Source: an uncultured Actinomycetes bacterium (GTDB lineage Bacteria > Actinomycetota > Acidimicrobiia > IMCC26256 > PALSA-610). Taken from it: DNA of 64,000 nucleotides. Positions 1 to 64,000 of the stretch are shown here, piece by piece; positions within the stretch are counted from its first letter, which is position 1; each line of letters starts with the position of its first letter. Both the position numbers and the translations under genes were made by a program. The notes under the pieces were generated by a model. The model was not told the origin of the DNA. It made no database searches and was given only the letters and a program-made list of their open reading frames with translations. Location of the stretch: NCBI GenBank assembly GCA_963761175.1, contig CAVXFZ010000003.1, positions 132,261 through 196,260 on the forward strand, given 5' to 3'.

Positions 1-111
1 GGCTTCCGGCGCGCGCTTCGCCGCGTGCTGCGCCTCGTACTCCGCCGCGTGGGCGCTGTACGCCGCGACGGACGGCAGGACCGGATCGTCGGCTTCGTCG
101 GTATCGCTCAC
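1..111 (-). CDS. N-terminal fragment of a protein running off the window edge (possibly class I SAM methyltransferase)
   Basis: Open frame from GTG at 111: VSDTDEADDPVLPSVAAYSAHAAEYEAQHAAKRAPEA; the AY..xA..Y pattern resembles methyltransferase N-termini. Confidence 0.4.
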   Translation of the reverse strand, partial: MSDTDEADDPVLPSVAAYSAHAAEYEAQHAAKRAPEA

Positions 112-149
112 CGTGTCCAGTCTTGCGTCACCGCGTTCGTCGGAATGCG

Positions 150-195
150 GCCGCACGGAGCCGGCGTCCATCGGACACCGGCTCCGATCTGCGGC
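150..195 (-). terminator. GC-rich hairpin downstream of tRNA-Ser(CGA)
   Basis: GCCGCA-CGGAGCCGG-CGTCC / GGACA-CCGGCTCCG-ATC-TGCGGC inverted repeat starting 6 nt after the tRNA CCA; no clear U-tract. Confidence 0.55.
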
Positions 196-201
196 AGTAC
201 G

Positions 202-289
202 TGGCGGAGGGAGTGGGATTTGAACCCACGGTGCCCGGAGGCACAATGGTTTTCGAGACCATCCGATTCGGCCGCTCTCGCATCCCTCC
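202..289 (-). tRNA. tRNA-Ser(CGA)
   Basis: GGAGGGA/TCCCTCC acceptor stem, anticodon arm ATGGT-CT-CGA-AA-ACCAT, long variable arm, GGTTCAAATCC T-loop, encoded CCA. Confidence 0.97.
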
Positions 290-344
290 GGGCGGGGATG
301 TTACGACACCGCTCCCGGCGGCCCGGAAGTGTTCGGCCGGGTGA

Positions 345-815
345 TCACCGCCGGCGCGCGGCGAAGAACTCCTCCACGAGCGCGGCGCACGCGGCGGCCT
401 CGACGCCCGCGACGACGGGGATCTCGTGGTTGAGGCGAGGGTCGGCGGCGAGGTTGTAGAGCGATCCCGCGGCGCCCGCGCGCGGGTCGGGCGCGCCGAA
501 CACGAGCAGGTCGACGCGTGCCGCCCACGCCGCGCCCGCGCACATGGGGCACGGCTCGATCGTCGACACGAGCACGTGCCCACCGAGGCGCCAGCTGCCC
601 GTAGCGCTCGACGCGGCCTGCAGCGCGAGCACCTCCGCGTGCGCGGTCGGGTCGTGGCGTTGCTCGCGTTCGTTGTGGGCGCGCGCGACGACGCGGCCGT
701 CGTCGAGGCGCGCGACAACCGCGCCGATCGGGACGTCGTCGTGTGCGAGCGCGGCGCGCGCCTCTTCGAGCGCGATCGCCATCAGCGGCTCGAGCGCGAT
801 CGCGGGTGTGCTCAT
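345..815 (-). CDS. tadA: tRNA-specific adenosine(34) deaminase
   Basis: HAE and EPCPMC zinc-deaminase motifs, DPTAHAE, GSLYN; true start MSTPAIAL overlaps the upstream stop (ATGA). Confidence 0.93.
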   Translation of the reverse strand: MSTPAIALEPLMAIALEEARAALAHDDVPIGAVVARLDDGRVVARAHNEREQRHDPTAHAEVLALQAASSATGSWRLGGHVLVSTIEPCPMCAGAAWAARVDLLVFGAPDPRAGAAGSLYNLAADPRLNHEIPVVAGVEAAACAALVEEFFAARRR

Positions 816-2290
816 GCGAGCAGCGTGCGCAGGTGGTCGGAGAGCCGCAACGTCATCGCGAGGATCGTGAACGTCGGGTTCGAGTAGCCGCACGCGGGGA
901 ACACCGAGCTGCCGGTGACGAAGAAGTTGTCGACGCCGTGCACGCGTAGGTTCGGATCGACGACGCCGAGCGCGGGATCCTCGTTCATGCGCGTCGTCCC
1001 CATGTGGTGCGCGCCGTAGAAGAACTGCTGTTTCGCATTGCCGAACGACTCCGGCTCGTAGCGCAACCAGCCGATGCCACGGACACCGAGCTCGCGCGTC
1101 ATCTGGTCGAGGGCGGTGCGGTAGTTCTTCCGGTCGTTCGGGCCGAGCTCCCAGTGCATCTGCACGCGCGGCATGCCGAGCTCGTCCTTCGTGGTGCCGA
1201 GCGTGACTCGGCTGTCGGGGTTCGTCTCCGGTTCGCAGCGCATGTAGAAGGAGTACGGCTGGCTCTCGCCGCCCTCGACCGCGCGCAGCACTGCGGCGAC
1301 GTCGCCGGGGTCGACGCGTTTGTCGGCATCGGTGGGTTCGCTCCACGGGAATGGCTCGATCACGAAGGTGACGGTGGGCAGCTTGTGCTCGGCGAGGTAC
1401 TCGGGTGTGAACGCGAGCGTCGTGCGCACGTAGTCGGCACGCCCGCCCTGATAGTTCGAGGGCACCCGTCCCGAGCACACGATCGTCGCGGCGGTCACCT
1501 CGGGATGGTCGAAGAAGTAGCGGCCGACGAGGTCGTGGCCATTGCCGATCGCGGTGCCGCCGGCGGGCGCGGTCGCCAGGAGGACGCGCGCGTTCTCGAT
1601 GCCGCCGAGTGCGAGCACGAACATCTTCGCGGTGACGCGAAAGCGGTTCCCCGCGAGCGTGGCGACGGTGTAGTCGTCGACGTGACCCTGCCCGGCACCG
1701 GTTCCAATGCCGACGACGTTCGCGCCGAGGATGACGCGCAGGTTCGCGGCGGCTTCGAGGTCCTTCTGGTACTCGGTGCCGAAGTGCACCGGGCCGGGGC
1801 TGAGCCGGAACACCGACGTCGTCACCGACGCGTTGTCGATGAGCGCCTCGACGCCGGCGGACGGGTCGGCGACGAGGTCGGCGAGCGCGAACGAACCCGG
1901 TGTGAGCTTCGGCAGCGTGCGCGCCTTGTCGTAGTACGGGTCGAGCACCTCGCGTCCGAACGGCCAGCCGCTGTGCTTGATCCACGCCCGGGCGGCGAGG
2001 TCCTGCGGGTCGAGCGGGCGGCACCAGCCGGCCCAGTGGTTCGTCGCGCCGCCGAGCTGGCGGACGCGGGTCGCGTTCACGTCGTACTTGTCGCCGGTGG
2101 ACGTGCCTTCGTCGAGAGACTGGCTCGCGTCGTCGAAGTCGACGCCGCCGCTCTCGAGCATCACGACCGAGAGGTCGGTTCCCGAGAGCGACCGCGCGAG
2201 CGCGATGCCCGCCGGTCCGCCACCAGCGATGCAGAGGTCGGCCGTCACGACGCTGTCGCGCCGGATCTTGTCGGCCTGCTCGAACTTCAT
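812..2290 (-). CDS. GMC-family FAD oxidoreductase
   Basis: IAGGGPAG FAD motif, LGGATNHW, GRYFFDHP, HHMGTTRM, GSSVFP..G.SNPT C-terminal GMC motifs. Confidence 0.9.
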   Translation of the reverse strand: MKFEQADKIRRDSVVTADLCIAGGGPAGIALARSLSGTDLSVVMLESGGVDFDDASQSLDEGTSTGDKYDVNATRVRQLGGATNHWAGWCRPLDPQDLAARAWIKHSGWPFGREVLDPYYDKARTLPKLTPGSFALADLVADPSAGVEALIDNASVTTSVFRLSPGPVHFGTEYQKDLEAAANLRVILGANVVGIGTGAGQGHVDDYTVATLAGNRFRVTAKMFVLALGGIENARVLLATAPAGGTAIGNGHDLVGRYFFDHPEVTAATIVCSGRVPSNYQGGRADYVRTTLAFTPEYLAEHKLPTVTFVIEPFPWSEPTDADKRVDPGDVAAVLRAVEGGESQPYSFYMRCEPETNPDSRVTLGTTKDELGMPRVQMHWELGPNDRKNYRTALDQMTRELGVRGIGWLRYEPESFGNAKQQFFYGAHHMGTTRMNEDPALGVVDPNLRVHGVDNFFVTGSSVFPACGYSNPTFTILAMTLRLSDHLRTLLA

Positions 2291-2700
2291 CAGCCGAGCT
2301 CGCGGTGCGCGACCGCGCACAGCTCCGCGATCGACTGCGGCAGCATCCATCCCGCGACCGGCACGAGGGTGCGGGTGAAGAAGTCGCTGTGCGCGCGGTC
2401 GCGCACCGGTTGCACGAGGTCGGTCTGGCGCTGCGCGCGCGGGTCGTCCGTCACGACACCTTTCAGCGGATCGGTCGTCGGCGCGGACGGGTGGTCGGCG
2501 ACGTACATCGCGCCGATCCGGCGCGCCGGTTCGGGATCGCCGAGGATCGCCGCGAGCGCGCCGAGCCGGCCCTGGGTGGGCAGGTGCTTGGTGTGATGGG
2601 TTGCGTGCCGGATGAGTAGCGCGGCCGTCGATCCGCCACCCAGCACGACGAGCGACGCGCCGGCGCCGATGAGGAACGACCGGCGGTCGAGCGCGCTCAT
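2290..2700 (-). CDS. Small twin-arginine (Tat) signal protein, putative partner of the GMC oxidoreductase
   Basis: MSALDRRSFLIGAG Tat motif followed by a hydrophobic stretch; TGATG overlap with the GMC start. Confidence 0.75.
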   Translation of the reverse strand: MSALDRRSFLIGAGASLVVLGGGSTAALLIRHATHHTKHLPTQGRLGALAAILGDPEPARRIGAMYVADHPSAPTTDPLKGVVTDDPRAQRQTDLVQPVRDRAHSDFFTRTLVPVAGWMLPQSIAELCAVAHRELG

Positions 2701-2777
2701 GCCCTGAGCCTGCCACGGGCCGTGCCGGCGGCCGGGGCTTCGGACGGCTTCACCCTGGCGAAGCCGCGCCACGGATG

Positions 2778-2791
2778 CGAACATGTGTTCG
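2778..2791. promoter_or_regulatory. LexA (SOS) box
   Basis: CGAAC-ATGT-GTTCG matches the actinobacterial CGAAC-N4-GTTCG consensus and overlaps the dinB start. Confidence 0.88.
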
Positions 2792-3984
2792 TGTCGGGAG
2801 ACGGCGAGGCGACGATCCTGCACGCGGATCTCGACGCGTTCTTCGCGTCGGTCGAGCAACGCGACGACCCGAAGCTGCGCGGGCGGCCGGTGATCGTGGG
2901 CGGGGGTGTCGTGCTCGCCGCGAGCTACGAGGCTCGGGCGTTCGGCGTGCGCACCGCGATGGGCGGGCGCCAGGCGCGGCGGCTGTGCCCGGGCGTGATC
3001 GTCGTGCCGCCGCGCATGACGGCGTACTCCGACGCGAGCAAGGCGGTGTTCGCGGTGTTTGCCGACACGACGCCGCTCGTCGAGGGGCTGTCGATCGACG
3101 AAGCCTTCCTCGACGTCGGCGGGCTCCGACGGTTGCGGGGGACGCCGACCGACATCGCGGCGCGGTTGCGCCGAGAGGTTCTGGCACGGGTCGGTTTAGC
3201 GATCACCGTGGGCGTGGCGCGCACGAAGTTCCTCGCCAAGGTCGCGAGCGGGGTCGCAAAACCGGACGGTCTGCTCGTCGTCCCGCCCGACGAGGAGGAG
3301 GCGTTCCTGCACCCGTTGCCGGTCGAGCGGTTGTGGGGCGTCGGCGCGGTGACGGCGGAGAAGCTGCACGCGCGTGGGCTCATGACGGTCGGCCAGGTGG
3401 CACGGCTCGACCCGCGCACGCTGCGATCGCTGCTCGGTCGCGCGTCGGGCGGGCATCTGTACGCGCTCGCGCACAATCTCGACCCGCGGCCGGTGCGTGG
3501 TGGCCGGCGCCGGCGTTCGATCGGCTCGCAGCGTGCGCTGGGTTGGGCACCGACATCGGCCGAGGCGCTCGACGCCGCGCTCGTCGGGCTGGTCGACCGC
3601 GTGACGCGCCGCATGCGCGCGGCGGATCGCGCCGGCCGCACGGTGGTGCTGCGGCTGCGCTTCGACGACTTCTCGCGCGCGACCCGGTCGCACACGATGG
3701 CGCGCGCGACGGCGCAGACCGAGCCGGTGCTGCGGGTCGCGCGTGCGCTGCTCGCCACCGCGACGCCGATGATCGAGCGGCAGGGCGTGACGCTGGTGGG
3801 GATCTCGGTTGCGAACCTCGACGACGGCGTCACCCAGCTCACCCTGCCCCTCGACCGCGATCGCGGCCGCTCGCTCGACGCCGCGCTCGACGGGGTGCGG
3901 GACCGGTTCGGGTCGGCGGCGGTGACGCGGGCGGTGCTGCTCGGGCGCGATCCCGGCTTCTCGCCGCCGATGCTTCCCGACTGA
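2785..3984 (+). CDS. dinB: DNA polymerase IV (Y family)
   Basis: ILHADLDAFFASVEQ, ASYEAR, SIDEAFLD, KFLAKVAS..AKPDG motifs; start GTG at 2785 or 2791. Confidence 0.96.
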   Translation: MFVSGDGEATILHADLDAFFASVEQRDDPKLRGRPVIVGGGVVLAASYEARAFGVRTAMGGRQARRLCPGVIVVPPRMTAYSDASKAVFAVFADTTPLVEGLSIDEAFLDVGGLRRLRGTPTDIAARLRREVLARVGLAITVGVARTKFLAKVASGVAKPDGLLVVPPDEEEAFLHPLPVERLWGVGAVTAEKLHARGLMTVGQVARLDPRTLRSLLGRASGGHLYALAHNLDPRPVRGGRRRRSIGSQRALGWAPTSAEALDAALVGLVDRVTRRMRAADRAGRTVVLRLRFDDFSRATRSHTMARATAQTEPVLRVARALLATATPMIERQGVTLVGISVANLDDGVTQLTLPLDRDRGRSLDAALDGVRDRFGSAAVTRAVLLGRDPGFSPPMLPD

Positions 3985-4044
3985 GCGGCGCGGCGGCGGT
4001 GGCGGCACGACCGCGCCGTTCGCCCGGCCCAGCTGATCGCTCGA

Positions 4045-4118
4045 CGCCCACGCGAAATGCCGCCGAGCGCGTTGATTGCAGTTGCAAGCATCGCGATCGG
4101 GTCGATCTAGCGTGGGCG
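4045..4118. repeat. ~74-bp imperfect palindrome (REP/MITE-like)
   Basis: CGCCCACGC...TTGCA-GT-TGCAA...GCGTGGGCG with pairing through most of both arms; intergenic. Confidence 0.5.
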
Positions 4119-4137
4119 GCGTGGAGATCGGCCCCGC

Positions 4138-4848
4138 GTGAGCGGCCCCGGCGTCGCGCCCGACGGCAGCCCGGTGCTCCTCTACCTGTCGCTACCCGGC
4201 GCCGACGATGCGACCACCATCCACGAGGCCATCCCCGCGCCCGCCGCGATCCTCGAGCTCGGCTGCGGCACCGGCCGCGTCACCAACGAGCTCGTCCGCC
4301 GCGGCCATGCGGTGACCGCCGTCGACAACAGCGCCGAGATGCTCAGCCACATCGACGCCGCGGCCGAGCCCGTCCTCGCCGACATCCTCACCCTCGACCT
4401 CGCGCCCCGGCGCTGGCCGGTCGTGCTGATGGGCAGCTACCTGATCAACGACGGGGAGAGCGCCGCGTTCCTCGCCACGGCCGCGCGCCACGTCGCGCCC
4501 GGCGGCTGCATCCTCGTCGAGCGGCACGCACCCGGCTGGGTCGACACCGCCGAGCCGGCGCGCAACGAGCGCGACGGGGTCGTGATCTCGCTGGTCGCCG
4601 TCTCGCACGACGCACCGGGCACGATGACCGCGACCGTCGTCTACGAGATCGGCGCGCAACGGTTCGAGCAGACCTTCACCGCCCACGACGTGGACGACGT
4701 CCGCCTGGCCGCGCTCGCCGCGGCCGCCGGGTGCGAGATCGATGCCGTGCTCGACGCAGGCGGCACGTGGGTGCGGCTCCGTCCGATCCGGGATCTCGCG
4801 CCACCGCGCGATGAGTTCACAGCCGAACCGAGGTCTGCTTCGTCATGA
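4138..4848 (+). CDS. Class I SAM-dependent methyltransferase
   Basis: ILELGCGTGR motif I, AVDNSAEML motif II. Confidence 0.85.
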   Translation: MSGPGVAPDGSPVLLYLSLPGADDATTIHEAIPAPAAILELGCGTGRVTNELVRRGHAVTAVDNSAEMLSHIDAAAEPVLADILTLDLAPRRWPVVLMGSYLINDGESAAFLATAARHVAPGGCILVERHAPGWVDTAEPARNERDGVVISLVAVSHDAPGTMTATVVYEIGAQRFEQTFTAHDVDDVRLAALAAAAGCEIDAVLDAGGTWVRLRPIRDLAPPRDEFTAEPRSASS

Positions 4849-6032
4849 AGCGCTCCGGACTCTCGCCCGACCGACTTGGCCGCCTTCGCGACATCCTCGC
4901 CGCGCACGTCGAGCGGGGCACCGCGCCGGGTCTCGTCGCGCTCGTGTGCCGGCGGGGCGAAGCGTACGTCGGCGTGATGGGCACGACCGCCGTCGGCGGC
5001 GACGCGCCCGTGCGGCGCGACTCGATCTTCCGCATCTCGTCGATGTCGAAGCCGATCACCGCGGTCGCGACGCTGATCCTGCTCGAGGAGTGCGTGCTGC
5101 GGCTCGACGAACCGGTCGAGCGGTTCCTGCCCGAGCTCGCCGACCGGCGCGTCGTGCGCCGCATCGACGGTCCCGTCGACGACACCGTCCCCGCGCACCG
5201 GTCGATCACCGTGCGCGACCTGCTCACGTTCCGCATGGGCTTCGGCGGCTACTTCGGTCCGTGCCCGGTGAACGACGTGGCCGCGCCGCTGCAGCTGAGC
5301 GTCGGGCCGCCGCAACCGCAGCTCCCGCCCGCGCCCGACGAGTGGATGCGCCGCCTCTCGACGCTGCCGCTGATGGCCCAACCGGGCGAGCGGTGGCTGT
5401 ACCACACCGGTGCCGACGTGCTCGGCGTGCTCATCGCGCGGGCGTCGGGCCAACCGTTCGAGGCGTTCCTGCGCGAGCGGGTCTTCGAACCGCTCGGCAT
5501 GACCGACACCGCGTTCTCGGTGCCCTCGGACGACGGCGACCGGCTCGTCACCAGTTACCTCACCGATCCCGAGACCGGCGCGCTCAGCGTCTTCGACGAA
5601 CCGCGCGGGCAGTGGAGCGCACCGCCCGCGTTCCCCGGCGGGGGCGCGGGACTGGTGTCGACGGCCGACGACTACCTCGCGTTCGCGCAGATGCTGCTGC
5701 GCGGCGGCGCGCCGCTCCTGTCGCGCCCGTCGGCGGAGACGATGATCACCGACCAGCTCACGCCCGCGCAGAAGGCGGTGAGCGGCTTCTTCCCCGACGA
5801 CTTCGACGCGCGGGGTTGGGGCTTCCTCGTCGGCGTCGTGACCCGCCGCGAGCACCCGGCCGCGCCGGTCGGCCAGTACGGATGGGACGGCGGGCTCGGA
5901 ACCGTGTGGCACAACGACCCGTCGGAAGACCTCGTCACGATCCTGCTCACGAACGCGGCGCAGACGTCGCCGCGCCCGCCCGCGATCGCCCAGGACTTCA
6001 TGACGTGCGCCTACGCCGCGATCACCGATTGA
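4845..6032 (+). CDS. Serine hydrolase, beta-lactamase/class C esterase family
   Basis: SMSK (SxxK), QPGERWLY, GWDGGLGT, LLTFRMG motifs. Confidence 0.9.
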   Translation: MKRSGLSPDRLGRLRDILAAHVERGTAPGLVALVCRRGEAYVGVMGTTAVGGDAPVRRDSIFRISSMSKPITAVATLILLEECVLRLDEPVERFLPELADRRVVRRIDGPVDDTVPAHRSITVRDLLTFRMGFGGYFGPCPVNDVAAPLQLSVGPPQPQLPPAPDEWMRRLSTLPLMAQPGERWLYHTGADVLGVLIARASGQPFEAFLRERVFEPLGMTDTAFSVPSDDGDRLVTSYLTDPETGALSVFDEPRGQWSAPPAFPGGGAGLVSTADDYLAFAQMLLRGGAPLLSRPSAETMITDQLTPAQKAVSGFFPDDFDARGWGFLVGVVTRREHPAAPVGQYGWDGGLGTVWHNDPSEDLVTILLTNAAQTSPRPPAIAQDFMTCAYAAITD

Positions 6033-6062
6033 AGCCGGCGGCCGCTGCCCCTGCGACGCCGC

Positions 6063-6839
6063 TCACGCCCGCGCGCGCAGCAGGCAGAACTCGTTGCCGT
6101 CGGGGTCGGCCATGACCACCCACTCCGCGTCGCCTTGGCCGATGTCGACTCGACTCGCCCCCAGGGAGACCAGGCGGTCGACCTCCGCCTGTTGGTCGCT
6201 GTGCTCGGGCGGAGCGATGTGGAGATGGAGGCGGTTCTTCGCGTCCTTCGGCGGGATCGGCGGCCCCCCCCAGGTGACGAAGGGGCCGGTGCCGTCGGGC
6301 GCGCGAATCGCCGTCTCGTCGTCCTGATCCCAGACCAGCGGCCATCCGAGCGCCGCGCTCCAGAAGTACCCGACCTCCCTCGACCCGTCGCACGTGATCG
6401 ATCCGAGGCGTCCGCAGCCGGCCAGGAACTGGTTCTCCGGCTCGATGATGCAGAACTCGTTGCCCTCGGGATCGGCGAGCACGACGTGCTTGTCGTCGGG
6501 TCCCTGACCGACGTCGACGTGACTCGCGCCGAGCGCGATCAAGCTCGCGACCGAGTCCCGCTGGTCGGCGGCGGACGTGCTCGTCAGGTCGAGATGGATG
6601 GGGTTCTTGCCCGCCTTCGGCTCCGCGACCGGGACGAAGCAGATCTCGAATCGGGTGCCGTCGGTCGGCACGAGACGGACGACATCGCCCGTGTCGCCGG
6701 CGACTTCCCAGTGCAGCGCGTCGGCCCAGAAGCGCGCGAGCCGCCGCGGATCGTTCGCGTCGAAGCACAGCGCGACGAGCCGCGAGGCCGTCCCGTCTTG
6801 CACTTCCCGATCCGTTGCGCGCGGTTCCACCGTCGACAT
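6063..6839 (-). CDS. VOC/glyoxalase family protein with two tandem domains
   Basis: Two copies of KNxxHL and V(L/M)ADP(E/D)GNEFC. Confidence 0.9.
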   Translation of the reverse strand: MSTVEPRATDREVQDGTASRLVALCFDANDPRRLARFWADALHWEVAGDTGDVVRLVPTDGTRFEICFVPVAEPKAGKNPIHLDLTSTSAADQRDSVASLIALGASHVDVGQGPDDKHVVLADPEGNEFCIIEPENQFLAGCGRLGSITCDGSREVGYFWSAALGWPLVWDQDDETAIRAPDGTGPFVTWGGPPIPPKDAKNRLHLHIAPPEHSDQQAEVDRLVSLGASRVDIGQGDAEWVVMADPDGNEFCLLRARA

Positions 6840-6884
6840 CCTGCCAGACCGGCGCGGCCGGGCGGGCCGCTCGAGTTCGTCGTT

Positions 6885-7322
6885 TCAGGCGGGGGTGAGG
6901 CCGTGACGGCGCATCACACCGAGGAGTGCGGCGACGTCGGGTGGGCCGCCCGCGGCGGCGGTGAGCACGGCGCGGATGTCGGTGAAGTAGTCGGGTCCGA
7001 AGACGCCGGGCGTGGCGACCGAGAGGAACTTCGCGTCGACGCCACCCGGGTTGACGAACTGGTGCACCTGGCCGCGCCGGATGCAGACCGAGTCGCCCGG
7101 CCCGATCTGCCGGGCGCGGCCGTCGATCGTGAAGGTGAGGACGCCTTCGAGCCCGTAGACCGTCTCGTCGAACGCGTCGTGGCTGTGGGGCGGGGGCACC
7201 GGCGCCCCGCCCGCGACCGCGCACTCGAACACCGTCGCGGTGCCGTCGGACTCGGGGGCCTCGACGAGGAACCGGACCTCGATGCCGCCGAGGCTGATGG
7301 TGGTTGCGGATGAGGTGTGCAT
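6885..7322 (-). CDS. Cupin domain protein
   Basis: PHSH...E.VY.LEG and GD...I.RG..H.F.N cupin motifs. Confidence 0.88.
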   Translation of the reverse strand: MHTSSATTISLGGIEVRFLVEAPESDGTATVFECAVAGGAPVPPPHSHDAFDETVYGLEGVLTFTIDGRARQIGPGDSVCIRRGQVHQFVNPGGVDAKFLSVATPGVFGPDYFTDIRAVLTAAAGGPPDVAALLGVMRRHGLTPA

Positions 7323-7366
7323 GGGAAGCCCTCCCGAGTTCGGCATTTAGCTTAGACCAATATTCT

Positions 7367-7382
7367 GAGCAGATGTTTGCTC
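7367..7382. promoter_or_regulatory. Putative TetR operator
   Basis: GAGCA-GATGTT-TGCTC inverted repeat in the AT-rich gap between the divergent cupin and TetR genes. Confidence 0.5.
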
Positions 7383-7396
7383 TAATGTCAAGCGCG

Positions 7397-8050
7397 ATGG
7401 CGACCGACGGCAAGCGCCCCTACGACTCCCGCCGCCGCCGCGAACGCGCGCAGGAAGAGCGCTCGGCGACCCGCGCCCGAGTCGTCGGGGCCGCGCGCGA
7501 CCTCTTCCTGTCGCGCGGTTACGTCGCCACGACGATGGCCGACATCGCCCGCGACGCCGGTGTCGCCCTGCAGTCGGTGTACACGGCGGGACGCAGCAAG
7601 GCCGACCTGTTGCACCTCGTCACGGATCTCGCGGTTGCGGGCGACGATCAGGAAGTGATGCTGGTCGACCGGCCCGAGTTCGTGGCCGTCACCGCGGAAT
7701 CAGATCCCGTGCGCCAAGTGCAGATGCTCGCGGGGCTGATCGCCACGACACTCGAGCGTCTCGCGCCGGTCTGGATCGCCTACCGGGAGGCCGCGGCCGT
7801 CGACCCGAAGGCCGCATCCAATCTGGTCGCCGCCCATCAACGCCGCCGCGAGACCTTCGGGACCATGATCGGCATGGTTCCCGAGCATCGGCTGCGCCAC
7901 CGTCACTCACGGAGCGCGGACACCATGTGGGCGATCGGCAGCATCGACGTGTTCCTGCTCCTTCGCACCGTGCTCGCGTGGGACGCCGCGCAATACGCCG
8001 AATGGCTCGCCGACACGCTCGTCGACGAACTGGTGAAACCCGCGAGCTGA
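7397..8050 (+). CDS. TetR/AcrR family transcriptional regulator
   Basis: AARDLFLSRGYVATTMADIARDAGVALQSVY HTH; alternative start at 7385. Confidence 0.9.
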   Translation: MATDGKRPYDSRRRRERAQEERSATRARVVGAARDLFLSRGYVATTMADIARDAGVALQSVYTAGRSKADLLHLVTDLAVAGDDQEVMLVDRPEFVAVTAESDPVRQVQMLAGLIATTLERLAPVWIAYREAAAVDPKAASNLVAAHQRRRETFGTMIGMVPEHRLRHRHSRSADTMWAIGSIDVFLLLRTVLAWDAAQYAEWLADTLVDELVKPAS

Positions 8051-8096
8051 ACCGTCGTGGCGTGAGCGAGCAACCGTGTCGCGCCGATCGCTCTCG

Positions 8097-10295
8097 CTAC
8101 ATGGCACCGTGCTGCGAGAGGGACAGGATGTAGAGGATCACGAGGACGAGCTCGCCGCCGTAATGGTGTAGCTCGTCGAGGGTGAGTCCCCAGGCTTGCG
8201 CGATGTCGGCGAGGCGCGCCGCCTCGGCCGCGGGCCAGAAGACGGTGATCTCACACGGCCCTTCGTTCGGTACTGGGTCCGCGACCGGCGCGGCGCTCCC
8301 GTTCGCCACGAGTGCTTCGAAGATCGCGATCCCGAGCTGGAGGACGGGTGCGGGAGATGCGAGGCCGAGCCCGCTGGCGAGGGCTTGGTACGTCGCGCAT
8401 CGCGACGCGGAGTACCGCGCGGTGAACGTGACGCTCGACTCCTCGACCGCGATGATCCGCGACACCGAATGGTTGCTCTGTGTGAACCACAGCGCGCCGT
8501 CGCTGCCCGCGACGATGCGGGTCGGATCGTGGACGGTCGGGTCCGAGAACGACGTGACCACACCGGCCGGCGTCATGCGGCCGATCGCCTGGCGTTCGAG
8601 ATCGGTGAACCAGATGTTGCCGTCGGGTCCCGCGACGAGCGAAAACGGCGCGCCGATCTCGGGGCCATCGAACGTGGTGACCGAGCCGGCCGGCGTCATG
8701 CGGCCGATCCGGCCCGATGCATACAGCGAGAACCACAGATTGCCGTCCGGTCCGGCGATCAGCTCGGGGAAGAACTGCCCGAACGCGATCGCGGGATCGG
8801 CGAACATCGTGACGGCACCGGCCGGGGTCAACTTCCCGATCTCCTGGTGCCCGTCGGGGAAATAGCTCACGAACCAGATGTCGCCGTCCGGACCGAGCGT
8901 CACCGCGAGCGGAGCAACGATGCCGGGATCCGCGAACGAGGTGACGGTACCGTCGGGCTGCACGTGCCCAATCGTGTGCGGGTACCAGCTCGAGAACCAG
9001 GCGCCGCCGTCGGGCAGAGCAACCAGATCCGTCACGAAGCCGATGCCGGGATCGGTGTTGGTCGACACCGACCCATTCGGCGTGATGCGACCGAGACCGC
9101 GGCTGGGGTCGCCATTGGCGAACCACGCGCCCCCATCGGGCGTGCCGACCACGGAGTTCGGGTAGCGAATCGCCGGATCCGTCACGATCGTGACCGCACC
9201 GTTCGGTGTCATGCGGGCGAAGTCGTGGTTCCAGTAGTTCGCGACCCAAACATTGCCGTTCCCCGCGACTCCGAGATAGGAGCCGTCGATCCCCGTACCG
9301 CGAAACGCCGTGCTCGCGCCGCCGGGCGTCATGCGAATGACGCCATCGACCTGGTCGCCGTACCAGAGGTTGCCGTCGGGTCCGGTGGTGATGCCCGTCG
9401 CCCGCGCGCTCGCGGCGAACGGAGTGATCGTTCCGGACGTCGTAATACGGCCGATCCCGCCGTACAGGTTCGTGAACCACATGTTGCCGTCCGGGCCGAC
9501 GGTGATGTCGTGTGGGCTGGCGACAGAAGGAGCCGTGAAGGTCGACACGCTTCCGCTCGAGGTCGCACGCCCGATGCTGTCGCTGTCGGTGTTCGTGAAC
9601 CACACGTTGCCGTCGGGACCGGTCGTGAGTTGGTCGGGTCGGTCGATGTTCGGGACCGAGATGTAGTCGAACTGCCCGGTCGTGGTGACGCGTCCGATGA
9701 AGCCGGTGGTCGAGAACGGATCGTTCGGATCGATCGTGAACCAGAGCTTGCCGTCCGGCCCGGCCGTGATACCGAGCGGATTGAGGATGTCCGGGTTCGA
9801 GTACGTCGTGACCGCACCGGACGGTGTGATCTTGCCGACCACCCGAGACGCCAGCGCGGTGAACCAGATGTTGCCGTCGGGTCCGAGGGTCACGCCCCGC
9901 GGGTCGTCGATCGTCGGCGCGGTGAACGACGAGACCGCGCCGCTCGTCGTGATCCGGCCGATCGAGTCCTTGGCCGCATTGGCGAACCAGAGGGCACCAT
10001 CGGAACCGACCGCCATCTCCATCGGATCGCCGATCGTCGCGTCCCGGAACGACGAGATGGCACCGCTCGTCGTGATCCGGCCGATCGAGTTGCTCTCACG
10101 ATTCGTGAACCAGATCGCGCCGTCGGGACCAGGTACGAAGTCCCACGGCAACCCGGTGTCGGACGGGAAGTTGGTGATGCTGCCGACCGAGGAGACGGTC
10201 GCCGCGCTGGCAGGCACTGCGGTTGCCGCAGTTGGGCCTGCGAGCATCGCGCTCAGGACGACGCCGGTCGCGATTCTTCGTCCGAGCCGTCGCAT
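8097..10295 (-). CDS. Secreted Vgb-like (virginiamycin B lyase-type) double beta-propeller protein with an unknown C-terminal domain
   Basis: Signal peptide MRRLGRRI...PASAA, about 14 repeats of GPDGNxWFT...IGRxTxxG, GGAGGA RBS before ATG 10295. Confidence 0.85.
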   Translation of the reverse strand: MRRLGRRIATGVVLSAMLAGPTAATAVPASAATVSSVGSITNFPSDTGLPWDFVPGPDGAIWFTNRESNSIGRITTSGAISSFRDATIGDPMEMAVGSDGALWFANAAKDSIGRITTSGAVSSFTAPTIDDPRGVTLGPDGNIWFTALASRVVGKITPSGAVTTYSNPDILNPLGITAGPDGKLWFTIDPNDPFSTTGFIGRVTTTGQFDYISVPNIDRPDQLTTGPDGNVWFTNTDSDSIGRATSSGSVSTFTAPSVASPHDITVGPDGNMWFTNLYGGIGRITTSGTITPFAASARATGITTGPDGNLWYGDQVDGVIRMTPGGASTAFRGTGIDGSYLGVAGNGNVWVANYWNHDFARMTPNGAVTIVTDPAIRYPNSVVGTPDGGAWFANGDPSRGLGRITPNGSVSTNTDPGIGFVTDLVALPDGGAWFSSWYPHTIGHVQPDGTVTSFADPGIVAPLAVTLGPDGDIWFVSYFPDGHQEIGKLTPAGAVTMFADPAIAFGQFFPELIAGPDGNLWFSLYASGRIGRMTPAGSVTTFDGPEIGAPFSLVAGPDGNIWFTDLERQAIGRMTPAGVVTSFSDPTVHDPTRIVAGSDGALWFTQSNHSVSRIIAVEESSVTFTARYSASRCATYQALASGLGLASPAPVLQLGIAIFEALVANGSAAPVADPVPNEGPCEITVFWPAAEAARLADIAQAWGLTLDELHHYGGELVLVILYILSLSQHGAM

Positions 10296-10356
10296 GCCGG
10301 TCCTCCCCCTCCGCCGAGCGGTCACGCTCGTGGCGTGGCGGCACGGTGTCATCGAG

Positions 10357-10441
10357 CGGAGGGAGTGGGATTCGAACCCACGGTGGGTTGCCCCACACAC
10401 GCTTTCCAAGCGTGCCGATTCGGCCGCTCTCGCATCCCTCC
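10357..10441 (-). tRNA. tRNA-Ser(GGA)
   Basis: GGAGGGA acceptor stem, CACGC-TT-GGA-AA-GCGTG anticodon arm, long variable arm, GGTTCGAATCC; CCA not encoded. Confidence 0.96.
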
Positions 10442-10497
10442 CGAGGAGCGGCGATCGTAGTGCGGGTACGCTTCCTGCCTCCGAGGTTCGCCTCCGA

Positions 10498-10633
10498 GGT
10501 GGCTCGCCCGCGGCGCGGTCGGGTCCGGCGCGACGGGATCCCGTGAACCGAGTCAGGTCCGGAAGGAAGCAGCTCTCAGCGGGTCCTCCCGGGTGCCGCC
10601 GGGTCGCCTGATCGACCGCGCGGGCGAGCCACC
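10498..10633 (+). ncRNA. ffs: Signal recognition particle RNA (4.5S type)
   Basis: Conserved helix 8 GTCAGGTCCGGAAGGAAGCAGC inside a long hairpin closed by GGTGGCTCGCCCGCG/CGCGGGCGAGCCACC; usual position before dnaX. Confidence 0.93.
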
Positions 10634-10662
10634 CCGCAGGCGGGTGGCGGTAGTGTCGGGCG

Positions 10663-12579
10663 GTGGCCTCGCAGTCGTTGTACCGCAAGTACCGGCCGCA
10701 GCATTTTGGCGATCTCGTCGGTCAACAGCACGTGGTCACCGCGCTGCGCAACGCGATCCGGGAGGACCGCGTCGGCCACGCGTACCTCTTCTCCGGGCCG
10801 CGCGGAACGGGCAAGACGTCGACCGCGCGCCTGCTCGCGAAGGCGCTCAACTGCCTCGACCTCCAGCCCGACGCGGAGCCGTGCGGGCACTGCGAGAACT
10901 GCGTCGCGATCGCGGCGGGCGGCTTCTTCGACCTCGCGGAGCTCGACGCGGCGTCGAACAACGGCGTCGACAACGTGCGCGACCTGGTGCAGAGCGTCAA
11001 CCTCGGCCTCGCAGGGTCGGCGAAACGCAAGGTCTACATCGTCGACGAGGTCCACATGCTCAGCACCGCGGCCGCGAACGCGCTGCTGAAGACGCTCGAG
11101 GAACCGCCCGCGCACGTGGTGTTCGTGCTCGCGACCACCGAGCCGCAGCGGGTGTTGCCCACGATCCGCTCCCGCACCCAGCACTTCGACTTCAACCTGC
11201 TGTCGATCGACGACATCCAGGGCCATCTCGCGCTGATCCTCGAGCAGGAAGGCGTGGAGGCCGCGCCGGAGGCGATCGCCCTGATCGCCCGCCGGGCCGC
11301 GGGCTCCGACCGCGACGCGCTGTCGCTGCTCGACCAGGCGCTCGCGCTCGGCAGCGGCCGCCTCGACACCGAGCAGGTGCTCGCGGTGTTCGGCGACACA
11401 CCGTTCAGCCGCCGGATCATGGTGCTCCAGGCGATCGCGGCCGACGACCCGGCCGGCGCGCTCACCGCGCTCGACGCGGTGCTCACCTCAGGCGTCGACG
11501 CCCGGCGCGTCGCCGACGACCTGCTGAAGACGCTCCGCGACGCGTTCGTGCTCGCGGCGGCGTCGGGCCGCGTGCCCTACGACGGTCCGGCCGACGAGAT
11601 CGCGACGCTGCGCGAGCTCGGCACCGACCTCGGCGCCGCGGGCATGACGCGTGCGATCGAGACGCTCGGCCAGGCCATCGTCGACGTGCGCGCGCCCTCG
11701 GCGCCCGACCCGCGCCTCATCCTCGAGGTCGCGATCGTGCGCCTCGCGCGCCGCGAGTCGCGCAGCTCGATCGACGCGCTGCTCGAACGGGTCGACCGGC
11801 TGGAGCGCAAGCTCGCCGAGATCGGCGGATCAGGAGCGCCGGCCAGCCCCGCCGCCGCCCCCGCCGCCGAACGCCCGGCGCCGCGCCGCGCCACGACCGC
11901 TCGATCCGCACCCGCGCCGGCCGCGCCCGCCGATGCCACCGCCGATGCGGGCACCGGCCCGGCGGGCGACGGTCCGCATCTCGCGTCGCGGCGCGCGAGG
12001 CGCCCGAGCGCGCCATCACCCGAGGCGTCGGCACCCGCGACCCCGAACGCGGCGGCGCCCGACGCCGAGATCGGGCTCGCGACCGACGTCGTCGACCGCC
12101 CCCTCGACCTCGACGACGTGATCCTCGCCTGGAGCGCGACGCTCGCCCAGCTCGCGCCGCCGGTGCGCGCCGCGATCCAGGACGCGCAGCCGATCTCCGT
12201 CGACGGTGGCGTCATCGTGTTCGGCGTGCGCCCGGTGCGGTTCGAGGCCATCAACAAGCGCTTCCGCCAGGAGGCCGCCGCGATCAAGGCGTCGCTCGCC
12301 GAGCACCTCGGGCACCTTCCGAGCTTCTCCCTGCGCCGCCACGACTTCGACGCGCCCGACGCGTTCGTCGCGGGCGGCCCCGCGGGCGCGACCGCGACCC
12401 CGGCGGCGTCCGCCGCGAGTGGCAGCGAACCGCCACCGCCGCCCGACGACACGTACGACGACATGATCGACCTGCGCGACACCGTCGACGCGCCGCCGGC
12501 CGACATGCCGGCCGATTCGCAGACCCGGCTGATCGAGGCGTTCGGTGCCGAGATCGTCGAGGAACGTCCCCGGTCCTGA
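10663..12579 (+). CDS. dnaX: DNA polymerase III subunit gamma/tau
   Basis: LYRKYRP, GPRGTGKT Walker A, zinc Cys cluster, DEVHML, LLKTLEEPP. Confidence 0.97.
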   Translation: MASQSLYRKYRPQHFGDLVGQQHVVTALRNAIREDRVGHAYLFSGPRGTGKTSTARLLAKALNCLDLQPDAEPCGHCENCVAIAAGGFFDLAELDAASNNGVDNVRDLVQSVNLGLAGSAKRKVYIVDEVHMLSTAAANALLKTLEEPPAHVVFVLATTEPQRVLPTIRSRTQHFDFNLLSIDDIQGHLALILEQEGVEAAPEAIALIARRAAGSDRDALSLLDQALALGSGRLDTEQVLAVFGDTPFSRRIMVLQAIAADDPAGALTALDAVLTSGVDARRVADDLLKTLRDAFVLAAASGRVPYDGPADEIATLRELGTDLGAAGMTRAIETLGQAIVDVRAPSAPDPRLILEVAIVRLARRESRSSIDALLERVDRLERKLAEIGGSGAPASPAAAPAAERPAPRRATTARSAPAPAAPADATADAGTGPAGDGPHLASRRARRPSAPSPEASAPATPNAAAPDAEIGLATDVVDRPLDLDDVILAWSATLAQLAPPVRAAIQDAQPISVDGGVIVFGVRPVRFEAINKRFRQEAAAIKASLAEHLGHLPSFSLRRHDFDAPDAFVAGGPAGATATPAASAASGSEPPPPPDDTYDDMIDLRDTVDAPPADMPADSQTRLIEAFGAEIVEERPRS

Positions 12580-12625
12580 GCCCCTCCGTTTCCCCCCTGA
12601 CCTCCCCGAGCTTCGGAGCAGCGCG

Positions 12626-12976
12626 ATGGCGACACCCGACCAGATGAAGATGCTGCGCAAGGTGCAGCAGATGCAGGCCGACATGGCGAGCGCGCAGGAC
12701 GCGTTGGCCACCGAGACCGTCGAGGGCAGTGCCGGCGGCGGGATGGTGAAGGTCACCGTCACCGGTTCGGGCGAGGTGCAGCGCGTGCACATCGACCCGG
12801 CGGTCGTCGACCCCGACGACGTCGAGACGCTCGAAGACCTCGTCGTCGCCGCGGTCGCCGACGGCCTGCGCCGCGCCGCCGAGCTGCAGTCGACCCGGCT
12901 GGGCTCCATCACCGGCGGCCTCGACCTCGGTTCGCTCGGCCTCGGCGGCCTGGGCGGCGGACTCGGCCTCGGCTGA
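12626..12976 (+). CDS. ybaB: YbaB/EbfC nucleoid-associated protein
   Basis: [10 protein letters not shown]...IDP...D.E.LEDLV; located between dnaX and recR. Confidence 0.93.
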
Positions 12977-12990
12977 CCGGGGCCCTGCGC

Positions 12991-13597
12991 ATGTCGGTCT
13001 ACGAAGGCCCCGTCCAGTCGCTCATCGACGAGCTCGGCCGGCTCCCCGGCATCGGGCCGAAGTCGGCGCAGCGCATCGCGTTCTACCTCCTGCGCGCCGC
13101 GCCCGAGGATGCCAAGCGGCTCGCGCGCGCGATCGTCGAGGCGAAGGAACGGGTGTCGTGGTGCCGGCGCTGCTTCAACATCTCCGAAGGCGAGCTCTGC
13201 CTCTACTGCCGCGACGAGCGGCGGGACCCGACGATCATCTGTGTCGTCGAAGAACCGCGCGACATCGTCGCGGTGGAGCGCACCGGTGAGTACCGCGGGC
13301 TCTACCACGTGCTGCAGGGCGCGATCTCACCGATCGAGGGCGTGCTGCCCGATCAGCTGCGCATCAAGGAGCTGCTCGCGCGCGATCGACGCGGAGGCGG
13401 TGAAGGAGGTGATCCTCGCGACGAACCCGAACGTCGAGGGGGAGGCGACGGCGATGTACCTCGCGCAGCTGCTCCGCCCGCTCGACCTGCTCGTCACCCG
13501 GATCGCGAGCGGCCTCCCCGTCGGCGGCGACCTCGAGTACGCCGACGAAGTCACCCTCGGCCGCGCCCTCGAGGGACGACGCGACCTCAGCCGGTGA
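12991..13597 (+). CDS. recR: Recombination mediator RecR (single-base frameshift near 13385)
   Basis: [12 protein letters not shown]4 zinc finger, YHVLQG in one frame; [16 protein letters not shown] and [16 protein letters not shown] in the next frame. Confidence 0.93.
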
Positions 13598-14693
13598 GGG
13601 CTCGCTTCACGATCTTGCCGACGGCTTCGTGCTCGACGAGGAAGCCGTCGTGGCCGACGTGGGAGTCGATGACGTCGACGCCGAAGTTGTGGGGGATGTG
13701 CTCGGCGAGCTCGAACTGGAGCCGCAGCGGGTAGAGGCGGTCGGAGGTGATGCCCGCGATCGTCACCTCGGCCTCGATACGGGCGAGCGCGGCGACGACT
13801 CCACCGCGGCCGCGCCCGACGTCGTGGTGGTTCATCGCCGCGCTCAGCACGACGTAGGTGTTCGGGTCGAAGCGGGCTTCGAGCTTCTCGCCGTGGTGCG
13901 CGAGGTACGACTCGACCGCGTAGCGCCCGCCGGCGAGCGGGTTCTCGTCGCCCTGCGGGCGGCGGCCGAAGCGTTCTTCCATCTCGTGCTCGGAGCGGTA
14001 GCTCACGTGGCCGATGCCGCGCGCGAGCGTCATCCCCGCGGTGGGGCGCACCGCGCGGTCGTAGTAGTCGCCGCCTGCGAAATCGGGGTCGGCGCGGATC
14101 GCGCGGTTCTGCAACGAGCACAACGCGATCTGCTCGGCCGTCGCGGCCGCGCCGACCGCGAGCACGATCGCCTGCGCGACGCGCCCTGGGAACCCGATCG
14201 CCCATTCGAGCGCGCGCATCCCGCCCATCGAACCGCCGATCACCGCGGCGAAGCGTTCGATCCCGAGCGCGTCGGCGAGCCGCGCCTCCACCGCGACCTG
14301 GTCGCGCGGCGTGACGACCGGGAAGCGCGAGCCGTAGGGACGGCCGTCGGGCGCGTCCGACGACGGGCCCGTCGTGCCCTGGCAGCCGCCGAGCACGTTG
14401 GGGCACACCACGAAGAACTGCTCGGTGTCGATCGGCGCGCCGGGGCCGATGATCGTCGTCCACCAGCCGGCGGTCGGATGCCCGGGACCGGGCGGGCCCG
14501 CCGCGTGCGAGTCGCCGGTGAGCGTGTGGAGCACGAGGACCGCGTTCGACGCGCGCGCGTCGAGCGTCCCCCACGTCTCGTACGCGACGTCGAGGCGCGC
14601 GAGCCGGCCGCCGGTCTCGAGCGGGACGGGCTCGGCGAGCGTCACGAACCGGCGGCGGCCGGGCTCGTCACCCGGCCGCCACACCGAGCTCAT
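13587..14693 (-). CDS. metX: Homoserine O-acetyltransferase
   Basis: [26 protein letters not shown] nucleophile, GHDGFL. Confidence 0.94.
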
Positions 14694-14733
14694 CGGCGCG
14701 CCCGCACGCGTCGCCCGCGAGCCGCCACGGTGG

Positions 14734-16032
14734 TCAGGAGCTCTTCGCGGCGCGGAACCCCGCGTCGAGATCCGCGAGGATGTCGTCGACCGTCTCGATG
14801 CCGATGCAGAGGCGCACGAGATCGGGCGTGACGCCGGTCGTGATCTGCTCGTCGGTGGTGAGCTGCGAGTGCGTCGTCGACGCAGGATGGATCGCGAGGC
14901 TGCGCACGTCGCCGACGTTGGCGAGGTGGCTGAACAGCTCGAGCCCCTCGATGAAGCGCCGCCCCGCGTCCATGCCGCCGTTGATGCCGAACGCCATGAT
15001 CGCCCCACCGCCGTTCGGCAGGTACTGCTGCTGGCGGGCGTGCCACTTGCTCGTCTTCAGACCCGGGTACGCGACCCACTCGACCTCGTCGCGCGCCTCG
15101 AGCCACTCCGCGACCGCCTGCGCGTTCTGCACATGGCGCTCCATGCGGAGGCTGAGGGTCTCGACGCCCTGGAGGAACAGGAACGAGTTGAGCGGCGCGA
15201 TCGCGGGCCCGATGTCGCGCAGGTACTGGAGGCGGGCCTTGAGGATGTACTGCGCGGGGCGCAGGCCCTCGGGCAACTGCGAGAAGATGAGCCCGTGGTA
15301 CGACGGGTCGGGTTCGGTGAAGTTCGCGAACCGGCCGCTCGCGACGTAGTCGAACTTGCCGCCGTCGACGATGATGCCGCCGATCGACGTGCCGTGCCCG
15401 CCGATGAACTTCGTCGCGGAGTGCAAGACGATGTCTGCGCCGTGGCGCAGCGGCTGGCAGAGGTACGGCGTCGCGACGGTGTTGTCGACGACGAGTGGGA
15501 TGCCGTTGTCGTGCGCGATGGTGCTGATGCCGCCGAAGTCGAGGACGTCGCCCTTCGGGTTCCCGATCGTCTCGCCGTAGAACGCGCGCGTCTCGGGGCG
15601 GATGGCGGCGCGCCACGCGTCGAGGTCGTCGGGGTCGTCGATGAACGTGACGGTCACGCCGAGCTTCGGCAGCGTGTAGTGCAGGAGGTTGTACGTGCCG
15701 CCGTAGAGCGACGCGGACGCGACGATGTGGCCGCCGTTCTCCGCGAGGTTGAGCAGTGCGACCGTCTCCGCGGCCTGGCCGCTCGAGGTCGCGAGCGCGC
15801 CCACGCCACCTTCGAGCGCCGCGAGCCGTTCCTCGAAGACGGCCTGGGTCGGGTTCATGATCCGGGTGTAGATCATCCCGAGCTCTTCGAGCCCGAACAG
15901 TGCGGCCGCGTGCGCGGTGTCGCGGAAGACGTAGCTCGTGGTCTGGTAGATGGGTGTGGCGCGTGCGCCCGTCGCCGGGTCGGGGACGGCCCCCGCGTGC
16001 ACCTGGCGCGTCTCGAAACCCCAGTCGGCCAT
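14734..16032 (-). CDS. metY: O-acetylhomoserine aminocarboxypropyltransferase / cysteine synthase
   Basis: PIYQTTSY, IYTRIMNPT, HSATKFIGGHG PLP lysine, HLANVGD. Confidence 0.94.
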   Translation of the reverse strand: MADWGFETRQVHAGAVPDPATGARATPIYQTTSYVFRDTAHAAALFGLEELGMIYTRIMNPTQAVFEERLAALEGGVGALATSSGQAAETVALLNLAENGGHIVASASLYGGTYNLLHYTLPKLGVTVTFIDDPDDLDAWRAAIRPETRAFYGETIGNPKGDVLDFGGISTIAHDNGIPLVVDNTVATPYLCQPLRHGADIVLHSATKFIGGHGTSIGGIIVDGGKFDYVASGRFANFTEPDPSYHGLIFSQLPEGLRPAQYILKARLQYLRDIGPAIAPLNSFLFLQGVETLSLRMERHVQNAQAVAEWLEARDEVEWVAYPGLKTSKWHARQQQYLPNGGGAIMAFGINGGMDAGRRFIEGLELFSHLANVGDVRSLAIHPASTTHSQLTTDEQITTGVTPDLVRLCIGIETVDDILADLDAGFRAAKSS

Positions 16033-16074
16033 GGCGTGCTCCTCAGTCCTGCGCCCGTCGGGCGCGACCCGGCG

Positions 16075-16111
16075 AGGGTAGGGGCGCAATCCCGAGTGTT
16101 CAAGTCGACTT
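16075..16111 (-). promoter_or_regulatory. Housekeeping-sigma promoter of metY with an overlapping palindrome
   Basis: TTGAAC-N17-TACCCT on the minus strand; perfect AAGTCGACTT palindrome at 16102-16111 overlaps the -35. Confidence 0.6.
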
Positions 16112-16124
16112 TTCGGAGGCGCGC

Positions 16125-17531
16125 GTGACGACGGTCCCGCCGCTGCTGCGCTCGGCGGCGAGCGACGAGTACGCGCCGGTGCCATGGTCGGGGCCGCAAC
16201 GGCGCGCGGCCGCGCGCGTCGCCGACGCCCTCGCGAGCGACGCGCGCGCCTTGGGGATGGCCGAGCACGAGCTCGCCGCCGACCGGCGCGGCACCGCGGC
16301 GACGCTGCGGGCCCTCGACGCCGAGCACGGCGGCGGGTTCTTCGCGGTCCCGGAGTCCGCAACACGCGATCTCGACGCGGCCGAGGCCGCGTTCGCGGGC
16401 AACGCGCCGGTGATCGATGTGCAGACGCACCTCGTCGACCCCGGGCGCTGGTCGGGGGCGCACGCCGACGCGCTCGCAGGCTTCCTCACGATGGTCGACC
16501 CGCAGCGGTGGGCTCGCGGCGTCGATCCGCGCGAGATCGACGCGGGCGCGTGGGCGAGCCTCGTGTTCGGCACGAGTGAGACCGCGGTTGCGTTGCTCAC
16601 CTCGACGCCGGGCGCGACCGACGGCAACGTGCTCACGAACACGCAGATCGCCGCGGCGCGCGCGGTCGTGGAGCGCTACACCGGATCGGGACGGGTGCTC
16701 ACGCACACGATCGTGCACCCGAATCTCGGGCCCGGCGAGCTCGACGCGATGGAAGGCTGGCGCGAAGAACTGCAGCCGTCGGGGTGGAAGGTGTACACGC
16801 TCTACGGCCCGCCGACCGCGGCGTCGCCGACGGGTGGCTGGTTCCTCGACGACGAGGAGATCGGTGTCCCGTTCCTCGAACGGGTGCGCGCGCTCGGGCC
16901 GCGCGTCGTCGCCGCGCACAAGGGTCTGGGCGGGCCGATCCCCGACGCGTCGGTCGCGGCCGCGTCGCCGCGCGACATCGGTCCCGCTGCCGCCGCGTTC
17001 GGAGACCTCACCTTCGTCGTGTACCACTCCGGCTACGAACGCGATCCGCACGGCGAGGAAGGCGCGTACGACCCGGGCCGCGCCGCCCCGAGCGGTGTCG
17101 ACCGGCTCGTCGCGTCGCTCGCCGCCGCCGGCATCGCGCGCGACGGCAACGTGTACGCCGAGCTGGGCACGACGTGGTACCTGATGCTGCGCCGGCCGCG
17201 CGAGGCCGCGCACGTGCTCGGCAAGCTGCTCGTCGCGCTCGGACCCGACCGCATCGTCTGGGGCACCGACTCGATCTGGTACGGCTCACCGCAACCGTTG
17301 ATCGACGCGTTCCGCGCCTTCACCATTCCGGAGTGGATGCAGGAACGGTTCGGGTACCCGCCCCTCGACGCCGGCGCGAAGGAGCGGATGTTGAGCCATA
17401 ACGCGCGGCGTGTCTACGGCATCGCCGACGCGACGCTCGACGCCATCGCGCGCGAGCGCGACACCGCGTGGGTCGCGAACGCGGCGCCCGCGTTGCGGCG
17501 CGCGCTCGCGCGCGTCGCCGACGGGCGCTAG
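16125..17531 (+). CDS. Amidohydrolase family (Amidohydro_2) protein
   Basis: IDVQTH, WKVYT, AHKG, VYHSGY, VYAELG, WGTDSIW motifs. Confidence 0.85.
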   Translation: MTTVPPLLRSAASDEYAPVPWSGPQRRAAARVADALASDARALGMAEHELAADRRGTAATLRALDAEHGGGFFAVPESATRDLDAAEAAFAGNAPVIDVQTHLVDPGRWSGAHADALAGFLTMVDPQRWARGVDPREIDAGAWASLVFGTSETAVALLTSTPGATDGNVLTNTQIAAARAVVERYTGSGRVLTHTIVHPNLGPGELDAMEGWREELQPSGWKVYTLYGPPTAASPTGGWFLDDEEIGVPFLERVRALGPRVVAAHKGLGGPIPDASVAAASPRDIGPAAAAFGDLTFVVYHSGYERDPHGEEGAYDPGRAAPSGVDRLVASLAAAGIARDGNVYAELGTTWYLMLRRPREAAHVLGKLLVALGPDRIVWGTDSIWYGSPQPLIDAFRAFTIPEWMQERFGYPPLDAGAKERMLSHNARRVYGIADATLDAIARERDTAWVANAAPALRRALARVADGR

Positions 17532-17893
17532 TGGAACGTCGGGTTGAACCCGATGTTCCAGACCCAGAGCGCGCCGAGCGCGCCGAGCCACACCCACATG
17601 GAGACGCGCAGACGTTCGAGGCGGAAGCCGAGCAGCATCACCACCGCGAGCACGATCACGAGCAGCCCGCCGGGGTTGAACCGCAGCGACTGCACGACAT
17701 GGCCGTGCATCCCGGCCACCACCGACCGGGTCATGCCGCACAGCGGGCACGGGATCCCCGTGAAGGTGCGCAGCGGGCACGCGAGCGGTGGGTGCACGGG
17801 AACCCAGTGCCATACCGTCGCCGCGCCGAGCATCGCGCCGGCACCGAGGCGGGCGTCGCGCGTGCTGACGGTCGCGGGGGCCGTGGCGGTCAC
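17528..17893 (-). CDS. DUF2752-like membrane protein
   Basis: CPL...TGIPCPLCGMTRS...NP motif with hydrophobic helices. Confidence 0.8.
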   Translation of the reverse strand: MTATAPATVSTRDARLGAGAMLGAATVWHWVPVHPPLACPLRTFTGIPCPLCGMTRSVVAGMHGHVVQSLRFNPGGLLVIVLAVVMLLGFRLERLRVSMWVWLGALGALWVWNIGFNPTFH

Positions 17894-17928
17894 GGCGGCT
17901 CAGCCTACGACCGATCCGGGTGCGCGCC

Positions 17929-18664
17929 CTACCGCCGCGCTTCCTTCGCGACGAGCACGCCTTCGAGCACGTATTCGGGGTGCACGCCGGCAGGGATGCC
18001 GGTGACCTTCGCGGCGAGCCGCGTCGGCGAGCTCGCACGCGATGCGGTACCGGGTGTCGTTGGGCAGGGTGAGGCGCCGGTCGACGAACGCGCGCAGTGC
18101 GGCGACCTCCGCGGGTGTGACCGCGCTCACGTCCCATCCCGCGACCGCCTCGATCGGCACGGTCGGGCGCGCGTAGCTCGCCCAGCTCGTGGTCTGGCGC
18201 CGCCCGCGCCGCTCGCGCACGACGACCGTTCCGGCGGCGAGGTCTCCGAGCCGCTGGTTGGCGCGCGTCGCGAGGATGCAGAACGCGCCGAGCAGGTAGA
18301 GCGACGGGAGGAAGTCGACGAGCCGGAACACGTTGCGGATCAGGCTGGCGCCGAAGTTGACCGGTTGACCACCGGAGCGGACCACCTGCAAGCCGGCGGC
18401 GCGTTTGCCGATCGTGCGGCCGGAGCCCAGGACCTCGAACGCGACGTCGTACGCGAAGATCGCAAGGAAGCTGACGATGAAGACGACGGCGAGGAACCAG
18501 CCGTTCTGGACCGCGCTGGTGAGGAACGCGAATGGGATGATGATCCCGAACTGCACGGCGGTGTCGACGAGACGGGCGATCAGGCGTGAACCGAGCCCCG
18601 CGAGCACGAGGTCGACGTCGATGCCCTCGGGGGTCGCGATCGTGAGCCGGTCGTCGAGGGTCAC
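17929..18664 (-). CDS. RDD family membrane protein (frameshift near 18022)
   Basis: TPEG, AGLGSRLIARLVD, G.TIGK...GL.VV, QRLGDLAAGT; the C-terminus (PEYVLEGVLVAKEARR*) is in another frame. Confidence 0.85.
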
Positions 18665-18667
18665 CCG

Positions 18668-19649
18668 ATGAACGTAGACGCGTTCAGCATCGCCCGAGCG
18701 CCTGCGTGGACCCGGCTCGAAGCGCTCGCGCAGCAGGCTCGGCGGCAGCCCGGAACGGCTCGGACCCGAGGGTGTGCGCGAGCTCGGGGCCCGGTATCGC
18801 GAGAGCGTCGCCGACCTCGCGTTCGCGCGTCGGCGCTTCCCCGACGATCCGATCGTGGCGCGCCTCGAACGGCTCGTCGCGCAGAGCCGGCACCTCGTGT
18901 ACGACTCCGAGCCCCGGCGCCCCGCGGCCGTGGAGTTCGTGTCGCGCGGCTACTGGCGCCGGGTGCGCGAACGACCGGTCCCGTTGCTCGTCGCGATCCT
19001 CCTGCTCTTCCTGCCCGCGCTGCTCGCGGGTACGTGGGCGTGGCGCGATCCGGGACGCGCGTCGGGTCTCGTGCCGTCGCAGTACCAGCGCGTCACCGAG
19101 CCACGGCCGGCCGGCGCCGACCTCGGCGTGAGCGTGAGCGATCAGGCTGCCCTCGCGAGCAGCATCTTCACCAACAACATCACCGTCACTGCGCTCGCGT
19201 TCGGAGGCGGCATCCTCCTCGGGCTCGGAACCGCGCTCGTACTGCTGCAGAACGGCGTGTTGCTCGGCGCCGTCGCGGGACTCTCGATCGGCGCGGGCAA
19301 CGGGCGCCCGTTCTTCGAGCTCGTGACCGCGCACGGTGTGCTCGAGCTGAGCTGCATCTGCGTCGCGGCGGCGGCGGGCCTCCGCATCGGATGGGCCATC
19401 GTCGATCCGGGCTACCGGCGCCGGGGCGAGGCGCTGCGCGCCGAGGCGTCCGCCGCGGTACAGATGCTGCTCGGCACCGCGCCGTGGCTCGTGGTCGCGG
19501 GGCTGGTCGAAGGGTTCGTGACCCCGGCGGGGCTCGGCCTTCCTACCGTGCTCGTGATCGGGTTCGGGCTCGGCGCGCTCTACTGGGGTCTCGTGCTCTG
19601 GCGCGGCGCGCCGGTGCGCCCGCCGGTGGGCGAGGCGAGCTCCACCTAG
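18668..19649 (+). CDS. Stage II sporulation protein M (SpoIIM/DUF95) family membrane protein (frameshift near 18750)
   Basis: W.RLE.L N-terminus, Y..(S)VADLA, IFTNN, HGVLEL, AGLVEGFVTP. Confidence 0.87.
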
Positions 19650-20893
19650 ATGCGCGCCCGCGCCTTCAGCTCGAGGTAGGCGCGCACGCAGGCGGCGCCC
19701 AGCTCGTCGGGCCCTGCTTCGACGATGTCGGCACCGGCGCGGCGGAGCTGCGCCACCACCCGCCGGCGGTCCTCGAGGAGCTCGAGGGCGACGGCCGCGC
19801 GGTACACGTCGCCGCGATCGCGCGGTGAGGTTGCAATCACGGCCTCGACGTCGGGGTCGCGTACCGACGCGATCACGACCGCATGACGGCGCGCGAGGAC
19901 GGGGACCGCGTCGACGAGCGTGCGCGCCGCGGCCTCGTCGAGTAGGTCGGTGAAGACCACGACGAGCGCTCGCTTCGCGGAGCCGACGGTCCGGAACGCG
20001 AGCTCGTAGTCGCTGTCCACGGCGCGCGGTTCGAGATCGAAGACCGCGGCGATCACCGCGTTGCCGTTGCGGCGCCGCGTCGACACCTGGCGGCGGATCT
20101 CGGTGTCGAACGCGACGGCACCGCTGCGATCGCCGAGCTCCTCGGCGACGAGCGCGACCGCGGTGAGTGCATCGAGCGCGGCGTCGAGGCGCGTGCGGTC
20201 GCCGATCGGCGCCGACATCAACCGGCCGACATCGAGGAGGCAGACGATGTCGCGGTCCTGTTCGACGCGGTACTGGTTGCTCATCGGCCGTCCGGCGCGC
20301 GCCGTGGCAAGCCAGTTGACCTGGCGGATGTCGTCGTCGGGCCCGTAGTCGCGGATCGACTCGAAGTCGGTGCCGAGCCCGAGTGGTCCACGCGTGAGCC
20401 GCCCGGGATCGCGGAACCGTCCGCGGCGCAGCGCCACGACGATGCGGCGCGCCGCGGGCACGTCGGGGTAGACGATCACCTCGGTGTCGCCGCCCCCGGA
20501 GTACTGCCAGCTCCCGAGGCCGAGCGGTCCGGGCCGGCGCGCGGCGACGGCCGGCAGGCGGTGGCGGCCGCGCCGCCGCGCGGTGATCGTGGCCGCGAGC
20601 CGGCCGTCGGCCTCCGCCGGGTGGATCGCGACGTCGGGAACCGCGGGCTGGCGCACGCGCACGTGCCGACCCCCGGTCCCCGCCGCGGTGACCGTGAGCG
20701 CGCCCGGCACCCCGCGCACGAGCACGGGCGGCATCGAACGGGTGAGGCGAGGCGGCCGGCGTGCGAGCACGCCGTCGGCGGCCGTCGCGACCACGACCGC
20801 GATCGCCAGCGCGATCGCCACCGCGACCGGCAACGCGAGAGCGAGCACGGCAACGATCCCGAGCGCGTACGCCGCGCGCGGCGTCGGGCTCAC
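19646..20893 (-). CDS. DUF58 (vWA-like) protein
   Basis: VIVYP, GTDFESIRDY..DDIRQVNWLATAR, LLDVGRLM, VVFTDL. Confidence 0.9.
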   Translation of the reverse strand: MSPTPRAAYALGIVAVLALALPVAVAIALAIAVVVATAADGVLARRPPRLTRSMPPVLVRGVPGALTVTAAGTGGRHVRVRQPAVPDVAIHPAEADGRLAATITARRRGRHRLPAVAARRPGPLGLGSWQYSGGGDTEVIVYPDVPAARRIVVALRRGRFRDPGRLTRGPLGLGTDFESIRDYGPDDDIRQVNWLATARAGRPMSNQYRVEQDRDIVCLLDVGRLMSAPIGDRTRLDAALDALTAVALVAEELGDRSGAVAFDTEIRRQVSTRRRNGNAVIAAVFDLEPRAVDSDYELAFRTVGSAKRALVVVFTDLLDEAAARTLVDAVPVLARRHAVVIASVRDPDVEAVIATSPRDRGDVYRAAVALELLEDRRRVVAQLRRAGADIVEAGPDELGAACVRAYLELKARARI

Positions 20894-21831
20894 CGCGGGA
20901 CGGGGACCGAGCTCAACACGCTCGCGATCGCGTCGTCGGTGGTGTACCGCTCGAGCTCCGCTTCGGGGCGCAGCAGCAGGCGGTGCCGCAGCACGGCTCG
21001 CGCGACGGCCTGCACGTCGTCGGGGATCACGTACGCGCGATCCACCATGCACGCGGCCGCCTTTGCCGCGGCGAGCAGGTGCACGGCCGCGCGCGGGCTC
21101 GCACCGAGCGAGACGCTCGGTATCTCGCGTGTGCGGCGCACGACCGCGGCGACGTACGCGAGCACGTCGTCGGCGACCGTGACGGCGTCGACGCGCGTAC
21201 CGGCGTCGCGCAGTTCGGCTCCCGAGACGACCGTGCGCACGTCGGCGAGCGTCGCCGGAGCGGTGCCGCGGTGCGTGAGCCGCAGCATCGCCACCTCGTC
21301 CGCGGCGCTCGGATAGTTGACGTCGACCTTGGCGAGGAAGCGGTCGAGCTGCGCCTCGGGGAGCGGGTAGGTGCCCTCGTACTCGATCGGGTTCTGCGTC
21401 GCCACGACGAGGAACGGCGTCGGGAGCGGGTGCGCGACGCCGTCGACGCTCACCTGCCGTTCCTGCATCGACTCGAGCAGCGCCGACTGCGTCTTCGGCG
21501 GCGTGCGGTTGATCTCGTCGGCGAGGAGCAGGTTCGTGAACACCGGTCCGGGGCGGAACGCGAGGTCGGTACCGGTCGGTGAGGCGCGGAGCGTCATCGT
21601 GCCGGTGAGGTCGGACGGCAGCATGTCGGGGGTGAACTGAACGCGCCGGAACTCGACACCGAGCGCCCGCGCGAACGCGTTGGCCAGCAGCGTCTTCGCG
21701 ACGCCCGGCACCCCTTCGAGCAAGACGTGACCGCCGACGGTCGTCGCCGCGAGGAGCACGTCGACGACGTGATCCTGCCCGACGACGACCTTGGCGACCT
21801 CCGACACGACCCGGTCGCGCAGCTCTCTCAC
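20890..21831 (-). CDS. MoxR family AAA+ ATPase
   Basis: LLEGVPGVAKT, RVQFTPDMLPSD, LADEINRTPPKTQSALLE, ATQNPIEYEGTYPLPEAQLDRF. Confidence 0.96.
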   Translation of the reverse strand: MRELRDRVVSEVAKVVVGQDHVVDVLLAATTVGGHVLLEGVPGVAKTLLANAFARALGVEFRRVQFTPDMLPSDLTGTMTLRASPTGTDLAFRPGPVFTNLLLADEINRTPPKTQSALLESMQERQVSVDGVAHPLPTPFLVVATQNPIEYEGTYPLPEAQLDRFLAKVDVNYPSAADEVAMLRLTHRGTAPATLADVRTVVSGAELRDAGTRVDAVTVADDVLAYVAAVVRRTREIPSVSLGASPRAAVHLLAAAKAAACMVDRAYVIPDDVQAVARAVLRHRLLLRPEAELERYTTDDAIASVLSSVPVPR

Positions 21832-22976
21832 GCTCGACTCCTCCTCGTGGCCTGCTCGACCCGGCTCAACGCGTGCCCGAGTGCGAGGACATGCTCGTCG
21901 GTGATCGGCGCGAGGACCGCGTCGATCTCCTCCTGCGACAACCCGAACACCTTGGCGCGGCGCGCGAACTCGTCGCGCTCCGCACGTTCGCCGACCCGGG
22001 CGCGCACGGTGCGCGCCACGATCTCGAGGGCGGGTGCGGGACGGTGGGTGCGCGCGAGCGTCGATCCGAGCGCGTCGACGTACGCGGCGCGCGGGGGCGG
22101 CAGGGGCCGCGATTCGTCCTCGGGCGGACCGAGGCGGCGACCGCGCGCCCACATCAGCACGAGCGCCGCGAGCGCGAGCACGACGAGTGCGATCTTCCAG
22201 TCGGTCGGGATCGCGGCGAGGCCGCGCGCCGGACCGTAGCCGTGCACGAACTCGGGGAACACGACGGTCCGCCCCGGCTCACCGGCCAGTGTCAGTGCGA
22301 GCGCGGCGTTGTCGGCGCTCGCGAGGTAGCGGTTCTGGAACGGCGAGGAATCGGCGACGAAGTCGATGGTGCCGCGCCCGACCCGTGACTGCACCACGAG
22401 CGCGTCGACGCCGTTGCCGACGATCGCGGTACCTGCGCCGGCGGTGACGAAGCGGCCGGCCCCGGCACCCGCGATCCGGGTGATCGGCGCGAGCGACGGG
22501 TCGACGACGTTCCAACTGTCCGGGCCGCCCGGAGACCACTCCGGCGGCGCGGCGCCGAGCGCGCCGAGGTACGCGGGTTGGGTTCCGCCCACCACGAGGC
22601 GCCCGCCGTTGACGACGAACGCGAGCAACACGCCCACGTCGTTCGCGTCGAGGGTGTCGGGTTCGAGCACGACGACGGTCGTGGTGGGATCGAAGATCTG
22701 CTTCGCGATCTGCTGTCGGGTTCGCTCGACCGGATGACCCTCGCGCCCGAGCAGATCCGCGTACGCGGCGATGCCGTCGGGTTGCGTCGCGTACGACGAC
22801 ACCGGGCGGCCGCCCGGCGACCCGCTCCCACCAGTGGAATCGTCGATGAAACGCGCGAAGAGGTTCACCGCGAGCGCCGCGGCGAGAACGACGACGACGA
22901 CCTTGGCCGCGATCGGGAGCCGGGCCCATGGGCCGGTGGCACGGGTCGCGGCGTCGGGGGCCGGGGTGCTCGTCAT
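21828..22976 (-). CDS. DUF4350 domain membrane protein
   Basis: N-terminal TM, G..AY..LL, FV.NGG.LVV, N.YL...DNA, second TM then RRLGPP; MoxR-cluster context. Confidence 0.78.
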   Translation of the reverse strand: MTSTPAPDAATRATGPWARLPIAAKVVVVVLAAALAVNLFARFIDDSTGGSGSPGGRPVSSYATQPDGIAAYADLLGREGHPVERTRQQIAKQIFDPTTTVVVLEPDTLDANDVGVLLAFVVNGGRLVVGGTQPAYLGALGAAPPEWSPGGPDSWNVVDPSLAPITRIAGAGAGRFVTAGAGTAIVGNGVDALVVQSRVGRGTIDFVADSSPFQNRYLASADNAALALTLAGEPGRTVVFPEFVHGYGPARGLAAIPTDWKIALVVLALAALVLMWARGRRLGPPEDESRPLPPPRAAYVDALGSTLARTHRPAPALEIVARTVRARVGERAERDEFARRAKVFGLSQEEIDAVLAPITDEHVLALGHALSRVEQATRRSRA

Positions 22977-23596
22977 CGGCGGCGCGCCGAGTCGACGACG
23001 ACGGGCCAGTCGCGGCGCGCGACGTCGGCGTCGGCGGGCTCGGCGTCGCGCCCGCCGTAGGTGACGGCCTCGAAGGTGTCGGCCAGATCGTCGAAGCGTT
23101 CCGACGTGAGCGTGTCGCGCACGGCCGCCGTCGCGATCGACGCGCGGTAGGTGATCGCGTGCGCATCGCGGTCGAGCCGGATCAGGCCGGCGCGGAACCG
23201 CAGCCGGACCGCGAGCGCGTCGTCGCCCGCGGCCGTGGCGTCGATCGCGGCGGCCTCGAGCGCGTCGGGGTCGTCGCGCCCGTGCCCGCCGGCAGGGACG
23301 CGCTGGTCACCGCTCCCGGTGGGGAACGCACGCTCGCGGACGCGCCGCACGCCGAAGAAGACCCCGACGGCGAGTGCGACGGCGAGCGTTCCCCACAGCC
23401 AGAGCGCGCCCGATCCCGGCAGCCACGAGAAGCGGTCGCCGATCCAGCGGCCGATCGGCGAGAGCCGGTCACCGATCCAGCGCAGGATCCCGTGCAGCGG
23501 TCGCGGCACCGTGCCCGACCCGTAGCGGCGGCCCGCGAGGATGCGGCGCGCTTCTTCGCGCGCCTGGCCGGGGTCGACGGCGGCGAGGGCCGTCAC
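22973..23596 (-). CDS. DUF4129 domain membrane protein
   Basis: TM helix, A...G....AVR.RFRA.L..L, FEAVTYGGR; MoxR-cluster context. Confidence 0.78.
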   Translation of the reverse strand: MTALAAVDPGQAREEARRILAGRRYGSGTVPRPLHGILRWIGDRLSPIGRWIGDRFSWLPGSGALWLWGTLAVALAVGVFFGVRRVRERAFPTGSGDQRVPAGGHGRDDPDALEAAAIDATAAGDDALAVRLRFRAGLIRLDRDAHAITYRASIATAAVRDTLTSERFDDLADTFEAVTYGGRDAEPADADVARRDWPVVVDSARRR

Positions 23597-24678
23597 GGCG
23601 TACTGCCCGGCGGCGGCGGCGGTGGTGGCGGAGGCGGCGGCGGTGGTGCCGGTGGCCGCGGCGGAGGGGGCGGTGGTGGAGGCGCCGGTGGCGGCGGGGC
23701 CTGGCCCCAGCCGGGCTGGCCCCAGCCCGGTGCGGCGGGCGCGCTCCAGCCGGGCTGGCCCCAGCCGGTTGGTGCAGTCCAGGGCGGCGGCGGGTTCGGG
23801 CCGGCGGGTGCCGCCTGCAGCGGGCTGTCGAGGCGGTCGAGGACGAGCTGGAGATCGAGCGCCTCGCGCCGCACGCGCAGGTCGAAGTACGTGACGACGT
23901 AGGCGACCGCGACGAACGGCGTCGTCACCAGCCGGGTGAAGGTCGTGACGATCCCGCTCGCCAGGATGTAGGCGGTGCTGTCGGTGCTGCGGGTCACGAA
24001 GACCAGGCCGACGAGCAACGCGCTGATCGGGATCCCGACCGCGACCGTGAGCAGGTAGCTCACCACGACCACCCCGAGGACCGCCCAGAACCGCGGCCGC
24101 ACGAGCCGGAACGACCGGCCCAGCGCGCCGAAGCCCCGCGATCCCTCGATGAGGATCGCGGGCGTCGCCGCGATCCACGACACGTAGAGCCATACCCCCG
24201 GCACGAAGCACAGGACCGATCCGATCGAGATGCCGATCACCGCGATCAGGTTCACCCAAACGAGCGGCCCGAGATTCTGGACGAAGACGCGCATCGACGC
24301 GCGCGCGTCGGCCTTCCCGCCTCCGAGGTACGCGTCGGACACCGCGCGTGTGCACGCCCCGGTCGCGAGGAAGCCGGCGACGAGCGAGAGGACGATCACG
24401 ATGACCGCGCCTGCGAACCGGACGCTGGCGTCGTGCGCGTCGCCCGACGGCGTCAGTTGGAAACCGCCGAGGTTCGTGGCCGTCGAGTGCGACGGGCGTG
24501 ACGAGAGCTGCACGAGCACCGTGAGCACCTGGAACGGCACGACCGCGAGCGCGGCCAGCTTCGCGAGCGCGAGGAAGTTGTTGCGGTAGAGCTTGATCGA
24601 GACGTCGAGGACCTCGCCGACCCCGAGGGGGCGCAGCCCGGGAGCGGGCCGGCCGTCCCCGTACGGCGAAGGTTGCAT
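23593..24678 (-). CDS. Multi-pass membrane protein with a poly-Pro C-terminal tail (MoxR-cluster member)
   Basis: LRPL.VGEVLD N-terminus, AL.RS..LV, YFDLRVRREALDL, about 6 TMs, Pro-rich tail. Confidence 0.8.
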   Translation of the reverse strand: MQPSPYGDGRPAPGLRPLGVGEVLDVSIKLYRNNFLALAKLAALAVVPFQVLTVLVQLSSRPSHSTATNLGGFQLTPSGDAHDASVRFAGAVIVIVLSLVAGFLATGACTRAVSDAYLGGGKADARASMRVFVQNLGPLVWVNLIAVIGISIGSVLCFVPGVWLYVSWIAATPAILIEGSRGFGALGRSFRLVRPRFWAVLGVVVVSYLLTVAVGIPISALLVGLVFVTRSTDSTAYILASGIVTTFTRLVTTPFVAVAYVVTYFDLRVRREALDLQLVLDRLDSPLQAAPAGPNPPPPWTAPTGWGQPGWSAPAAPGWGQPGWGQAPPPPAPPPPPPPPRPPAPPPPPPPPPPPPPGSTP

Positions 24679-24750
24679 CGCCGAGACGTTAGGCCTGCCC
24701 GGCTCCTGCGCCGGGCACGGTCGGTTCGGGACGCGAGGACGCGGAGCGGG

Positions 24751-25935
24751 TCAGAGCGCGCGGACGATGGCCGCGTCGCCCTGGCCACCACCGCCGCACA
24801 ACGCGGCCGCACCGGTGCCGCCACCGCGGCGGCGCAGCTCGTTGACGAGCGTCAGCACGATGCGCGTTCCCGACATTCCGACCGGATGACCCAGCGCGAT
24901 CGCGCCGCCGTTCACGTTGACGACGTCGTCGCCGATGCCGAGGTCGGCCATCGACGCGATCCCGACCGCGGCAAAGGCCTCGTTGATCTCGAAGAGGTCG
25001 ATGTCGGAGAGCGAGAGCTTCGAGCGCTCGAGCGCGTTGCGGATCGCGTTCGACGGCTGGTGGAGCAGCGACGCGTCGGGGCCCGCGACCATGCCGAAGC
25101 CGACGAGCTCGGCGATCGGCGTGAGACCCAGGGCGTCGGCGGCGGCCCGGCTCGCGACGACGACCGCGGCCGCGCCGTCGGAGATCTGCGAGGCGTTGCC
25201 CGCGGTGATCGTGCCGTCCTTGCTGAACGCGGGGCGGAGGCCGCCAAGCGATTCCATCGTGGTACCCGGGCGGACACCCTCGTCGTGGTCGACGACGATC
25301 GGGTCGCCCTTGCGCTGCGGGATCTCGACCGGCGCGAGCTCGTCGGCGAAGCGGCCGTCCTTCTGCGCGGCGGCGGCGCGTTCGTGGCTCTTCGCGGCGA
25401 GGTCGTCCTGGGCTTCCCGGCTGATGTTGCCGACCTTGCCGACGTAGGCCTCGGTGCCGGCGCCCATGTGCACCGCGTCGAACGCGCACCAGAGACCGTC
25501 GTGGATCATCGAGTCGACGACCTCGGCGTTGCCCATCCGCAGCCCGGCACGCGCGCCGGGGAGGAGATACGGCGCGTTCGTCATCGACTCCATGCCACCC
25601 GCGACGACGAGATCGGCGTCGCCGGCCTGGATCATCTGATCCGCGAGGTAGATCGCGTTGACGCCCGAGAGGCACACCTTGTTGATGGTGAGGGCCGGGA
25701 TGCTCATCGGGATCCCGCCCTTGAACGCGGCCTGGCGGGCGGTGATCTGGCCGGCGCCGGCCTGCAGCACCTGGCCCATGATCACGTACTGCACCCGGTC
25801 GCCGGGGATGCCGGCGCGCTCGAGGGCCGCGGCGATGGCCTTGCCACCGAGGTCCGTGGCGGACAGGCCGGCGAAGGCACCGGACAGCTTGCCGATGGGT
25901 GTGCGGGCCGACGAGACGATCACCGAACCGGGCAT
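24751..25935 (-). CDS. Acetyl-CoA C-acetyltransferase (thiolase)
   Basis: ARTPIG, INKVCLSG, AGGMESM, EINEAFA, GGAIALGHP, CGGGG. Confidence 0.95.
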   Translation of the reverse strand: MPGSVIVSSARTPIGKLSGAFAGLSATDLGGKAIAAALERAGIPGDRVQYVIMGQVLQAGAGQITARQAAFKGGIPMSIPALTINKVCLSGVNAIYLADQMIQAGDADLVVAGGMESMTNAPYLLPGARAGLRMGNAEVVDSMIHDGLWCAFDAVHMGAGTEAYVGKVGNISREAQDDLAAKSHERAAAAQKDGRFADELAPVEIPQRKGDPIVVDHDEGVRPGTTMESLGGLRPAFSKDGTITAGNASQISDGAAAVVVASRAAADALGLTPIAELVGFGMVAGPDASLLHQPSNAIRNALERSKLSLSDIDLFEINEAFAAVGIASMADLGIGDDVVNVNGGAIALGHPVGMSGTRIVLTLVNELRRRGGGTGAAALCGGGGQGDAAIVRAL

Positions 25936-26033
25936 GGGGTCCTCCACCGAGTCGAAAGCAGATGACGAGTCTATTGCTACTCGTCGGTAACCGGAAATGG
26001 GCAGGTCGGCGGGATCGAGGGAATGCTTCGGGG

Positions 26034-27563
26034 ATGACGACCTTCGTGGCGAGCGACCCGCGTACCGGCGCGGCGATCGGCGAGTACCCGGAGACCACGG
26101 CCGCGCAGGTGGCCACCCTGGCGGCCGCGGCGGCCGACGCCTTCGCCGCGGTGCGGCACCGCCCGAACCGCGAGCGGGCGGGCTGGCTCGAGGCCCTCGC
26201 CGACACGTTCGCCGCGAACGGCGACGAGGTGCTCGACGCCGCCGACCGCGAGACCGCGCTCGGTCCCGCGCGGCTCGCGGGCGAGTGGGCGCGCACGACC
26301 GCGCAGGCGCGCGCCTTCGCGGCGCTCGTGGCCGACGGCTCGTACGTGGAAGCGGTGCTCGCGGCGCCCGATCCCGAGGCGGTGCCGCCGCGCGGCGACC
26401 TGCGCCGGATGCTCGTACCGATCGGCCCGGTCGCGAACTTCGCGGCCAGCAACTTCCCGTTCGCGTTCTCGGTGCCCGGGGGCGACACCGTCGCCGCGAT
26501 CGCGGCGGGCTGCCCGGTCGTGGTGAAGGCCCATCCCGCGCACCCCGAGACGTCGCGCCGCTGCGGCGCGCTCGTCGAACGGGCGCTGACGCGCGCGGGC
26601 GCGCCCGAGGGGATGTTCGCGATGGTGGAGGGCGCGAGCAGCGCTGTCGGCCGCGCGCTCGTACTCGCGCCCGAGATCACCGCGGTCGCGTTCACGGGCT
26701 CGCGCCGTGGTGGCCGCGCGCTCGCCGATCTCGCCGCAACCCGCGCGGTCCCGATTCCCGTCTACGCGGAGATGGGCAGTGTGAACCCGGTCTTCGTCAG
26801 CGCGGCCGCGCTCGACGCGCGCGGCGACGCGATCGCCGACGGGTTCGTCGCGTCGATGCTCAACGGCACCGGCCAGTTCTGTACCAGTCCCGGGGTGGTG
26901 GTCGTGCCGGAGGGTGCCGCGGGCGACGCGTTCGTCGCACGCGTCACAGCCGCAGTGCGCGCCGCGCCTGCCGGCCACCTGCTCAGCGCGCAGATCCGCG
27001 ACGGTCTCACCGAGCAGGTCGCGCAGACCGAGCGCATCCCGCACGTCGAGGTGCTGGCGCGCGGGCCCGTCGCCGCCGAGGGCTTCGGGGTCGCGGCGAC
27101 GGTGCTCGAGACCGACGCGCGCACGTTCATGGAGTCACCCGATCTGCTCGACGAGCACTTCGGCCCCGTCGCGGTCGTCGTGCGGGCCGACGACGGCGCG
27201 TTCCCGGCGGTCGCGCGCGCGATCCCCGGCAGCCTCACCGGCACGATCCACGCGGAAGCGGCCGAATCGGCGACGCCCGCCACGCTCGCCCTGCGCGACG
27301 CGCTCGTGGAACGGGTCGGGCGGCTCGTGTGGAACGGCTTCCCGACCGGTGTCGCGATCGCGCCCGCGATGCACCACGGCGGCCCGTACCCGGCGACGAC
27401 GCATTCGGGGTTCACGTCGGTCGGCCAGCACTCGGTGCGGCGCTTCCTGCGGCCGGTGACGTTCCAGGACGTCGTCGACGCCGCGTTGCCGCCGGAGCTC
27501 CAGTCGAGAAACCCCTTGGGCATCCGGCGCGACGAGAGCGATAACTTGCACACCCATGTCTGA
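26034..27563 (+). CDS. Aldehyde dehydrogenase (NADP+), 2-ketoglutaric semialdehyde dehydrogenase-like
   Basis: ASNFPFAFS, KAHPAHP, FTGS, EMGSVNP, GQFCTSPG, NGFPTGV, HGGPYPAT. Confidence 0.9.
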   Translation: MTTFVASDPRTGAAIGEYPETTAAQVATLAAAAADAFAAVRHRPNRERAGWLEALADTFAANGDEVLDAADRETALGPARLAGEWARTTAQARAFAALVADGSYVEAVLAAPDPEAVPPRGDLRRMLVPIGPVANFAASNFPFAFSVPGGDTVAAIAAGCPVVVKAHPAHPETSRRCGALVERALTRAGAPEGMFAMVEGASSAVGRALVLAPEITAVAFTGSRRGGRALADLAATRAVPIPVYAEMGSVNPVFVSAAALDARGDAIADGFVASMLNGTGQFCTSPGVVVVPEGAAGDAFVARVTAAVRAAPAGHLLSAQIRDGLTEQVAQTERIPHVEVLARGPVAAEGFGVAATVLETDARTFMESPDLLDEHFGPVAVVVRADDGAFPAVARAIPGSLTGTIHAEAAESATPATLALRDALVERVGRLVWNGFPTGVAIAPAMHHGGPYPATTHSGFTSVGQHSVRRFLRPVTFQDVVDAALPPELQSRNPLGIRRDESDNLHTHV

Positions 27564-28905
27564 GATCGATGCGATCCGTACCGCCATCCTCGAGGGTGCA
27601 CCCGGCGAGGAGATCGGCGCGCTGCCCGTGCCGGCAACGGCGCGCGGCGCGCTCGTGCGCGCCGACGAGTCGGAGATGTTCGCCGGAGTCGCGTCGGTCG
27701 ACAAGGACCCGCGCCGCTCGGTGCACGTGGAGGAGTTCCCGCTGCCGGAGCTCGCACCCGACGAGGCCTACGTCGCGGTGATGGCCTCCGCGATCAACTT
27801 CAACACCGTGTGGACCTCGATCTTCGAGCCGCTGCCGACCTTCCCGTTCCTGAAGCGGCTCGGCAAGGAGAGCGTTTGGGGCGCGCGCCACGACCAGCCG
27901 TTCCACGTGATCGGCAGCGACGCCGCGGGCGTCGTGCTGCGCGTCGGCTCCGCGGTGCGCAACTGGAAGCCGGGCGACCGCGTCACCGTGCAGTGCAACC
28001 ACGTCGACGACCAGGATCCGTCCGCGCACGACGACTCGATGCTCGCGACGAACCAGCGGATCTGGGGCTACGAGACCAACTACGGCGGCCTCGCCGAGAT
28101 CTCGGTGGTGAAGGCCAACCAGCTCATGCCGAAGGCCGCGCACCTCTCGTGGGAGGAAGCCGCGTGCAACGGCCTGTGCAACTCCACGAGCTACCGGATG
28201 ATCGTCAGCCGCAACGGGTCGGGGATGTCGCAGGGCCAGTCGGTGCTCGTATGGGGCGCGAGCGGCGGCATCGGCGCGTACGCGTGCCAGTACGTGCTGA
28301 ACGGCGGGGGGACGCCCGTCGGAGTGGTGTCGTCGCCGAAGCGCGCCGCCCTGCTGAACGCGATGGGCGTCGAGCACGTGATCGACCGCAAGGCCGAGAA
28401 CTACCAGTTCTGGTCGGACGAGCACACCCAGGACCCGAAGGAGTGGCTGCGGCTCGGCAAGAAGATCCGCGGCTTCATCGGGCGCGACGTCGACATCGTC
28501 TTCGAGCACCCCGGCCGCTCGACGATGGGCGCGTCGGTGTTCGTCGCGAAGCGCGGCGGGCTCATCATCACGTGCGCGGCGACATCGGGCTTCATGATCG
28601 AGTACGACAACCGCTACCTCTGGATGAACTTGAAGACGCTGAAGGGCTGCCACTTCGCGAACTACCGCGAGGCGTGGGAGGCGAACCGGCTCGTGTGCGA
28701 GGCGCGGATCCATCCGACGCTCTCGCGCGTCTACACGCTGGAGCACACCGCCGACGCCGCGCTTGCGGTGCACCGCAACGAGAGCGAGGGCAAGCTCGGC
28801 GTGCTGTGCCTCGCGCCCGAGGAAGGGCTCGGGATCACCGATCCCGAGCTGCGCGCGCCGCACCTCGACCAGATCACGCTGTTCCGTCGCTTCGAGGAGG
28901 CCTGA
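27556..28905 (+). CDS. ccrA: Crotonyl-CoA carboxylase/reductase
   Basis: MASAINFNTVW, IWGYETNYG, WGASGGIG, FEHPGR, CAATSG, DNRYLWM. Confidence 0.95.
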   Translation: MSEIDAIRTAILEGAPGEEIGALPVPATARGALVRADESEMFAGVASVDKDPRRSVHVEEFPLPELAPDEAYVAVMASAINFNTVWTSIFEPLPTFPFLKRLGKESVWGARHDQPFHVIGSDAAGVVLRVGSAVRNWKPGDRVTVQCNHVDDQDPSAHDDSMLATNQRIWGYETNYGGLAEISVVKANQLMPKAAHLSWEEAACNGLCNSTSYRMIVSRNGSGMSQGQSVLVWGASGGIGAYACQYVLNGGGTPVGVVSSPKRAALLNAMGVEHVIDRKAENYQFWSDEHTQDPKEWLRLGKKIRGFIGRDVDIVFEHPGRSTMGASVFVAKRGGLIITCAATSGFMIEYDNRYLWMNLKTLKGCHFANYREAWEANRLVCEARIHPTLSRVYTLEHTADAALAVHRNESEGKLGVLCLAPEEGLGITDPELRAPHLDQITLFRRFEEA

Positions 28906-28907
28906 TC

Positions 28908-29321
28908 GTGCCGACCGGCAGCCTGTTCACCGAAATCGACCACGTTGCGATCGCGGTGCGCGATCTCGACGGCGCGATCGGCTACTACCACGACACCTTC
29001 GGCTGCGACGTCGAGCACCGGGAGGTCGTCGAGCGCGACGGGGTCGAGGAGGCGCTGCTGAAGGTGGCCGACTCCTACATCCAGTTGCTCACGCCGACGC
29101 GCGCCGACTCGCCGGTCGCGAAGTACCTCGACGCGAAGGGCGAGGGCATCCATCACGTCGGCTACCGCGTCTCCGACTGCGCGGCCGCGCTCGAGTCGGT
29201 GAAGGCCCATGGTCATCGGGTGATCGACGACGCGCCGCGCCCCGGCAGCCGGGGCACGACCGTCGCGTTCGTGCACCCCAAGACCGCCTTCGGCACGCTC
29301 ATCGAGCTCGTGCAGGAGTAG
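28908..29321 (+). CDS. mce: Methylmalonyl-/ethylmalonyl-CoA epimerase
   Basis: IDHVAIAV, IQLL.P, GEGIHHVGY, FVHPK...GTLIELVQE. Confidence 0.93.
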   Translation: MPTGSLFTEIDHVAIAVRDLDGAIGYYHDTFGCDVEHREVVERDGVEEALLKVADSYIQLLTPTRADSPVAKYLDAKGEGIHHVGYRVSDCAAALESVKAHGHRVIDDAPRPGSRGTTVAFVHPKTAFGTLIELVQE

Positions 29322-29325
29322 CGGC

Positions 29326-30159
29326 TTGCCGCTCATCCGGGTGGCCGGCGGGCGCGCGCTCGCGTACGAGGAGTTCGGCGATCCGGCCGGCCGTCCGGTG
29401 GTGTGCTTCCACGGCGCGCCCGGTTCGCGCCGGTTCTGCCCCGATGCCGGCGCGACCGCGTCGGCCGGCGTACGACTCATCACCTACGACCGCCCGGGCT
29501 ACGGACGATCGGCGCCGCAGCCCGATCGGTGCGTGCGCGACACGGCCGGCGACGTCGGCGCGCTGCTCGACCATCTCGCGGTCGAGCGCTGCGCGTTCGT
29601 GGCGTGGTCGGGCGGTGGTCCGTTCGCGGTGGGAGCCGCGCACGGTGCGGCCGAACGCGTCACCGCTCTCGCGCTCGTGAGCGCGCCGGGCCCGCTCGAC
29701 GAGGTGCCGGGCGCGTGGGACGCGCTGGGTGACTACCAGCGACCGACCGCGGAGATGGCGCGACGCGAGCCGCAACGATCGGTGCGCGCGATCGTGCGGC
29801 ACATGACGCCGTTCCTCGCGGACCCGCCGTCGTTCCTCGGCCGCGGCCGCGGCGCCGACGGGGCGGTGTTCCGGGGGCCGCACTACCCGATGCTCGTCGA
29901 CCAGGTGACCGAGGCGCTCGTGCAGGGCGCGATCGGCGTCGCGTCGGACCTCGTCGCGATGTGGCTCGACTGGGGATTCCGGCTCGCGACGATCGCGACG
30001 CCGACCGTCGTCTTCGACGCCCTGCTCGACCGTCACAACCACGCCGACGCGCGCTGTTACGCGGACCGGATCCCCGGTGCCCGGCTGGTGTCGTGGGACG
30101 ACGTCGGCCATCTCGGTGTCGTCCCCAAGTGGCCCGAGGTGCTCGCAACGGTCGCTTGA
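29326..30159 (+). CDS. Alpha/beta hydrolase
   Basis: HGAPGSR, DRPGYGRS, AWSGGG nucleophile elbow, C-terminal GH. Confidence 0.88.
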   Translation: MPLIRVAGGRALAYEEFGDPAGRPVVCFHGAPGSRRFCPDAGATASAGVRLITYDRPGYGRSAPQPDRCVRDTAGDVGALLDHLAVERCAFVAWSGGGPFAVGAAHGAAERVTALALVSAPGPLDEVPGAWDALGDYQRPTAEMARREPQRSVRAIVRHMTPFLADPPSFLGRGRGADGAVFRGPHYPMLVDQVTEALVQGAIGVASDLVAMWLDWGFRLATIATPTVVFDALLDRHNHADARCYADRIPGARLVSWDDVGHLGVVPKWPEVLATVA

Positions 30160-30225
30160 TCGCGGGCTGCACCCGGCGGCACCGGGCTGCGGGCTCGACG
30201 GCGACGGCCACTAGCCTGGTCCGAC

Positions 30226-31869
30226 ATGGCCGACGTATCCGATCTGGAACCTGACGACCACGAAATCGCGGTCGCTCACGACTCCGCGGCGGCGGAGCCG
30301 GCCGCCCCGGTCCGCCCGCACCCGGTCGAGGAGCGCATCGACCAGCTGTCGAAGCTGAAGGAAGAGGCCCGCCACGCCGGCAACCCCGCGGCCGTCGAGC
30401 GCCAGCACGCGCGGGGCAAGCTCACCGCGCGCGAGCGGATCGAGAAGTTCCTCGACCCGGGCTCGTTCGTCGAGCTCGACATGCTCGCCCGCCACCGCGC
30501 GTACGGCTTCGGGATCGAGAACAACCGTCCGCTCACCGACGGCGTCGTCACCGGCTGGGGCACCGTCGACGGCCGCAAGGTCTTCCTCTTCGCGCAGGAC
30601 TTCACGGTGTTCGGCGGCGCGCTCGGCGAGGTGTTCGCGGAGAAGATCCACAAGGTGATGGATCTCGCGGAGTCGGTCGGCGCGCCGATGATCGGGCTCA
30701 ACGACGGCGCCGGCGCGCGCATCCAGGAAGGCGTCGTCTCCCTCGACTCCTACGGCGGGATCTTCTACCGCAACGTGAAGGCGTCGGGTGTCGTCCCGCA
30801 GATCAGCGTCGTGCTCGGGCCGTGCGCGGGCGGCGCGGTGTACTCGCCCGCGATGACCGACTTCATCTTCATGGTGAAGGGCACGTCGCACATGTTCATC
30901 ACCGGCCCCGACGTCGTGAAGACCGTCACCGGCGAGGAGGTCACCCAGGAGGAGCTCGGCGGCGCGATGACGCACGCGTCGAAATCGGGTGTCGCGACCT
31001 TCGTGTGCGACGACGAGGACCAGTGCCTCGAGCAGGTGCGCTACCTCCTGTCGTTCCTGCCGTCGAACAACCTCGAAGATCCCCCGTACTTCGAGCCCAC
31101 CGACGACCCCGAGCGCTACTGCGACGACCTGCTCGAGCTCATCCCCGACTCGCCGAACAAGCCCTACGACATGAAAAAGGTCATCGAATCGGTCGTCGAC
31201 GACGGCGAGTTCTTCGAGGTCTTCCCGTTCTGGGCGATGAACATCGTGTGCGGTTACTCCCGCATCGACGGCCACGTCGTCGGCATCGTCGGCAACCAGC
31301 CCCAGGTGCTCGCCGGCACGCTCGACATCGACGCGTCGGAGAAGGCGGCCCGCTTCGTGCGGACCTGCGACGCGTTCAACGTGCCGCTCGTGACGTTCGT
31401 CGACGTGCCCGGCTTCCTCCCCGGTACCGACCAGGAGTACGGCGGCATCATCCGCCACGGAGCCAAGTTGCTGTACGCGTACTGCGAGTCGACGACACCG
31501 CGCGTCCAGATCATCACTCGCAAGGGATACGGGGGCGCATACGTCGTCATGAACTCCAAGTCGATCGGCGCCGACCTCGCGTTCGCGTGGCCGTCGGCCG
31601 AGATCGCGGTGATGGGCCCGAACGGTGCCGTCGAGATCATCTTCCGGCGTGAGATCGAGAAGGCCGGCGATCCGCAGCAGCGGCGCGCCGAGCTGGTCGA
31701 GGAGTACACCGAGCGGTTCGCGAACCCGTACAACGCGGCCGAGCGAGGCTACGTCGACGACGTGATCGACCCGCGCGAGACGCGCCAGGTGCTCGTACGG
31801 TCGCTGCGCATGCTGCGCACGAAGCGCGAGCAGCTCCCGTCGCGCAAGCACGGGAACAGCCCGCTGTGA
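30226..31869 (+). CDS. pccB: Acyl-CoA (propionyl-CoA) carboxylase beta subunit
   Basis: [47 protein letters not shown]. Confidence 0.94.
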
Positions 31870-32116
31870 GCGATCCCGCCGTGCACGTCGTGCACGCCGT
31901 GCATCCCGCGCCGACTGCGCAGGAGGCGGCCGCGATCGTCGCGGCCATCACGGTGCTCGATCAGCAGCGAAGGGTCGCGCTCGTGGCCGCCGAGCGGCCG
32001 AGACCGACCAGTTCAGCATGTGGGTCGACGCGTCGCGCCGCGCCGCGCAGCGCGCGGGGCTGCAACGCGGACCCTGGCGGCTCTCGGGCCGCATCGCGCG
32101 CCGCTCGCGCATCTAG
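31866..32116 (+). CDS. Acyl-CoA carboxylase epsilon-like subunit (frameshift near 31995)
   Basis: [13 protein letters not shown] helix directly after pccB (GTGA overlap); W...SRR...PWRLSGR tail in another frame ending at TAG 32116. Confidence 0.65.
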
Positions 32117-32634
32117 CGATCCGCGTCGGGTTCCGGTTCTCCGAGCGCGCGGTGAAGGTCGGCGCGGGCCTTGTGGAGCTGCACGCGTGCCGTCGACGGT
32201 GCGATGCCGAGCGCGCCGGCCGCCTCGTCGGTCGTCCAGCCGAGCGAGATGCAGAGCGCGGCGACCGCGCGGCGTGCGGCCGGCATCGCGTCGATCGCCT
32301 GCGCGACCACGATGTTCATGACGATCGCGCCCTCGGCACCCGGGACGCGCGGGCCGGTGTCGAGCAACGCCGGCTGCGCCCGGCGGAAGTGGCGCTGGAG
32401 GAGGCGGAACCCGGTCGTGTACACGTAGCCGGGAGGGTTCGTGCCCCGGCGGACGTGCCGCCACCGTGCCAGCGTGCGCGCCATCGCCTCCTGCGCGAGG
32501 TCTTCGGCCGCGTTCCCCGCGCCCGCGATCGCGAGCGCGCGTACGAGACGGGGGTAGTGCTCGCGGTAGAGGTCGTCGAACTCGAGTGGGGTCGTGACCG
32601 CGATCGGGATCGCGTCCGTCGCGGTGTCGGTCAC
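32113..32634 (-). CDS. ECF RNA polymerase sigma factor
   Basis: FDDLYREHYPRL, AEDLAQEA, region 4 EAAGALGIAPSTARVQLHKAR. Confidence 0.88.
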   Translation of the reverse strand: MTDTATDAIPIAVTTPLEFDDLYREHYPRLVRALAIAGAGNAAEDLAQEAMARTLARWRHVRRGTNPPGYVYTTGFRLLQRHFRRAQPALLDTGPRVPGAEGAIVMNIVVAQAIDAMPAARRAVAALCISLGWTTDEAAGALGIAPSTARVQLHKARADLHRALGEPEPDADR

Positions 32635-33378
32635 GAGGCGGGCTCGATCTGGAAGTGCGACGTGCTCATCGGTCCGTCGGCGCACGCCTGCTGAGGCAGC
32701 AGGAGGGGCGCCCCGCTGCCGTACCTCGAGTCGTGGAAGCTCACGTTCAGATGCACCGGACCTGCGCTGCACGGGTTCGACCATCCGAGCGACGCGACGT
32801 TCGTCGGTACGTTCGGCGGCAGGATCGGCGCGCCGACTCCCGGGTTGGGATCGCCGCTCGCGGGATTCCCCGTGACCGCGATCAGGTTGCCCTGCTCGTC
32901 CTGCACCGAGGCGTCGAAGCCCCCGCCGTAGGTGCAGGCCGACGGCGCGTGCAGGGTCGCGACCACCGACCAGTGGCGACCGCCGGCAGTTCCGAGCCAG
33001 TTCGGGTCGATGGTGAGCGTGATGCTGCCGTCCGGGCAGCGACCGCTCGACGGCGGGAGCGTCGTCGAGCTGCTCCTCGGACGGCACCGTCGTCGAGCTG
33101 CTCTCGGCCGGCACCGTCGTCGACGAGGCGTCGGGCGCACCGTTCGTCGTCGTGACCGCCGCGGGCGGGACCGAGCGAAGGGCGTGCTCACTGCCGCCGA
33201 GCGCGGTCGCGGTTGCGCCGATCCCGGCCACCGTCGCGACCGCGGCGACCGCGGTCGCGAGGCGCGCCCGCCGGATCCGCTGCCCGGCCCGGCGGTGGAT
33301 GCGGTCGAGGGCCGGGTCGGAGGCGTCAGCCGAGGGCGCGGCACGGTTGAGCAGGGCTGCGAGATCGTGATCGTCCAT
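32631..33378 (-). CDS. Putative membrane-anchored anti-sigma factor (frameshift near 33075)
   Basis: Short helical cytoplasmic N-terminus, RRAR-TM, S/T/P linker, extracytoplasmic domain with 4 Cys; GTGA overlap with the sigma start. Confidence 0.65.
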
Positions 33379-33422
33379 GCCCTCGTGAACCCCCCGGTTG
33401 CCCAAGTGTTTACGCTCTCGGC

Positions 33423-34527
33423 GTGATCCACGACGCGGAGCTGTTCTCGGTCGGTCCCGACGAGGTCGTCGTCACCTTCCGCACCGACACCGACGAGCGC
33501 GTCACCACCGCTGTCGGCGGGCGCGAGACCACGACCACGGGCCGGTACCACTCGGCCCGGATTGCCGGCCTCGAGCCGGCGACGCCCTACGCGCTGCACG
33601 TCGACGGGACGGAGCCGTCGCCGCTGCTGCCGGCCGAGGTCACGACCCTCGCCTGCCCCGCCGGTCGCCTGCTCGCGACGTTCGCGACCGCGAACGACGT
33701 GCACTTCGGCGAGACGAGCTGTGGGTTGCTCGGGACCGAGGAGGAGATCGGTCCGGTCTTCCACGCCGAGCCCGGCGAGCCGCCGTACCCGCAGACCATG
33801 AACCACGGTGCGATCGACGAGATGCTCGATCTCGATCCCGACGCCATCGTCGTGAAGGGCGACCTCACCGACAAGGGGACCGAGGCGGAGTACGAGCAGT
33901 TCTGCGTCGCGTACCGCGCGCCTCGGCGAACGCATGCATCACGTGCGCGGCAACCACGACGCGATGATCACCAACGAGATCGCGCGCACCGGGCCTTTCG
34001 CAGTCGAGCTCGACGGCGTGACCCTCGCGGTGCTCGACACGGTCGTCCCCGGCAGCGATCGCGGTGCGCTCGACGGTGGACAGCTCGCGTGGCTCGACGA
34101 GCTGGCCGGGGAGTCGCCGGACCCGGTGCTCGTGTTCGGTCATCACCACCCGTGGGATCCGGCCTCCGACGAGCGCAGCCCCACCTACTTCGGCATCAAC
34201 CCCGACGACAGCGAGGCGCTCTGCGCGGTGATCGCGCGGCGCGAGGCGATCGCGGGCTACTTCGCGGGCCACACGCACCGCACCCGCCTGCGCCGCTTCG
34301 CCGTGGCGCGCGACGTGCCGATCGTCGAGATCGCGTGCGTGAAGGACTACCCGGGCGCGTGGGCCGAGTACCGCGTGTACGAGGGCGGCTACACGCAGGT
34401 GACCCGCCGGGTGTCGGCACCCGACGCGATGTCGTGGACGGAACGCACGCGCGCAATGTTCGTGGGGCTCTATCGCGACTACGCGCTCGGCGGGCTCGGC
34501 GACCGCTGCTTCGCGGAGCCCTTCTAG
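33423..34527 (+). CDS. Calcineurin-like metallophosphoesterase with an N-terminal FN3/PAP-like domain (frameshift near 33920)
   Basis: DVH, KGDLT, GNHD, GHH, GHTH motifs split over two frames. Confidence 0.87.
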
Positions 34528-35525
34528 ATCCACTCCGTCGGCTCGGTCGGCGCGGTGAGCGTCGGTTCCGCGGCGGGCCCGGTCATCTCGGTGAGCGGGC
34601 CGTAGGTGTCGGGCCGGCGCGTCGTGAGGAACGGGAACAGCGCGAGCCAGTCGCGGCGGGCGTCGAGATCGAGGTCGGCGACGATCACCGCGGGCTCGTC
34701 GCGTGGCGCCTGCACGAGCACGCGCCCGTACGGGTCGGTCACGAACGACGATCCGTAGAACCGCAGCGGGGCTTCCTCGCCGATGCGGTTGACCGCAATC
34801 ATGAACGTGCCGTTCGCGATCCCGTTCCCGGTGATCACCTGCTGCCAGATCGGCTCGGTGTCGAAGCCGGGATGGTCGGGCTCGGAGCCGATCGCGGTCG
34901 GGTACACGATCACGTCGGCACCTCCGAGCGAGTACGCGCGCGCCAGCTCGGGGAACCACTGGTCCCAGCACGTCGGGAAGCCGAAGTGCGCGGCGCCGAT
35001 CGCGACGACGGGGTGTCCGGTGTTGCCGGGCCGGAAGTAGCGGTCCTCGTGGTAGCCCGCGGTGACGGGGATGTGCAGCTTGCGCGTACGCGCGACGAGC
35101 GCACCGCCGGGCGCGACCACGATGGCGGTGTTGAAGCCGAGCGCGCCGTCGTTGCCGTCGTCGCGGTCGACCGCCGCCTCGTAGAGCGACGCGTGTACGG
35201 GGATCCCGAGCTCGGTGGCGAGCGCGGCCGCGAAGTCGTGGGTGCGACCGCCGGGCAGCGGCTCCGGTCGCGCGCCGGCGGCCGCGGGGCCGTCGGGCGT
35301 CACCGCGAAGTAGCGCGAGAGCGTGAGCTCCTGGAGGCAGACGAGCTGCGCGCCTTCACCGGCCGCGGCGCGCACGCCCTCGGCGATCGCGGCCTCGTGG
35401 TCCTTCGGGTCGGGGTTCCAGCGGTGCTGCACCGCGCCGACGCGGAAGGGCGCGCGTTCGGGCGCGTCGACGCGGGCGGGTGAGTCCGGGACCTGGCCGG
35501 CGCGGCTGATGATGCGGATCGTCAT
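34524..35525 (-). CDS. aguB: Carbon-nitrogen hydrolase, N-carbamoylputrescine amidase-like
   Basis: LQEL, RKLHIP, CWDQWFPE catalytic triad, YPTAIGSEP; coupled to aguA. Confidence 0.85.
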   Translation of the reverse strand: MTIRIISRAGQVPDSPARVDAPERAPFRVGAVQHRWNPDPKDHEAAIAEGVRAAAGEGAQLVCLQELTLSRYFAVTPDGPAAAGARPEPLPGGRTHDFAAALATELGIPVHASLYEAAVDRDDGNDGALGFNTAIVVAPGGALVARTRKLHIPVTAGYHEDRYFRPGNTGHPVVAIGAAHFGFPTCWDQWFPELARAYSLGGADVIVYPTAIGSEPDHPGFDTEPIWQQVITGNGIANGTFMIAVNRIGEEAPLRFYGSSFVTDPYGRVLVQAPRDEPAVIVADLDLDARRDWLALFPFLTTRRPDTYGPLTEMTGPAAEPTLTAPTEPTEWI

Positions 35526-36509
35526 CGGGGAACCTGCTGGGTGATGCAGTGGACGCCGCCGCCACCGTAGGCGAGCACCTCGCCCGGGACGTCCATGATC
35601 CCGTGATCCGGGAACACGTCTCGCCAGATCTCGAGGGCACGCTTCGTACCGGGATCGCCCTCGACCACCGGCACGATCACCAGGCCGGTTCGCGACGTAC
35701 GCGTTCAGCGGCGGGACGACGACGGCTTCGTCGCCGACGGCCGTGCGCGGCAGCACGTCGAGCTCGACGACGTCGAGCCCCGCCGCTTTCAGTACGGCGA
35801 CGTTGCGCTGCAACCGGTCGTGGTTCGGGTCGTCGCGATCGCTCGTCGTCTGCGCGATGACTCGGCCGGGCGCGACGAACGCGCACACGTTGTCGACGTG
35901 CCCGTCGGTGTCGTCGTCCTCGACGATGCCGTACGGGAGCCACACGATCGTCTCGACACCGAGGCGGGTGCGCAGCTCGGTCTCGATCGAGTCTCGCGTC
36001 AGGGTCGGGTTGCGGTTCGGGTTCAACAGGCACTGCTCGGTCGTGACGAGCGTTCCCTCGCCGTCGACCGTGATCCCGCCGCCTTCGAGGACGAAGGGCG
36101 CGGCGTCGATGCGTTCGAGGCCGAGTGCGTCGCACATGCGGCGCGCGAAGCGGGCGTCCTCGTCGTACGGGAGGAACTTCTCACCCCAGGAGTTGAACGC
36201 GAAATCGACACCGGCGCGCCGGCCGTTCTCGTCGACGACGACGATCGCACCCGTGTCGCGCGACCACGAGTCGTCGATCGGCCACTCGACGACCTCGACG
36301 CTGACTCCGCCGCACATCTCGCGCGCCTCGGCGCCCGCGCCGGGCGGCGCGACCATGAGCACCGGCTCCGTCGTCTCGATCTCGTATGCAACGCGCGCGT
36401 AATCGTGCTTGGCCTGCCGGAACCGGCCCCGCCACATCTCGGCTCGGGCCGGCCAGGCCATCACGCAGCGCTCGTGGGGCTCCCACTCGGCCGGCATCCG
36501 CCAGGTCAT
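35522..36509 (-). CDS. aguA: Agmatine deiminase (frameshift near 35688)
   Basis: MPAEWEPH, DDSWSRD, LEGG...DGEGT, DTDGHVD, GGGVHCITQQ. Confidence 0.9.
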
Positions 36510-36530
36510 GTCGCCATTATCCTCCCGGCG

Positions 36531-37676
36531 GTGGACGCCCTCGAAGGTCTGCGCGTCGTCGACATGGCCACGGTGTTCGCGGGTCCGGGAACCGCGCGAC
36601 ACCTTGCCGACTTCGGCGCGTCGGTCGTGAAGGTCGAGGCGCCGGGTGGCGACGGCGTGCGTCGCATGGGCTGGTTTCCGCCCGAGGGCGGCGACTCGTA
36701 CACCTGGAAGCTGCTCGGCCGGGGGAAGCGCTGCATCGTTCTCGACCTCAAGGATCCGGCCGGTCACGACACGATGCTGAAGTTGCTCGACCGCGCCGAC
36801 GTGTTGATCGAGAACCTGCGGCCCGGGACGCTGGAGCGACTCGGCCTCGGTCCCGACGTGCTGCACGCGCGCAATCCGGCTCTCGTCGTGCTGCGGGTCA
36901 CGGGGTTCGGCCAGACCGGTCCGTACGCGTCGCGGCCCGGCTTCGCGACGATGGCCGAGGCGATGAGCGGGTTCGCGGCGATCAACGGTGAGCCCGACGG
37001 TCCGCCGCTCCTGCCGCCGATCGCGCTCACCGACGAGGTCGCCGCGATCGCGGGCGCGTTCGCGGTGATGGTCGCGCTGCGTCACCGCGATCGCACCGGC
37101 GAGGGCCAGGTCGTCGACGTGAACCTGCTGGAGTCGATGCTGCAGATGATGAGCGCGCTGCCGTCGGCCGCCGCGCACCTCGGTTACGAGCAGCCGCGGC
37201 TCGGTTCGGGCATCCCGTACTCCGTGCCGCGCGGCACCTACTGCTGCGCCGACGGTGAGTGGGTCGCGGTCTCCACGTCGGCCGAGACGGTGGCGCGCCG
37301 CGTGCTCGAATTGCTGGGTGTCGCCGACGACGCGCGGTTCGCGTCGTTCGAGAGCCGGGCCGCGCATCGGACGGAGCTCGACGCGATCGTCGAAACGTGG
37401 ATCGGGGCACGGCCGTCGGCCGAGGTCTTCGCGGCGTTCGACGCAGCCCAGGCCGCGATCGCGCCCGTCTACCGAATGGGTGATCTCATCGCCGACCCGC
37501 ACGTGCGGGCGCGCGACGTGATCATCGAGGTCGACGGCATCCGCATGCAGGGACCGGTCGCGCGGTTGTCGAAGACGCCGGCCGTCGTGCGCCATGCCGG
37601 GCGGGCGCTCGGCGCCGATACCGATGCGGTGCTCGCGGAGCTCACACAACTCGACGAGACGGGGGACGGCGCATGA
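36531..37676 (+). CDS. CaiB/BaiF class III CoA transferase
   Basis: LEGLRVVD...AGP, RGKR..LDLK, ENLRPG, GFGQTGPY. Confidence 0.92.
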   Translation: MDALEGLRVVDMATVFAGPGTARHLADFGASVVKVEAPGGDGVRRMGWFPPEGGDSYTWKLLGRGKRCIVLDLKDPAGHDTMLKLLDRADVLIENLRPGTLERLGLGPDVLHARNPALVVLRVTGFGQTGPYASRPGFATMAEAMSGFAAINGEPDGPPLLPPIALTDEVAAIAGAFAVMVALRHRDRTGEGQVVDVNLLESMLQMMSALPSAAAHLGYEQPRLGSGIPYSVPRGTYCCADGEWVAVSTSAETVARRVLELLGVADDARFASFESRAAHRTELDAIVETWIGARPSAEVFAAFDAAQAAIAPVYRMGDLIADPHVRARDVIIEVDGIRMQGPVARLSKTPAVVRHAGRALGADTDAVLAELTQLDETGDGA

Positions 37677-39493
37677 ACACCGGCTTGCATGACGTTCGGG
37701 CGCGCTTCGAGCGCACGATCGCGGGGCGGTCGGTCGCGCGGCAGTTCGCCGACACCGTCGCGGAGTTCGGGTCTCGTGTCGCGTTGCGCGCGAAGAACGG
37801 CGACGACGGGTTCTCGGAGTGGACGTGGGACGAGTACGCGGCGCGCGCGGCGCGGCTCGCAGGCGCGCTCGGGGCGCTGGGCGTGAGTCCCGGGGATCGT
37901 GTCGTGCTCCTGATGCGCAACCGACCCGAGTTCCACGTCGCCGACGTCGCGGTGTTGCTGTGCGGCGCGACGCCGGTCTCGATCTACAACTCCTCCGCGC
38001 CCGACCAGATCGCGTACCTGGCCGGCCACTGCGGCGCGGTCGCCGCGATCGTCGAGGACGGCGTGTACCTCGAACGGGTGCTGTCGGTGCGCGCCTCGCT
38101 ACCGCACCTGCGCCACGTCGTGCTCGTCGACCACGTCGAGGCCGACGTTCCTCCCGGCGTGGAACGGTGGGCCGACCTGCTCGGGCACGCGCCCGTCGAT
38201 CTCGACGCGGCCGCGGGCATCGCGCAACCGTCGGATCTCGCGACCGTGATCTACACGTCGGGGACGACGGGACCGCCGAAGGGTGTGATGCTCGACCACG
38301 CCAACGTGCTCTGGACCGTCGAGTGCTACCGGGCGACCGTCGACGTCGAGCCCGGGTGGCGGGCGGTGTCGTACCTGCCGATGGCGCACATCGCGGAACG
38401 GATGTCGTCGCACTACCTCGCGATCGGCGTCGCCTTCGAGGTCACGACCTGCCCGGAGGCGGGCCAGGTCGTGTCGTACCTCACCGCGACCCGGCCGCAG
38501 ACGTTCTTCGCGGTGCCCCGTGTGTGGGAGAAGGCGTACGCGACGCTCCAGGCCGCCGTGGCCGGTGACGCGGGCCAGGCCGCGGAGTTCGAGCGCACGC
38601 TCGCGGTCGGCTGGGACGTGTCGGAGCTGCGGGCGCGGGGCGAGGAACCGTCGGGCGATCTCGCGGCCGCGTTCGAGACCGCCGACGCGACGCTCGGATT
38701 CGTGCGTTCGCTGCTCGGGCTCGACCAGGCCGTCATCTGCGTGACCGGCGCGGCACCGATCCCGTTCGAGATGCTGCGGTTCTTCCGCGGGCTCGGGTTG
38801 CCGCTGTCGGAGATCTACGGGCTCTCCGAGACGACGGGACCGATGACGTGGACGCCGTTCCGTGTACGCGCCGGCACGGTCGGCCCGCCGATGCCGGGGA
38901 TCGAGGTGCGGCTCGCGGAGGACGGCGAGGTCTGCTGCCGGGGTGGCAACGTGTTCCGCGGCTACCTCGACGCGCCGGAGCGCACGGCCGAGGTGGTCGA
39001 CCCCGACGGTTGGTTCCACAGCGGCGACATCGGCGAGTTCGACGAAGCCGGCTACCTGAAGATCGTCGACCGCAAGAAGGAGCTGATCATCACCGCCGGC
39101 GGCAAGAACATCTCGCCCGCGAACCTCGAGGCGGCGCTGAAGGCCGGTGCGCTCATCGGCCAGGCCTGCGCGATCGGCGACGATCGCCCGTTCGTCTCCG
39201 CGCTGCTCGTCCTCGACCCGGAGGTCGCGCCCGTGTGGGCCCGCCAGCACGGGATCGACGCACCCTTCGCGCAGCTCGCGTCGGTGCCCGAGGTCGTCGC
39301 CGAGGTGCAGCGCGAGGTCGACTCGGCGAACGAGCGCTTCTCGCAGGTCGAGAAGATCAAGCGCTTCAAGCTCCTCACCGACGAGTGGCTCCCCGATTCG
39401 GAGGAGCTCACTCCCACCATGAAGCTGAAACGCCGCGGCGTGCACGCGAAGTACGCGCGGGAGATCGAGGAGCTCTACGGGACCGTGTCGTAA
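37673..39493 (+). CDS. Long-chain fatty acid--CoA ligase (AMP-binding)
   Basis: YTSGTTGPPKG, YLPMAHIAER, YGLSE, GWFHSGD, DRKKELIITAGGKNI, LTPTMKLKR. Confidence 0.93.
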   Translation: MNTGLHDVRARFERTIAGRSVARQFADTVAEFGSRVALRAKNGDDGFSEWTWDEYAARAARLAGALGALGVSPGDRVVLLMRNRPEFHVADVAVLLCGATPVSIYNSSAPDQIAYLAGHCGAVAAIVEDGVYLERVLSVRASLPHLRHVVLVDHVEADVPPGVERWADLLGHAPVDLDAAAGIAQPSDLATVIYTSGTTGPPKGVMLDHANVLWTVECYRATVDVEPGWRAVSYLPMAHIAERMSSHYLAIGVAFEVTTCPEAGQVVSYLTATRPQTFFAVPRVWEKAYATLQAAVAGDAGQAAEFERTLAVGWDVSELRARGEEPSGDLAAAFETADATLGFVRSLLGLDQAVICVTGAAPIPFEMLRFFRGLGLPLSEIYGLSETTGPMTWTPFRVRAGTVGPPMPGIEVRLAEDGEVCCRGGNVFRGYLDAPERTAEVVDPDGWFHSGDIGEFDEAGYLKIVDRKKELIITAGGKNISPANLEAALKAGALIGQACAIGDDRPFVSALLVLDPEVAPVWARQHGIDAPFAQLASVPEVVAEVQREVDSANERFSQVEKIKRFKLLTDEWLPDSEELTPTMKLKRRGVHAKYAREIEELYGTVS

Positions 39494-39525
39494 CCGGCCG
39501 GCCCCATTTCAGGGTCGCGGTTCGG

Positions 39526-40308
39526 CTACGCCTCGGGTGCCGTCTCGACGCGGTCCGCACCGCGCCGGCGTGCCTCGTCGAGTGCCTTGCCCGCCTGCGC
39601 GACGAGCTCGGCGGCGCCGAGCGCGTGCGTCGGGTAGCAGGCGACACCCGCGGAGACGGTGAGCGAGTCACCGACCGGCGAACCGAGGAGCGTCCCCCGG
39701 ACCCGTTCCGCGGCCCACACCGCGCCGGTCTCGGACGTGTCCTCGAGGATCGCGCCGACCATGAGGTCGCCGAGGCGGCACGCGCTGTCGCTCTCGCGGA
39801 GCGTGCGTCGAACGACGTCGCCGACGACACCGAGCGCCTGGTCGCGGGTGACCGCGTCCGCCGCGTGCAGCCCGTCGATCTCGAAGATCACCACCGAGAT
39901 CGGTCGCAGCGACCGCCGCGCCGCGGCGACCTGCTGCTGGACGAGCACGGCGAAGTACCGCTCGTCGTAGAGGCCCGTCGTCGAGTCGAAGGCGTGCTCG
40001 GATCCGGCGACGGGAATCTGGTCGTCGCCGTCGCGCCGGTTCGCCTCTTCCTCGAGGATCGCGGCGACGGCGTCGAGCTCCCGGTGCAGTCGCTGCACGT
40101 CGTTGAGCGAGCCGGCGAGGCGGGCTTCGGTGTGGCGGAGCTGGGCGGCCAGCGCCGCGCCCGCCGCCGCGGCGACGACCCCTGCCGCGCCCGCGATGAC
40201 CCCGAAGGCGGGTTGGCTCACGACGACCGTCAGCACGCCCGTCGCCAGCGCGACGATGGCAGCTGCGATCGAGAGGACGAGGCGCCGGTCGACCATGCGC
40301 CTACTCAT
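39526..40308 (-). CDS. Membrane protein with a degenerate GGDEF domain
   Basis: Two TMs, coiled coil, DSTTGLY, VSAGVA.YP, A..AL..A....G.D; active site reads RLGDLM. Confidence 0.8.
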   Translation of the reverse strand: MSRRMVDRRLVLSIAAAIVALATGVLTVVVSQPAFGVIAGAAGVVAAAAGAALAAQLRHTEARLAGSLNDVQRLHRELDAVAAILEEEANRRDGDDQIPVAGSEHAFDSTTGLYDERYFAVLVQQQVAAARRSLRPISVVIFEIDGLHAADAVTRDQALGVVGDVVRRTLRESDSACRLGDLMVGAILEDTSETGAVWAAERVRGTLLGSPVGDSLTVSAGVACYPTHALGAAELVAQAGKALDEARRRGADRVETAPEA

Positions 40309-42323
40309 CGGCCACGCGAGGTGCCTGCCTGAGCCTTCGTGTCCCCGTCGACGCCCGTTGAGGTGCCATTCAGAACCAGATCGGCGATGTCGTCCATGAT
40401 CCCGGCCAACCGGTAGTCCTTGGGGGTGTAGACCCGGGCGACCCCCGCCGCCAGCAGGGTCGCCCGATCGGCCTCGGGAATGATCCCCCCGACCACCACG
40501 GGCGACTCGACACCCTCCGCGCGCAGCAGGGCCACGGTCGCGGGCACGAGCGCGAGGTGCGACCCCGACAGGATCGACAGGCCGACGACGTCGACGTCCT
40601 CGTCGCGGGCCGCCGCGGCGATCTGCTCCGGGGTGAGCCGGATGCCCTGGTACACGACCTCCATCCCCGCGTCGCGGGCCGCGACGGCGATCTGCTCCGC
40701 GCCGTTCGAATGGCCGTCGAGGCCGGGTTTGGCGACGAGGATCCGGATCGGGTGGCGGCGCCCGCGATCGGCAGCCTGCACGCGGTCGCGTACGGCGAGC
40801 ATCGATGCCGACGTCGTCGCGGTGACCCGCCCGATGCCGGTCGGCGCGCGGTACTCGCCGAAGACGGCCCGGAGCGCGCCGGCCCACTCTCCGACGGTGC
40901 CGCCGGCGCGGGCCAGCGCGATCGTCGGGCCCATGAGCTCCGCGTCCGGCGCCGACGCCGCGTCGCGCAGTGCGGCGAGCGCGGCATCGACGGTCGCGCC
41001 GTCGCGCTGCGCACGCCAGGAAGCCAGCGCCGCGACCTGGTCGTGCTCGGCGGCCGGGTCGACGACGAGGAACGAGGCCTCGCCCTCGAGCTCCTCGGTG
41101 AGCGGCGACGGCGCCGACTCGGTGAACGTGTTCACGCCGACGATCGGGATCTCGCCCGACTCGATGCGTCGCACCCGCTGCGCGTGCGACTGCACGAGCT
41201 CGCCCTTCAGCTCCTCGATGTTCGCGAATGCGCCACCGGCGGCGAGGATCCGCTCGAACTCGGTCCACGCGGCGTCGGCCAGCTCCGCGGTCGTGCGCTC
41301 GATCACGACGGAGCCGTCGAAGATGTCGTCGTACTCGAGCAGATCGGTCTCGAGCGCGAGCACCTGCTGGATGCGCAGGGACCACTGCTGGTCCCACGGC
41401 CGGGGGAGACCGAGCGCCTCGTTCCACGCCGGGAGTTGCACCGCTCGCGCCCGCGCCCGCTTCGAGAGCGTGACGCCGAGCATCTCGAGCACGATGCGCT
41501 GGACGTTGTTCTCCGGCTGCGCCTCGGTGAGCCCGAGCGAGTTCACCTGCACGCCGTAGCGGAAGCGCCGGGCCTTCGGGTCGGTGACGCCGTACCGCTG
41601 CGCGGTCAGGCGGTCCCAGAGCTGCGTGAACGCGCGGACCTTGCAGACCTCTTCCACGAAGCGGATGCCCGAGTTCAAGAAGAACGAGATCCGCTCGACG
41701 ACACGGGGGAGGTCGGCTTCGGCGACGCGGCCCGACCTGCGTACCGCGTCGAGCACGTCGGTGGCGGTCGCGAGCGCGAAGGCGATCTCCTGCACCGGAG
41801 TCGCGCCGGCCTCCTGCAAGTGGTACGAGCACACGTTGATCGGGTTCCACGCCGGCACGTGCTCGACCGTGTAGGTGACGAGGTCGACGGTCAGCCGCAG
41901 CGACTGTTCGGGCGGGAAGATGTACGTGCCGCGCGACAGGTACTCCTTCATGATGTCGTTCTGCGTCGTGCCGGCGAGCCGCGCCGGATCCACACCGCGC
42001 TCGGCGGCCAGCGCGACATAGAGCGCGAGGAGCCACATCGCGGTCGCGTTGATCGTCATCGAGGTGTTCATGTCCTCGATCGGGATGCCATCGAAGAGCG
42101 TCCGCATCTCCGCGAGGGTCGGTACCGGCACGCCGACCTTGCCGACCTCGCCGCGTGCCATCGGATCGTCGGGGTCGTAGCCGGTCTGGGTCGGAAGGTC
42201 GAAGGCCACCGACAACCCGGTCTGGCCGCGCGCCAGGTTCGTGCGGTACAGCTCGTTCGAGGCTCGGGCCGACGAATGCCCCGAGTACGTACGCATCACC
42301 CACGGACGGTCCCGGTCGGCCAC
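40305..42323 (-). CDS. meaA: Ethylmalonyl-CoA mutase (B12-dependent, MeaA/Ecm)
   Basis: PWVMRTYSGHS, AFDLPTQTGYD, GTTQNDI.KEY, KPGLDGHSNG cobalamin-binding motif. Confidence 0.94.
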   Translation of the reverse strand: MADRDRPWVMRTYSGHSSARASNELYRTNLARGQTGLSVAFDLPTQTGYDPDDPMARGEVGKVGVPVPTLAEMRTLFDGIPIEDMNTSMTINATAMWLLALYVALAAERGVDPARLAGTTQNDIMKEYLSRGTYIFPPEQSLRLTVDLVTYTVEHVPAWNPINVCSYHLQEAGATPVQEIAFALATATDVLDAVRRSGRVAEADLPRVVERISFFLNSGIRFVEEVCKVRAFTQLWDRLTAQRYGVTDPKARRFRYGVQVNSLGLTEAQPENNVQRIVLEMLGVTLSKRARARAVQLPAWNEALGLPRPWDQQWSLRIQQVLALETDLLEYDDIFDGSVVIERTTAELADAAWTEFERILAAGGAFANIEELKGELVQSHAQRVRRIESGEIPIVGVNTFTESAPSPLTEELEGEASFLVVDPAAEHDQVAALASWRAQRDGATVDAALAALRDAASAPDAELMGPTIALARAGGTVGEWAGALRAVFGEYRAPTGIGRVTATTSASMLAVRDRVQAADRGRRHPIRILVAKPGLDGHSNGAEQIAVAARDAGMEVVYQGIRLTPEQIAAAARDEDVDVVGLSILSGSHLALVPATVALLRAEGVESPVVVGGIIPEADRATLLAAGVARVYTPKDYRLAGIMDDIADLVLNGTSTGVDGDTKAQAGTSRGR

Positions 42324-42376
42324 GGCTCCATTCTCACGGCTGGTGCCGTTCGTGTCACCTCGAGCGGGCATCGGGC

Positions 42377-45014
42377 TCAGCTCGAGGCCATGCGGTTCGA
42401 CATGCCGGCCGCCGGCTCGACCGCGTCCGGGATCTCACCCGAGAGCACGATCGGCGCGAGGTCCGCGCGCCGGTGGACGTCGAGCTTCTCGTACACGCGC
42501 TGCAGCAGGTTCTGCACCGTTCGCACCGTGATCCCGAGCCGCTGCGCGATGAGACGGCTCGAGTGGCCGCGCGCGGCGAGCATCGCGACCTCGCTCTCCC
42601 GTCGCGTGAGGAACTGCGGACGGTCGCGCAACGCCGGCGTCGGCGGCCCGTCGACGCCCGTCACGAACTCGCGCGCGCGCGCCGCGAGCCGCAGCGCCAC
42701 CTGGCGCTCGCCGCGCTCCTTCGCGATCCGGCTCGCCTCGACCGCAGCTTCGGCCGCCGACACGTCGAGGCCTCCCGCGGCGAAGCGTTCCGCGACCTCG
42801 CCGAGCGCGACGACGTCGAGGTCGTCGAGCGCGACGGCGTGCGCGAGGAACTCCTGGGCGACCCGTGGCCGCTGCTCGCACGCCAGCTCGGCGAGACGTG
42901 GCCGAGCCAGCGTGGGCCGGCCGAAGCGAACGAGGTCGTGGACGACGTAGGCCTCCAGACCGGCGTGGGCGCCGTCGCGCAACGCCGCGCCCGCGAGGAG
43001 GGAGCACTCGACCGCGCGTCCGAGGTCGCCCGCCATCGCGTGCACCCAGCTGCGCGCCTGGAGGGCGAGCCCGTGCGCCCGCGGGAAGACCTGCGTGTCC
43101 GTTGCGTCGATCTCCGCGAGCAGGGTGGTGGCCGCCTCCTCCTCGCCCGCGAGCGCCAGCGCACGCGCGAGCAGGAGATCGGTTGCCTCCATCGAGCGGG
43201 GAAAGTGCCCCCGCCACCGTTCCCACATGCTCGAGAGGATCGCGAGCGGCTCCGCGAACGCGGCCGCGTTCGAGCAGCGCGAACGCGAGGCTCAACGCGT
43301 GACCGGCTGCGACGGCCTGCTGGTTCGTCGCGAGCGCCGTGTGCAGGAGGTCGCGCGCGAGCGCCTCGGCGCCGACGAGGTCGCCGCGGAAGATCCGGGA
43401 GCGGGTCAACGCCTGCTGCAGGCGGACTTCGGCGGGGATGCGCAACTGCGGGTGGGTCTCGAGAAAGGCGAGCCCGGCGTTCGCGACCGCGTCGGCCCGT
43501 TCGTGGTCACCGGCCCAGCTCGCGGCACCGGCTTCGGCGATCGTGGCGTTGAGGTAGACGCGCGGGTCGTCGGTGCGTTCCCGCACCTCGGCCGCGGCGG
43601 CGATCGCCGGCGGGAGATCGACGTTCGAGAGATGCGTCGCGCGGTCGGCCGCGAGCGAGTCGCGCCGCACCGGATCGACGATGGCCGCCAACGCCTGGTC
43701 GATCACGGCGAGCGCGGCCGGCACGTCGTGACTGTCGAGGACCAACCGGGTCGCGTGCGCGAGCGCCACGTCGGCCCGTTGCGCGTCGGAGGCGGCGGTC
43801 TCCGCCAGTTCCCGGAAGAGCCGCTCGCCGTCGACCTGATGGGATCCGTACACGGTCTGCGCGGCGACGAGGCGCGACCCGAACTCGGTCTCCGACTGCA
43901 TCGATGCGCGCTGCAGGAGCCCGACGAGCTCGGGCGGGAACGCGTCGCGTGCGGTGCGCGCGAGACCGATGAGGAGATCGGAATCGACGGGACGGCCGGC
44001 GTCGAGCTGCCAGCGGGGGATGTTCGCCAGGTCCTCGTTGCGCAGATCGCCGTCGCGGCCGACGATGTCGAGGAAGCGGGCCGCGATGCGGCGCCGGTCG
44101 AGCGCGGAGATCGCCGCCGCGACGACCGGGGCGTACATCGGATGCGTGAAACCGACGTCGGCGTCGCGGTCGTTCGTGACGATGGAGACGAGGGTCCGGC
44201 GCTCGAGCTCGCTCAATGCGTCGATGCACTCGAACCGTTCGAGGGCGCTGAGCGCGATCTTGCCGCCGACCGCGAGCACGCGTGCAAGCTCCTTCTCGGT
44301 CTCGTCGCGGAGCGCGAGGCGCGCCTCGACGCACTGGCGCAGCCGACTCGAGGTCCAGACCGGTCCGGTGACCGTGAAGCCGTGTGGGCCGGGCACGAGC
44401 GAACCGTCGGCGAGCGCTCCGAGCACGAGCTCGCGGATGTAGCGCGGGAACCCGTTGGTGAGCCGCTGCACCACACTGCGCGCGCCGTGGTCGAGCGGTC
44501 CGCCCGCGAGCGCGGCCGCGAACGCCGCGGTCGCGTTCACATCGAGCGGTTCGAGCTCGACCCGGGTGGCGACGTCGGCACCCCACAACTCCACGAGGGC
44601 CGTTGGGGCGAGGTCGTTCGCGTGGACGATCGCGACGACCGTCGTTCCCGCCCGCGCGAGCCGCAGCACGAGGGTCGCGGTGAGATCGTCGAGGTGCTCG
44701 CCGTCGTCGACGACGAGCCAGCCGTCGCCGATCGTCTCCAGGTAGTGGTGCTCGACCTCGTGGAGGTTCGCGGCCGAGGCCGGGACGCGGCCGGTGGCGC
44801 GGGGAGAGAGGGTGCCGAAGGGGACGGTGGCGAGCGCGGCGGCCCCGATGATCCATTCGGTGGAAGGCGGCTGGGCGGCGGCGATCAGCCCGCGGACCAG
44901 GCCCGTCGTTCCCACGCCGCGCCGGCCGGCGATGACCACGCTGCGGTGCTCGGCGAGCTCGCCGAGCAGCCGCCGGATGACGGGTTCCCGGCCGACCATC
45001 CCTGGGGCGTCCAT
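42377..45014 (-). CDS. Large ATPase-containing LuxR regulator, LAL/MalT-like (frameshift near 43258)
   Basis: VGRE, degenerate Walker A GRRGVGTT, LVVDDGEHLD, helical repeats, C-terminal LTRRESEVA...IA..L...RTV.N.L..VY.KL HTH. Confidence 0.87.
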
Positions 45015-45063
45015 CGAACCAGCCTACGCATCACGTACCGTCGTAAGTAGTACCAGCTTCATC

Positions 45064-45085
45064 CATGAGCAATTCTCTGCTCATG
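45064..45085. promoter_or_regulatory. Perfect inverted repeat upstream of the LuxR gene
   Basis: CATGAGCA-ATTCTC-TGCTCATG. Confidence 0.5.
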
Positions 45086-45122
45086 ACGGCGGTGCCGAGC
45101 GAGCGCAGACTCGCTCCGCAAC

Positions 45123-45187
45123 GAGCGGACGTACGGGCGAGAACCGGGTTCGAGTGTGGGGCCGGCTCTCGCCCGCACCGTCCGCTC
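45123..45187 (-). terminator. Long hairpin at the 3' end of hbd
   Basis: GAGCGGACG..CGGGCGAGA.CCGG / CCGG.TCTCGCCCG...CGTCCGCTC. Confidence 0.5.
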
Positions 45188-46037
45188 AGCGGTAGTCGTA
45201 GAAGCCTTCGCGCGTCTTGCGGCCGAGGCGCTCCGCGCTGACCATGCGGCGCAGCAGCGGTGCGGGCGCGAAGTTCGGGTCGCGGAACTCGGCGTAGAGG
45301 GCCTCGAGGATCGCCAGGCTCGTGTCGAGGCCGACGAGATCGAGCAGCGCGAGCGGTCCCATCGGGAAGTTGCAGCCGCCCTTCATCGCGGTGTCGATGT
45401 CGTCGCGGGTCGCGACGCCGGCGTCGAGCAACTTCACCGCGTTGTTGAGGTACGGGAAGAGCAGCGCGTTCACGATGAAGCCGGCCTGGTCGCGGACCTG
45501 CACGGCCTGCTTCTCGCAACTCTCCGCGAACCCGACCGCGGCGGCGACCGTCTCGTCCGACGTCGTGATCGCCCGGACGACCTCGACCAGGGCCATCGCC
45601 GGGGCGGGGTTGAAGAAGTGGATGCCGCAGACGCGGTCGGGCCGGCCGGTCTCCATCGCCAGTTCCACGACGGGGAGCGTGCTCGTGTTCGTCGCGAGGA
45701 TCGTGGTCTCCCCGCAGATGCGGTCGAGCTCGTTGAAGACGTGCTGCTTCGCCGCGAGGTCCTCCACGATCGACTCCAGCACGAGGTCGCAGTCGGCGAG
45801 CTCGCTGAGGTCGGTGACCGCGCGGACGCGACCCAGGATCGCGTCGCGCTCGGGCGCCTCCATGCGGCCCTTGTCGACCTGGCGCGTGAGCGACTTCTCG
45901 AGTCCCGCGACGAGCGCGTCGGCGCTCGACTGCGCGCGGCTGCGGACCACGACCTCGAAGCCGGCCTTGGCGCAGACCTCCGCCAGGCCCGAACCCATGA
46001 TCCCCGACCCGACGACTCCGACTCGTTTGACCGTCAT
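45186..46037 (-). CDS. 3-hydroxybutyryl-CoA dehydrogenase
   Basis: GVVGSGIMGSG, ATNTSTL, GIHFFNP, GFIVN, PMGPL.LLD.VGLD, GRKT..GFY. Confidence 0.94.
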   Translation of the reverse strand: MTVKRVGVVGSGIMGSGLAEVCAKAGFEVVVRSRAQSSADALVAGLEKSLTRQVDKGRMEAPERDAILGRVRAVTDLSELADCDLVLESIVEDLAAKQHVFNELDRICGETTILATNTSTLPVVELAMETGRPDRVCGIHFFNPAPAMALVEVVRAITTSDETVAAAVGFAESCEKQAVQVRDQAGFIVNALLFPYLNNAVKLLDAGVATRDDIDTAMKGGCNFPMGPLALLDLVGLDTSLAILEALYAEFRDPNFAPAPLLRRMVSAERLGRKTREGFYDYR

Positions 46038-46096
46038 CGTCGAAGGTTACCGGGCGGTAGTTCCCGCGGACCAGGGCCATGGGTCAGGATGCACCC

Positions 46097-46798
46097 ATGA
46101 CGGTTGCACGCAAGGCGCGCGGGACGCTCGCGCTGCTCGGGGGCGGGGAGTGGACGGATGGCTGCCGCCCGATCGACGAGCTCCTGCTCGAGATCTCGGG
46201 CGCGGACGAGGTCGTCGTGCTGCCGACCGCGGCCGCCTTCGAGCGGCCCGAGCACGCGGTCGAGCGGGCCGAGGCCTGGTTCGGCGGCTTCGGTGTCCGG
46301 GTGCGGCCGGTGATGGTGCTCAACCGCCGCGACGCGCAGGACGACGCGCTCGTGAAGGCCGTGAAGGGCGCCGCGTTCGTCTATCTCTGCGACGGTTCGC
46401 CCCTGCACCTGCGATCCGTGCTGAAGGACTCCGACCTGTACGCGGTGCTCGCCGGCGGGTACCGCAGCGGCGGCGTCCTCGCGGCGTCCGGCGCGGGCGC
46501 GACCGTGCTCGGCGACCCGATGGTCGACCCGCGGGGCGGCGCGTACACCGTCGGGCTCGGGCTGGTGGCGAACCTGGCGGTCTTCCCGTACCACGGCACC
46601 GCCGCCGCGCACCTCAAGCAGCGCTCCGTGGAGCTCCTCGCGGAGCACGCGGTCCTCGCGGGCATCGACGAGCACACCGCCCTCGTGCGCCCGCCCGACG
46701 CGCCGTGGTGTGCGCTCGGAGCCGGCGCGGTGACGCTCTACGCCGAGGGCACCCAGACCGCGTATCAGGACTCCGAGATCGCCACCTTGAAGATGTAG
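46097..46798 (+). CDS. Cyanophycinase/peptidase S51-like class I glutamine amidotransferase-fold protein
   Basis: LALLGGGE, VVLPTAA, GLGLV, GIDE.TAL; the nucleophile region reads ASGAGA. Confidence 0.8.
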   Translation: MTVARKARGTLALLGGGEWTDGCRPIDELLLEISGADEVVVLPTAAAFERPEHAVERAEAWFGGFGVRVRPVMVLNRRDAQDDALVKAVKGAAFVYLCDGSPLHLRSVLKDSDLYAVLAGGYRSGGVLAASGAGATVLGDPMVDPRGGAYTVGLGLVANLAVFPYHGTAAAHLKQRSVELLAEHAVLAGIDEHTALVRPPDAPWCALGAGAVTLYAEGTQTAYQDSEIATLKM

Positions 46799-47574
46799 AC
46801 GGTCCGCGTCGGGGTGCCGTCGGTCGCGCCGAACGACTCGAGCGTGCGCGCGACGTCGAGACCCTTTGTGACCTCACCGAAGCGGGCGTACTGGTCGGGC
46901 AGCGTCGTCCCGTCGGTGCCGGTCACCACGTAGAACTGCGACCCCATCGTGCCGTCGGGCTCCTGCGACGTCTTCGCGGCGGCGAGCGCGCCGATCGGGT
47001 AGCCGTCCTTCGGTGTCTCGCCCTTCACCGAGTAGCCGGGCCCGCCGGAGCCGTCGCCCTTCGGGTCGCCGCCCTGGATCACGAAGTTCGGGATGATGCG
47101 GTGCCAGGTGAGCCCGTCGTAGAAGTGCTGCCGGGCGAGGAACACGAAGTTGTTCGTCGCCACCGGGGCGTTCTTCGCGTCGAGGGTGGCGGTGATCGTG
47201 CCGCAGGACGTCGTCAGGGTGGCGGTGTACGTCTTGGTCGCGTCGATGGCCATCGCCGGCGCCTTGGTGAAGGTCGGCCGGGTCGCCATCGGTGCGGGCT
47301 TGGTGGTGTTGCACGCGGTCTTCGTGAACGCGGGGAGCGCGGTCGTCGGCGCAACCGATGTCGTGGTGGTCGCCTTGGTGGTGGTCGTCGCCTTCTTCGG
47401 CTTCTTGCTCCCAGTCGCGACGAGGAGCGCCACGACGCCGGCGATCACCGCGACGAGGACGGCGCTGGTGATGAACGAGCGCCGCTGGCGGTGCCGCTTG
47501 AGCGCCGCCTCCCGTTCCGCCCGGGCCGAGAGCTTGTTCTCGCGCTTGCGCGCTCGCCGGTCTGCCTTGCTCAT
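46765..47574 (-). CDS. Membrane-anchored cyclophilin-type peptidyl-prolyl isomerase
   Basis: Basic N-terminus plus TM, AP..NNFVFLA, WHRIIPNFVIQGGDP, GSQFY, FGEV. Confidence 0.92.
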   Translation of the reverse strand: MSKADRRARKRENKLSARAEREAALKRHRQRRSFITSAVLVAVIAGVVALLVATGSKKPKKATTTTKATTTTSVAPTTALPAFTKTACNTTKPAPMATRPTFTKAPAMAIDATKTYTATLTTSCGTITATLDAKNAPVATNNFVFLARQHFYDGLTWHRIIPNFVIQGGDPKGDGSGGPGYSVKGETPKDGYPIGALAAAKTSQEPDGTMGSQFYVVTGTDGTTLPDQYARFGEVTKGLDVARTLESFGATDGTPTRTVYIFKVAISES

Positions 47575-47708
47575 GCCTGCTCGCTCATGCGTCGTTCATG
47601 CGGTGGTAGTTCATGCGGTGATGCTCCGTTCCCGGTCGGGTCCGGCGGGGCAGTCTAGGAGTCAATTCGAAACGGAGCCGTTCGGGGCCGCTGGTACCGT
47701 TGACGCCC

Positions 47709-48925
<1,217 letters not shown>

Positions 48926-48929
<4 letters not shown>

Positions 48930-49978
48930 CCGGGCTGCGCGCCGGGGCACTCGACGTCGGCGTGGTCGGCGCGACCGGACTCGTCGGCCAGGAGATGCTG
49001 CGCGTGCTCGAGGAGCGCGCCTTCCCCGTCGGCCGTCTACGCGTCTACGCGTCGGCGCGTTCGGAAGGGCGGCGGCTCGCGTTCGCGGGCGGCGAGGTCA
49101 CCTGTGAGGTGTTGCGCGACGGGTGCTTCGACGGGCTCGATCTCGTCGTGGTCGACGTCGACGACCCGTTGTCGGAGGAGTGGACGCCGCAGGCCGCGGC
49201 GGCGGGCGCGATCGTGATCGACAAGTCGGCCGCGTTCCGGATGGAGCCCGACGTCCCGCTCGTCGTCGCCGAGGTGAACCCCGACGACCTGCGCGACATC
49301 CCGCGCAACATCGCGTCCTGCCCCAACTGCACGACGATGGTGCTCGTGGTGGCGCTCGCACCCTTGCACCGCGCCGCGGGGATCGACCGCATGGTCGTCT
49401 CCACGTACCAGTCGACGTCGGGTGCGGGGCAGCCGGGGCTCCGTGAGCTCGACGAGCAGTGGACGAAGTACGCGGGTGCGGGCGAGACGCTGCGCCGCGC
49501 CGGAGCGAATCCGGGTGCCGTCGAGGCCGGCGGAGTGTGGAGCAAGCCGATCGCCGGCAACGTGATCCCGCTCGCCGGTTCGGTGAAGGAGGCCGGGTAC
49601 ACGTCGGAGGAGTGGAAGCTCGTGCGCGAGACGCGCAAGATCCTCCACGACGACGCCATCCGCGTCTCCGCGACGTGCGTGCGTGTTCCCGTCTATGTCG
49701 GCCACGCGATGACGGCCAACCTGCAGTTCCGCCGGCCGATGGACAAGGCCGAGGCGGTCGCGCGGTTGCGGGCCGCGCCGGGGCTGACCCTCGTCGACGA
49801 CGGCGACGGCTTCCCCACGCCGCTCGACGCCGCCGGCATTGATCCGGTGCTCGTCGGGCGGGTGCGCGAGGACCCGTCGCAGCCGGGCGCGATCGACCTC
49901 TGGGTGACGGGCGACAACCTGCGCAAGGGTGCGGCCCTCAACGCGGTGCAGATGGCCGAGGCGTTGGCGCCGTCTTGA
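48926..49978 (+). CDS. asd: Aspartate-semialdehyde dehydrogenase
   Basis: VVGATGLVG, PNCTT, TYQS.SGAG, CVRVPV..GH, DNLRKGAALN. Confidence 0.96.
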
Positions 49979-49979
49979 C

Positions 49980-52067
49980 GTGACGCGCCGTCGCGGGCCT
50001 CTGACCCCGGCCGAGCTGGCCGAGGCGGCGGTGCTCGCCGACCTCGCCCTGGTGCTCGTGGTGCTCGGGTGGCTGCTGCCGCTCGGCGGCGCCCTCTTCG
50101 CGGCCGCCTGCGTGCCGCTCGTGCTGCTCGCGGTGCGGCAGCGCATCCGGGTCGTGTTCGTGGGCTTCGTCGCCGCGTCGGCGCTCGGTTTCCTCGTCGG
50201 CGGCACCGCGGTCGTCACGAACCTCGCAATAACCGCCGCGATCAGCACGATGGTGGGTTTCGCGATGCGGCGCCGTTGGGGCCCGTCGCGCGCGGCCGGC
50301 GCCGCAGTGCTCGTGCTCTGGCCGCCGATCGCGGCCATCAGCGTCGGACTGCTCGCGTTGTTCGCCCGGCTCCGGAAGCTCGCACTCGACCAGGTACACA
50401 ACTCCTGGACCGCGCTGCGGCGGCTCGAAGTCCATCTCGGGCTGATCCGCGTGGCCCGCTTCGGTGACCGCGCGGTGCGGTACCTGACGACGCACTGGTG
50501 GTTGCTCGTCCCCGCGGTCGAGCTCGTCTTCGTGTTCGTCGGTTCGTTCGCCGCGTACGCGATCGCCCGCCGCGTGATCGGCCGCCTCGCGGACGCGGTG
50601 CCGCGCGTCCCGCTCGGTGACGGCCGGCCCGACGGCGCGGCGGGTCCGGTGCCCGTCGAGCTCGATGCAGTCGGGTTCCGCTACCCCGGTGCCACGGCCG
50701 ACGCGCTCGCACCGTTGACGGCGCGTATCGAGGCGCACCGGTTCGTCGCGGTGACCGGCCCGAACGGCGCGGGGAAGTCGACCCTCGCGCGGCTCCTCGC
50801 CGGCGCGGCGCCGACGCGTGGGGCATTGCACCGGCCGGGATCGGTCGCGCTCGGGCGCGCGGGCGGCACTGCGTTCGTGTTCCAGCGGCCCGAGAGCCAG
50901 GTGCTCGGGGTGCGGGTGCGCGACGACGTCGTTTGGGGGCTGCCACAGGGAACGGAGACCGACGTCGAGGGCGTGCTGCGGTCCGTCGGCCTCGCCGGGC
51001 TCGGCGACCGCGACACGGCGACGCTCTCCGGAGGTCAGCTCCAGCGGCTCGCGGTCGCGGCCGCGCTGGCCCGGCGGCCCGCGCTGCTCGTCTCCGACGA
51101 GTCGACCGCGATGCTCGACCCCGCGGGACGCGACCGGTTGCTGCGCCTCCTTCGCAGCCTGCCGGGCACCGAGGGGCCGACGGTCGTGCACGCGACGCAC
51201 CGCCGCGACGAGATCGTCGTGGCCGACGCGGTGATCGCGCTCACGCCGGCGGCGGCCGGCGCGACCGCGGCATCCGCCGCGGAGGAGCGGCGCGAGGCGT
51301 GGCAGCGCGCGGCCGCGCACGCGGAACCGAGATGGGCGGCCGCCGACGGCTCGGCGGAGTCGTTCGCGGCGACGCGCGCGCCCGTCGCCGAACTGCGCGG
51401 TGTCGGCTACGTGTACTCCGCGGGCACGCCGTGGGCCCACCGCGCGCTGCGCGGCATCGATCTCGAAGTCGGACCGCGTGACGCGATCCTCGTGGTGGGC
51501 GGGAACGGATCCGGCAAGACGACGCTCGCGTGGATCCTCGCGGGCTTGCTCACACCGACCGAGGGCGAGGCGCTCCTCGAAGGGGAGCCCGTCGTCGAGC
51601 AGGTCGGGCGGGTCGGGCTCGGGTTCCAGCACGCCCGACTCCAACTGCTGCGTCACACCGTGGGCCACGAGCTCGAGTCCGTCGCGCGCGGCTCGATCGG
51701 GGTGGGCGCGGCGCTCGAGCTCGTGGGCCTTCCGGCCGCGTTCGCCGGGCGTGCGATCGACGATCTGAGCGGTGGCCAGCAACGCCGGGTGGCGCTCGCC
51801 CGCCTCCTCGCCGGTGACGCGCCGGTGCTCGTGCTCGACGAGCCCATGGCCGGTCTCGACGACGACGCGCGTGCCGAGCTCGTCGCGGTGCTCGTACGGC
51901 TGCGGGCCGCGCGCGCGATCGGCTTGGTGATCGTCTCCCACGACCTCGTCGAGCTCGCGCCCGCCGTCGATCGGGTCGTTGCGCTGCGCGACGGCGAGAT
52001 CGTGCTCTCGCAGCCGGCCGACGCGCTCGGCGCCGTGAGCGCGTTCCTCGACGCGGAGGAGGCCTGA
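49980..52067 (+). CDS. ECF transporter: N-terminal membrane (S-component-like) domain fused to tandem ABC ATPases
   Basis: About 6 TMs, then two NBDs (GPNGAGKS/LSGGQ/DES; GGNGSGKT/LSGGQ/LDEP), YSAGTPW. Confidence 0.87.
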   Translation: MTRRRGPLTPAELAEAAVLADLALVLVVLGWLLPLGGALFAAACVPLVLLAVRQRIRVVFVGFVAASALGFLVGGTAVVTNLAITAAISTMVGFAMRRRWGPSRAAGAAVLVLWPPIAAISVGLLALFARLRKLALDQVHNSWTALRRLEVHLGLIRVARFGDRAVRYLTTHWWLLVPAVELVFVFVGSFAAYAIARRVIGRLADAVPRVPLGDGRPDGAAGPVPVELDAVGFRYPGATADALAPLTARIEAHRFVAVTGPNGAGKSTLARLLAGAAPTRGALHRPGSVALGRAGGTAFVFQRPESQVLGVRVRDDVVWGLPQGTETDVEGVLRSVGLAGLGDRDTATLSGGQLQRLAVAAALARRPALLVSDESTAMLDPAGRDRLLRLLRSLPGTEGPTVVHATHRRDEIVVADAVIALTPAAAGATAASAAEERREAWQRAAAHAEPRWAAADGSAESFAATRAPVAELRGVGYVYSAGTPWAHRALRGIDLEVGPRDAILVVGGNGSGKTTLAWILAGLLTPTEGEALLEGEPVVEQVGRVGLGFQHARLQLLRHTVGHELESVARGSIGVGAALELVGLPAAFAGRAIDDLSGGQQRRVALARLLAGDAPVLVLDEPMAGLDDDARAELVAVLVRLRAARAIGLVIVSHDLVELAPAVDRVVALRDGEIVLSQPADALGAVSAFLDAEEA

Positions 52068-52903
52068 TGGCGGCGCGGGCGTCGACGGGTGTCGAGCCGC
52101 CCGCGCCGCGCGCGTCCCGGCTTCGCTCGCGCGACGTCGAGTTGCGCTGGTTCCGGTACCTGGAGGGCGACACCCCGGTGCACCGGCTCTGGGCCGGCAC
52201 GAAGATCGTCGCGGTCGCGTGCGCGAGCCTCGCGCTCTCGTTGCGCCCGACGTGGCGCGCGCTCGGGCTCGTCGGTGCGATCGTGATCGTCGCCCTGCTC
52301 GCGGCGCGGATCCCGCGCACCGCTGTCCCGCGCATCCCGTCGTGGATCCTGAGCGTCGTCCTGCTCGGTGGCTTCTTCCAGGTGATCTGGGGCCCGCCCC
52401 CGCACCGCAAAGTGCTCGGTCTCGTCGTCAGCAGCAGCGCGCTCGACGAGTGGAGCCGGTTCCTCGTGCTGGGCGTCGCGCTCCTCGTGCTCGCGGCGGT
52501 CGTCGCGTGGACGACCCGCCTGGCCGAGCTCGCGCCCGCGATCTCGACGCTGCTGCGACCGCTCCGCGTCGTGCGGTTGCCGGTCGACGAGATCACCGTC
52601 GCGATCGCGCTCTGTGTGCGCTGCTTCCCGCTCCTGGGCGAGGAGCTGCGCGTCCTTCTTGCCGCGCGGCGGTTGCGGCCGGAGCTGCAGCGCGACGGCT
52701 TCCGGGCGCAGTTGCGCGAACCGGTCGATCTGCTCGTTGCCGCCACGAGTGTGTCCCTGCGCCGCAGCCGTGAGCTCGCCGACGCGATCGAGGCGCGTGG
52801 CGGGTTCGGGTCGATCGCCGACGCGGCGCGCCGCCCCGGGTTGCTCGACTTCGCGGTGCTCGTGGCGATCGCCGGCGTCGTCGCGTTGGTCTTCGTGCCC
52901 TGA
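52067..52903 (+). CDS. ECF transporter transmembrane component T
   Basis: VHRL...TK, TT, L.PL, R.FP.L..E, AIEARG motifs. Confidence 0.88.
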   Translation: MAARASTGVEPPAPRASRLRSRDVELRWFRYLEGDTPVHRLWAGTKIVAVACASLALSLRPTWRALGLVGAIVIVALLAARIPRTAVPRIPSWILSVVLLGGFFQVIWGPPPHRKVLGLVVSSSALDEWSRFLVLGVALLVLAAVVAWTTRLAELAPAISTLLRPLRVVRLPVDEITVAIALCVRCFPLLGEELRVLLAARRLRPELQRDGFRAQLREPVDLLVAATSVSLRRSRELADAIEARGGFGSIADAARRPGLLDFAVLVAIAGVVALVFVP

Positions 52904-52994
52904 GCCGCCGCTACGCTCCGCGGGCGTCGACGCGAGCGTTCCTACCGCCGTGGCGCCGTGGCCCGCTGGCACAACGACGATGGAGGAACGCGCG

Positions 52995-54131
52995 ATGACC
53001 GGGGATCCGCCGCCGATTCCCGCGGCCCGGCTCGTCTTCCCGCCCGAGGACCGTGCCGAGATCGTCGCGCTCGTCGACGCGTCGCTGGCGTCCGGTTCGC
53101 TGACGCTCGGAGCCAACACCGCGGCGTTCGAGGCGGCGTTCGCGCAGCGTCACGGCGTTCCCCACGCGATCGCGGTGAGCTCGGGCACGAGCGCGATCGA
53201 GATCGTGCTGCGCCATCTCGGTGTCGACGGCGCGGAGGTGCTCGTTCCCGCGAACACCTTCTTCGCCACCGCGGCGGCGGTCGTGCACGCGGGCGGGACG
53301 GTACGGCTCGCCGACGTCGACGTGGCCACGCTCGCGCTCTCGGTCGAGACCGTCGAGGCGGCCCTCACCGAACGCACTGCGGGTGTCGTCATGGTGCACA
53401 TCGGCGGTTTCGTGAGCCCTGAGACGCCCGCCGTCCGGGACCTGTGCGCGGCGCGCGGACTCTTCTTCGTGGAGGACGCCGCCCACGCGCACGGGGTCTC
53501 CCTCGAAGGGACCGCGGCGGGATCGTTCGGCGTCGCGGGCGCCTTCTCGTTCTACCCGACGAAGGTGATGACGGCCGGTGAGGGCGGCATGATCGTGACC
53601 TCTGATCCCGACCTCGACGCCGACGCGCGCGTCTACCGCGATCAGGGCAAGGCGGGGTTCCTCGGCGGCGAGCACATCCGGCTCGGATCCGCCTGGCGCA
53701 TGAGCGAGCTGCACGCGGCGGTCGGAGGCGTCCAGCTCCGCCGGCTCGACGAGTTCATCGCGACGCGCCGCGCCGCGGCGGCGCGGTACGACGCGGGGCT
53801 CGCAGAGATTCCGGGTGTCGACGCCGTGTCGGTGCCCGCCGATTCGACGAACTACTACAAGTACGTCGCGCTGCTCACGCCGGGTGGCGATCGCGACGCG
53901 CTGAAGCGCGAGCTGCGCGACGAGTTCGGTGTCTCGATGAGTGGCGAGGTCTACTCGACGCCGCTGCACCGCCAGCCGGTCTTCGCCGGGCTCGCGCGTC
54001 ACGGTCTCGGTACCTCCGACGACGTCTGCGCCCGGCAGGTGTGCCTGCCCGTGCACTCCGACATGACTGCCGCAGAGGCCGACCGCGTGCTCGACGCGCT
54101 CCGCGCGGTGATGGCTCGGCGCATGCGCTGA
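52995..54131 (+). CDS. DegT/DnrJ/EryC1/StrS family PLP sugar aminotransferase
   Basis: VSSGTSA, VPANTFFAT, EDAAHAHG, FSFYPTK...GEGG, RMSE. Confidence 0.93.
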   Translation: MTGDPPPIPAARLVFPPEDRAEIVALVDASLASGSLTLGANTAAFEAAFAQRHGVPHAIAVSSGTSAIEIVLRHLGVDGAEVLVPANTFFATAAAVVHAGGTVRLADVDVATLALSVETVEAALTERTAGVVMVHIGGFVSPETPAVRDLCAARGLFFVEDAAHAHGVSLEGTAAGSFGVAGAFSFYPTKVMTAGEGGMIVTSDPDLDADARVYRDQGKAGFLGGEHIRLGSAWRMSELHAAVGGVQLRRLDEFIATRRAAAARYDAGLAEIPGVDAVSVPADSTNYYKYVALLTPGGDRDALKRELRDEFGVSMSGEVYSTPLHRQPVFAGLARHGLGTSDDVCARQVCLPVHSDMTAAEADRVLDALRAVMARRMR

Positions 54132-54150
54132 GCACGATCGACGCGCTCGG

Positions 54151-55437
54151 CTAGGTGGTGGCGCGGCTCAGCGCGTAGACGTCGAAACTGCGGTAGTGCG
54201 CGAGCCGGCGCACGGTGATACCGAGCGCGTCGCAGCCGTGCAGGTCGCCCGCGGAGAGGGCTTCGAGCAGGTGCTGCTCATTCTTGCGCAGCCGGATGTC
54301 GTAGTGGCGGGCGACGATCACGCGGTCGACGCGCCGGCTCGCGAGGAACGCGCAGTACGCGCGCGAGTCGGTCCACGTCTTGCGCACGATGCTCTCGGGA
54401 AAGAACTCGGAGTCGAGCCGCCCGCCGTATTCGAGTACCTGGTACATGCTCATGCGCTTGTCGTTCGTCGTGAGCACGCGGTACATCAGATGATGGCGGA
54501 ACTGCGACGACTCGAGGAACGGCACGATCGTCTGGTCCGGTGTGGTGCGTAGCCCCCGCCACGCCTGGCGCGTCTCCGACTGGTAGGCGCGGAACGCGAG
54601 ATTGCCCGCGAGGCACGCGACGAGGACGAGCGGGAGCATCCACGGGCGCGCGACCCTGCGGAAGAGCACGAGCGCGATCGGCAGCGCGAGCACCACGAGG
54701 CGCGGCCCGGCCGTGTCGCCGAGGTTCGCGAACCGCACCCCGATCGACGAGTCGGTGTACGCGGGCGTCTGGAACACGAGCCAGATCGCGGGGAGGGCGA
54801 TCAGAAGCGACGCTGCGTACGCGGCGAACAGGGCACGGCGGCGCCGTTCCCACGGCAACCACGCGAGAACGAGCAACGCCACCATGGGCACGAGCACCGG
54901 CGCGTGCGTCGCCTGTGCGACACCGGCGAGCAGCGCGCCCCACACGAGCCGGTCGCGCCGCCAGCACGCGATGGCCGCGAAGAGGAAGCCCATTGCCCAC
55001 ACGAAGGGCAGCTGGCCGAGGACCGTTCCGAGCACGACGAACGGATTCGAGAGCACGATCGCGAACCACCAGCCCCGCCGGAGCTCGGGAAAGGCCCAGA
55101 ACGTCGTGACCGCGAGACCGACCGTGCCGAGCACGAGCCAGAGGGTGACGACCCAGTCACCGAACAGCGGTCGCAGGAGTGCGGCCGACACCCATGGCAC
55201 GAACGCGTAGGGGAACGCGAGCCCTCGACCGTGCCCGATGACTCGCATGTGATACGGAATGCGGTGTGCATGCACGATCACGCGACTCACGAACCAGACG
55301 TGCGCGTAGTTGCTGATGGTGTCACTGGAGACGAAGATGCGGTGGCGCAGGATCCGGGCGAGCAGCACGATCCAGGCCAGCGCGACCAGCGCGGCGGCGA
55401 CCGTTCCCGACCGGCGGAACCATGTCGGCTCCGTCAC
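54151..55437 (-). CDS. Polytopic membrane protein, putative GT-C fold glycosyltransferase
   Basis: N-terminal TM, acidic loop SSDTISNYAH, about 9-10 TMs, soluble C-terminal domain; glycan-locus context. Confidence 0.6.
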   Translation of the reverse strand: MTEPTWFRRSGTVAAALVALAWIVLLARILRHRIFVSSDTISNYAHVWFVSRVIVHAHRIPYHMRVIGHGRGLAFPYAFVPWVSAALLRPLFGDWVVTLWLVLGTVGLAVTTFWAFPELRRGWWFAIVLSNPFVVLGTVLGQLPFVWAMGFLFAAIACWRRDRLVWGALLAGVAQATHAPVLVPMVALLVLAWLPWERRRRALFAAYAASLLIALPAIWLVFQTPAYTDSSIGVRFANLGDTAGPRLVVLALPIALVLFRRVARPWMLPLVLVACLAGNLAFRAYQSETRQAWRGLRTTPDQTIVPFLESSQFRHHLMYRVLTTNDKRMSMYQVLEYGGRLDSEFFPESIVRKTWTDSRAYCAFLASRRVDRVIVARHYDIRLRKNEQHLLEALSAGDLHGCDALGITVRRLAHYRSFDVYALSRATT

Positions 55438-55470
55438 GATGCAACCGGCGCCGCGGCGCGCTGACGCACG

Positions 55471-56469
55471 ATGAGCGGCGCGCCCGGCGCCTTCGCCGAC
55501 GCGCTCCTCGCGTTCGCGGCCGCCGTGTTCACCTGGTGGGCGACCGCGGGGAGGGGGCGCGTCGCGCTCGGCGCCGCGGTGATCTCCGGGGTGCTCGCGG
55601 TATGGCTGACCACCCAGACCGACGAGTCGCCGCTGCTCGCGATGTTGTCGATCGTGCTCGGCGCGGCCGTCGGCGTCGCGGCTGCCGGGGTGCGGACCGT
55701 TCCCGGTCGTTCGCGCGTCGAGGCAGGCGCGCACCGCCGGCGCGGCGCGAGCGTCGTGGTCGTCGTGACGGTTGTGGCCACCCTGCTCCTCGGCGGCTGG
55801 ATCGGCTCGAACTCGCCGACCGAATCGTGGTTCGGTGCGATCGTGAGCCACGGACCGCGTACCGCACCCGTCGTCGCGATCACCTTCGACGACGGGCCGA
55901 ACGTGAACGACACCATGAAGATCGCGCACCTGCTCGATTCGTACGGTGTGAAGGGCACGTTCTTCTCGGTCGGGAAGGCGCTGGCGAAGCGGCCCGACAT
56001 CTCACGGGCCCTCCTCGCCGACGGCCACCTGCTGGGGAACCACTCCTACCATCACGACCAGTGGCGTTGGCTCGATCCGCGGTACCCCGAGCTCGAACGC
56101 ACGCAGCAGGTCTTCCGGCACGACCTCGGCGTGTGCCCCGCCTTCTACCGCCCGCCGCACGGCGAGCACACACCGTTCATGGCGTACGCGTTGCACACGA
56201 AGCACATGACGATGGTCGGCTGGGACGTCTCCGCGGGCGACTGGGCGACGAAGGATCCGGAGTTGGTGGCGCGCCGCGTGCTGCGGCACGTGCGTGCCGG
56301 CTCGATCATCGACCTGCACGACGGGCTCGACGGCAATCTCACGGCTGATCGCAACGTGTTGCTGGGCGCCCTGCCCATCATCATGCGGGGCCTCGCGGCA
56401 CATGGCCTGCACGCGGTACGGCTCGACCAGCTGCTCGGAATCCGCGGCTACGACGCGTCGCACTGCTGA
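55471..56469 (+). CDS. Membrane-anchored polysaccharide deacetylase (NodB/CE4)
   Basis: N-terminal TMs; intact TFDDGP, GNHSYHH, RPPHG, WDV, IDLHD motifs. Confidence 0.9.
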   Translation: MSGAPGAFADALLAFAAAVFTWWATAGRGRVALGAAVISGVLAVWLTTQTDESPLLAMLSIVLGAAVGVAAAGVRTVPGRSRVEAGAHRRRGASVVVVVTVVATLLLGGWIGSNSPTESWFGAIVSHGPRTAPVVAITFDDGPNVNDTMKIAHLLDSYGVKGTFFSVGKALAKRPDISRALLADGHLLGNHSYHHDQWRWLDPRYPELERTQQVFRHDLGVCPAFYRPPHGEHTPFMAYALHTKHMTMVGWDVSAGDWATKDPELVARRVLRHVRAGSIIDLHDGLDGNLTADRNVLLGALPIIMRGLAAHGLHAVRLDQLLGIRGYDASHC

Positions 56470-56541
56470 TCCGCCGACTCGGGATCCCATCGGACGGCAG
56501 CGTACGGCCGCGCCGGCGGGTACGAACGCAATACTGGGGGA

Positions 56542-57897
56542 ATGACCTCGACCATGACGGACACGGCGATGCGTCGCGGCGGTTGGCTCGTCGCGACCCT
56601 GCTGCTCGCGACGATGAGTGCCGTCGTCCCGCTCACCGGCGCGACCGCGGCCGCGGCGGCGACCGCGGCGAGCCCCATCACGCCGGGGAACCGCCCCGCG
56701 CCGATCCCCGGTCAGCGCAACGGGCTCGTCGCCGCGAGCGAGCTCGTGACGGTGGAGGGAACGTGCCGCCTGTACAAGGAAGCGGCGGCGAGCTTCGCGC
56801 ACTTGCTCGCGGCGGCACGCGCCGACGGCATCGATCTCGCGACCGACGATTGCTACCGGCCCCTCGCGGACCAGATCTCGGTGCGCGCCGGCGCGTGCAC
56901 GAACGGGAACTGCGCGTGCGCGGCGACGATCAGCCCGACTGCGACCGTCGGCACATCGATGCACGGCTGGGGCAAGGCGGTCGATCTGACGGTCGACGGG
57001 CATTCGCTCACCGATCCGAACTCGGCCGCGGAGCGCTGGTTGAACGCGCACGCACGCACATGGGGATGGAACCATCCCGCGTTCGCGCTGCTCGGTACCG
57101 CCTGCCCGGAAGCGTGGCACTGGGAGTGGGTCGGGGATGGCGGAGCCCTGCACGCGTCGCGTGTCGTGGCCGACGTCATGGGCGGCGCGGGCGGGCCGCA
57201 CGGTGCGTTGGCCACGGTGACGGGACTCGGCGCGGTCACATGGCTCTCGGGTCCGCTCGCGGCGAGCGCGCCCTCGCAACCCGCGCTCTCACCGCTCGGG
57301 TGGGTCGTCGTGGGCGCCGCGACGACGCCGAGCGCGGCCGGGCTGTGGCGCGTCGCGGCCGATGGTGGCGTGTTCGCGTCGGGCGACGCGACGTTCTACG
57401 GCTCGACGGGTTCGCTGCGCCTCAACCGGCCGGTCGTCGGCATGGCCGCCGCTCCCGACGGTCGCGGTTACTGGCTGGTCGCGTCCGACGGAGGCGTGTT
57501 CCGGTTCGGCTCCGCACGCTTCTTCGGTTCGACCGGTTCCTTGCGGTTGAATCGACCGGTCGTGGGGATGGCACCGGCACCCGGTGGCGACGGCTACTGG
57601 CTCGTCGCGTCGGATGGCGGCATCTTCAGCTTCGGCGGCGCGCGCTTTGCCGGGTCGACGGGTGCGTTGCGTCTCGCCGCACCGGTCGTGGGGATGGCCG
57701 CGACGCCGTCCGGTCACGGCTACTGGCTCGTCGCGTCGGATGGCGGCGTCTTCAGCTTCGGGGACGCCACCTTCCACGGCTCCGCCGCCGGCAACGATCT
57801 TCGCGAGCCGGTCGTGGGGATCGTCGCGTCGGAGTCGGGTGGCGGCTACTCGCTCGTGACCGCCGACGGGACGGCGCTGCGCTTCGGCGACGCGTGA
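56542..57897 (+). CDS. Secreted M15B (VanY-like D,D-carboxypeptidase) peptidase with C-terminal GYWLVASDGG repeats
   Basis: Signal peptide, YR...Q, GTSMHGWGKAVD, EAWHWEW; 4-5 repeats of about 39 aa. Confidence 0.87.
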   Translation: MTSTMTDTAMRRGGWLVATLLLATMSAVVPLTGATAAAAATAASPITPGNRPAPIPGQRNGLVAASELVTVEGTCRLYKEAAASFAHLLAAARADGIDLATDDCYRPLADQISVRAGACTNGNCACAATISPTATVGTSMHGWGKAVDLTVDGHSLTDPNSAAERWLNAHARTWGWNHPAFALLGTACPEAWHWEWVGDGGALHASRVVADVMGGAGGPHGALATVTGLGAVTWLSGPLAASAPSQPALSPLGWVVVGAATTPSAAGLWRVAADGGVFASGDATFYGSTGSLRLNRPVVGMAAAPDGRGYWLVASDGGVFRFGSARFFGSTGSLRLNRPVVGMAPAPGGDGYWLVASDGGIFSFGGARFAGSTGALRLAAPVVGMAATPSGHGYWLVASDGGVFSFGDATFHGSAAGNDLREPVVGIVASESGGGYSLVTADGTALRFGDA

Positions 57898-57921
57898 AAG
57901 CGGCAACCTAACCTCGCGGCC

Positions 57922-59500
57922 GTGACCCCGTTCGCGCCGTTCGTCTCCCGTCACGCGCCCAACGGCATGGTGTGCGCGGTCGACCATCTCGCGGCGGGTG
58001 CCGGGGTCGCGATGTTGCGCGCCGGGGGGACCGCGGCCGACGCCGCCGTTGCCGCGAGCGCGGTGCTCGCGGTCACGACCCCGAACATGTGCGGGATGGG
58101 CGGCGATCTCTTCGCCCTCGTACACACCGGCGACGGACCTCCGCACACGCTCAACGCGTCGGGCCGATCGGGTTCGGGCGCCGATCCGGTACGCGCGCGC
58201 GACGAGGGACTCGTGCAGTTGCCGCTACGCGGCGACATCCGCGCGGTTCCCGTGCCCGGTTGTGTCGACGGCTGGCTCGCGTTGCACGCCCGCTTCGGAC
58301 GGTTGGACCTCGGCCGCGTGCTCGAACCCGCCATCGCGTACGCGCGCGACGGCTTTCCCGCCGCGCCGCTGCTCGTGGAGGCGTTCCCGCGGCTGGAAGG
58401 TGTCGCGCACCTCGACGACGCCTTCGATCCGTTCCCCGACGCGGTCGGCCGGCGAATCCGGCGGCCCGGAAACGCGCGCGCGCTGGAGGCGATCGTGCGC
58501 GAGGGGCGGGCCGGGTTCTACGAGGGCGAGTTCGGTGCCAACCTCGGGGTGCTCGGCGCGGGCGAGTACGCGCCGGACGACCTGCGCGCGCCGAACGCGG
58601 AGTGGGTCGTACCGCTCGGCGCGCGGGCGTGGGGTCACGACCTCTGGACGATGCCCCCGAACTCGCAGGGCTACCTCGCGCTCGCGGGCGCGTGGATCGC
58701 CGAAGGCCTCGACCTCCCGAGCGATCCCGACGCCGTGAACTTCGCACACCTGTTGATCGAGGCGGCGATCCAAGCCGGTCACGATCGACCGGCGGTGCTG
58801 CACGAGCACGCCGACGGCGACGCGCTCGTCGCGCCGGCCCGGCTCGCGCCGCGGCGCGGCGCGATCGACGTTGCGCGCGCCGCGCACCTCGCGGCACCGG
58901 GGGCGGCCGGTGGCACCATCGCGCTCGAAGCGATCGACCGCGACGGCACCGGCGTCTCGCTGATCCAGTCGAACGCGGCCGGCTTCGGCGCGCACCTCGT
59001 GGTGCCGGGCGTGGGGGTCTTCCTCCAGAATCGCGGTCTCGGGTTCTCGCTCGGTGCCGGGCACCCGGCCGAGTACGGCCCCCGCCGCCGCCCGCCGCAC
59101 ACGCTCGTTCCCCTCGTCGTCACCCGACCCGACGGTCGGTTGCGTGCGCTGCTCGGCACCATGGGCGCCGACAGCCAACCGCAGGTGCTCCTCCAACTCC
59201 TCGCCCGGGTGCTGCTGCTCGGGCAGTCGCCGGCCGAAGCGCTCGCCGCGCCGCGCTGGGTGCTCGCGAGCGGGGTCAGCACGTTCTCGACCTGGCACGA
59301 TCCCGACGCGATCGTCGTCCAGGTGGAGGCGCACGCCCCGGCCGCGTGGGTCCCGGAGTTCGCGCGCGAAGGGCCATCGGGTCGACGCGATCGATGCCTT
59401 CGCCTACCCGACCGGGCACGCGCACATCATCGAAGTGGGCGAGACCTACTCGGGAGCGTCGGATCCGCGCGCGCTCACGGGCGGCGCAGTCGGCTACTGA
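57922..59500 (+). CDS. Gamma-glutamyltransferase family protein (frameshift near 59367)
   Basis: GG.AADAA, CGMGGD, VPGCVDGW, GT cleavage site, QS..GFG, LQNRG, HTL.P, G.SDPR. Confidence 0.88.
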
Positions 59501-59536
59501 GCGCGGCGCCCGCTCGCGTCCGACACGCGTCGCGGA

Positions 59537-62419
59537 TCAGGTGCAGACCGTGTACGCCGCGGCGCCCAGCAGCTGGTCGAGGCGCACCGGCTGCAGGTGC
59601 CGAGCGCGCAGGCCCGCGATGATCTCGGGCACCGCGTGCAGCAGTGCCGCGCGTCCCGCCGCGCTGTCGTCGTCGAAGGCCGCGCGCAGATCGATGATCG
59701 ACCCGCCCTGCACCTGGCGGAGCACATGCTGCGCGTAGCCCGATGCGTCCGACGCGGGCGCGGTTCCGGCCGACACGTCCCAGAGCACCATCTTCATGCC
59801 GTGGTCGTGCGCGGCGGCGGCGATGAAGGGCGTCTTGCGGCCACGCGGAGGCCGGTACCAGGCCGGGCACACTCCGCCGAGGACGTTCGCGACGGTCTTC
59901 TGGGCTCGCGCCAGCTCCGGGTAGCGCGGGTCCATCCAGCGCCAGCCGTCACCGTGGTACGACTGGTTGCCGACGAGGAATCCCTGCTCGTACAGCGCGC
60001 GCACGAGTTGCGGGTTCTTGCGTGCGGCCTCGCCGACGACGAAGAACGCGGCCGGTACGTGCTGCGCGCCGAGAACCTGCATCAGGGCCTGGGTCGCGGC
60101 CAGATCGGGGCCGGCATCGAAGGTGAGGGCGACCTCGTTGCTCCCGCGTGGCCCGTGGACGACGCCGCCACCGAACCAGGTCGCGCTCACCGTGCTCGCA
60201 CCGAAGTACAGCGTCATCAATGCCGCGGTCGCGACGACGGTCGAGCCGACCGCGGCGCGGCGGATGCGCAGCGCGGGTGCGCGAGCGCGGCGGCGCAGCA
60301 AACCCAGGCTCGCTTCGGCGACGGCGACGGCGACCGCCACGAGCAGCAGCGCGGTGCGGTGGTCGTCGATCCGCAGGGCGACGACTGCGACGCCGCTCGC
60401 GCCGAGAACCCAAGGTTTCAACGCGCGCGATGGCGGTGACGCGAGCGCGAGGCCGGCGCTGAAGAGCACGGCGAGCAAGACGGTGCTCACGAGATCGGGT
60501 TGCTGGCCCGCCAACCACGCGGAGACGATCGCGACGGTTGCGCCCATCAACGGCAGACCCCCGCCGGGAACCAGCCGGCGCACGAGAAGCGCGGCCGCGA
60601 CTGCCGCGGCGGCACCGAGCGTTGCGGGCAGCGCGGCATCGACGCCGTGCCCGACCGTGACGGCGAGCAGCAGGGCGACGACGCCGGTGATCGGCAGCGT
60701 CGCCGGGGCCCGGCGCTGGGTGTCGGCCTTCCACACCCGCCACGCGGCGATCGGGATCATCGTCGCGTCGATCACCGCGTCGGTGATGCTCGTACGGGAA
60801 CGTGCGACCGGAACGGGAACCACGTGGTCGTTGCGCACGCGATAGCCGAGGCGGCCCATCACCACGGCGACCTCGACCGTTTCGCTGTACTTGTGTCCCG
60901 AGTAGTAGTCGAGCGCGTGCGCCAGCGCGCCGAGCCGGAAGACGCGGTAACCCGACTCGACGTCGTGAAGGCGGATGCCCGCCCACACGCTCGCCCACAT
61001 GCTGAGCACCCAGTTGCCGGCGCGCTTGAAGGGCCCGTGGTACGAGAGGTCACGGCAGGCGAGCATCGCGTCGAGTCCCTCGGCGACGGTCGAGTCCGCG
61101 AGCTCGTCGAGCACGGCGAGGTCGTGCTGACCGTCGGCATCGACGGTGAAGACGAGGTCGTCGGCGTCGAGCTCCCCGGCCTCGAGGCGCGCTTGCAGGT
61201 CGGAGAGGGCGAGCAGGTACGCCTCCGACATGCCCTGGTTGACGTCGTGGCACAGCAACCGGGCGTGCGGCTGGCCGGTCAGCCAGCGTTCGACCTCGGC
61301 GCGGGTCCCGTCGGTCGAGCCGTCGTCGACGACGACCAGCTCGTCGACGAGCGGAGCGAGCGCGTCGAGCACCCCGACGACCGTCGGTTCCTCGTTGTAC
61401 GCGGGCACGACGGCGATGCGCCGCCGCGCGCGCGTGCCGACCACAGCCGCTCGTTCCGGCGTCGACGAGGTGCTCGCCGCGGGCGCCGGTACCGCGGGCG
61501 TGGCGACCGGCGCGGCGCCCTGGGCGACGTACCAGCCGAGGGTGCGGGCGAGCCCGTCGGTGAAGGCTGTGCGCGCGTGCCAGCCGAGCTCGTCGCGCGC
61601 GCGGTCGCTGCGCACCTCGCGCGCGCGGTAGTCGCCGGGCCGCGCGGGACCGAAGCTGACTTCGACGTCGCCGACGAGCGCCTGCACGTGCAGCGCGATG
61701 TCGCGGATCGACGTCGTCTCCGTCGACTCGAGGTTGTACGTGCGGTTCTCGGCGACCGGCGCGAGGGCGAGCAGGTGCGCGGCGGCGAGGTCTTCCACGT
61801 ACACGAACCGGCGGCCCTGCGAGCCGTCGCCGTCGATGCGGATCGCTTCGCCGCGCAGGCCGCGTTCGAGGAACGCGGCGACGACGAGATCGCTGCGCAT
61901 GCGCGGTCCGTACGGGATGCCGTAGCGCAGCACCGTGTACGGGCGGCCGTAGAGGTTCGCGTAGTCGCGGCAGAACATCTCCGAGGCGAGCTTCTCCGAC
62001 ACGTAGAGGTGCTTGTCGAGCTGCAGGTCGAAGGGCGTGTCCTCGTCGACGACGTCGCCATGCGTCGCGGCGTACACCCAGACCGTGCTCGCGAGGATCA
62101 CCCGGCCGGTGTCGGCCCGGCGCGCGGCTTGGAGAACCGTCGCCGTCCCGAGGGTGTTGAGCGCGACGCTCTCGGCCGGTCGCGAGAGGACGTCGTTGAC
62201 GTCGGCCATCGCCGCGAGGTGGAACACGAAGTCGGACCCCGCGAGCGCGTTCGTGAGCGCGTTCTCATCGAGGAGGTCGACGCCGCGCCACTCCGCCTCC
62301 GGCTGCATCGGGGCAATTCGGTCGATCACGCGCACGCGGTGGCCGGCGCCGAGGAGCGCGTCGACGACATGAGAGCCGATGAACCCGGAGCCGCCCGTTA
62401 CGGAGATCAACTGACTCAC
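59537..62419 (-). CDS. Multidomain fusion: NAD-dependent epimerase/dehydratase + GT2 (polyprenyl-phosphate type) + TM bundle + degenerate polysaccharide deacetylase
   Basis: TGGSGFIG and YVSEK (extended SDR); VVPAYNEE, VDDGSTD, DADGQH (GT2); about 6 TMs; TFDAGP/GNQSYH/RPPRG; single uninterrupted frame. Confidence 0.85.
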   Translation of the reverse strand: MSQLISVTGGSGFIGSHVVDALLGAGHRVRVIDRIAPMQPEAEWRGVDLLDENALTNALAGSDFVFHLAAMADVNDVLSRPAESVALNTLGTATVLQAARRADTGRVILASTVWVYAATHGDVVDEDTPFDLQLDKHLYVSEKLASEMFCRDYANLYGRPYTVLRYGIPYGPRMRSDLVVAAFLERGLRGEAIRIDGDGSQGRRFVYVEDLAAAHLLALAPVAENRTYNLESTETTSIRDIALHVQALVGDVEVSFGPARPGDYRAREVRSDRARDELGWHARTAFTDGLARTLGWYVAQGAAPVATPAVPAPAASTSSTPERAAVVGTRARRRIAVVPAYNEEPTVVGVLDALAPLVDELVVVDDGSTDGTRAEVERWLTGQPHARLLCHDVNQGMSEAYLLALSDLQARLEAGELDADDLVFTVDADGQHDLAVLDELADSTVAEGLDAMLACRDLSYHGPFKRAGNWVLSMWASVWAGIRLHDVESGYRVFRLGALAHALDYYSGHKYSETVEVAVVMGRLGYRVRNDHVVPVPVARSRTSITDAVIDATMIPIAAWRVWKADTQRRAPATLPITGVVALLLAVTVGHGVDAALPATLGAAAAVAAALLVRRLVPGGGLPLMGATVAIVSAWLAGQQPDLVSTVLLAVLFSAGLALASPPSRALKPWVLGASGVAVVALRIDDHRTALLLVAVAVAVAEASLGLLRRRARAPALRIRRAAVGSTVVATAALMTLYFGASTVSATWFGGGVVHGPRGSNEVALTFDAGPDLAATQALMQVLGAQHVPAAFFVVGEAARKNPQLVRALYEQGFLVGNQSYHGDGWRWMDPRYPELARAQKTVANVLGGVCPAWYRPPRGRKTPFIAAAAHDHGMKMVLWDVSAGTAPASDASGYAQHVLRQVQGGSIIDLRAAFDDDSAAGRAALLHAVPEIIAGLRARHLQPVRLDQLLGAAAYTVCT

Positions 62420-62450
62420 GCAGGCATGTTCGCACGCGCGGCGCCGGCGT

Positions 62451-63566
62451 TCAGGCTTCGGCGAAGTCGTGCTTGCGGATGAGGCAGTGGACACCCTTGA
62501 CATCGTCGACGACCTGCGAGATCTCGAAATCGGCCGCCGCGCTCAGGTAGGCGTAGGCGGTCGCCCGATCCATCTCGAAACGCCCGGTGAGGAAGTCGAG
62601 CGCCGCGCGTACCGCGTTGCGCATCGCCTCGTTCAGGTCGCGATCGAGCCCCATCGGGATCCAGTGCGTGTCCGTCTCGCCGAACGGCTCGCGCAGGAGT
62701 CCGGCGGCTCGGCGCGCTTCGGCGCCGCGCAGCACGGTGAAGCGGTAGGTGGCGCGCAGCGGCGCCTCCAGCGCGGTGAGGCACACCTCGCCGTCGCCCT
62801 GCGCGTAGTGCGGATCGCCGACGGCGAAGAGCGCGCCCGGCACGGCGACCGGCAGGTAGAGGCTGGAGCCGGCGCCGAGCTCGTTGACGTCGAGGTTGCC
62901 GCCGTGCCGGCCCGGCGGGCGGGAGTGCACCGGTGCGTCGGTCGCGGGTGCGACCGTCGTGATGCCCATGAACGGTTGGATCGGGAAGCGCGCCGCGCGC
63001 CCGGAACCGAACGGGAGGACGCCCACGGGGCGCGCGCCGGTGTCGTCGACGGCGACGAAGTGGCAGACGGTGTGGAAGCGCTCCGGATGCAGCGCGTCCG
63101 CACCCGCTTCGATCGGCGGCGTGGCGGGCAGCTCGTCGGGAAGCGCGCCGCAGCCGTGCCGGTTCGACAGGCAGCCGTACGGGGCGCGGGGGACGAGCGA
63201 CAAGACGTCGACGCGCAGCACGTCACCCGGTTCGGCGCCGTCGATCGCGACGGGGCCGGTGACGACGTGCGGGCCGTCGACGAACATCGTGTGCTCCAGT
63301 GCCGACGCCGCGATGTCGCGGGCGTCGTGCAGCACCGAACCGGCGTCGATGCCGTAGCGAGCGAAGAACGCGATCGGATCACGGCCCTGGTCGTCGAGGA
63401 TGCCTTCGTGCGAGACCGTGTCGATCGTGACGGTGGCGCCGGGTGCGACCCGCAGCACGGGCGTGCTCGTGCGGTTCGGCAGCCACCCCCACTGGACCGT
63501 CTCCGGGGTCGACGTGACGTAGTGCTCCCCGTCGATCGCACCCGCGCCCGCCTGTAGCAGTTCCAC
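62451..63566 (-). CDS. Acetamidase/formamidase family protein
   Basis: TV.WG, GPH.VTGP...GAEPGD, GGNLD, GDPH.AQGDGEV..TALE; GGAGG RBS. Confidence 0.9.
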   Translation of the reverse strand: MELLQAGAGAIDGEHYVTSTPETVQWGWLPNRTSTPVLRVAPGATVTIDTVSHEGILDDQGRDPIAFFARYGIDAGSVLHDARDIAASALEHTMFVDGPHVVTGPVAIDGAEPGDVLRVDVLSLVPRAPYGCLSNRHGCGALPDELPATPPIEAGADALHPERFHTVCHFVAVDDTGARPVGVLPFGSGRAARFPIQPFMGITTVAPATDAPVHSRPPGRHGGNLDVNELGAGSSLYLPVAVPGALFAVGDPHYAQGDGEVCLTALEAPLRATYRFTVLRGAEARRAAGLLREPFGETDTHWIPMGLDRDLNEAMRNAVRAALDFLTGRFEMDRATAYAYLSAAADFEISQVVDDVKGVHCLIRKHDFAEA

Positions 63567-63606
63567 CGAGCCTCCGTTCGTGGGCGGATTACGCTTTCCG
63601 CCTCCG

Positions 63607-64000
63607 ATGAACGAGTCTTCCAGGGACGGCCTCGGGCCGACCCCCGCCGAGCTGGGACGCGAGCTGAAAGACCTCGCGCTCGCAGGCGCCGGTTGGGGCG
63701 CGCTCCTGCGGCGCATCGCCGAGGCGACGGGCGCCGCGGTGCGGCTCGTCGGCGTGCACGGCGGCGTGCTGGCGGCTTCCGACGCCGGTCCTGCGAGCGG
63801 CCTCGATCCGGCCGAGGTGAGCACGCTCTTCGCGCGCGACCGCGCCAACCCGGCCGTCTGCACCGACGGCTGGGAGGGCCGCGCCCGGCCGGTGACCGCC
63901 GGTCCGCGCCGCGTCGGTGTGCTCCTCGTCGAGTCGCCGGTCGACGCCGCCACGGCCCGGCTGCAGGATGCCGCGACCGACGCGATCGCGATCGAAGCCG
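63607..64000 (+). CDS. Partial, probable PucR-family regulator N-terminus
   Basis: ATG 63607 opens a frame with L..LALAGAG..ALL..IA...G..V.L, GAF-like; divergent from the acetamidase; truncated by the window edge. Confidence 0.55.
   Translation, partial: MNESSRDGLGPTPAELGRELKDLALAGAGWGALLRRIAEATGAAVRLVGVHGGVLAASDAGPASGLDPAEVSTLFARDRANPAVCTDGWEGRARPVTAGPRRVGVLLVESPVDAATARLQDAATDAIAIEA

What the first reader, a model, noticed from the sequence alone, without database searches (positions are those of the whole stretch)
52995..62419. Arn-like lipid-carrier amino-sugar modification locus in a monoderm actinobacterium
Seen: within 9.4 kb lie a DegT aminotransferase (52995), a GT-C-like polytopic membrane protein (54151), an intact NodB deacetylase with a membrane anchor (55471) and an SDR-GT2-TM-deacetylase fusion (59537). 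Established: the proteobacterial L-Ara4N pathway uses the same family set: ArnA (SDR that makes a 4-keto sugar), ArnB (DegT), ArnC (GT2 onto undecaprenyl-P), ArnD (NodB-family deformylase) and ArnT (GT-C). Inference: this locus makes a polyprenyl-P-amino sugar and transfers it to an unknown envelope acceptor (glycolipid, wall polymer or protein) in an organism expected to lack lipid A. This could add positive charge for acid or cationic-peptide tolerance. No formyl-/acetyltransferase or flippase gene is evident in the window.
Basis: partly seen in the sequence, partly recalled or inferred. Interest (0 to 1): 0.82.

Follow-up and report, generated by a model that had tools for sequence, protein, structure and literature searches.

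The report
Lipid-carrier amino-sugar envelope modification module
This is a conserved, uncharacterised gene set of uncultured Acidimicrobiia and Chloroflexota that most likely builds an amino sugar on a membrane lipid carrier, trims it outside the cell and attaches it to an unknown envelope component, much as Gram-negative bacteria modify lipid A.

Summary
The same five functions are DegT aminotransferase, extended SDR, polyprenyl-phosphate-type GT2, multi-TM NodB deacetylase and a polytopic membrane protein. They lie together in 29 of 37 fully flanked loci from Actinomycetota and Chloroflexota MAGs, often as one colinear operon. Natural fusions link them: SDR-GT2-7TM-NodB, GT2-7TM-NodB, GT2-GT-C and GT2-GT-C-NodB.

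The 54151-55437 protein folds with confidence (pLDDT 90) as a GT-C glycosyltransferase. Its best matches are AglB, Pmt, ArnT and AftA at Z 14-15. It belongs to a small family that no Pfam model recognises. LpxC was found in 0 of 41 related genomes, so lipid A is not the acceptor.

The Arn analogy holds in logic but not in detail:
- The SDR lacks the ArnA/UXS and RmlB catalytic acids and looks most like 4-epimerases.
- No formyltransferase is linked.
- The NodB domains are predicted to sit outside the membrane.
- The fused NodB of this window has lost four of six catalytic residues, while the solo paralog is intact.

The sugar and the acceptor remain unknown. Verdict: a real system, a new variant of a known kind.

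The parts
52995..54131 (+). DegT/DnrJ/EryC1-family PLP sugar aminotransferase (378 aa)
   Evidence: Pfam E 2e-100. The best NCBIfam model is PseC, 212 bits against a cut-off of 423; ArnB scores 159.5 against 631. The best solved relative is perosamine synthetase 3bn1 at 170 bits; ArnB is ninth. The motif SFYPTK..GEGG holding the PLP lysine can be read. Orthologs of 54-73% identity lie in all 12 GT-C-positive genomes.
54151..55437 (-). GT-C-fold membrane glycosyltransferase of a family no Pfam model recognises (428 aa); about 300 aa of TM helices plus a C-terminal alpha/beta domain (299-424)
   Evidence: AF2 pLDDT 90.3, pTM 0.88. The 25 best Foldseek matches are all GT-C enzymes, with E from 3e-3 upward. 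VIA-align gives AglB Z 15.1, Pmt1/2 14.4, ArnT 14.3, AftA 13.8, and the C-terminal domain against the AglB globular domain Z 9.7. D39 in the first loop is invariant in 22 of 22 sequences. No Pfam family is assigned: 1 of 22 members gives a weak GT87 hit.
55471..56469 (+). Membrane-anchored CE4/NodB deacetylase, catalytically intact solo paralog (332 aa)
   Evidence: Pfam Polysacc_deac_1, E 8.7e-24. All six canonical residues are present: D140, D141, H191, H195, R227, H283. There are three N-terminal hydrophobic segments, with a basic loop before the last. It is transcribed divergently from the GT-C gene. In 66 of the 67 related loci that hold a NodB gene, one lies within 1 kb of the GT-C gene.
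59537..62419 (-). Four-part fusion protein SDR-GT2-7TM-NodB (960 aa; longest ORF to 62503)
   Evidence: Pfam domains. The same 960-aa product is in the protein collection as P0121. Full fusions also occur in G002, G020 and G016. In other relatives the parts are separate genes in the same order.
61520..62407 (-). Extended-SDR domain (fusion residues 33-328)
   Evidence: The T/Y/K triad is present. STVWVY is conserved, with no dehydratase or decarboxylase acid. Best PDB match is 4zrm UDP-glucose 4-epimerase, 138 bits.
60719..61411 (-). GT2 domain of the polyprenyl-phosphate glycosyltransferase class (residues 365-595)
   Evidence: Foldseek matches are ArnC 9bhc at E 1e-10, then GtrB and DPMS. 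DADGQH is invariant in 29 of 29 sequences; compare DADLQN, DADLQD and DADLQH of ArnC, GtrB and DPMS. The best NCBIfam model is PpgS, 46 bits against a cut-off of 370.
60179..60697 (-). Seven-helix transmembrane domain (residues about 603-775); candidate anchor or flippase
   Evidence: AF2 helices at model residues 248-420, with pLDDT only about 50-75. Family-wide K+R counts are 11.8 in the predicted inner loops and 4.2 in the outer loops. No family hit was found.
59564..60151 (-). Degenerate NodB domain (residues 785-980), predicted to be extracytoplasmic
   Evidence: The six catalytic positions read D A Q G R R, against D D H H R H in the solo copy. Foldseek lists the CE4 pseudoenzyme BA3943 among the matches.
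56542..57897 (+). VanY-type D,D-peptidase with C-terminal repeats; a lineage-specific neighbour, not part of the conserved core
   Evidence: Pfam VanY, E 1.7e-12. It lies beside the module only in G000, G002, G020 and, in part, G018.

Best explanation
This is a five-function extracytoplasmic glycosylation module of monoderm bacteria.

Shown:
- DegT, an extended SDR, a polyprenyl-phosphate-class GT2, a 7-TM/NodB protein and a GT-C-fold transferase form one conserved, repeatedly fused gene set.
- No lipid A pathway was found in the searched relatives.

Inferred mechanism:
1. In the cytoplasm the SDR oxidises C4 of a UDP-HexNAc-type sugar, and DegT transaminates the keto sugar to a nucleotide amino sugar.
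2. The GT2 loads that sugar onto polyprenyl phosphate at the inner face of the membrane.
3. The lipid-linked sugar crosses the membrane, possibly through the 7-TM domain that joins GT2 to NodB.
4. Outside, an active NodB removes an N-acetyl group from the lipid-linked sugar and exposes a free amine.
5. The GT-C enzyme transfers the now cationic sugar to an envelope acceptor. The acceptor could be a wall glycopolymer, peptidoglycan, a lipoglycan or a protein, but not lipid A.

In this genome the ancestral operon has been rearranged into four transcription units. SDR, GT2, 7TM and NodB are fused. The fused NodB has lost its metal ligands and its catalytic acid, and a duplicated solo NodB beside the GT-C gene carries the activity.
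For: Gene linkage:
- In 37 loci with at least 7 kb on both sides of the GT-C gene, 29 hold DegT, SDR, GT2 and NodB together.
- DegT and SDR are adjacent on one strand in 47 of the 52 loci that hold both. A NodB gene lies within 1 kb of the GT-C gene in 66 of 67 loci.
- The colinear operon DegT-SDR-GT2~7TM~NodB-GT-C is seen in G003, G010, G015, G016 and G021.
- Fusions: 104 of the 120 listed homologs are GT2-TM-NodB and 16 of 120 are SDR-GT2-TM-NodB. Of 10 long GT-C homologs scanned, 8 are GT2-GT-C and 1 is GT2-GT-C-NodB. Their GT2 is 40-54% identical to the window's and carries DADGQH, or DADEQH in one.

Components:
- GT-C fold. Invariant loop-1 Asp.
- GT2 resembles ArnC, GtrB and DPMS.
- NodB outside: positive-inside counts of 11.8 against 4.2. 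In P0308 the NodB follows the GT-C C-terminal domain.
- An intact NodB sextet is present in 64 of 82 copies. Degenerate copies are mostly second copies.
- A DegT-SDR pair stands without GT2 or GT-C nearby in G039, which fits a soluble nucleotide-sugar step.
- LpxC was found in 0 of 41 genomes; the control search rings in 4 of 14 named genomes.
- No acyl- or formyltransferase is conserved nearby. G000 has a single PF00551 match, elsewhere in the genome. The acetyl group that NodB removes therefore most simply comes from a HexNAc precursor.
Against: - The SDR has no dehydratase or decarboxylase acid/base and matches 4-epimerases best. Release of a 4-keto sugar is not shown and would be unusual chemistry for this class.
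- DegT specificity is unresolved. Its best hits are perosamine synthase and PseC, which use 6-deoxy substrates.
- No flippase was identified. The 7-TM model has low confidence: pLDDT about 50-75 in that region, pTM 0.44 for the whole model.
- Five of the 37 fully flanked GT-C loci hold none of the partner genes. L030, L032 and L042 come from MAGs that also hold a partnered locus.
- A subgroup of single-copy fused NodBs also lacks the acid His, so deacetylation may not be obligatory.
- Foldseek E-values for the GT-C model are only 3e-3 or weaker. Helical bundles can reach Z of about 13 by chance (note).
- All homologs in the listings are from MAGs or metagenomes. There are no biochemical data.
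- G000 is 78% complete.
Confidence: 0.6

Rival explanations
1. HexNAc-to-HexN pathway of the mycobacterial GalN or Bordetella GlcN type. The SDR is simply a UDP-HexNAc 4-epimerase. GT2 makes polyprenyl-P-HexNAc, NodB deacetylates it and GT-C transfers HexN. DegT serves another step or another product.
For: The SDR's best solved relatives are 4-epimerases (4zrm at 138 bits, 6wjb at 120 bits), and it lacks dehydratase and decarboxylase residues. The GT2's best NCBIfam model is PpgS. No N-acyltransferase is linked. In the Mtb/C. glutamicum pathway, the flipping and deacetylation factors are still unidentified (PMC9671496, passages read).
Against: DegT is as tightly conserved as the other genes. 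It lies next to the SDR in 47 of 52 loci and in 30 of 37 full loci. A DegT-SDR pair also occurs without the rest in G039. The PpgS score is 46 bits against a cut-off of 370.
Confidence: 0.15
2. The NodB enzymes do not act on the lipid-linked donor. They act on the acceptor polymer, for example peptidoglycan GlcNAc as PgdA does, or on the sugar after transfer. The GT-C then transfers an N-acetylated or otherwise unmodified amino sugar.
For: The NodB domains are closest to peptidoglycan GlcNAc deacetylases (NCBIfam; Bc1960). They are predicted to lie outside the membrane. A VanY peptidase lies beside them in this lineage. Some fused NodBs lack the acid His.
Against: NodB is physically fused to the GT2 synthase through the TM domain in 120 of the 120 listed homologs. 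It is fused to GT2-GT-C in P0308. This tethers it to the lipid-intermediate machinery rather than to the wall.
Confidence: 0.2
3. A true Arn pathway making undecaprenyl-P-L-Ara4N, as the family set suggested to the first reader.
For: The same five superfamilies are present: SDR, DegT, GT2, NodB and GT-C. ArnC and ArnT are among the structural matches.
Against: There is no ArnA-type Ser-Glu. NF008872 scores 30 bits against a cut-off of 294. The ArnB model scores 159.5 against 631. No linked formyltransferase exists and G000 has one PF00551 hit in all, yet ArnC accepts only the formylated sugar. NodB is predicted outside, whereas ArnD acts before flipping. LpxC was found in 0 of 41 genomes.
Confidence: 0.04
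4. Unrelated envelope genes that happen to lie near one another in this window.
For: In the window they sit on alternating strands, with VanY and GGT between them.
Against: The genes are conserved together and repeatedly fused across two phyla.
Confidence: 0.01

Closest known systems
Arn (PmrHFIJKLM) L-Ara4N lipid A modification pathway of Proteobacteria
   Same: The same superfamily set and logic. A nucleotide amino sugar is made by an SDR and a DegT enzyme, loaded on polyprenyl phosphate by a Pren-P GT2, de-N-acylated by a NodB-fold enzyme and transferred outside by a GT-C.
   Different: The SDR has no oxidative-decarboxylase signature. There is no formyltransferase and no ArnE/F. NodB is predicted outside rather than before the flip. 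The GT-C belongs to a family separate by sequence. No lipid A pathway was found. The fusion architecture differs: SDR-GT2-7TM-NodB here, against formyltransferase-SDR in ArnA.
Mycobacterial/corynebacterial arabinogalactan GalN modification (Rv3634c epimerase, PpgS with Rv3632, Rv3779 GT-C)
   Same: An actinobacterial system with an epimerase-like SDR, a polyprenyl-P-HexNAc synthase, deacetylation at or after the flip and a GT-C transferase giving a free-amine sugar. PpgS is the best NCBIfam hit of the GT2.
   Different: The similarity to PpgS is weak: 46 bits against a cut-off of 370. A DegT aminotransferase is an integral member here. Here a NodB and a 7-TM domain are candidates for the deacetylation and flipping steps, whose factors are unidentified in Mtb and C. 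glutamicum. No comparison with Rv3779 could be run.
Multi-component transmembrane glycosylation systems of Gram-positive bacteria (GT-A Pren-P synthase, GtrA flippase, GT-C transferase). CsbB/YfhO and GacI/GacL are examples recalled from memory.
   Same: A GT2 makes a lipid-linked monosaccharide that a GT-C uses outside the membrane to decorate a wall polymer. The general description is in PMC13390465 (passages read).
   Different: No GtrA-type gene lies in the module. Dedicated sugar-amination genes (DegT, SDR) and a NodB deacetylase are added. GT2-GT-C and GT2-7TM-NodB fusions occur.
Bordetella LgmABC (GlcN on lipid A) and Francisella FlmF2/NaxD/FlmK (GalN on lipid A)
   Same: A triad of Pren-P GT2, deacetylase and GT-C that yields a cationic hexosamine. 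lgmA-C are required for the GlcN modification (PMC4993483, passages read). The family assignments of these proteins are recalled from memory and come from no call.
   Different: Those systems have lipid A as acceptor and no DegT/SDR pair. Deacetylation there is thought to be cytoplasmic (recalled).

Membership tests
Arn L-Ara4N pathway | ArnA C-terminal-type UDP-GlcA oxidative decarboxylase (catalytic Thr-Ser-Glu and Arg; the residue pattern is recalled) | tested here: not met
   The motif is S-T-V-W-V-Y in 14 of 14 sequences. NF008872 scores 30.4 bits against a cut-off of 294. ArnA is not among the 60 listed PDB matches.
Arn L-Ara4N pathway | N-formyltransferase (ArnA N-terminal domain) supplying the formylated donor that ArnC requires | tested here: not met
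   No such gene is in the window locus or in the related loci examined. G000 has one PF00551 match, on another contig; the genome is 78% complete.
Arn L-Ara4N pathway | ArnB-equivalog aminotransferase | tested here: not met
   NF008658 scores 159.5 bits against a cut-off of 631. ArnB is ninth among the PDB matches. Membership of the DegT superfamily is met.
Arn L-Ara4N pathway | Lipid A as acceptor | tested here: not met
   LpxC (PF03331) was found in 0 of 41 genomes; the positive control rings in 4 of 14.
Arn L-Ara4N pathway | ArnE/F small-multidrug-type flippase | not tested
   No small membrane ORF is conserved in the module. No genome-wide family search was run.
Polyprenyl-phosphate glycosyltransferases (GT2; ArnC/GtrB/DPMS class) | GT-A fold with a DAD-x-Q DXD motif and juxtamembrane helices | tested here: met
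   Foldseek gives ArnC at E 1e-10, then GtrB and DPMS. DADGQH is invariant in 29 of 29 sequences. Motifs of the known enzymes come from PMC12690121. An amphipathic helix at model residues 218-239 precedes the TM region.
GT-C glycosyltransferase superfamily | Polytopic fold shared with STT3/AglB, ArnT, PMT and Aft | tested here: met
   The model has pLDDT 90.3. All 25 best Foldseek rows are GT-C enzymes. VIA-align Z is 15.1, 14.4, 14.3 and 13.8 over 262-373 aligned residues, against Z 4.8 at rank 50.
GT-C glycosyltransferase superfamily | Conserved acidic residue in the first extracytoplasmic loop | tested here: met
   D39 is invariant in 22 of 22 sequences, within S-x-D-[ST]-x-x-N-x-x-H-V-W. 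Its catalytic role is inferred.
ArnT (GT83) / GT87 / other named GT-C sequence families | Match to the family profile above its curated threshold | tested here: not met
   The only hit is GT87 at 17.7 bits, below the cut-off of 25, in 1 of 22 members. No PDB sequence matches up to E 10. The profile search finds only 334 representatives in 1.84 billion.
CE4 / NodB metal-dependent deacetylases | Asp-His-His metal triad plus catalytic base Asp, Arg and acid His (motif definitions recalled) | tested here: met
   The solo NodB (55471-56469) has D140, D141, H191, H195, R227 and H283, all present.
CE4 / NodB metal-dependent deacetylases | The same catalytic residues in the fused C-terminal domain | tested here: not met
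   The fused domain reads D A Q G R R, so four of six residues are replaced. The fold is retained.
Mycobacterial GalN pathway | PpgS equivalog | tested here: not met
   NF058614 scores 46.4 bits against a cut-off of 370.
Mycobacterial GalN pathway | Rv3779-type GT-C | not tested

The most novel reading that the evidence does not exclude
Monoderm Acidimicrobiia and Chloroflexota have a convergent counterpart of the Gram-negative Arn system. It installs a doubly aminated sugar, such as a 2,4-diamino-2,4-dideoxyhexose, on a wall polymer. A plain C4-oxidising, epimerase-like SDR with DegT makes the 4-amine. A single polypeptide couples lipid loading, translocation through a new 7-TM flippase domain and extracytoplasmic de-N-acetylation. 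A previously unrecognised GT-C family completes the transfer. In Chloroflexota the locus is switched by an embedded OmpR/HisKA two-component system, as PmrAB switches arn.
Probability: 0.15. Interest if true: 0.8.

Novelty: new variant of a known kind. Interest (0 to 1): 0.6.

Why it matters
Acidimicrobiia and Chloroflexota are abundant and mostly uncultured. Almost nothing is known about their envelope chemistry.

This module predicts a specific, testable decoration: a free-amine sugar delivered on a polyprenyl carrier. It also defines a GT-C family that no Pfam model recognises. It offers candidates, a NodB and a 7-TM domain, for the flip and deacetylation steps that are still unassigned in the mycobacterial GalN pathway.

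If the SDR proves to be a non-decarboxylating, non-dehydrating C4 oxidase that feeds an aminotransferase, that would add a new route to 4-amino sugars. Surface charge modification bears on tolerance of cationic peptides, metals and acid, and on phage adsorption.

Tried and rejected
- Sequence search of the GT-C protein against PDB chains found 0 matches up to E 10.
- Pfam on 22 family members gave only one weak GT87 hit.
- A search for longer, fused forms of the GT-C by the word-index tool found one 792-aa protein without domains. The profile search later found the fusions.
- The ESM Atlas search of the 7-TM stretch gave no usable hit.
- Flanking genes of the compact operons were scanned for an acyltransferase or a flippase. 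They were CorA (3 loci), PLD, acyl-CoA dehydrogenase, thiolase-like, DUF6629 and one GNAT about 650 bp upstream in L017 only. None is conserved.
- The FmdA-like amidase beside the fusion (62451-63953) was considered as a deformylase partner and rejected. It gave no match in any of the 94 related loci.
- Literature searches for a prior description found nothing relevant among the rows listed. These were: ArnT/ArnC/ArnD/Actinobacteria (75 papers, 15 listed); polyprenyl phosphate/GT-C/deacetylase/aminotransferase (1 paper); Ara4N/Actinomycetota/Chloroflexota/Acidimicrobiia/monoderm (12 of 1,202 listed); and PDB codes 8VR2, 8VR3 and 8VR5 (1 paper found and listed, unrelated).
- The Skovierova 2010 paper is not held.
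- Earlier notes of this scan returned nothing.
- No binding prediction was run, because no binding claim is made.
- Supplementary files of papers were not consulted.

Full report
**What is in the window.**

The region has about 72% G+C, so many spurious ORFs occur. GC3 filtering and family scans give this gene order:

| Coordinates | Strand | Gene |
|---|---|---|
| 49929-52903 | + | ECF-type transporter |
| 52995-54131 | + | DegT |
| 54151-55437 | - | polytopic membrane protein |
| 55471-56469 | + | membrane-anchored NodB deacetylase |
| 56542-57897 | + | VanY-type peptidase |
| 57922-59622 | + | gamma-glutamyltranspeptidase |
| 59537-62419 | - | SDR-GT2-TM-NodB fusion (longest ORF to 62503) |
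| 62451-63953 | - | FmdA-like amidase |

I add two points. The four genes lie in four transcription units. The NodB domain of the fusion is degenerate: TFDAG, QSYHG, RPPRG and LRAA stand where the solo paralog has TFDDG, HSYHH, RPPHG and LHDG. The putative metal Asp, both His and the acid His are therefore gone.

**Is the linkage real?**

I searched G000 and 40 relatives of the same order.
- The membrane protein was found in 12 of 41 genomes, plus one marginal hit. All clear hits are in the window's own family.
- A DegT ortholog of 54-73% identity is present in each of those 12.
- The SDR, GT2 and NodB parts of the fusion lie on the same contigs.
- Mapping 14 fetched neighbourhoods shows a compact colinear operon DegT-SDR-GT2~TM~NodB-membrane protein in G003, G010, G015, G016 and G021.
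- G009 and G012 have a split form, with GT2 alone and TM-NodB on the other strand. G011 lacks a local NodB.
- The rearranged two-NodB form with VanY occurs only in G000, G002 and G020.

A scan of one genome per GTDB species with the family alignment found 166 confirmed stretches, of which 80 were kept.
- All 80 titles are MAGs. By my count from the listing, 64 name Actinomycetota lineages (mostly Acidimicrobiia), 13 name Chloroflexota lineages, 2 say only 'bacterium', and 1 is a 3.6-kb contig labelled Burkholderiales.
- Of the 37 loci with at least 7 kb on both sides, 29 hold DegT, SDR, GT2 and NodB. Three hold some of them and 5 hold none.
- Three of those 5 (L030, L032, L042) come from MAGs that also have a partnered locus.
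- Of the 43 truncated loci, 18 still hold all four.
- DegT and SDR are adjacent on one strand in 47 of 52 loci. A NodB gene lies within 1 kb of the membrane-protein gene in 66 of 67. SDR and GT2 are adjacent in 31 of 48.

The module thus has two tight pairs, DegT-SDR and NodB-membrane protein, bridged by GT2.

**Fusions.**

- Of the 120 best homologs of the GT2-TM-NodB part, 104 are GT2-TM-NodB proteins of about 640-690 aa. Sixteen, counting the window's own, carry the SDR as well.
- A profile search of 1.84 billion representatives with the membrane-protein family found only 334 hits at E ≤ 1e-3.
- Ten of the longer hits were scanned. Eight are GT2 fused to the membrane protein. One is GT2-membrane protein-NodB (P0308). 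One holds NodB and part of the membrane protein.
- Their GT2 is 40-54% identical to the window's and has the same DADGQH motif, or DADEQH in one.

These independent fusions link the three membrane steps functionally.

**The membrane protein is a GT-C.**

- A 22-sequence alignment gave an AlphaFold2 model with pLDDT 90.3 and pTM 0.88.
- The 25 best Foldseek rows are all GT-C enzymes: STT3, AglB, ArnT, ALG12, DPY19, AftD, ALG9 and PIG-M. Probabilities are 0.91-1.0, but E-values are only 3e-3 or weaker and TM-scores about 0.3-0.55.

VIA-align against 48,161 chains gave:

| Match | Z | Aligned residues |
|---|---|---|
| AglB | 15.1 | 373 |
| Pmt1/2 | 14.4 | 262 |
| ArnT | 14.3 | 370 |
| STT3 | 13.9 | 394 |
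| AftA | 13.8 | 374 |
| PglB | 11.9 | 367 |
| PimE | 11.1 | 235 |
| rank 50 | 4.8 | 95 |

- The C-terminal domain (299-424) matches the AglB and PglB globular domains at Z 9.7 and 7.7.
- The tool's caveat applies: helical bundles can reach Z of about 13 by chance. The uniform GT-C identity of the top rows and the invariant Asp39 in the first loop make the assignment sound.
- By sequence the family stands alone. No PDB chain matches. Only 1 of 22 members gives a weak GT87 hit. All 120 listed homologs lack a Pfam domain; the named ones are called 'hypothetical protein'.

**The GT2.**

Sequence gives only weak hints. PpgS scores 46 bits against a cut-off of 370, followed by archaeal dolichyl-phosphate hexose transferases. 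The model of GT2-TM-NodB has pLDDT 74.7 overall and 80-90 in the GT2 part. It matches ArnC (E 1e-10), GtrB, DPMS and PcManGT. The invariant DADGQH fits the DXD signature DADLQN, DADLQD and DADLQH of ArnC, GtrB and DPMS (PMC12690121, passages read). It therefore belongs to the polyprenyl-phosphate glycosyltransferase class.

**Topology.**

The model shows an amphipathic helix followed by seven hydrophobic helices between GT2 and NodB. Over 29 family members, the loops predicted to face inward carry 11.8 Lys+Arg on average and the outward loops 4.2. This places the NodB domain outside. The solo NodB has the same basic loop before its last helix. In P0308 the NodB follows the GT-C C-terminal domain, which is external by homology. 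In the Arn pathway, by contrast, ArnD deformylates before the ArnE/F flip. No family or atlas hit explains the 7-TM domain. Its role as anchor or flippase is an inference.

**NodB activity.**

- Of 82 NodB copies read in the related loci, 64 keep all six canonical residues. Two contigs were fetched twice, so the copies on them count double.
- The strongly degenerate copies are second copies in loci that also hold an intact one.
- A subgroup of single-copy fused proteins has Arg for the acid His and RPPNG for RPPHG.
- In this window the fused copy is the degenerate one and the solo copy is intact. This fits duplication followed by loss of catalysis in the tethered copy.
- Foldseek also lists BA3943, a known CE4 pseudoenzyme, among the matches.

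**The sugar is not resolved.**

- The SDR has the Thr/Tyr/Lys triad. The two residues after the Thr are Val-Trp in all 14 orthologs and paralogs that cover the site.
- From knowledge of these families (recalled), RmlB-type dehydratases have Asp-Glu at that position and UXS/ArnA have Ser-Glu.
- The best models are dTDP-glucose dehydratase (119 bits against a cut-off of 365) and GalE (114 against 262). The UDP-4-keto-pentose synthase model gives 30 against 294.
- The best solved relatives are 4-epimerases: 4zrm, 6wjb (which I recall as PelX) and 2p5u. MoeE5 and UXS follow.
- DegT is closest to perosamine synthase, PseC and DesI. ArnB ranks lower.
- No acyl- or formyltransferase travels with the module. 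G000 has a single PF00551 match elsewhere, and the genome is 78% complete.
- The simplest reading is that the acetyl group removed by NodB comes from a UDP-HexNAc precursor and that DegT adds a second amine after C4 oxidation. This is inference.
- The DegT-SDR pair that stands alone in G039 supports a nucleotide-level step over a lipid-level one.

**The acceptor.**

LpxC was found in 0 of 41 genomes; the control search rings in 4 of 14 named genomes. Lipid A is therefore excluded as far as these searches reach. Nothing identifies the real acceptor. The VanY neighbour is lineage-specific.

**Regulation.**

In Chloroflexota loci, the NodB/GT-C pair and a DegT-SDR-GT2-GT-C2 block are separated by an OmpR-type response regulator and a HisKA kinase. 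GT-C2 is a second paralog of 28-33% identity. The regulator and kinase are Pfam-confirmed in L048 and L059. ORFs of matching place, size and N-terminal sequence occur in L045, L055, L062, L065 and L066, but I did not scan these. This suggests inducible control. The window has no such pair next to the locus.

**Comparison and novelty.**

The module works like Arn. It is also close to the mycobacterial GalN pathway, whose flipping and deacetylating factors remain unidentified (PMC9671496, passages read). It also fits the general Gram-positive scheme of GT-A synthase, flippase and GT-C transferase (PMC13390465, passages read). It fails the membership tests for Arn proper. My literature searches found no description of it, though each listed only part of what it found. 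I rate it a new variant of a known kind, with a new GT-C sequence family and unusual fusion architectures.

Noticed in passing
L045, L048, L055, L059, L062, L065, L066 (Chloroflexota loci): An OmpR-type response regulator and a HisKA histidine kinase (with a HAMP domain in L048) lie inside the module. They sit between the NodB/GT-C pair and a DegT-SDR-GT2 block that ends in a second GT-C paralog of 28-33% identity. Both are Pfam-confirmed in L048 and L059 only.
   Followed up: partly
window 57922-59622 (+) against 59537-62419 (-): The gamma-glutamyltranspeptidase ORF overlaps the 3' end of the fusion gene by 86 bp. Its last ~90 residues are Arg-rich and match nothing; Pfam covers only profile positions 2-468 of 512. 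This may be a frameshift or a truncated gene.
   Followed up: no
window 56542-57897 (+): The VanY-type D,D-peptidase carries about five C-terminal repeats of the type GYWLVASDGGVFxFG. It accompanies the module in G000, G002 and G020 and, in part, in G018.
   Followed up: partly
window 62451-63953 (-): An acetamidase/formamidase-family (FmdA_AmdA) gene lies directly upstream of the fusion gene. The first ~120 residues of the ORF look non-coding. It gave no match in any of the 94 related loci, so it is not part of the module.
   Followed up: yes
L017, L020, L021 (G003, G021, G016): A CorA Mg2+ channel gene directly follows the GT-C gene in three compact operons.
   Followed up: no
window 49929-52903 (+): An ECF-type transporter has a 712-aa protein that joins a DUF2232 membrane part to two ABC ATPase domains, followed by a CbiQ T-component. 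CbiQ-DegT adjacency is kept in G002 and G020.
   Followed up: no
window 55437/55471: Only 33 bp separate the divergent start codons called for the GT-C and solo NodB genes. The homologs G002 and G020 align only from NodB residue ~25, so the NodB start may lie further downstream.
   Followed up: no
L013/L027 (G002): This relative holds both the fused SDR (76% identical) and a second SDR paralog (48%) directly after DegT. A DUF6629 membrane protein lies downstream of the GT-C gene.
   Followed up: partly
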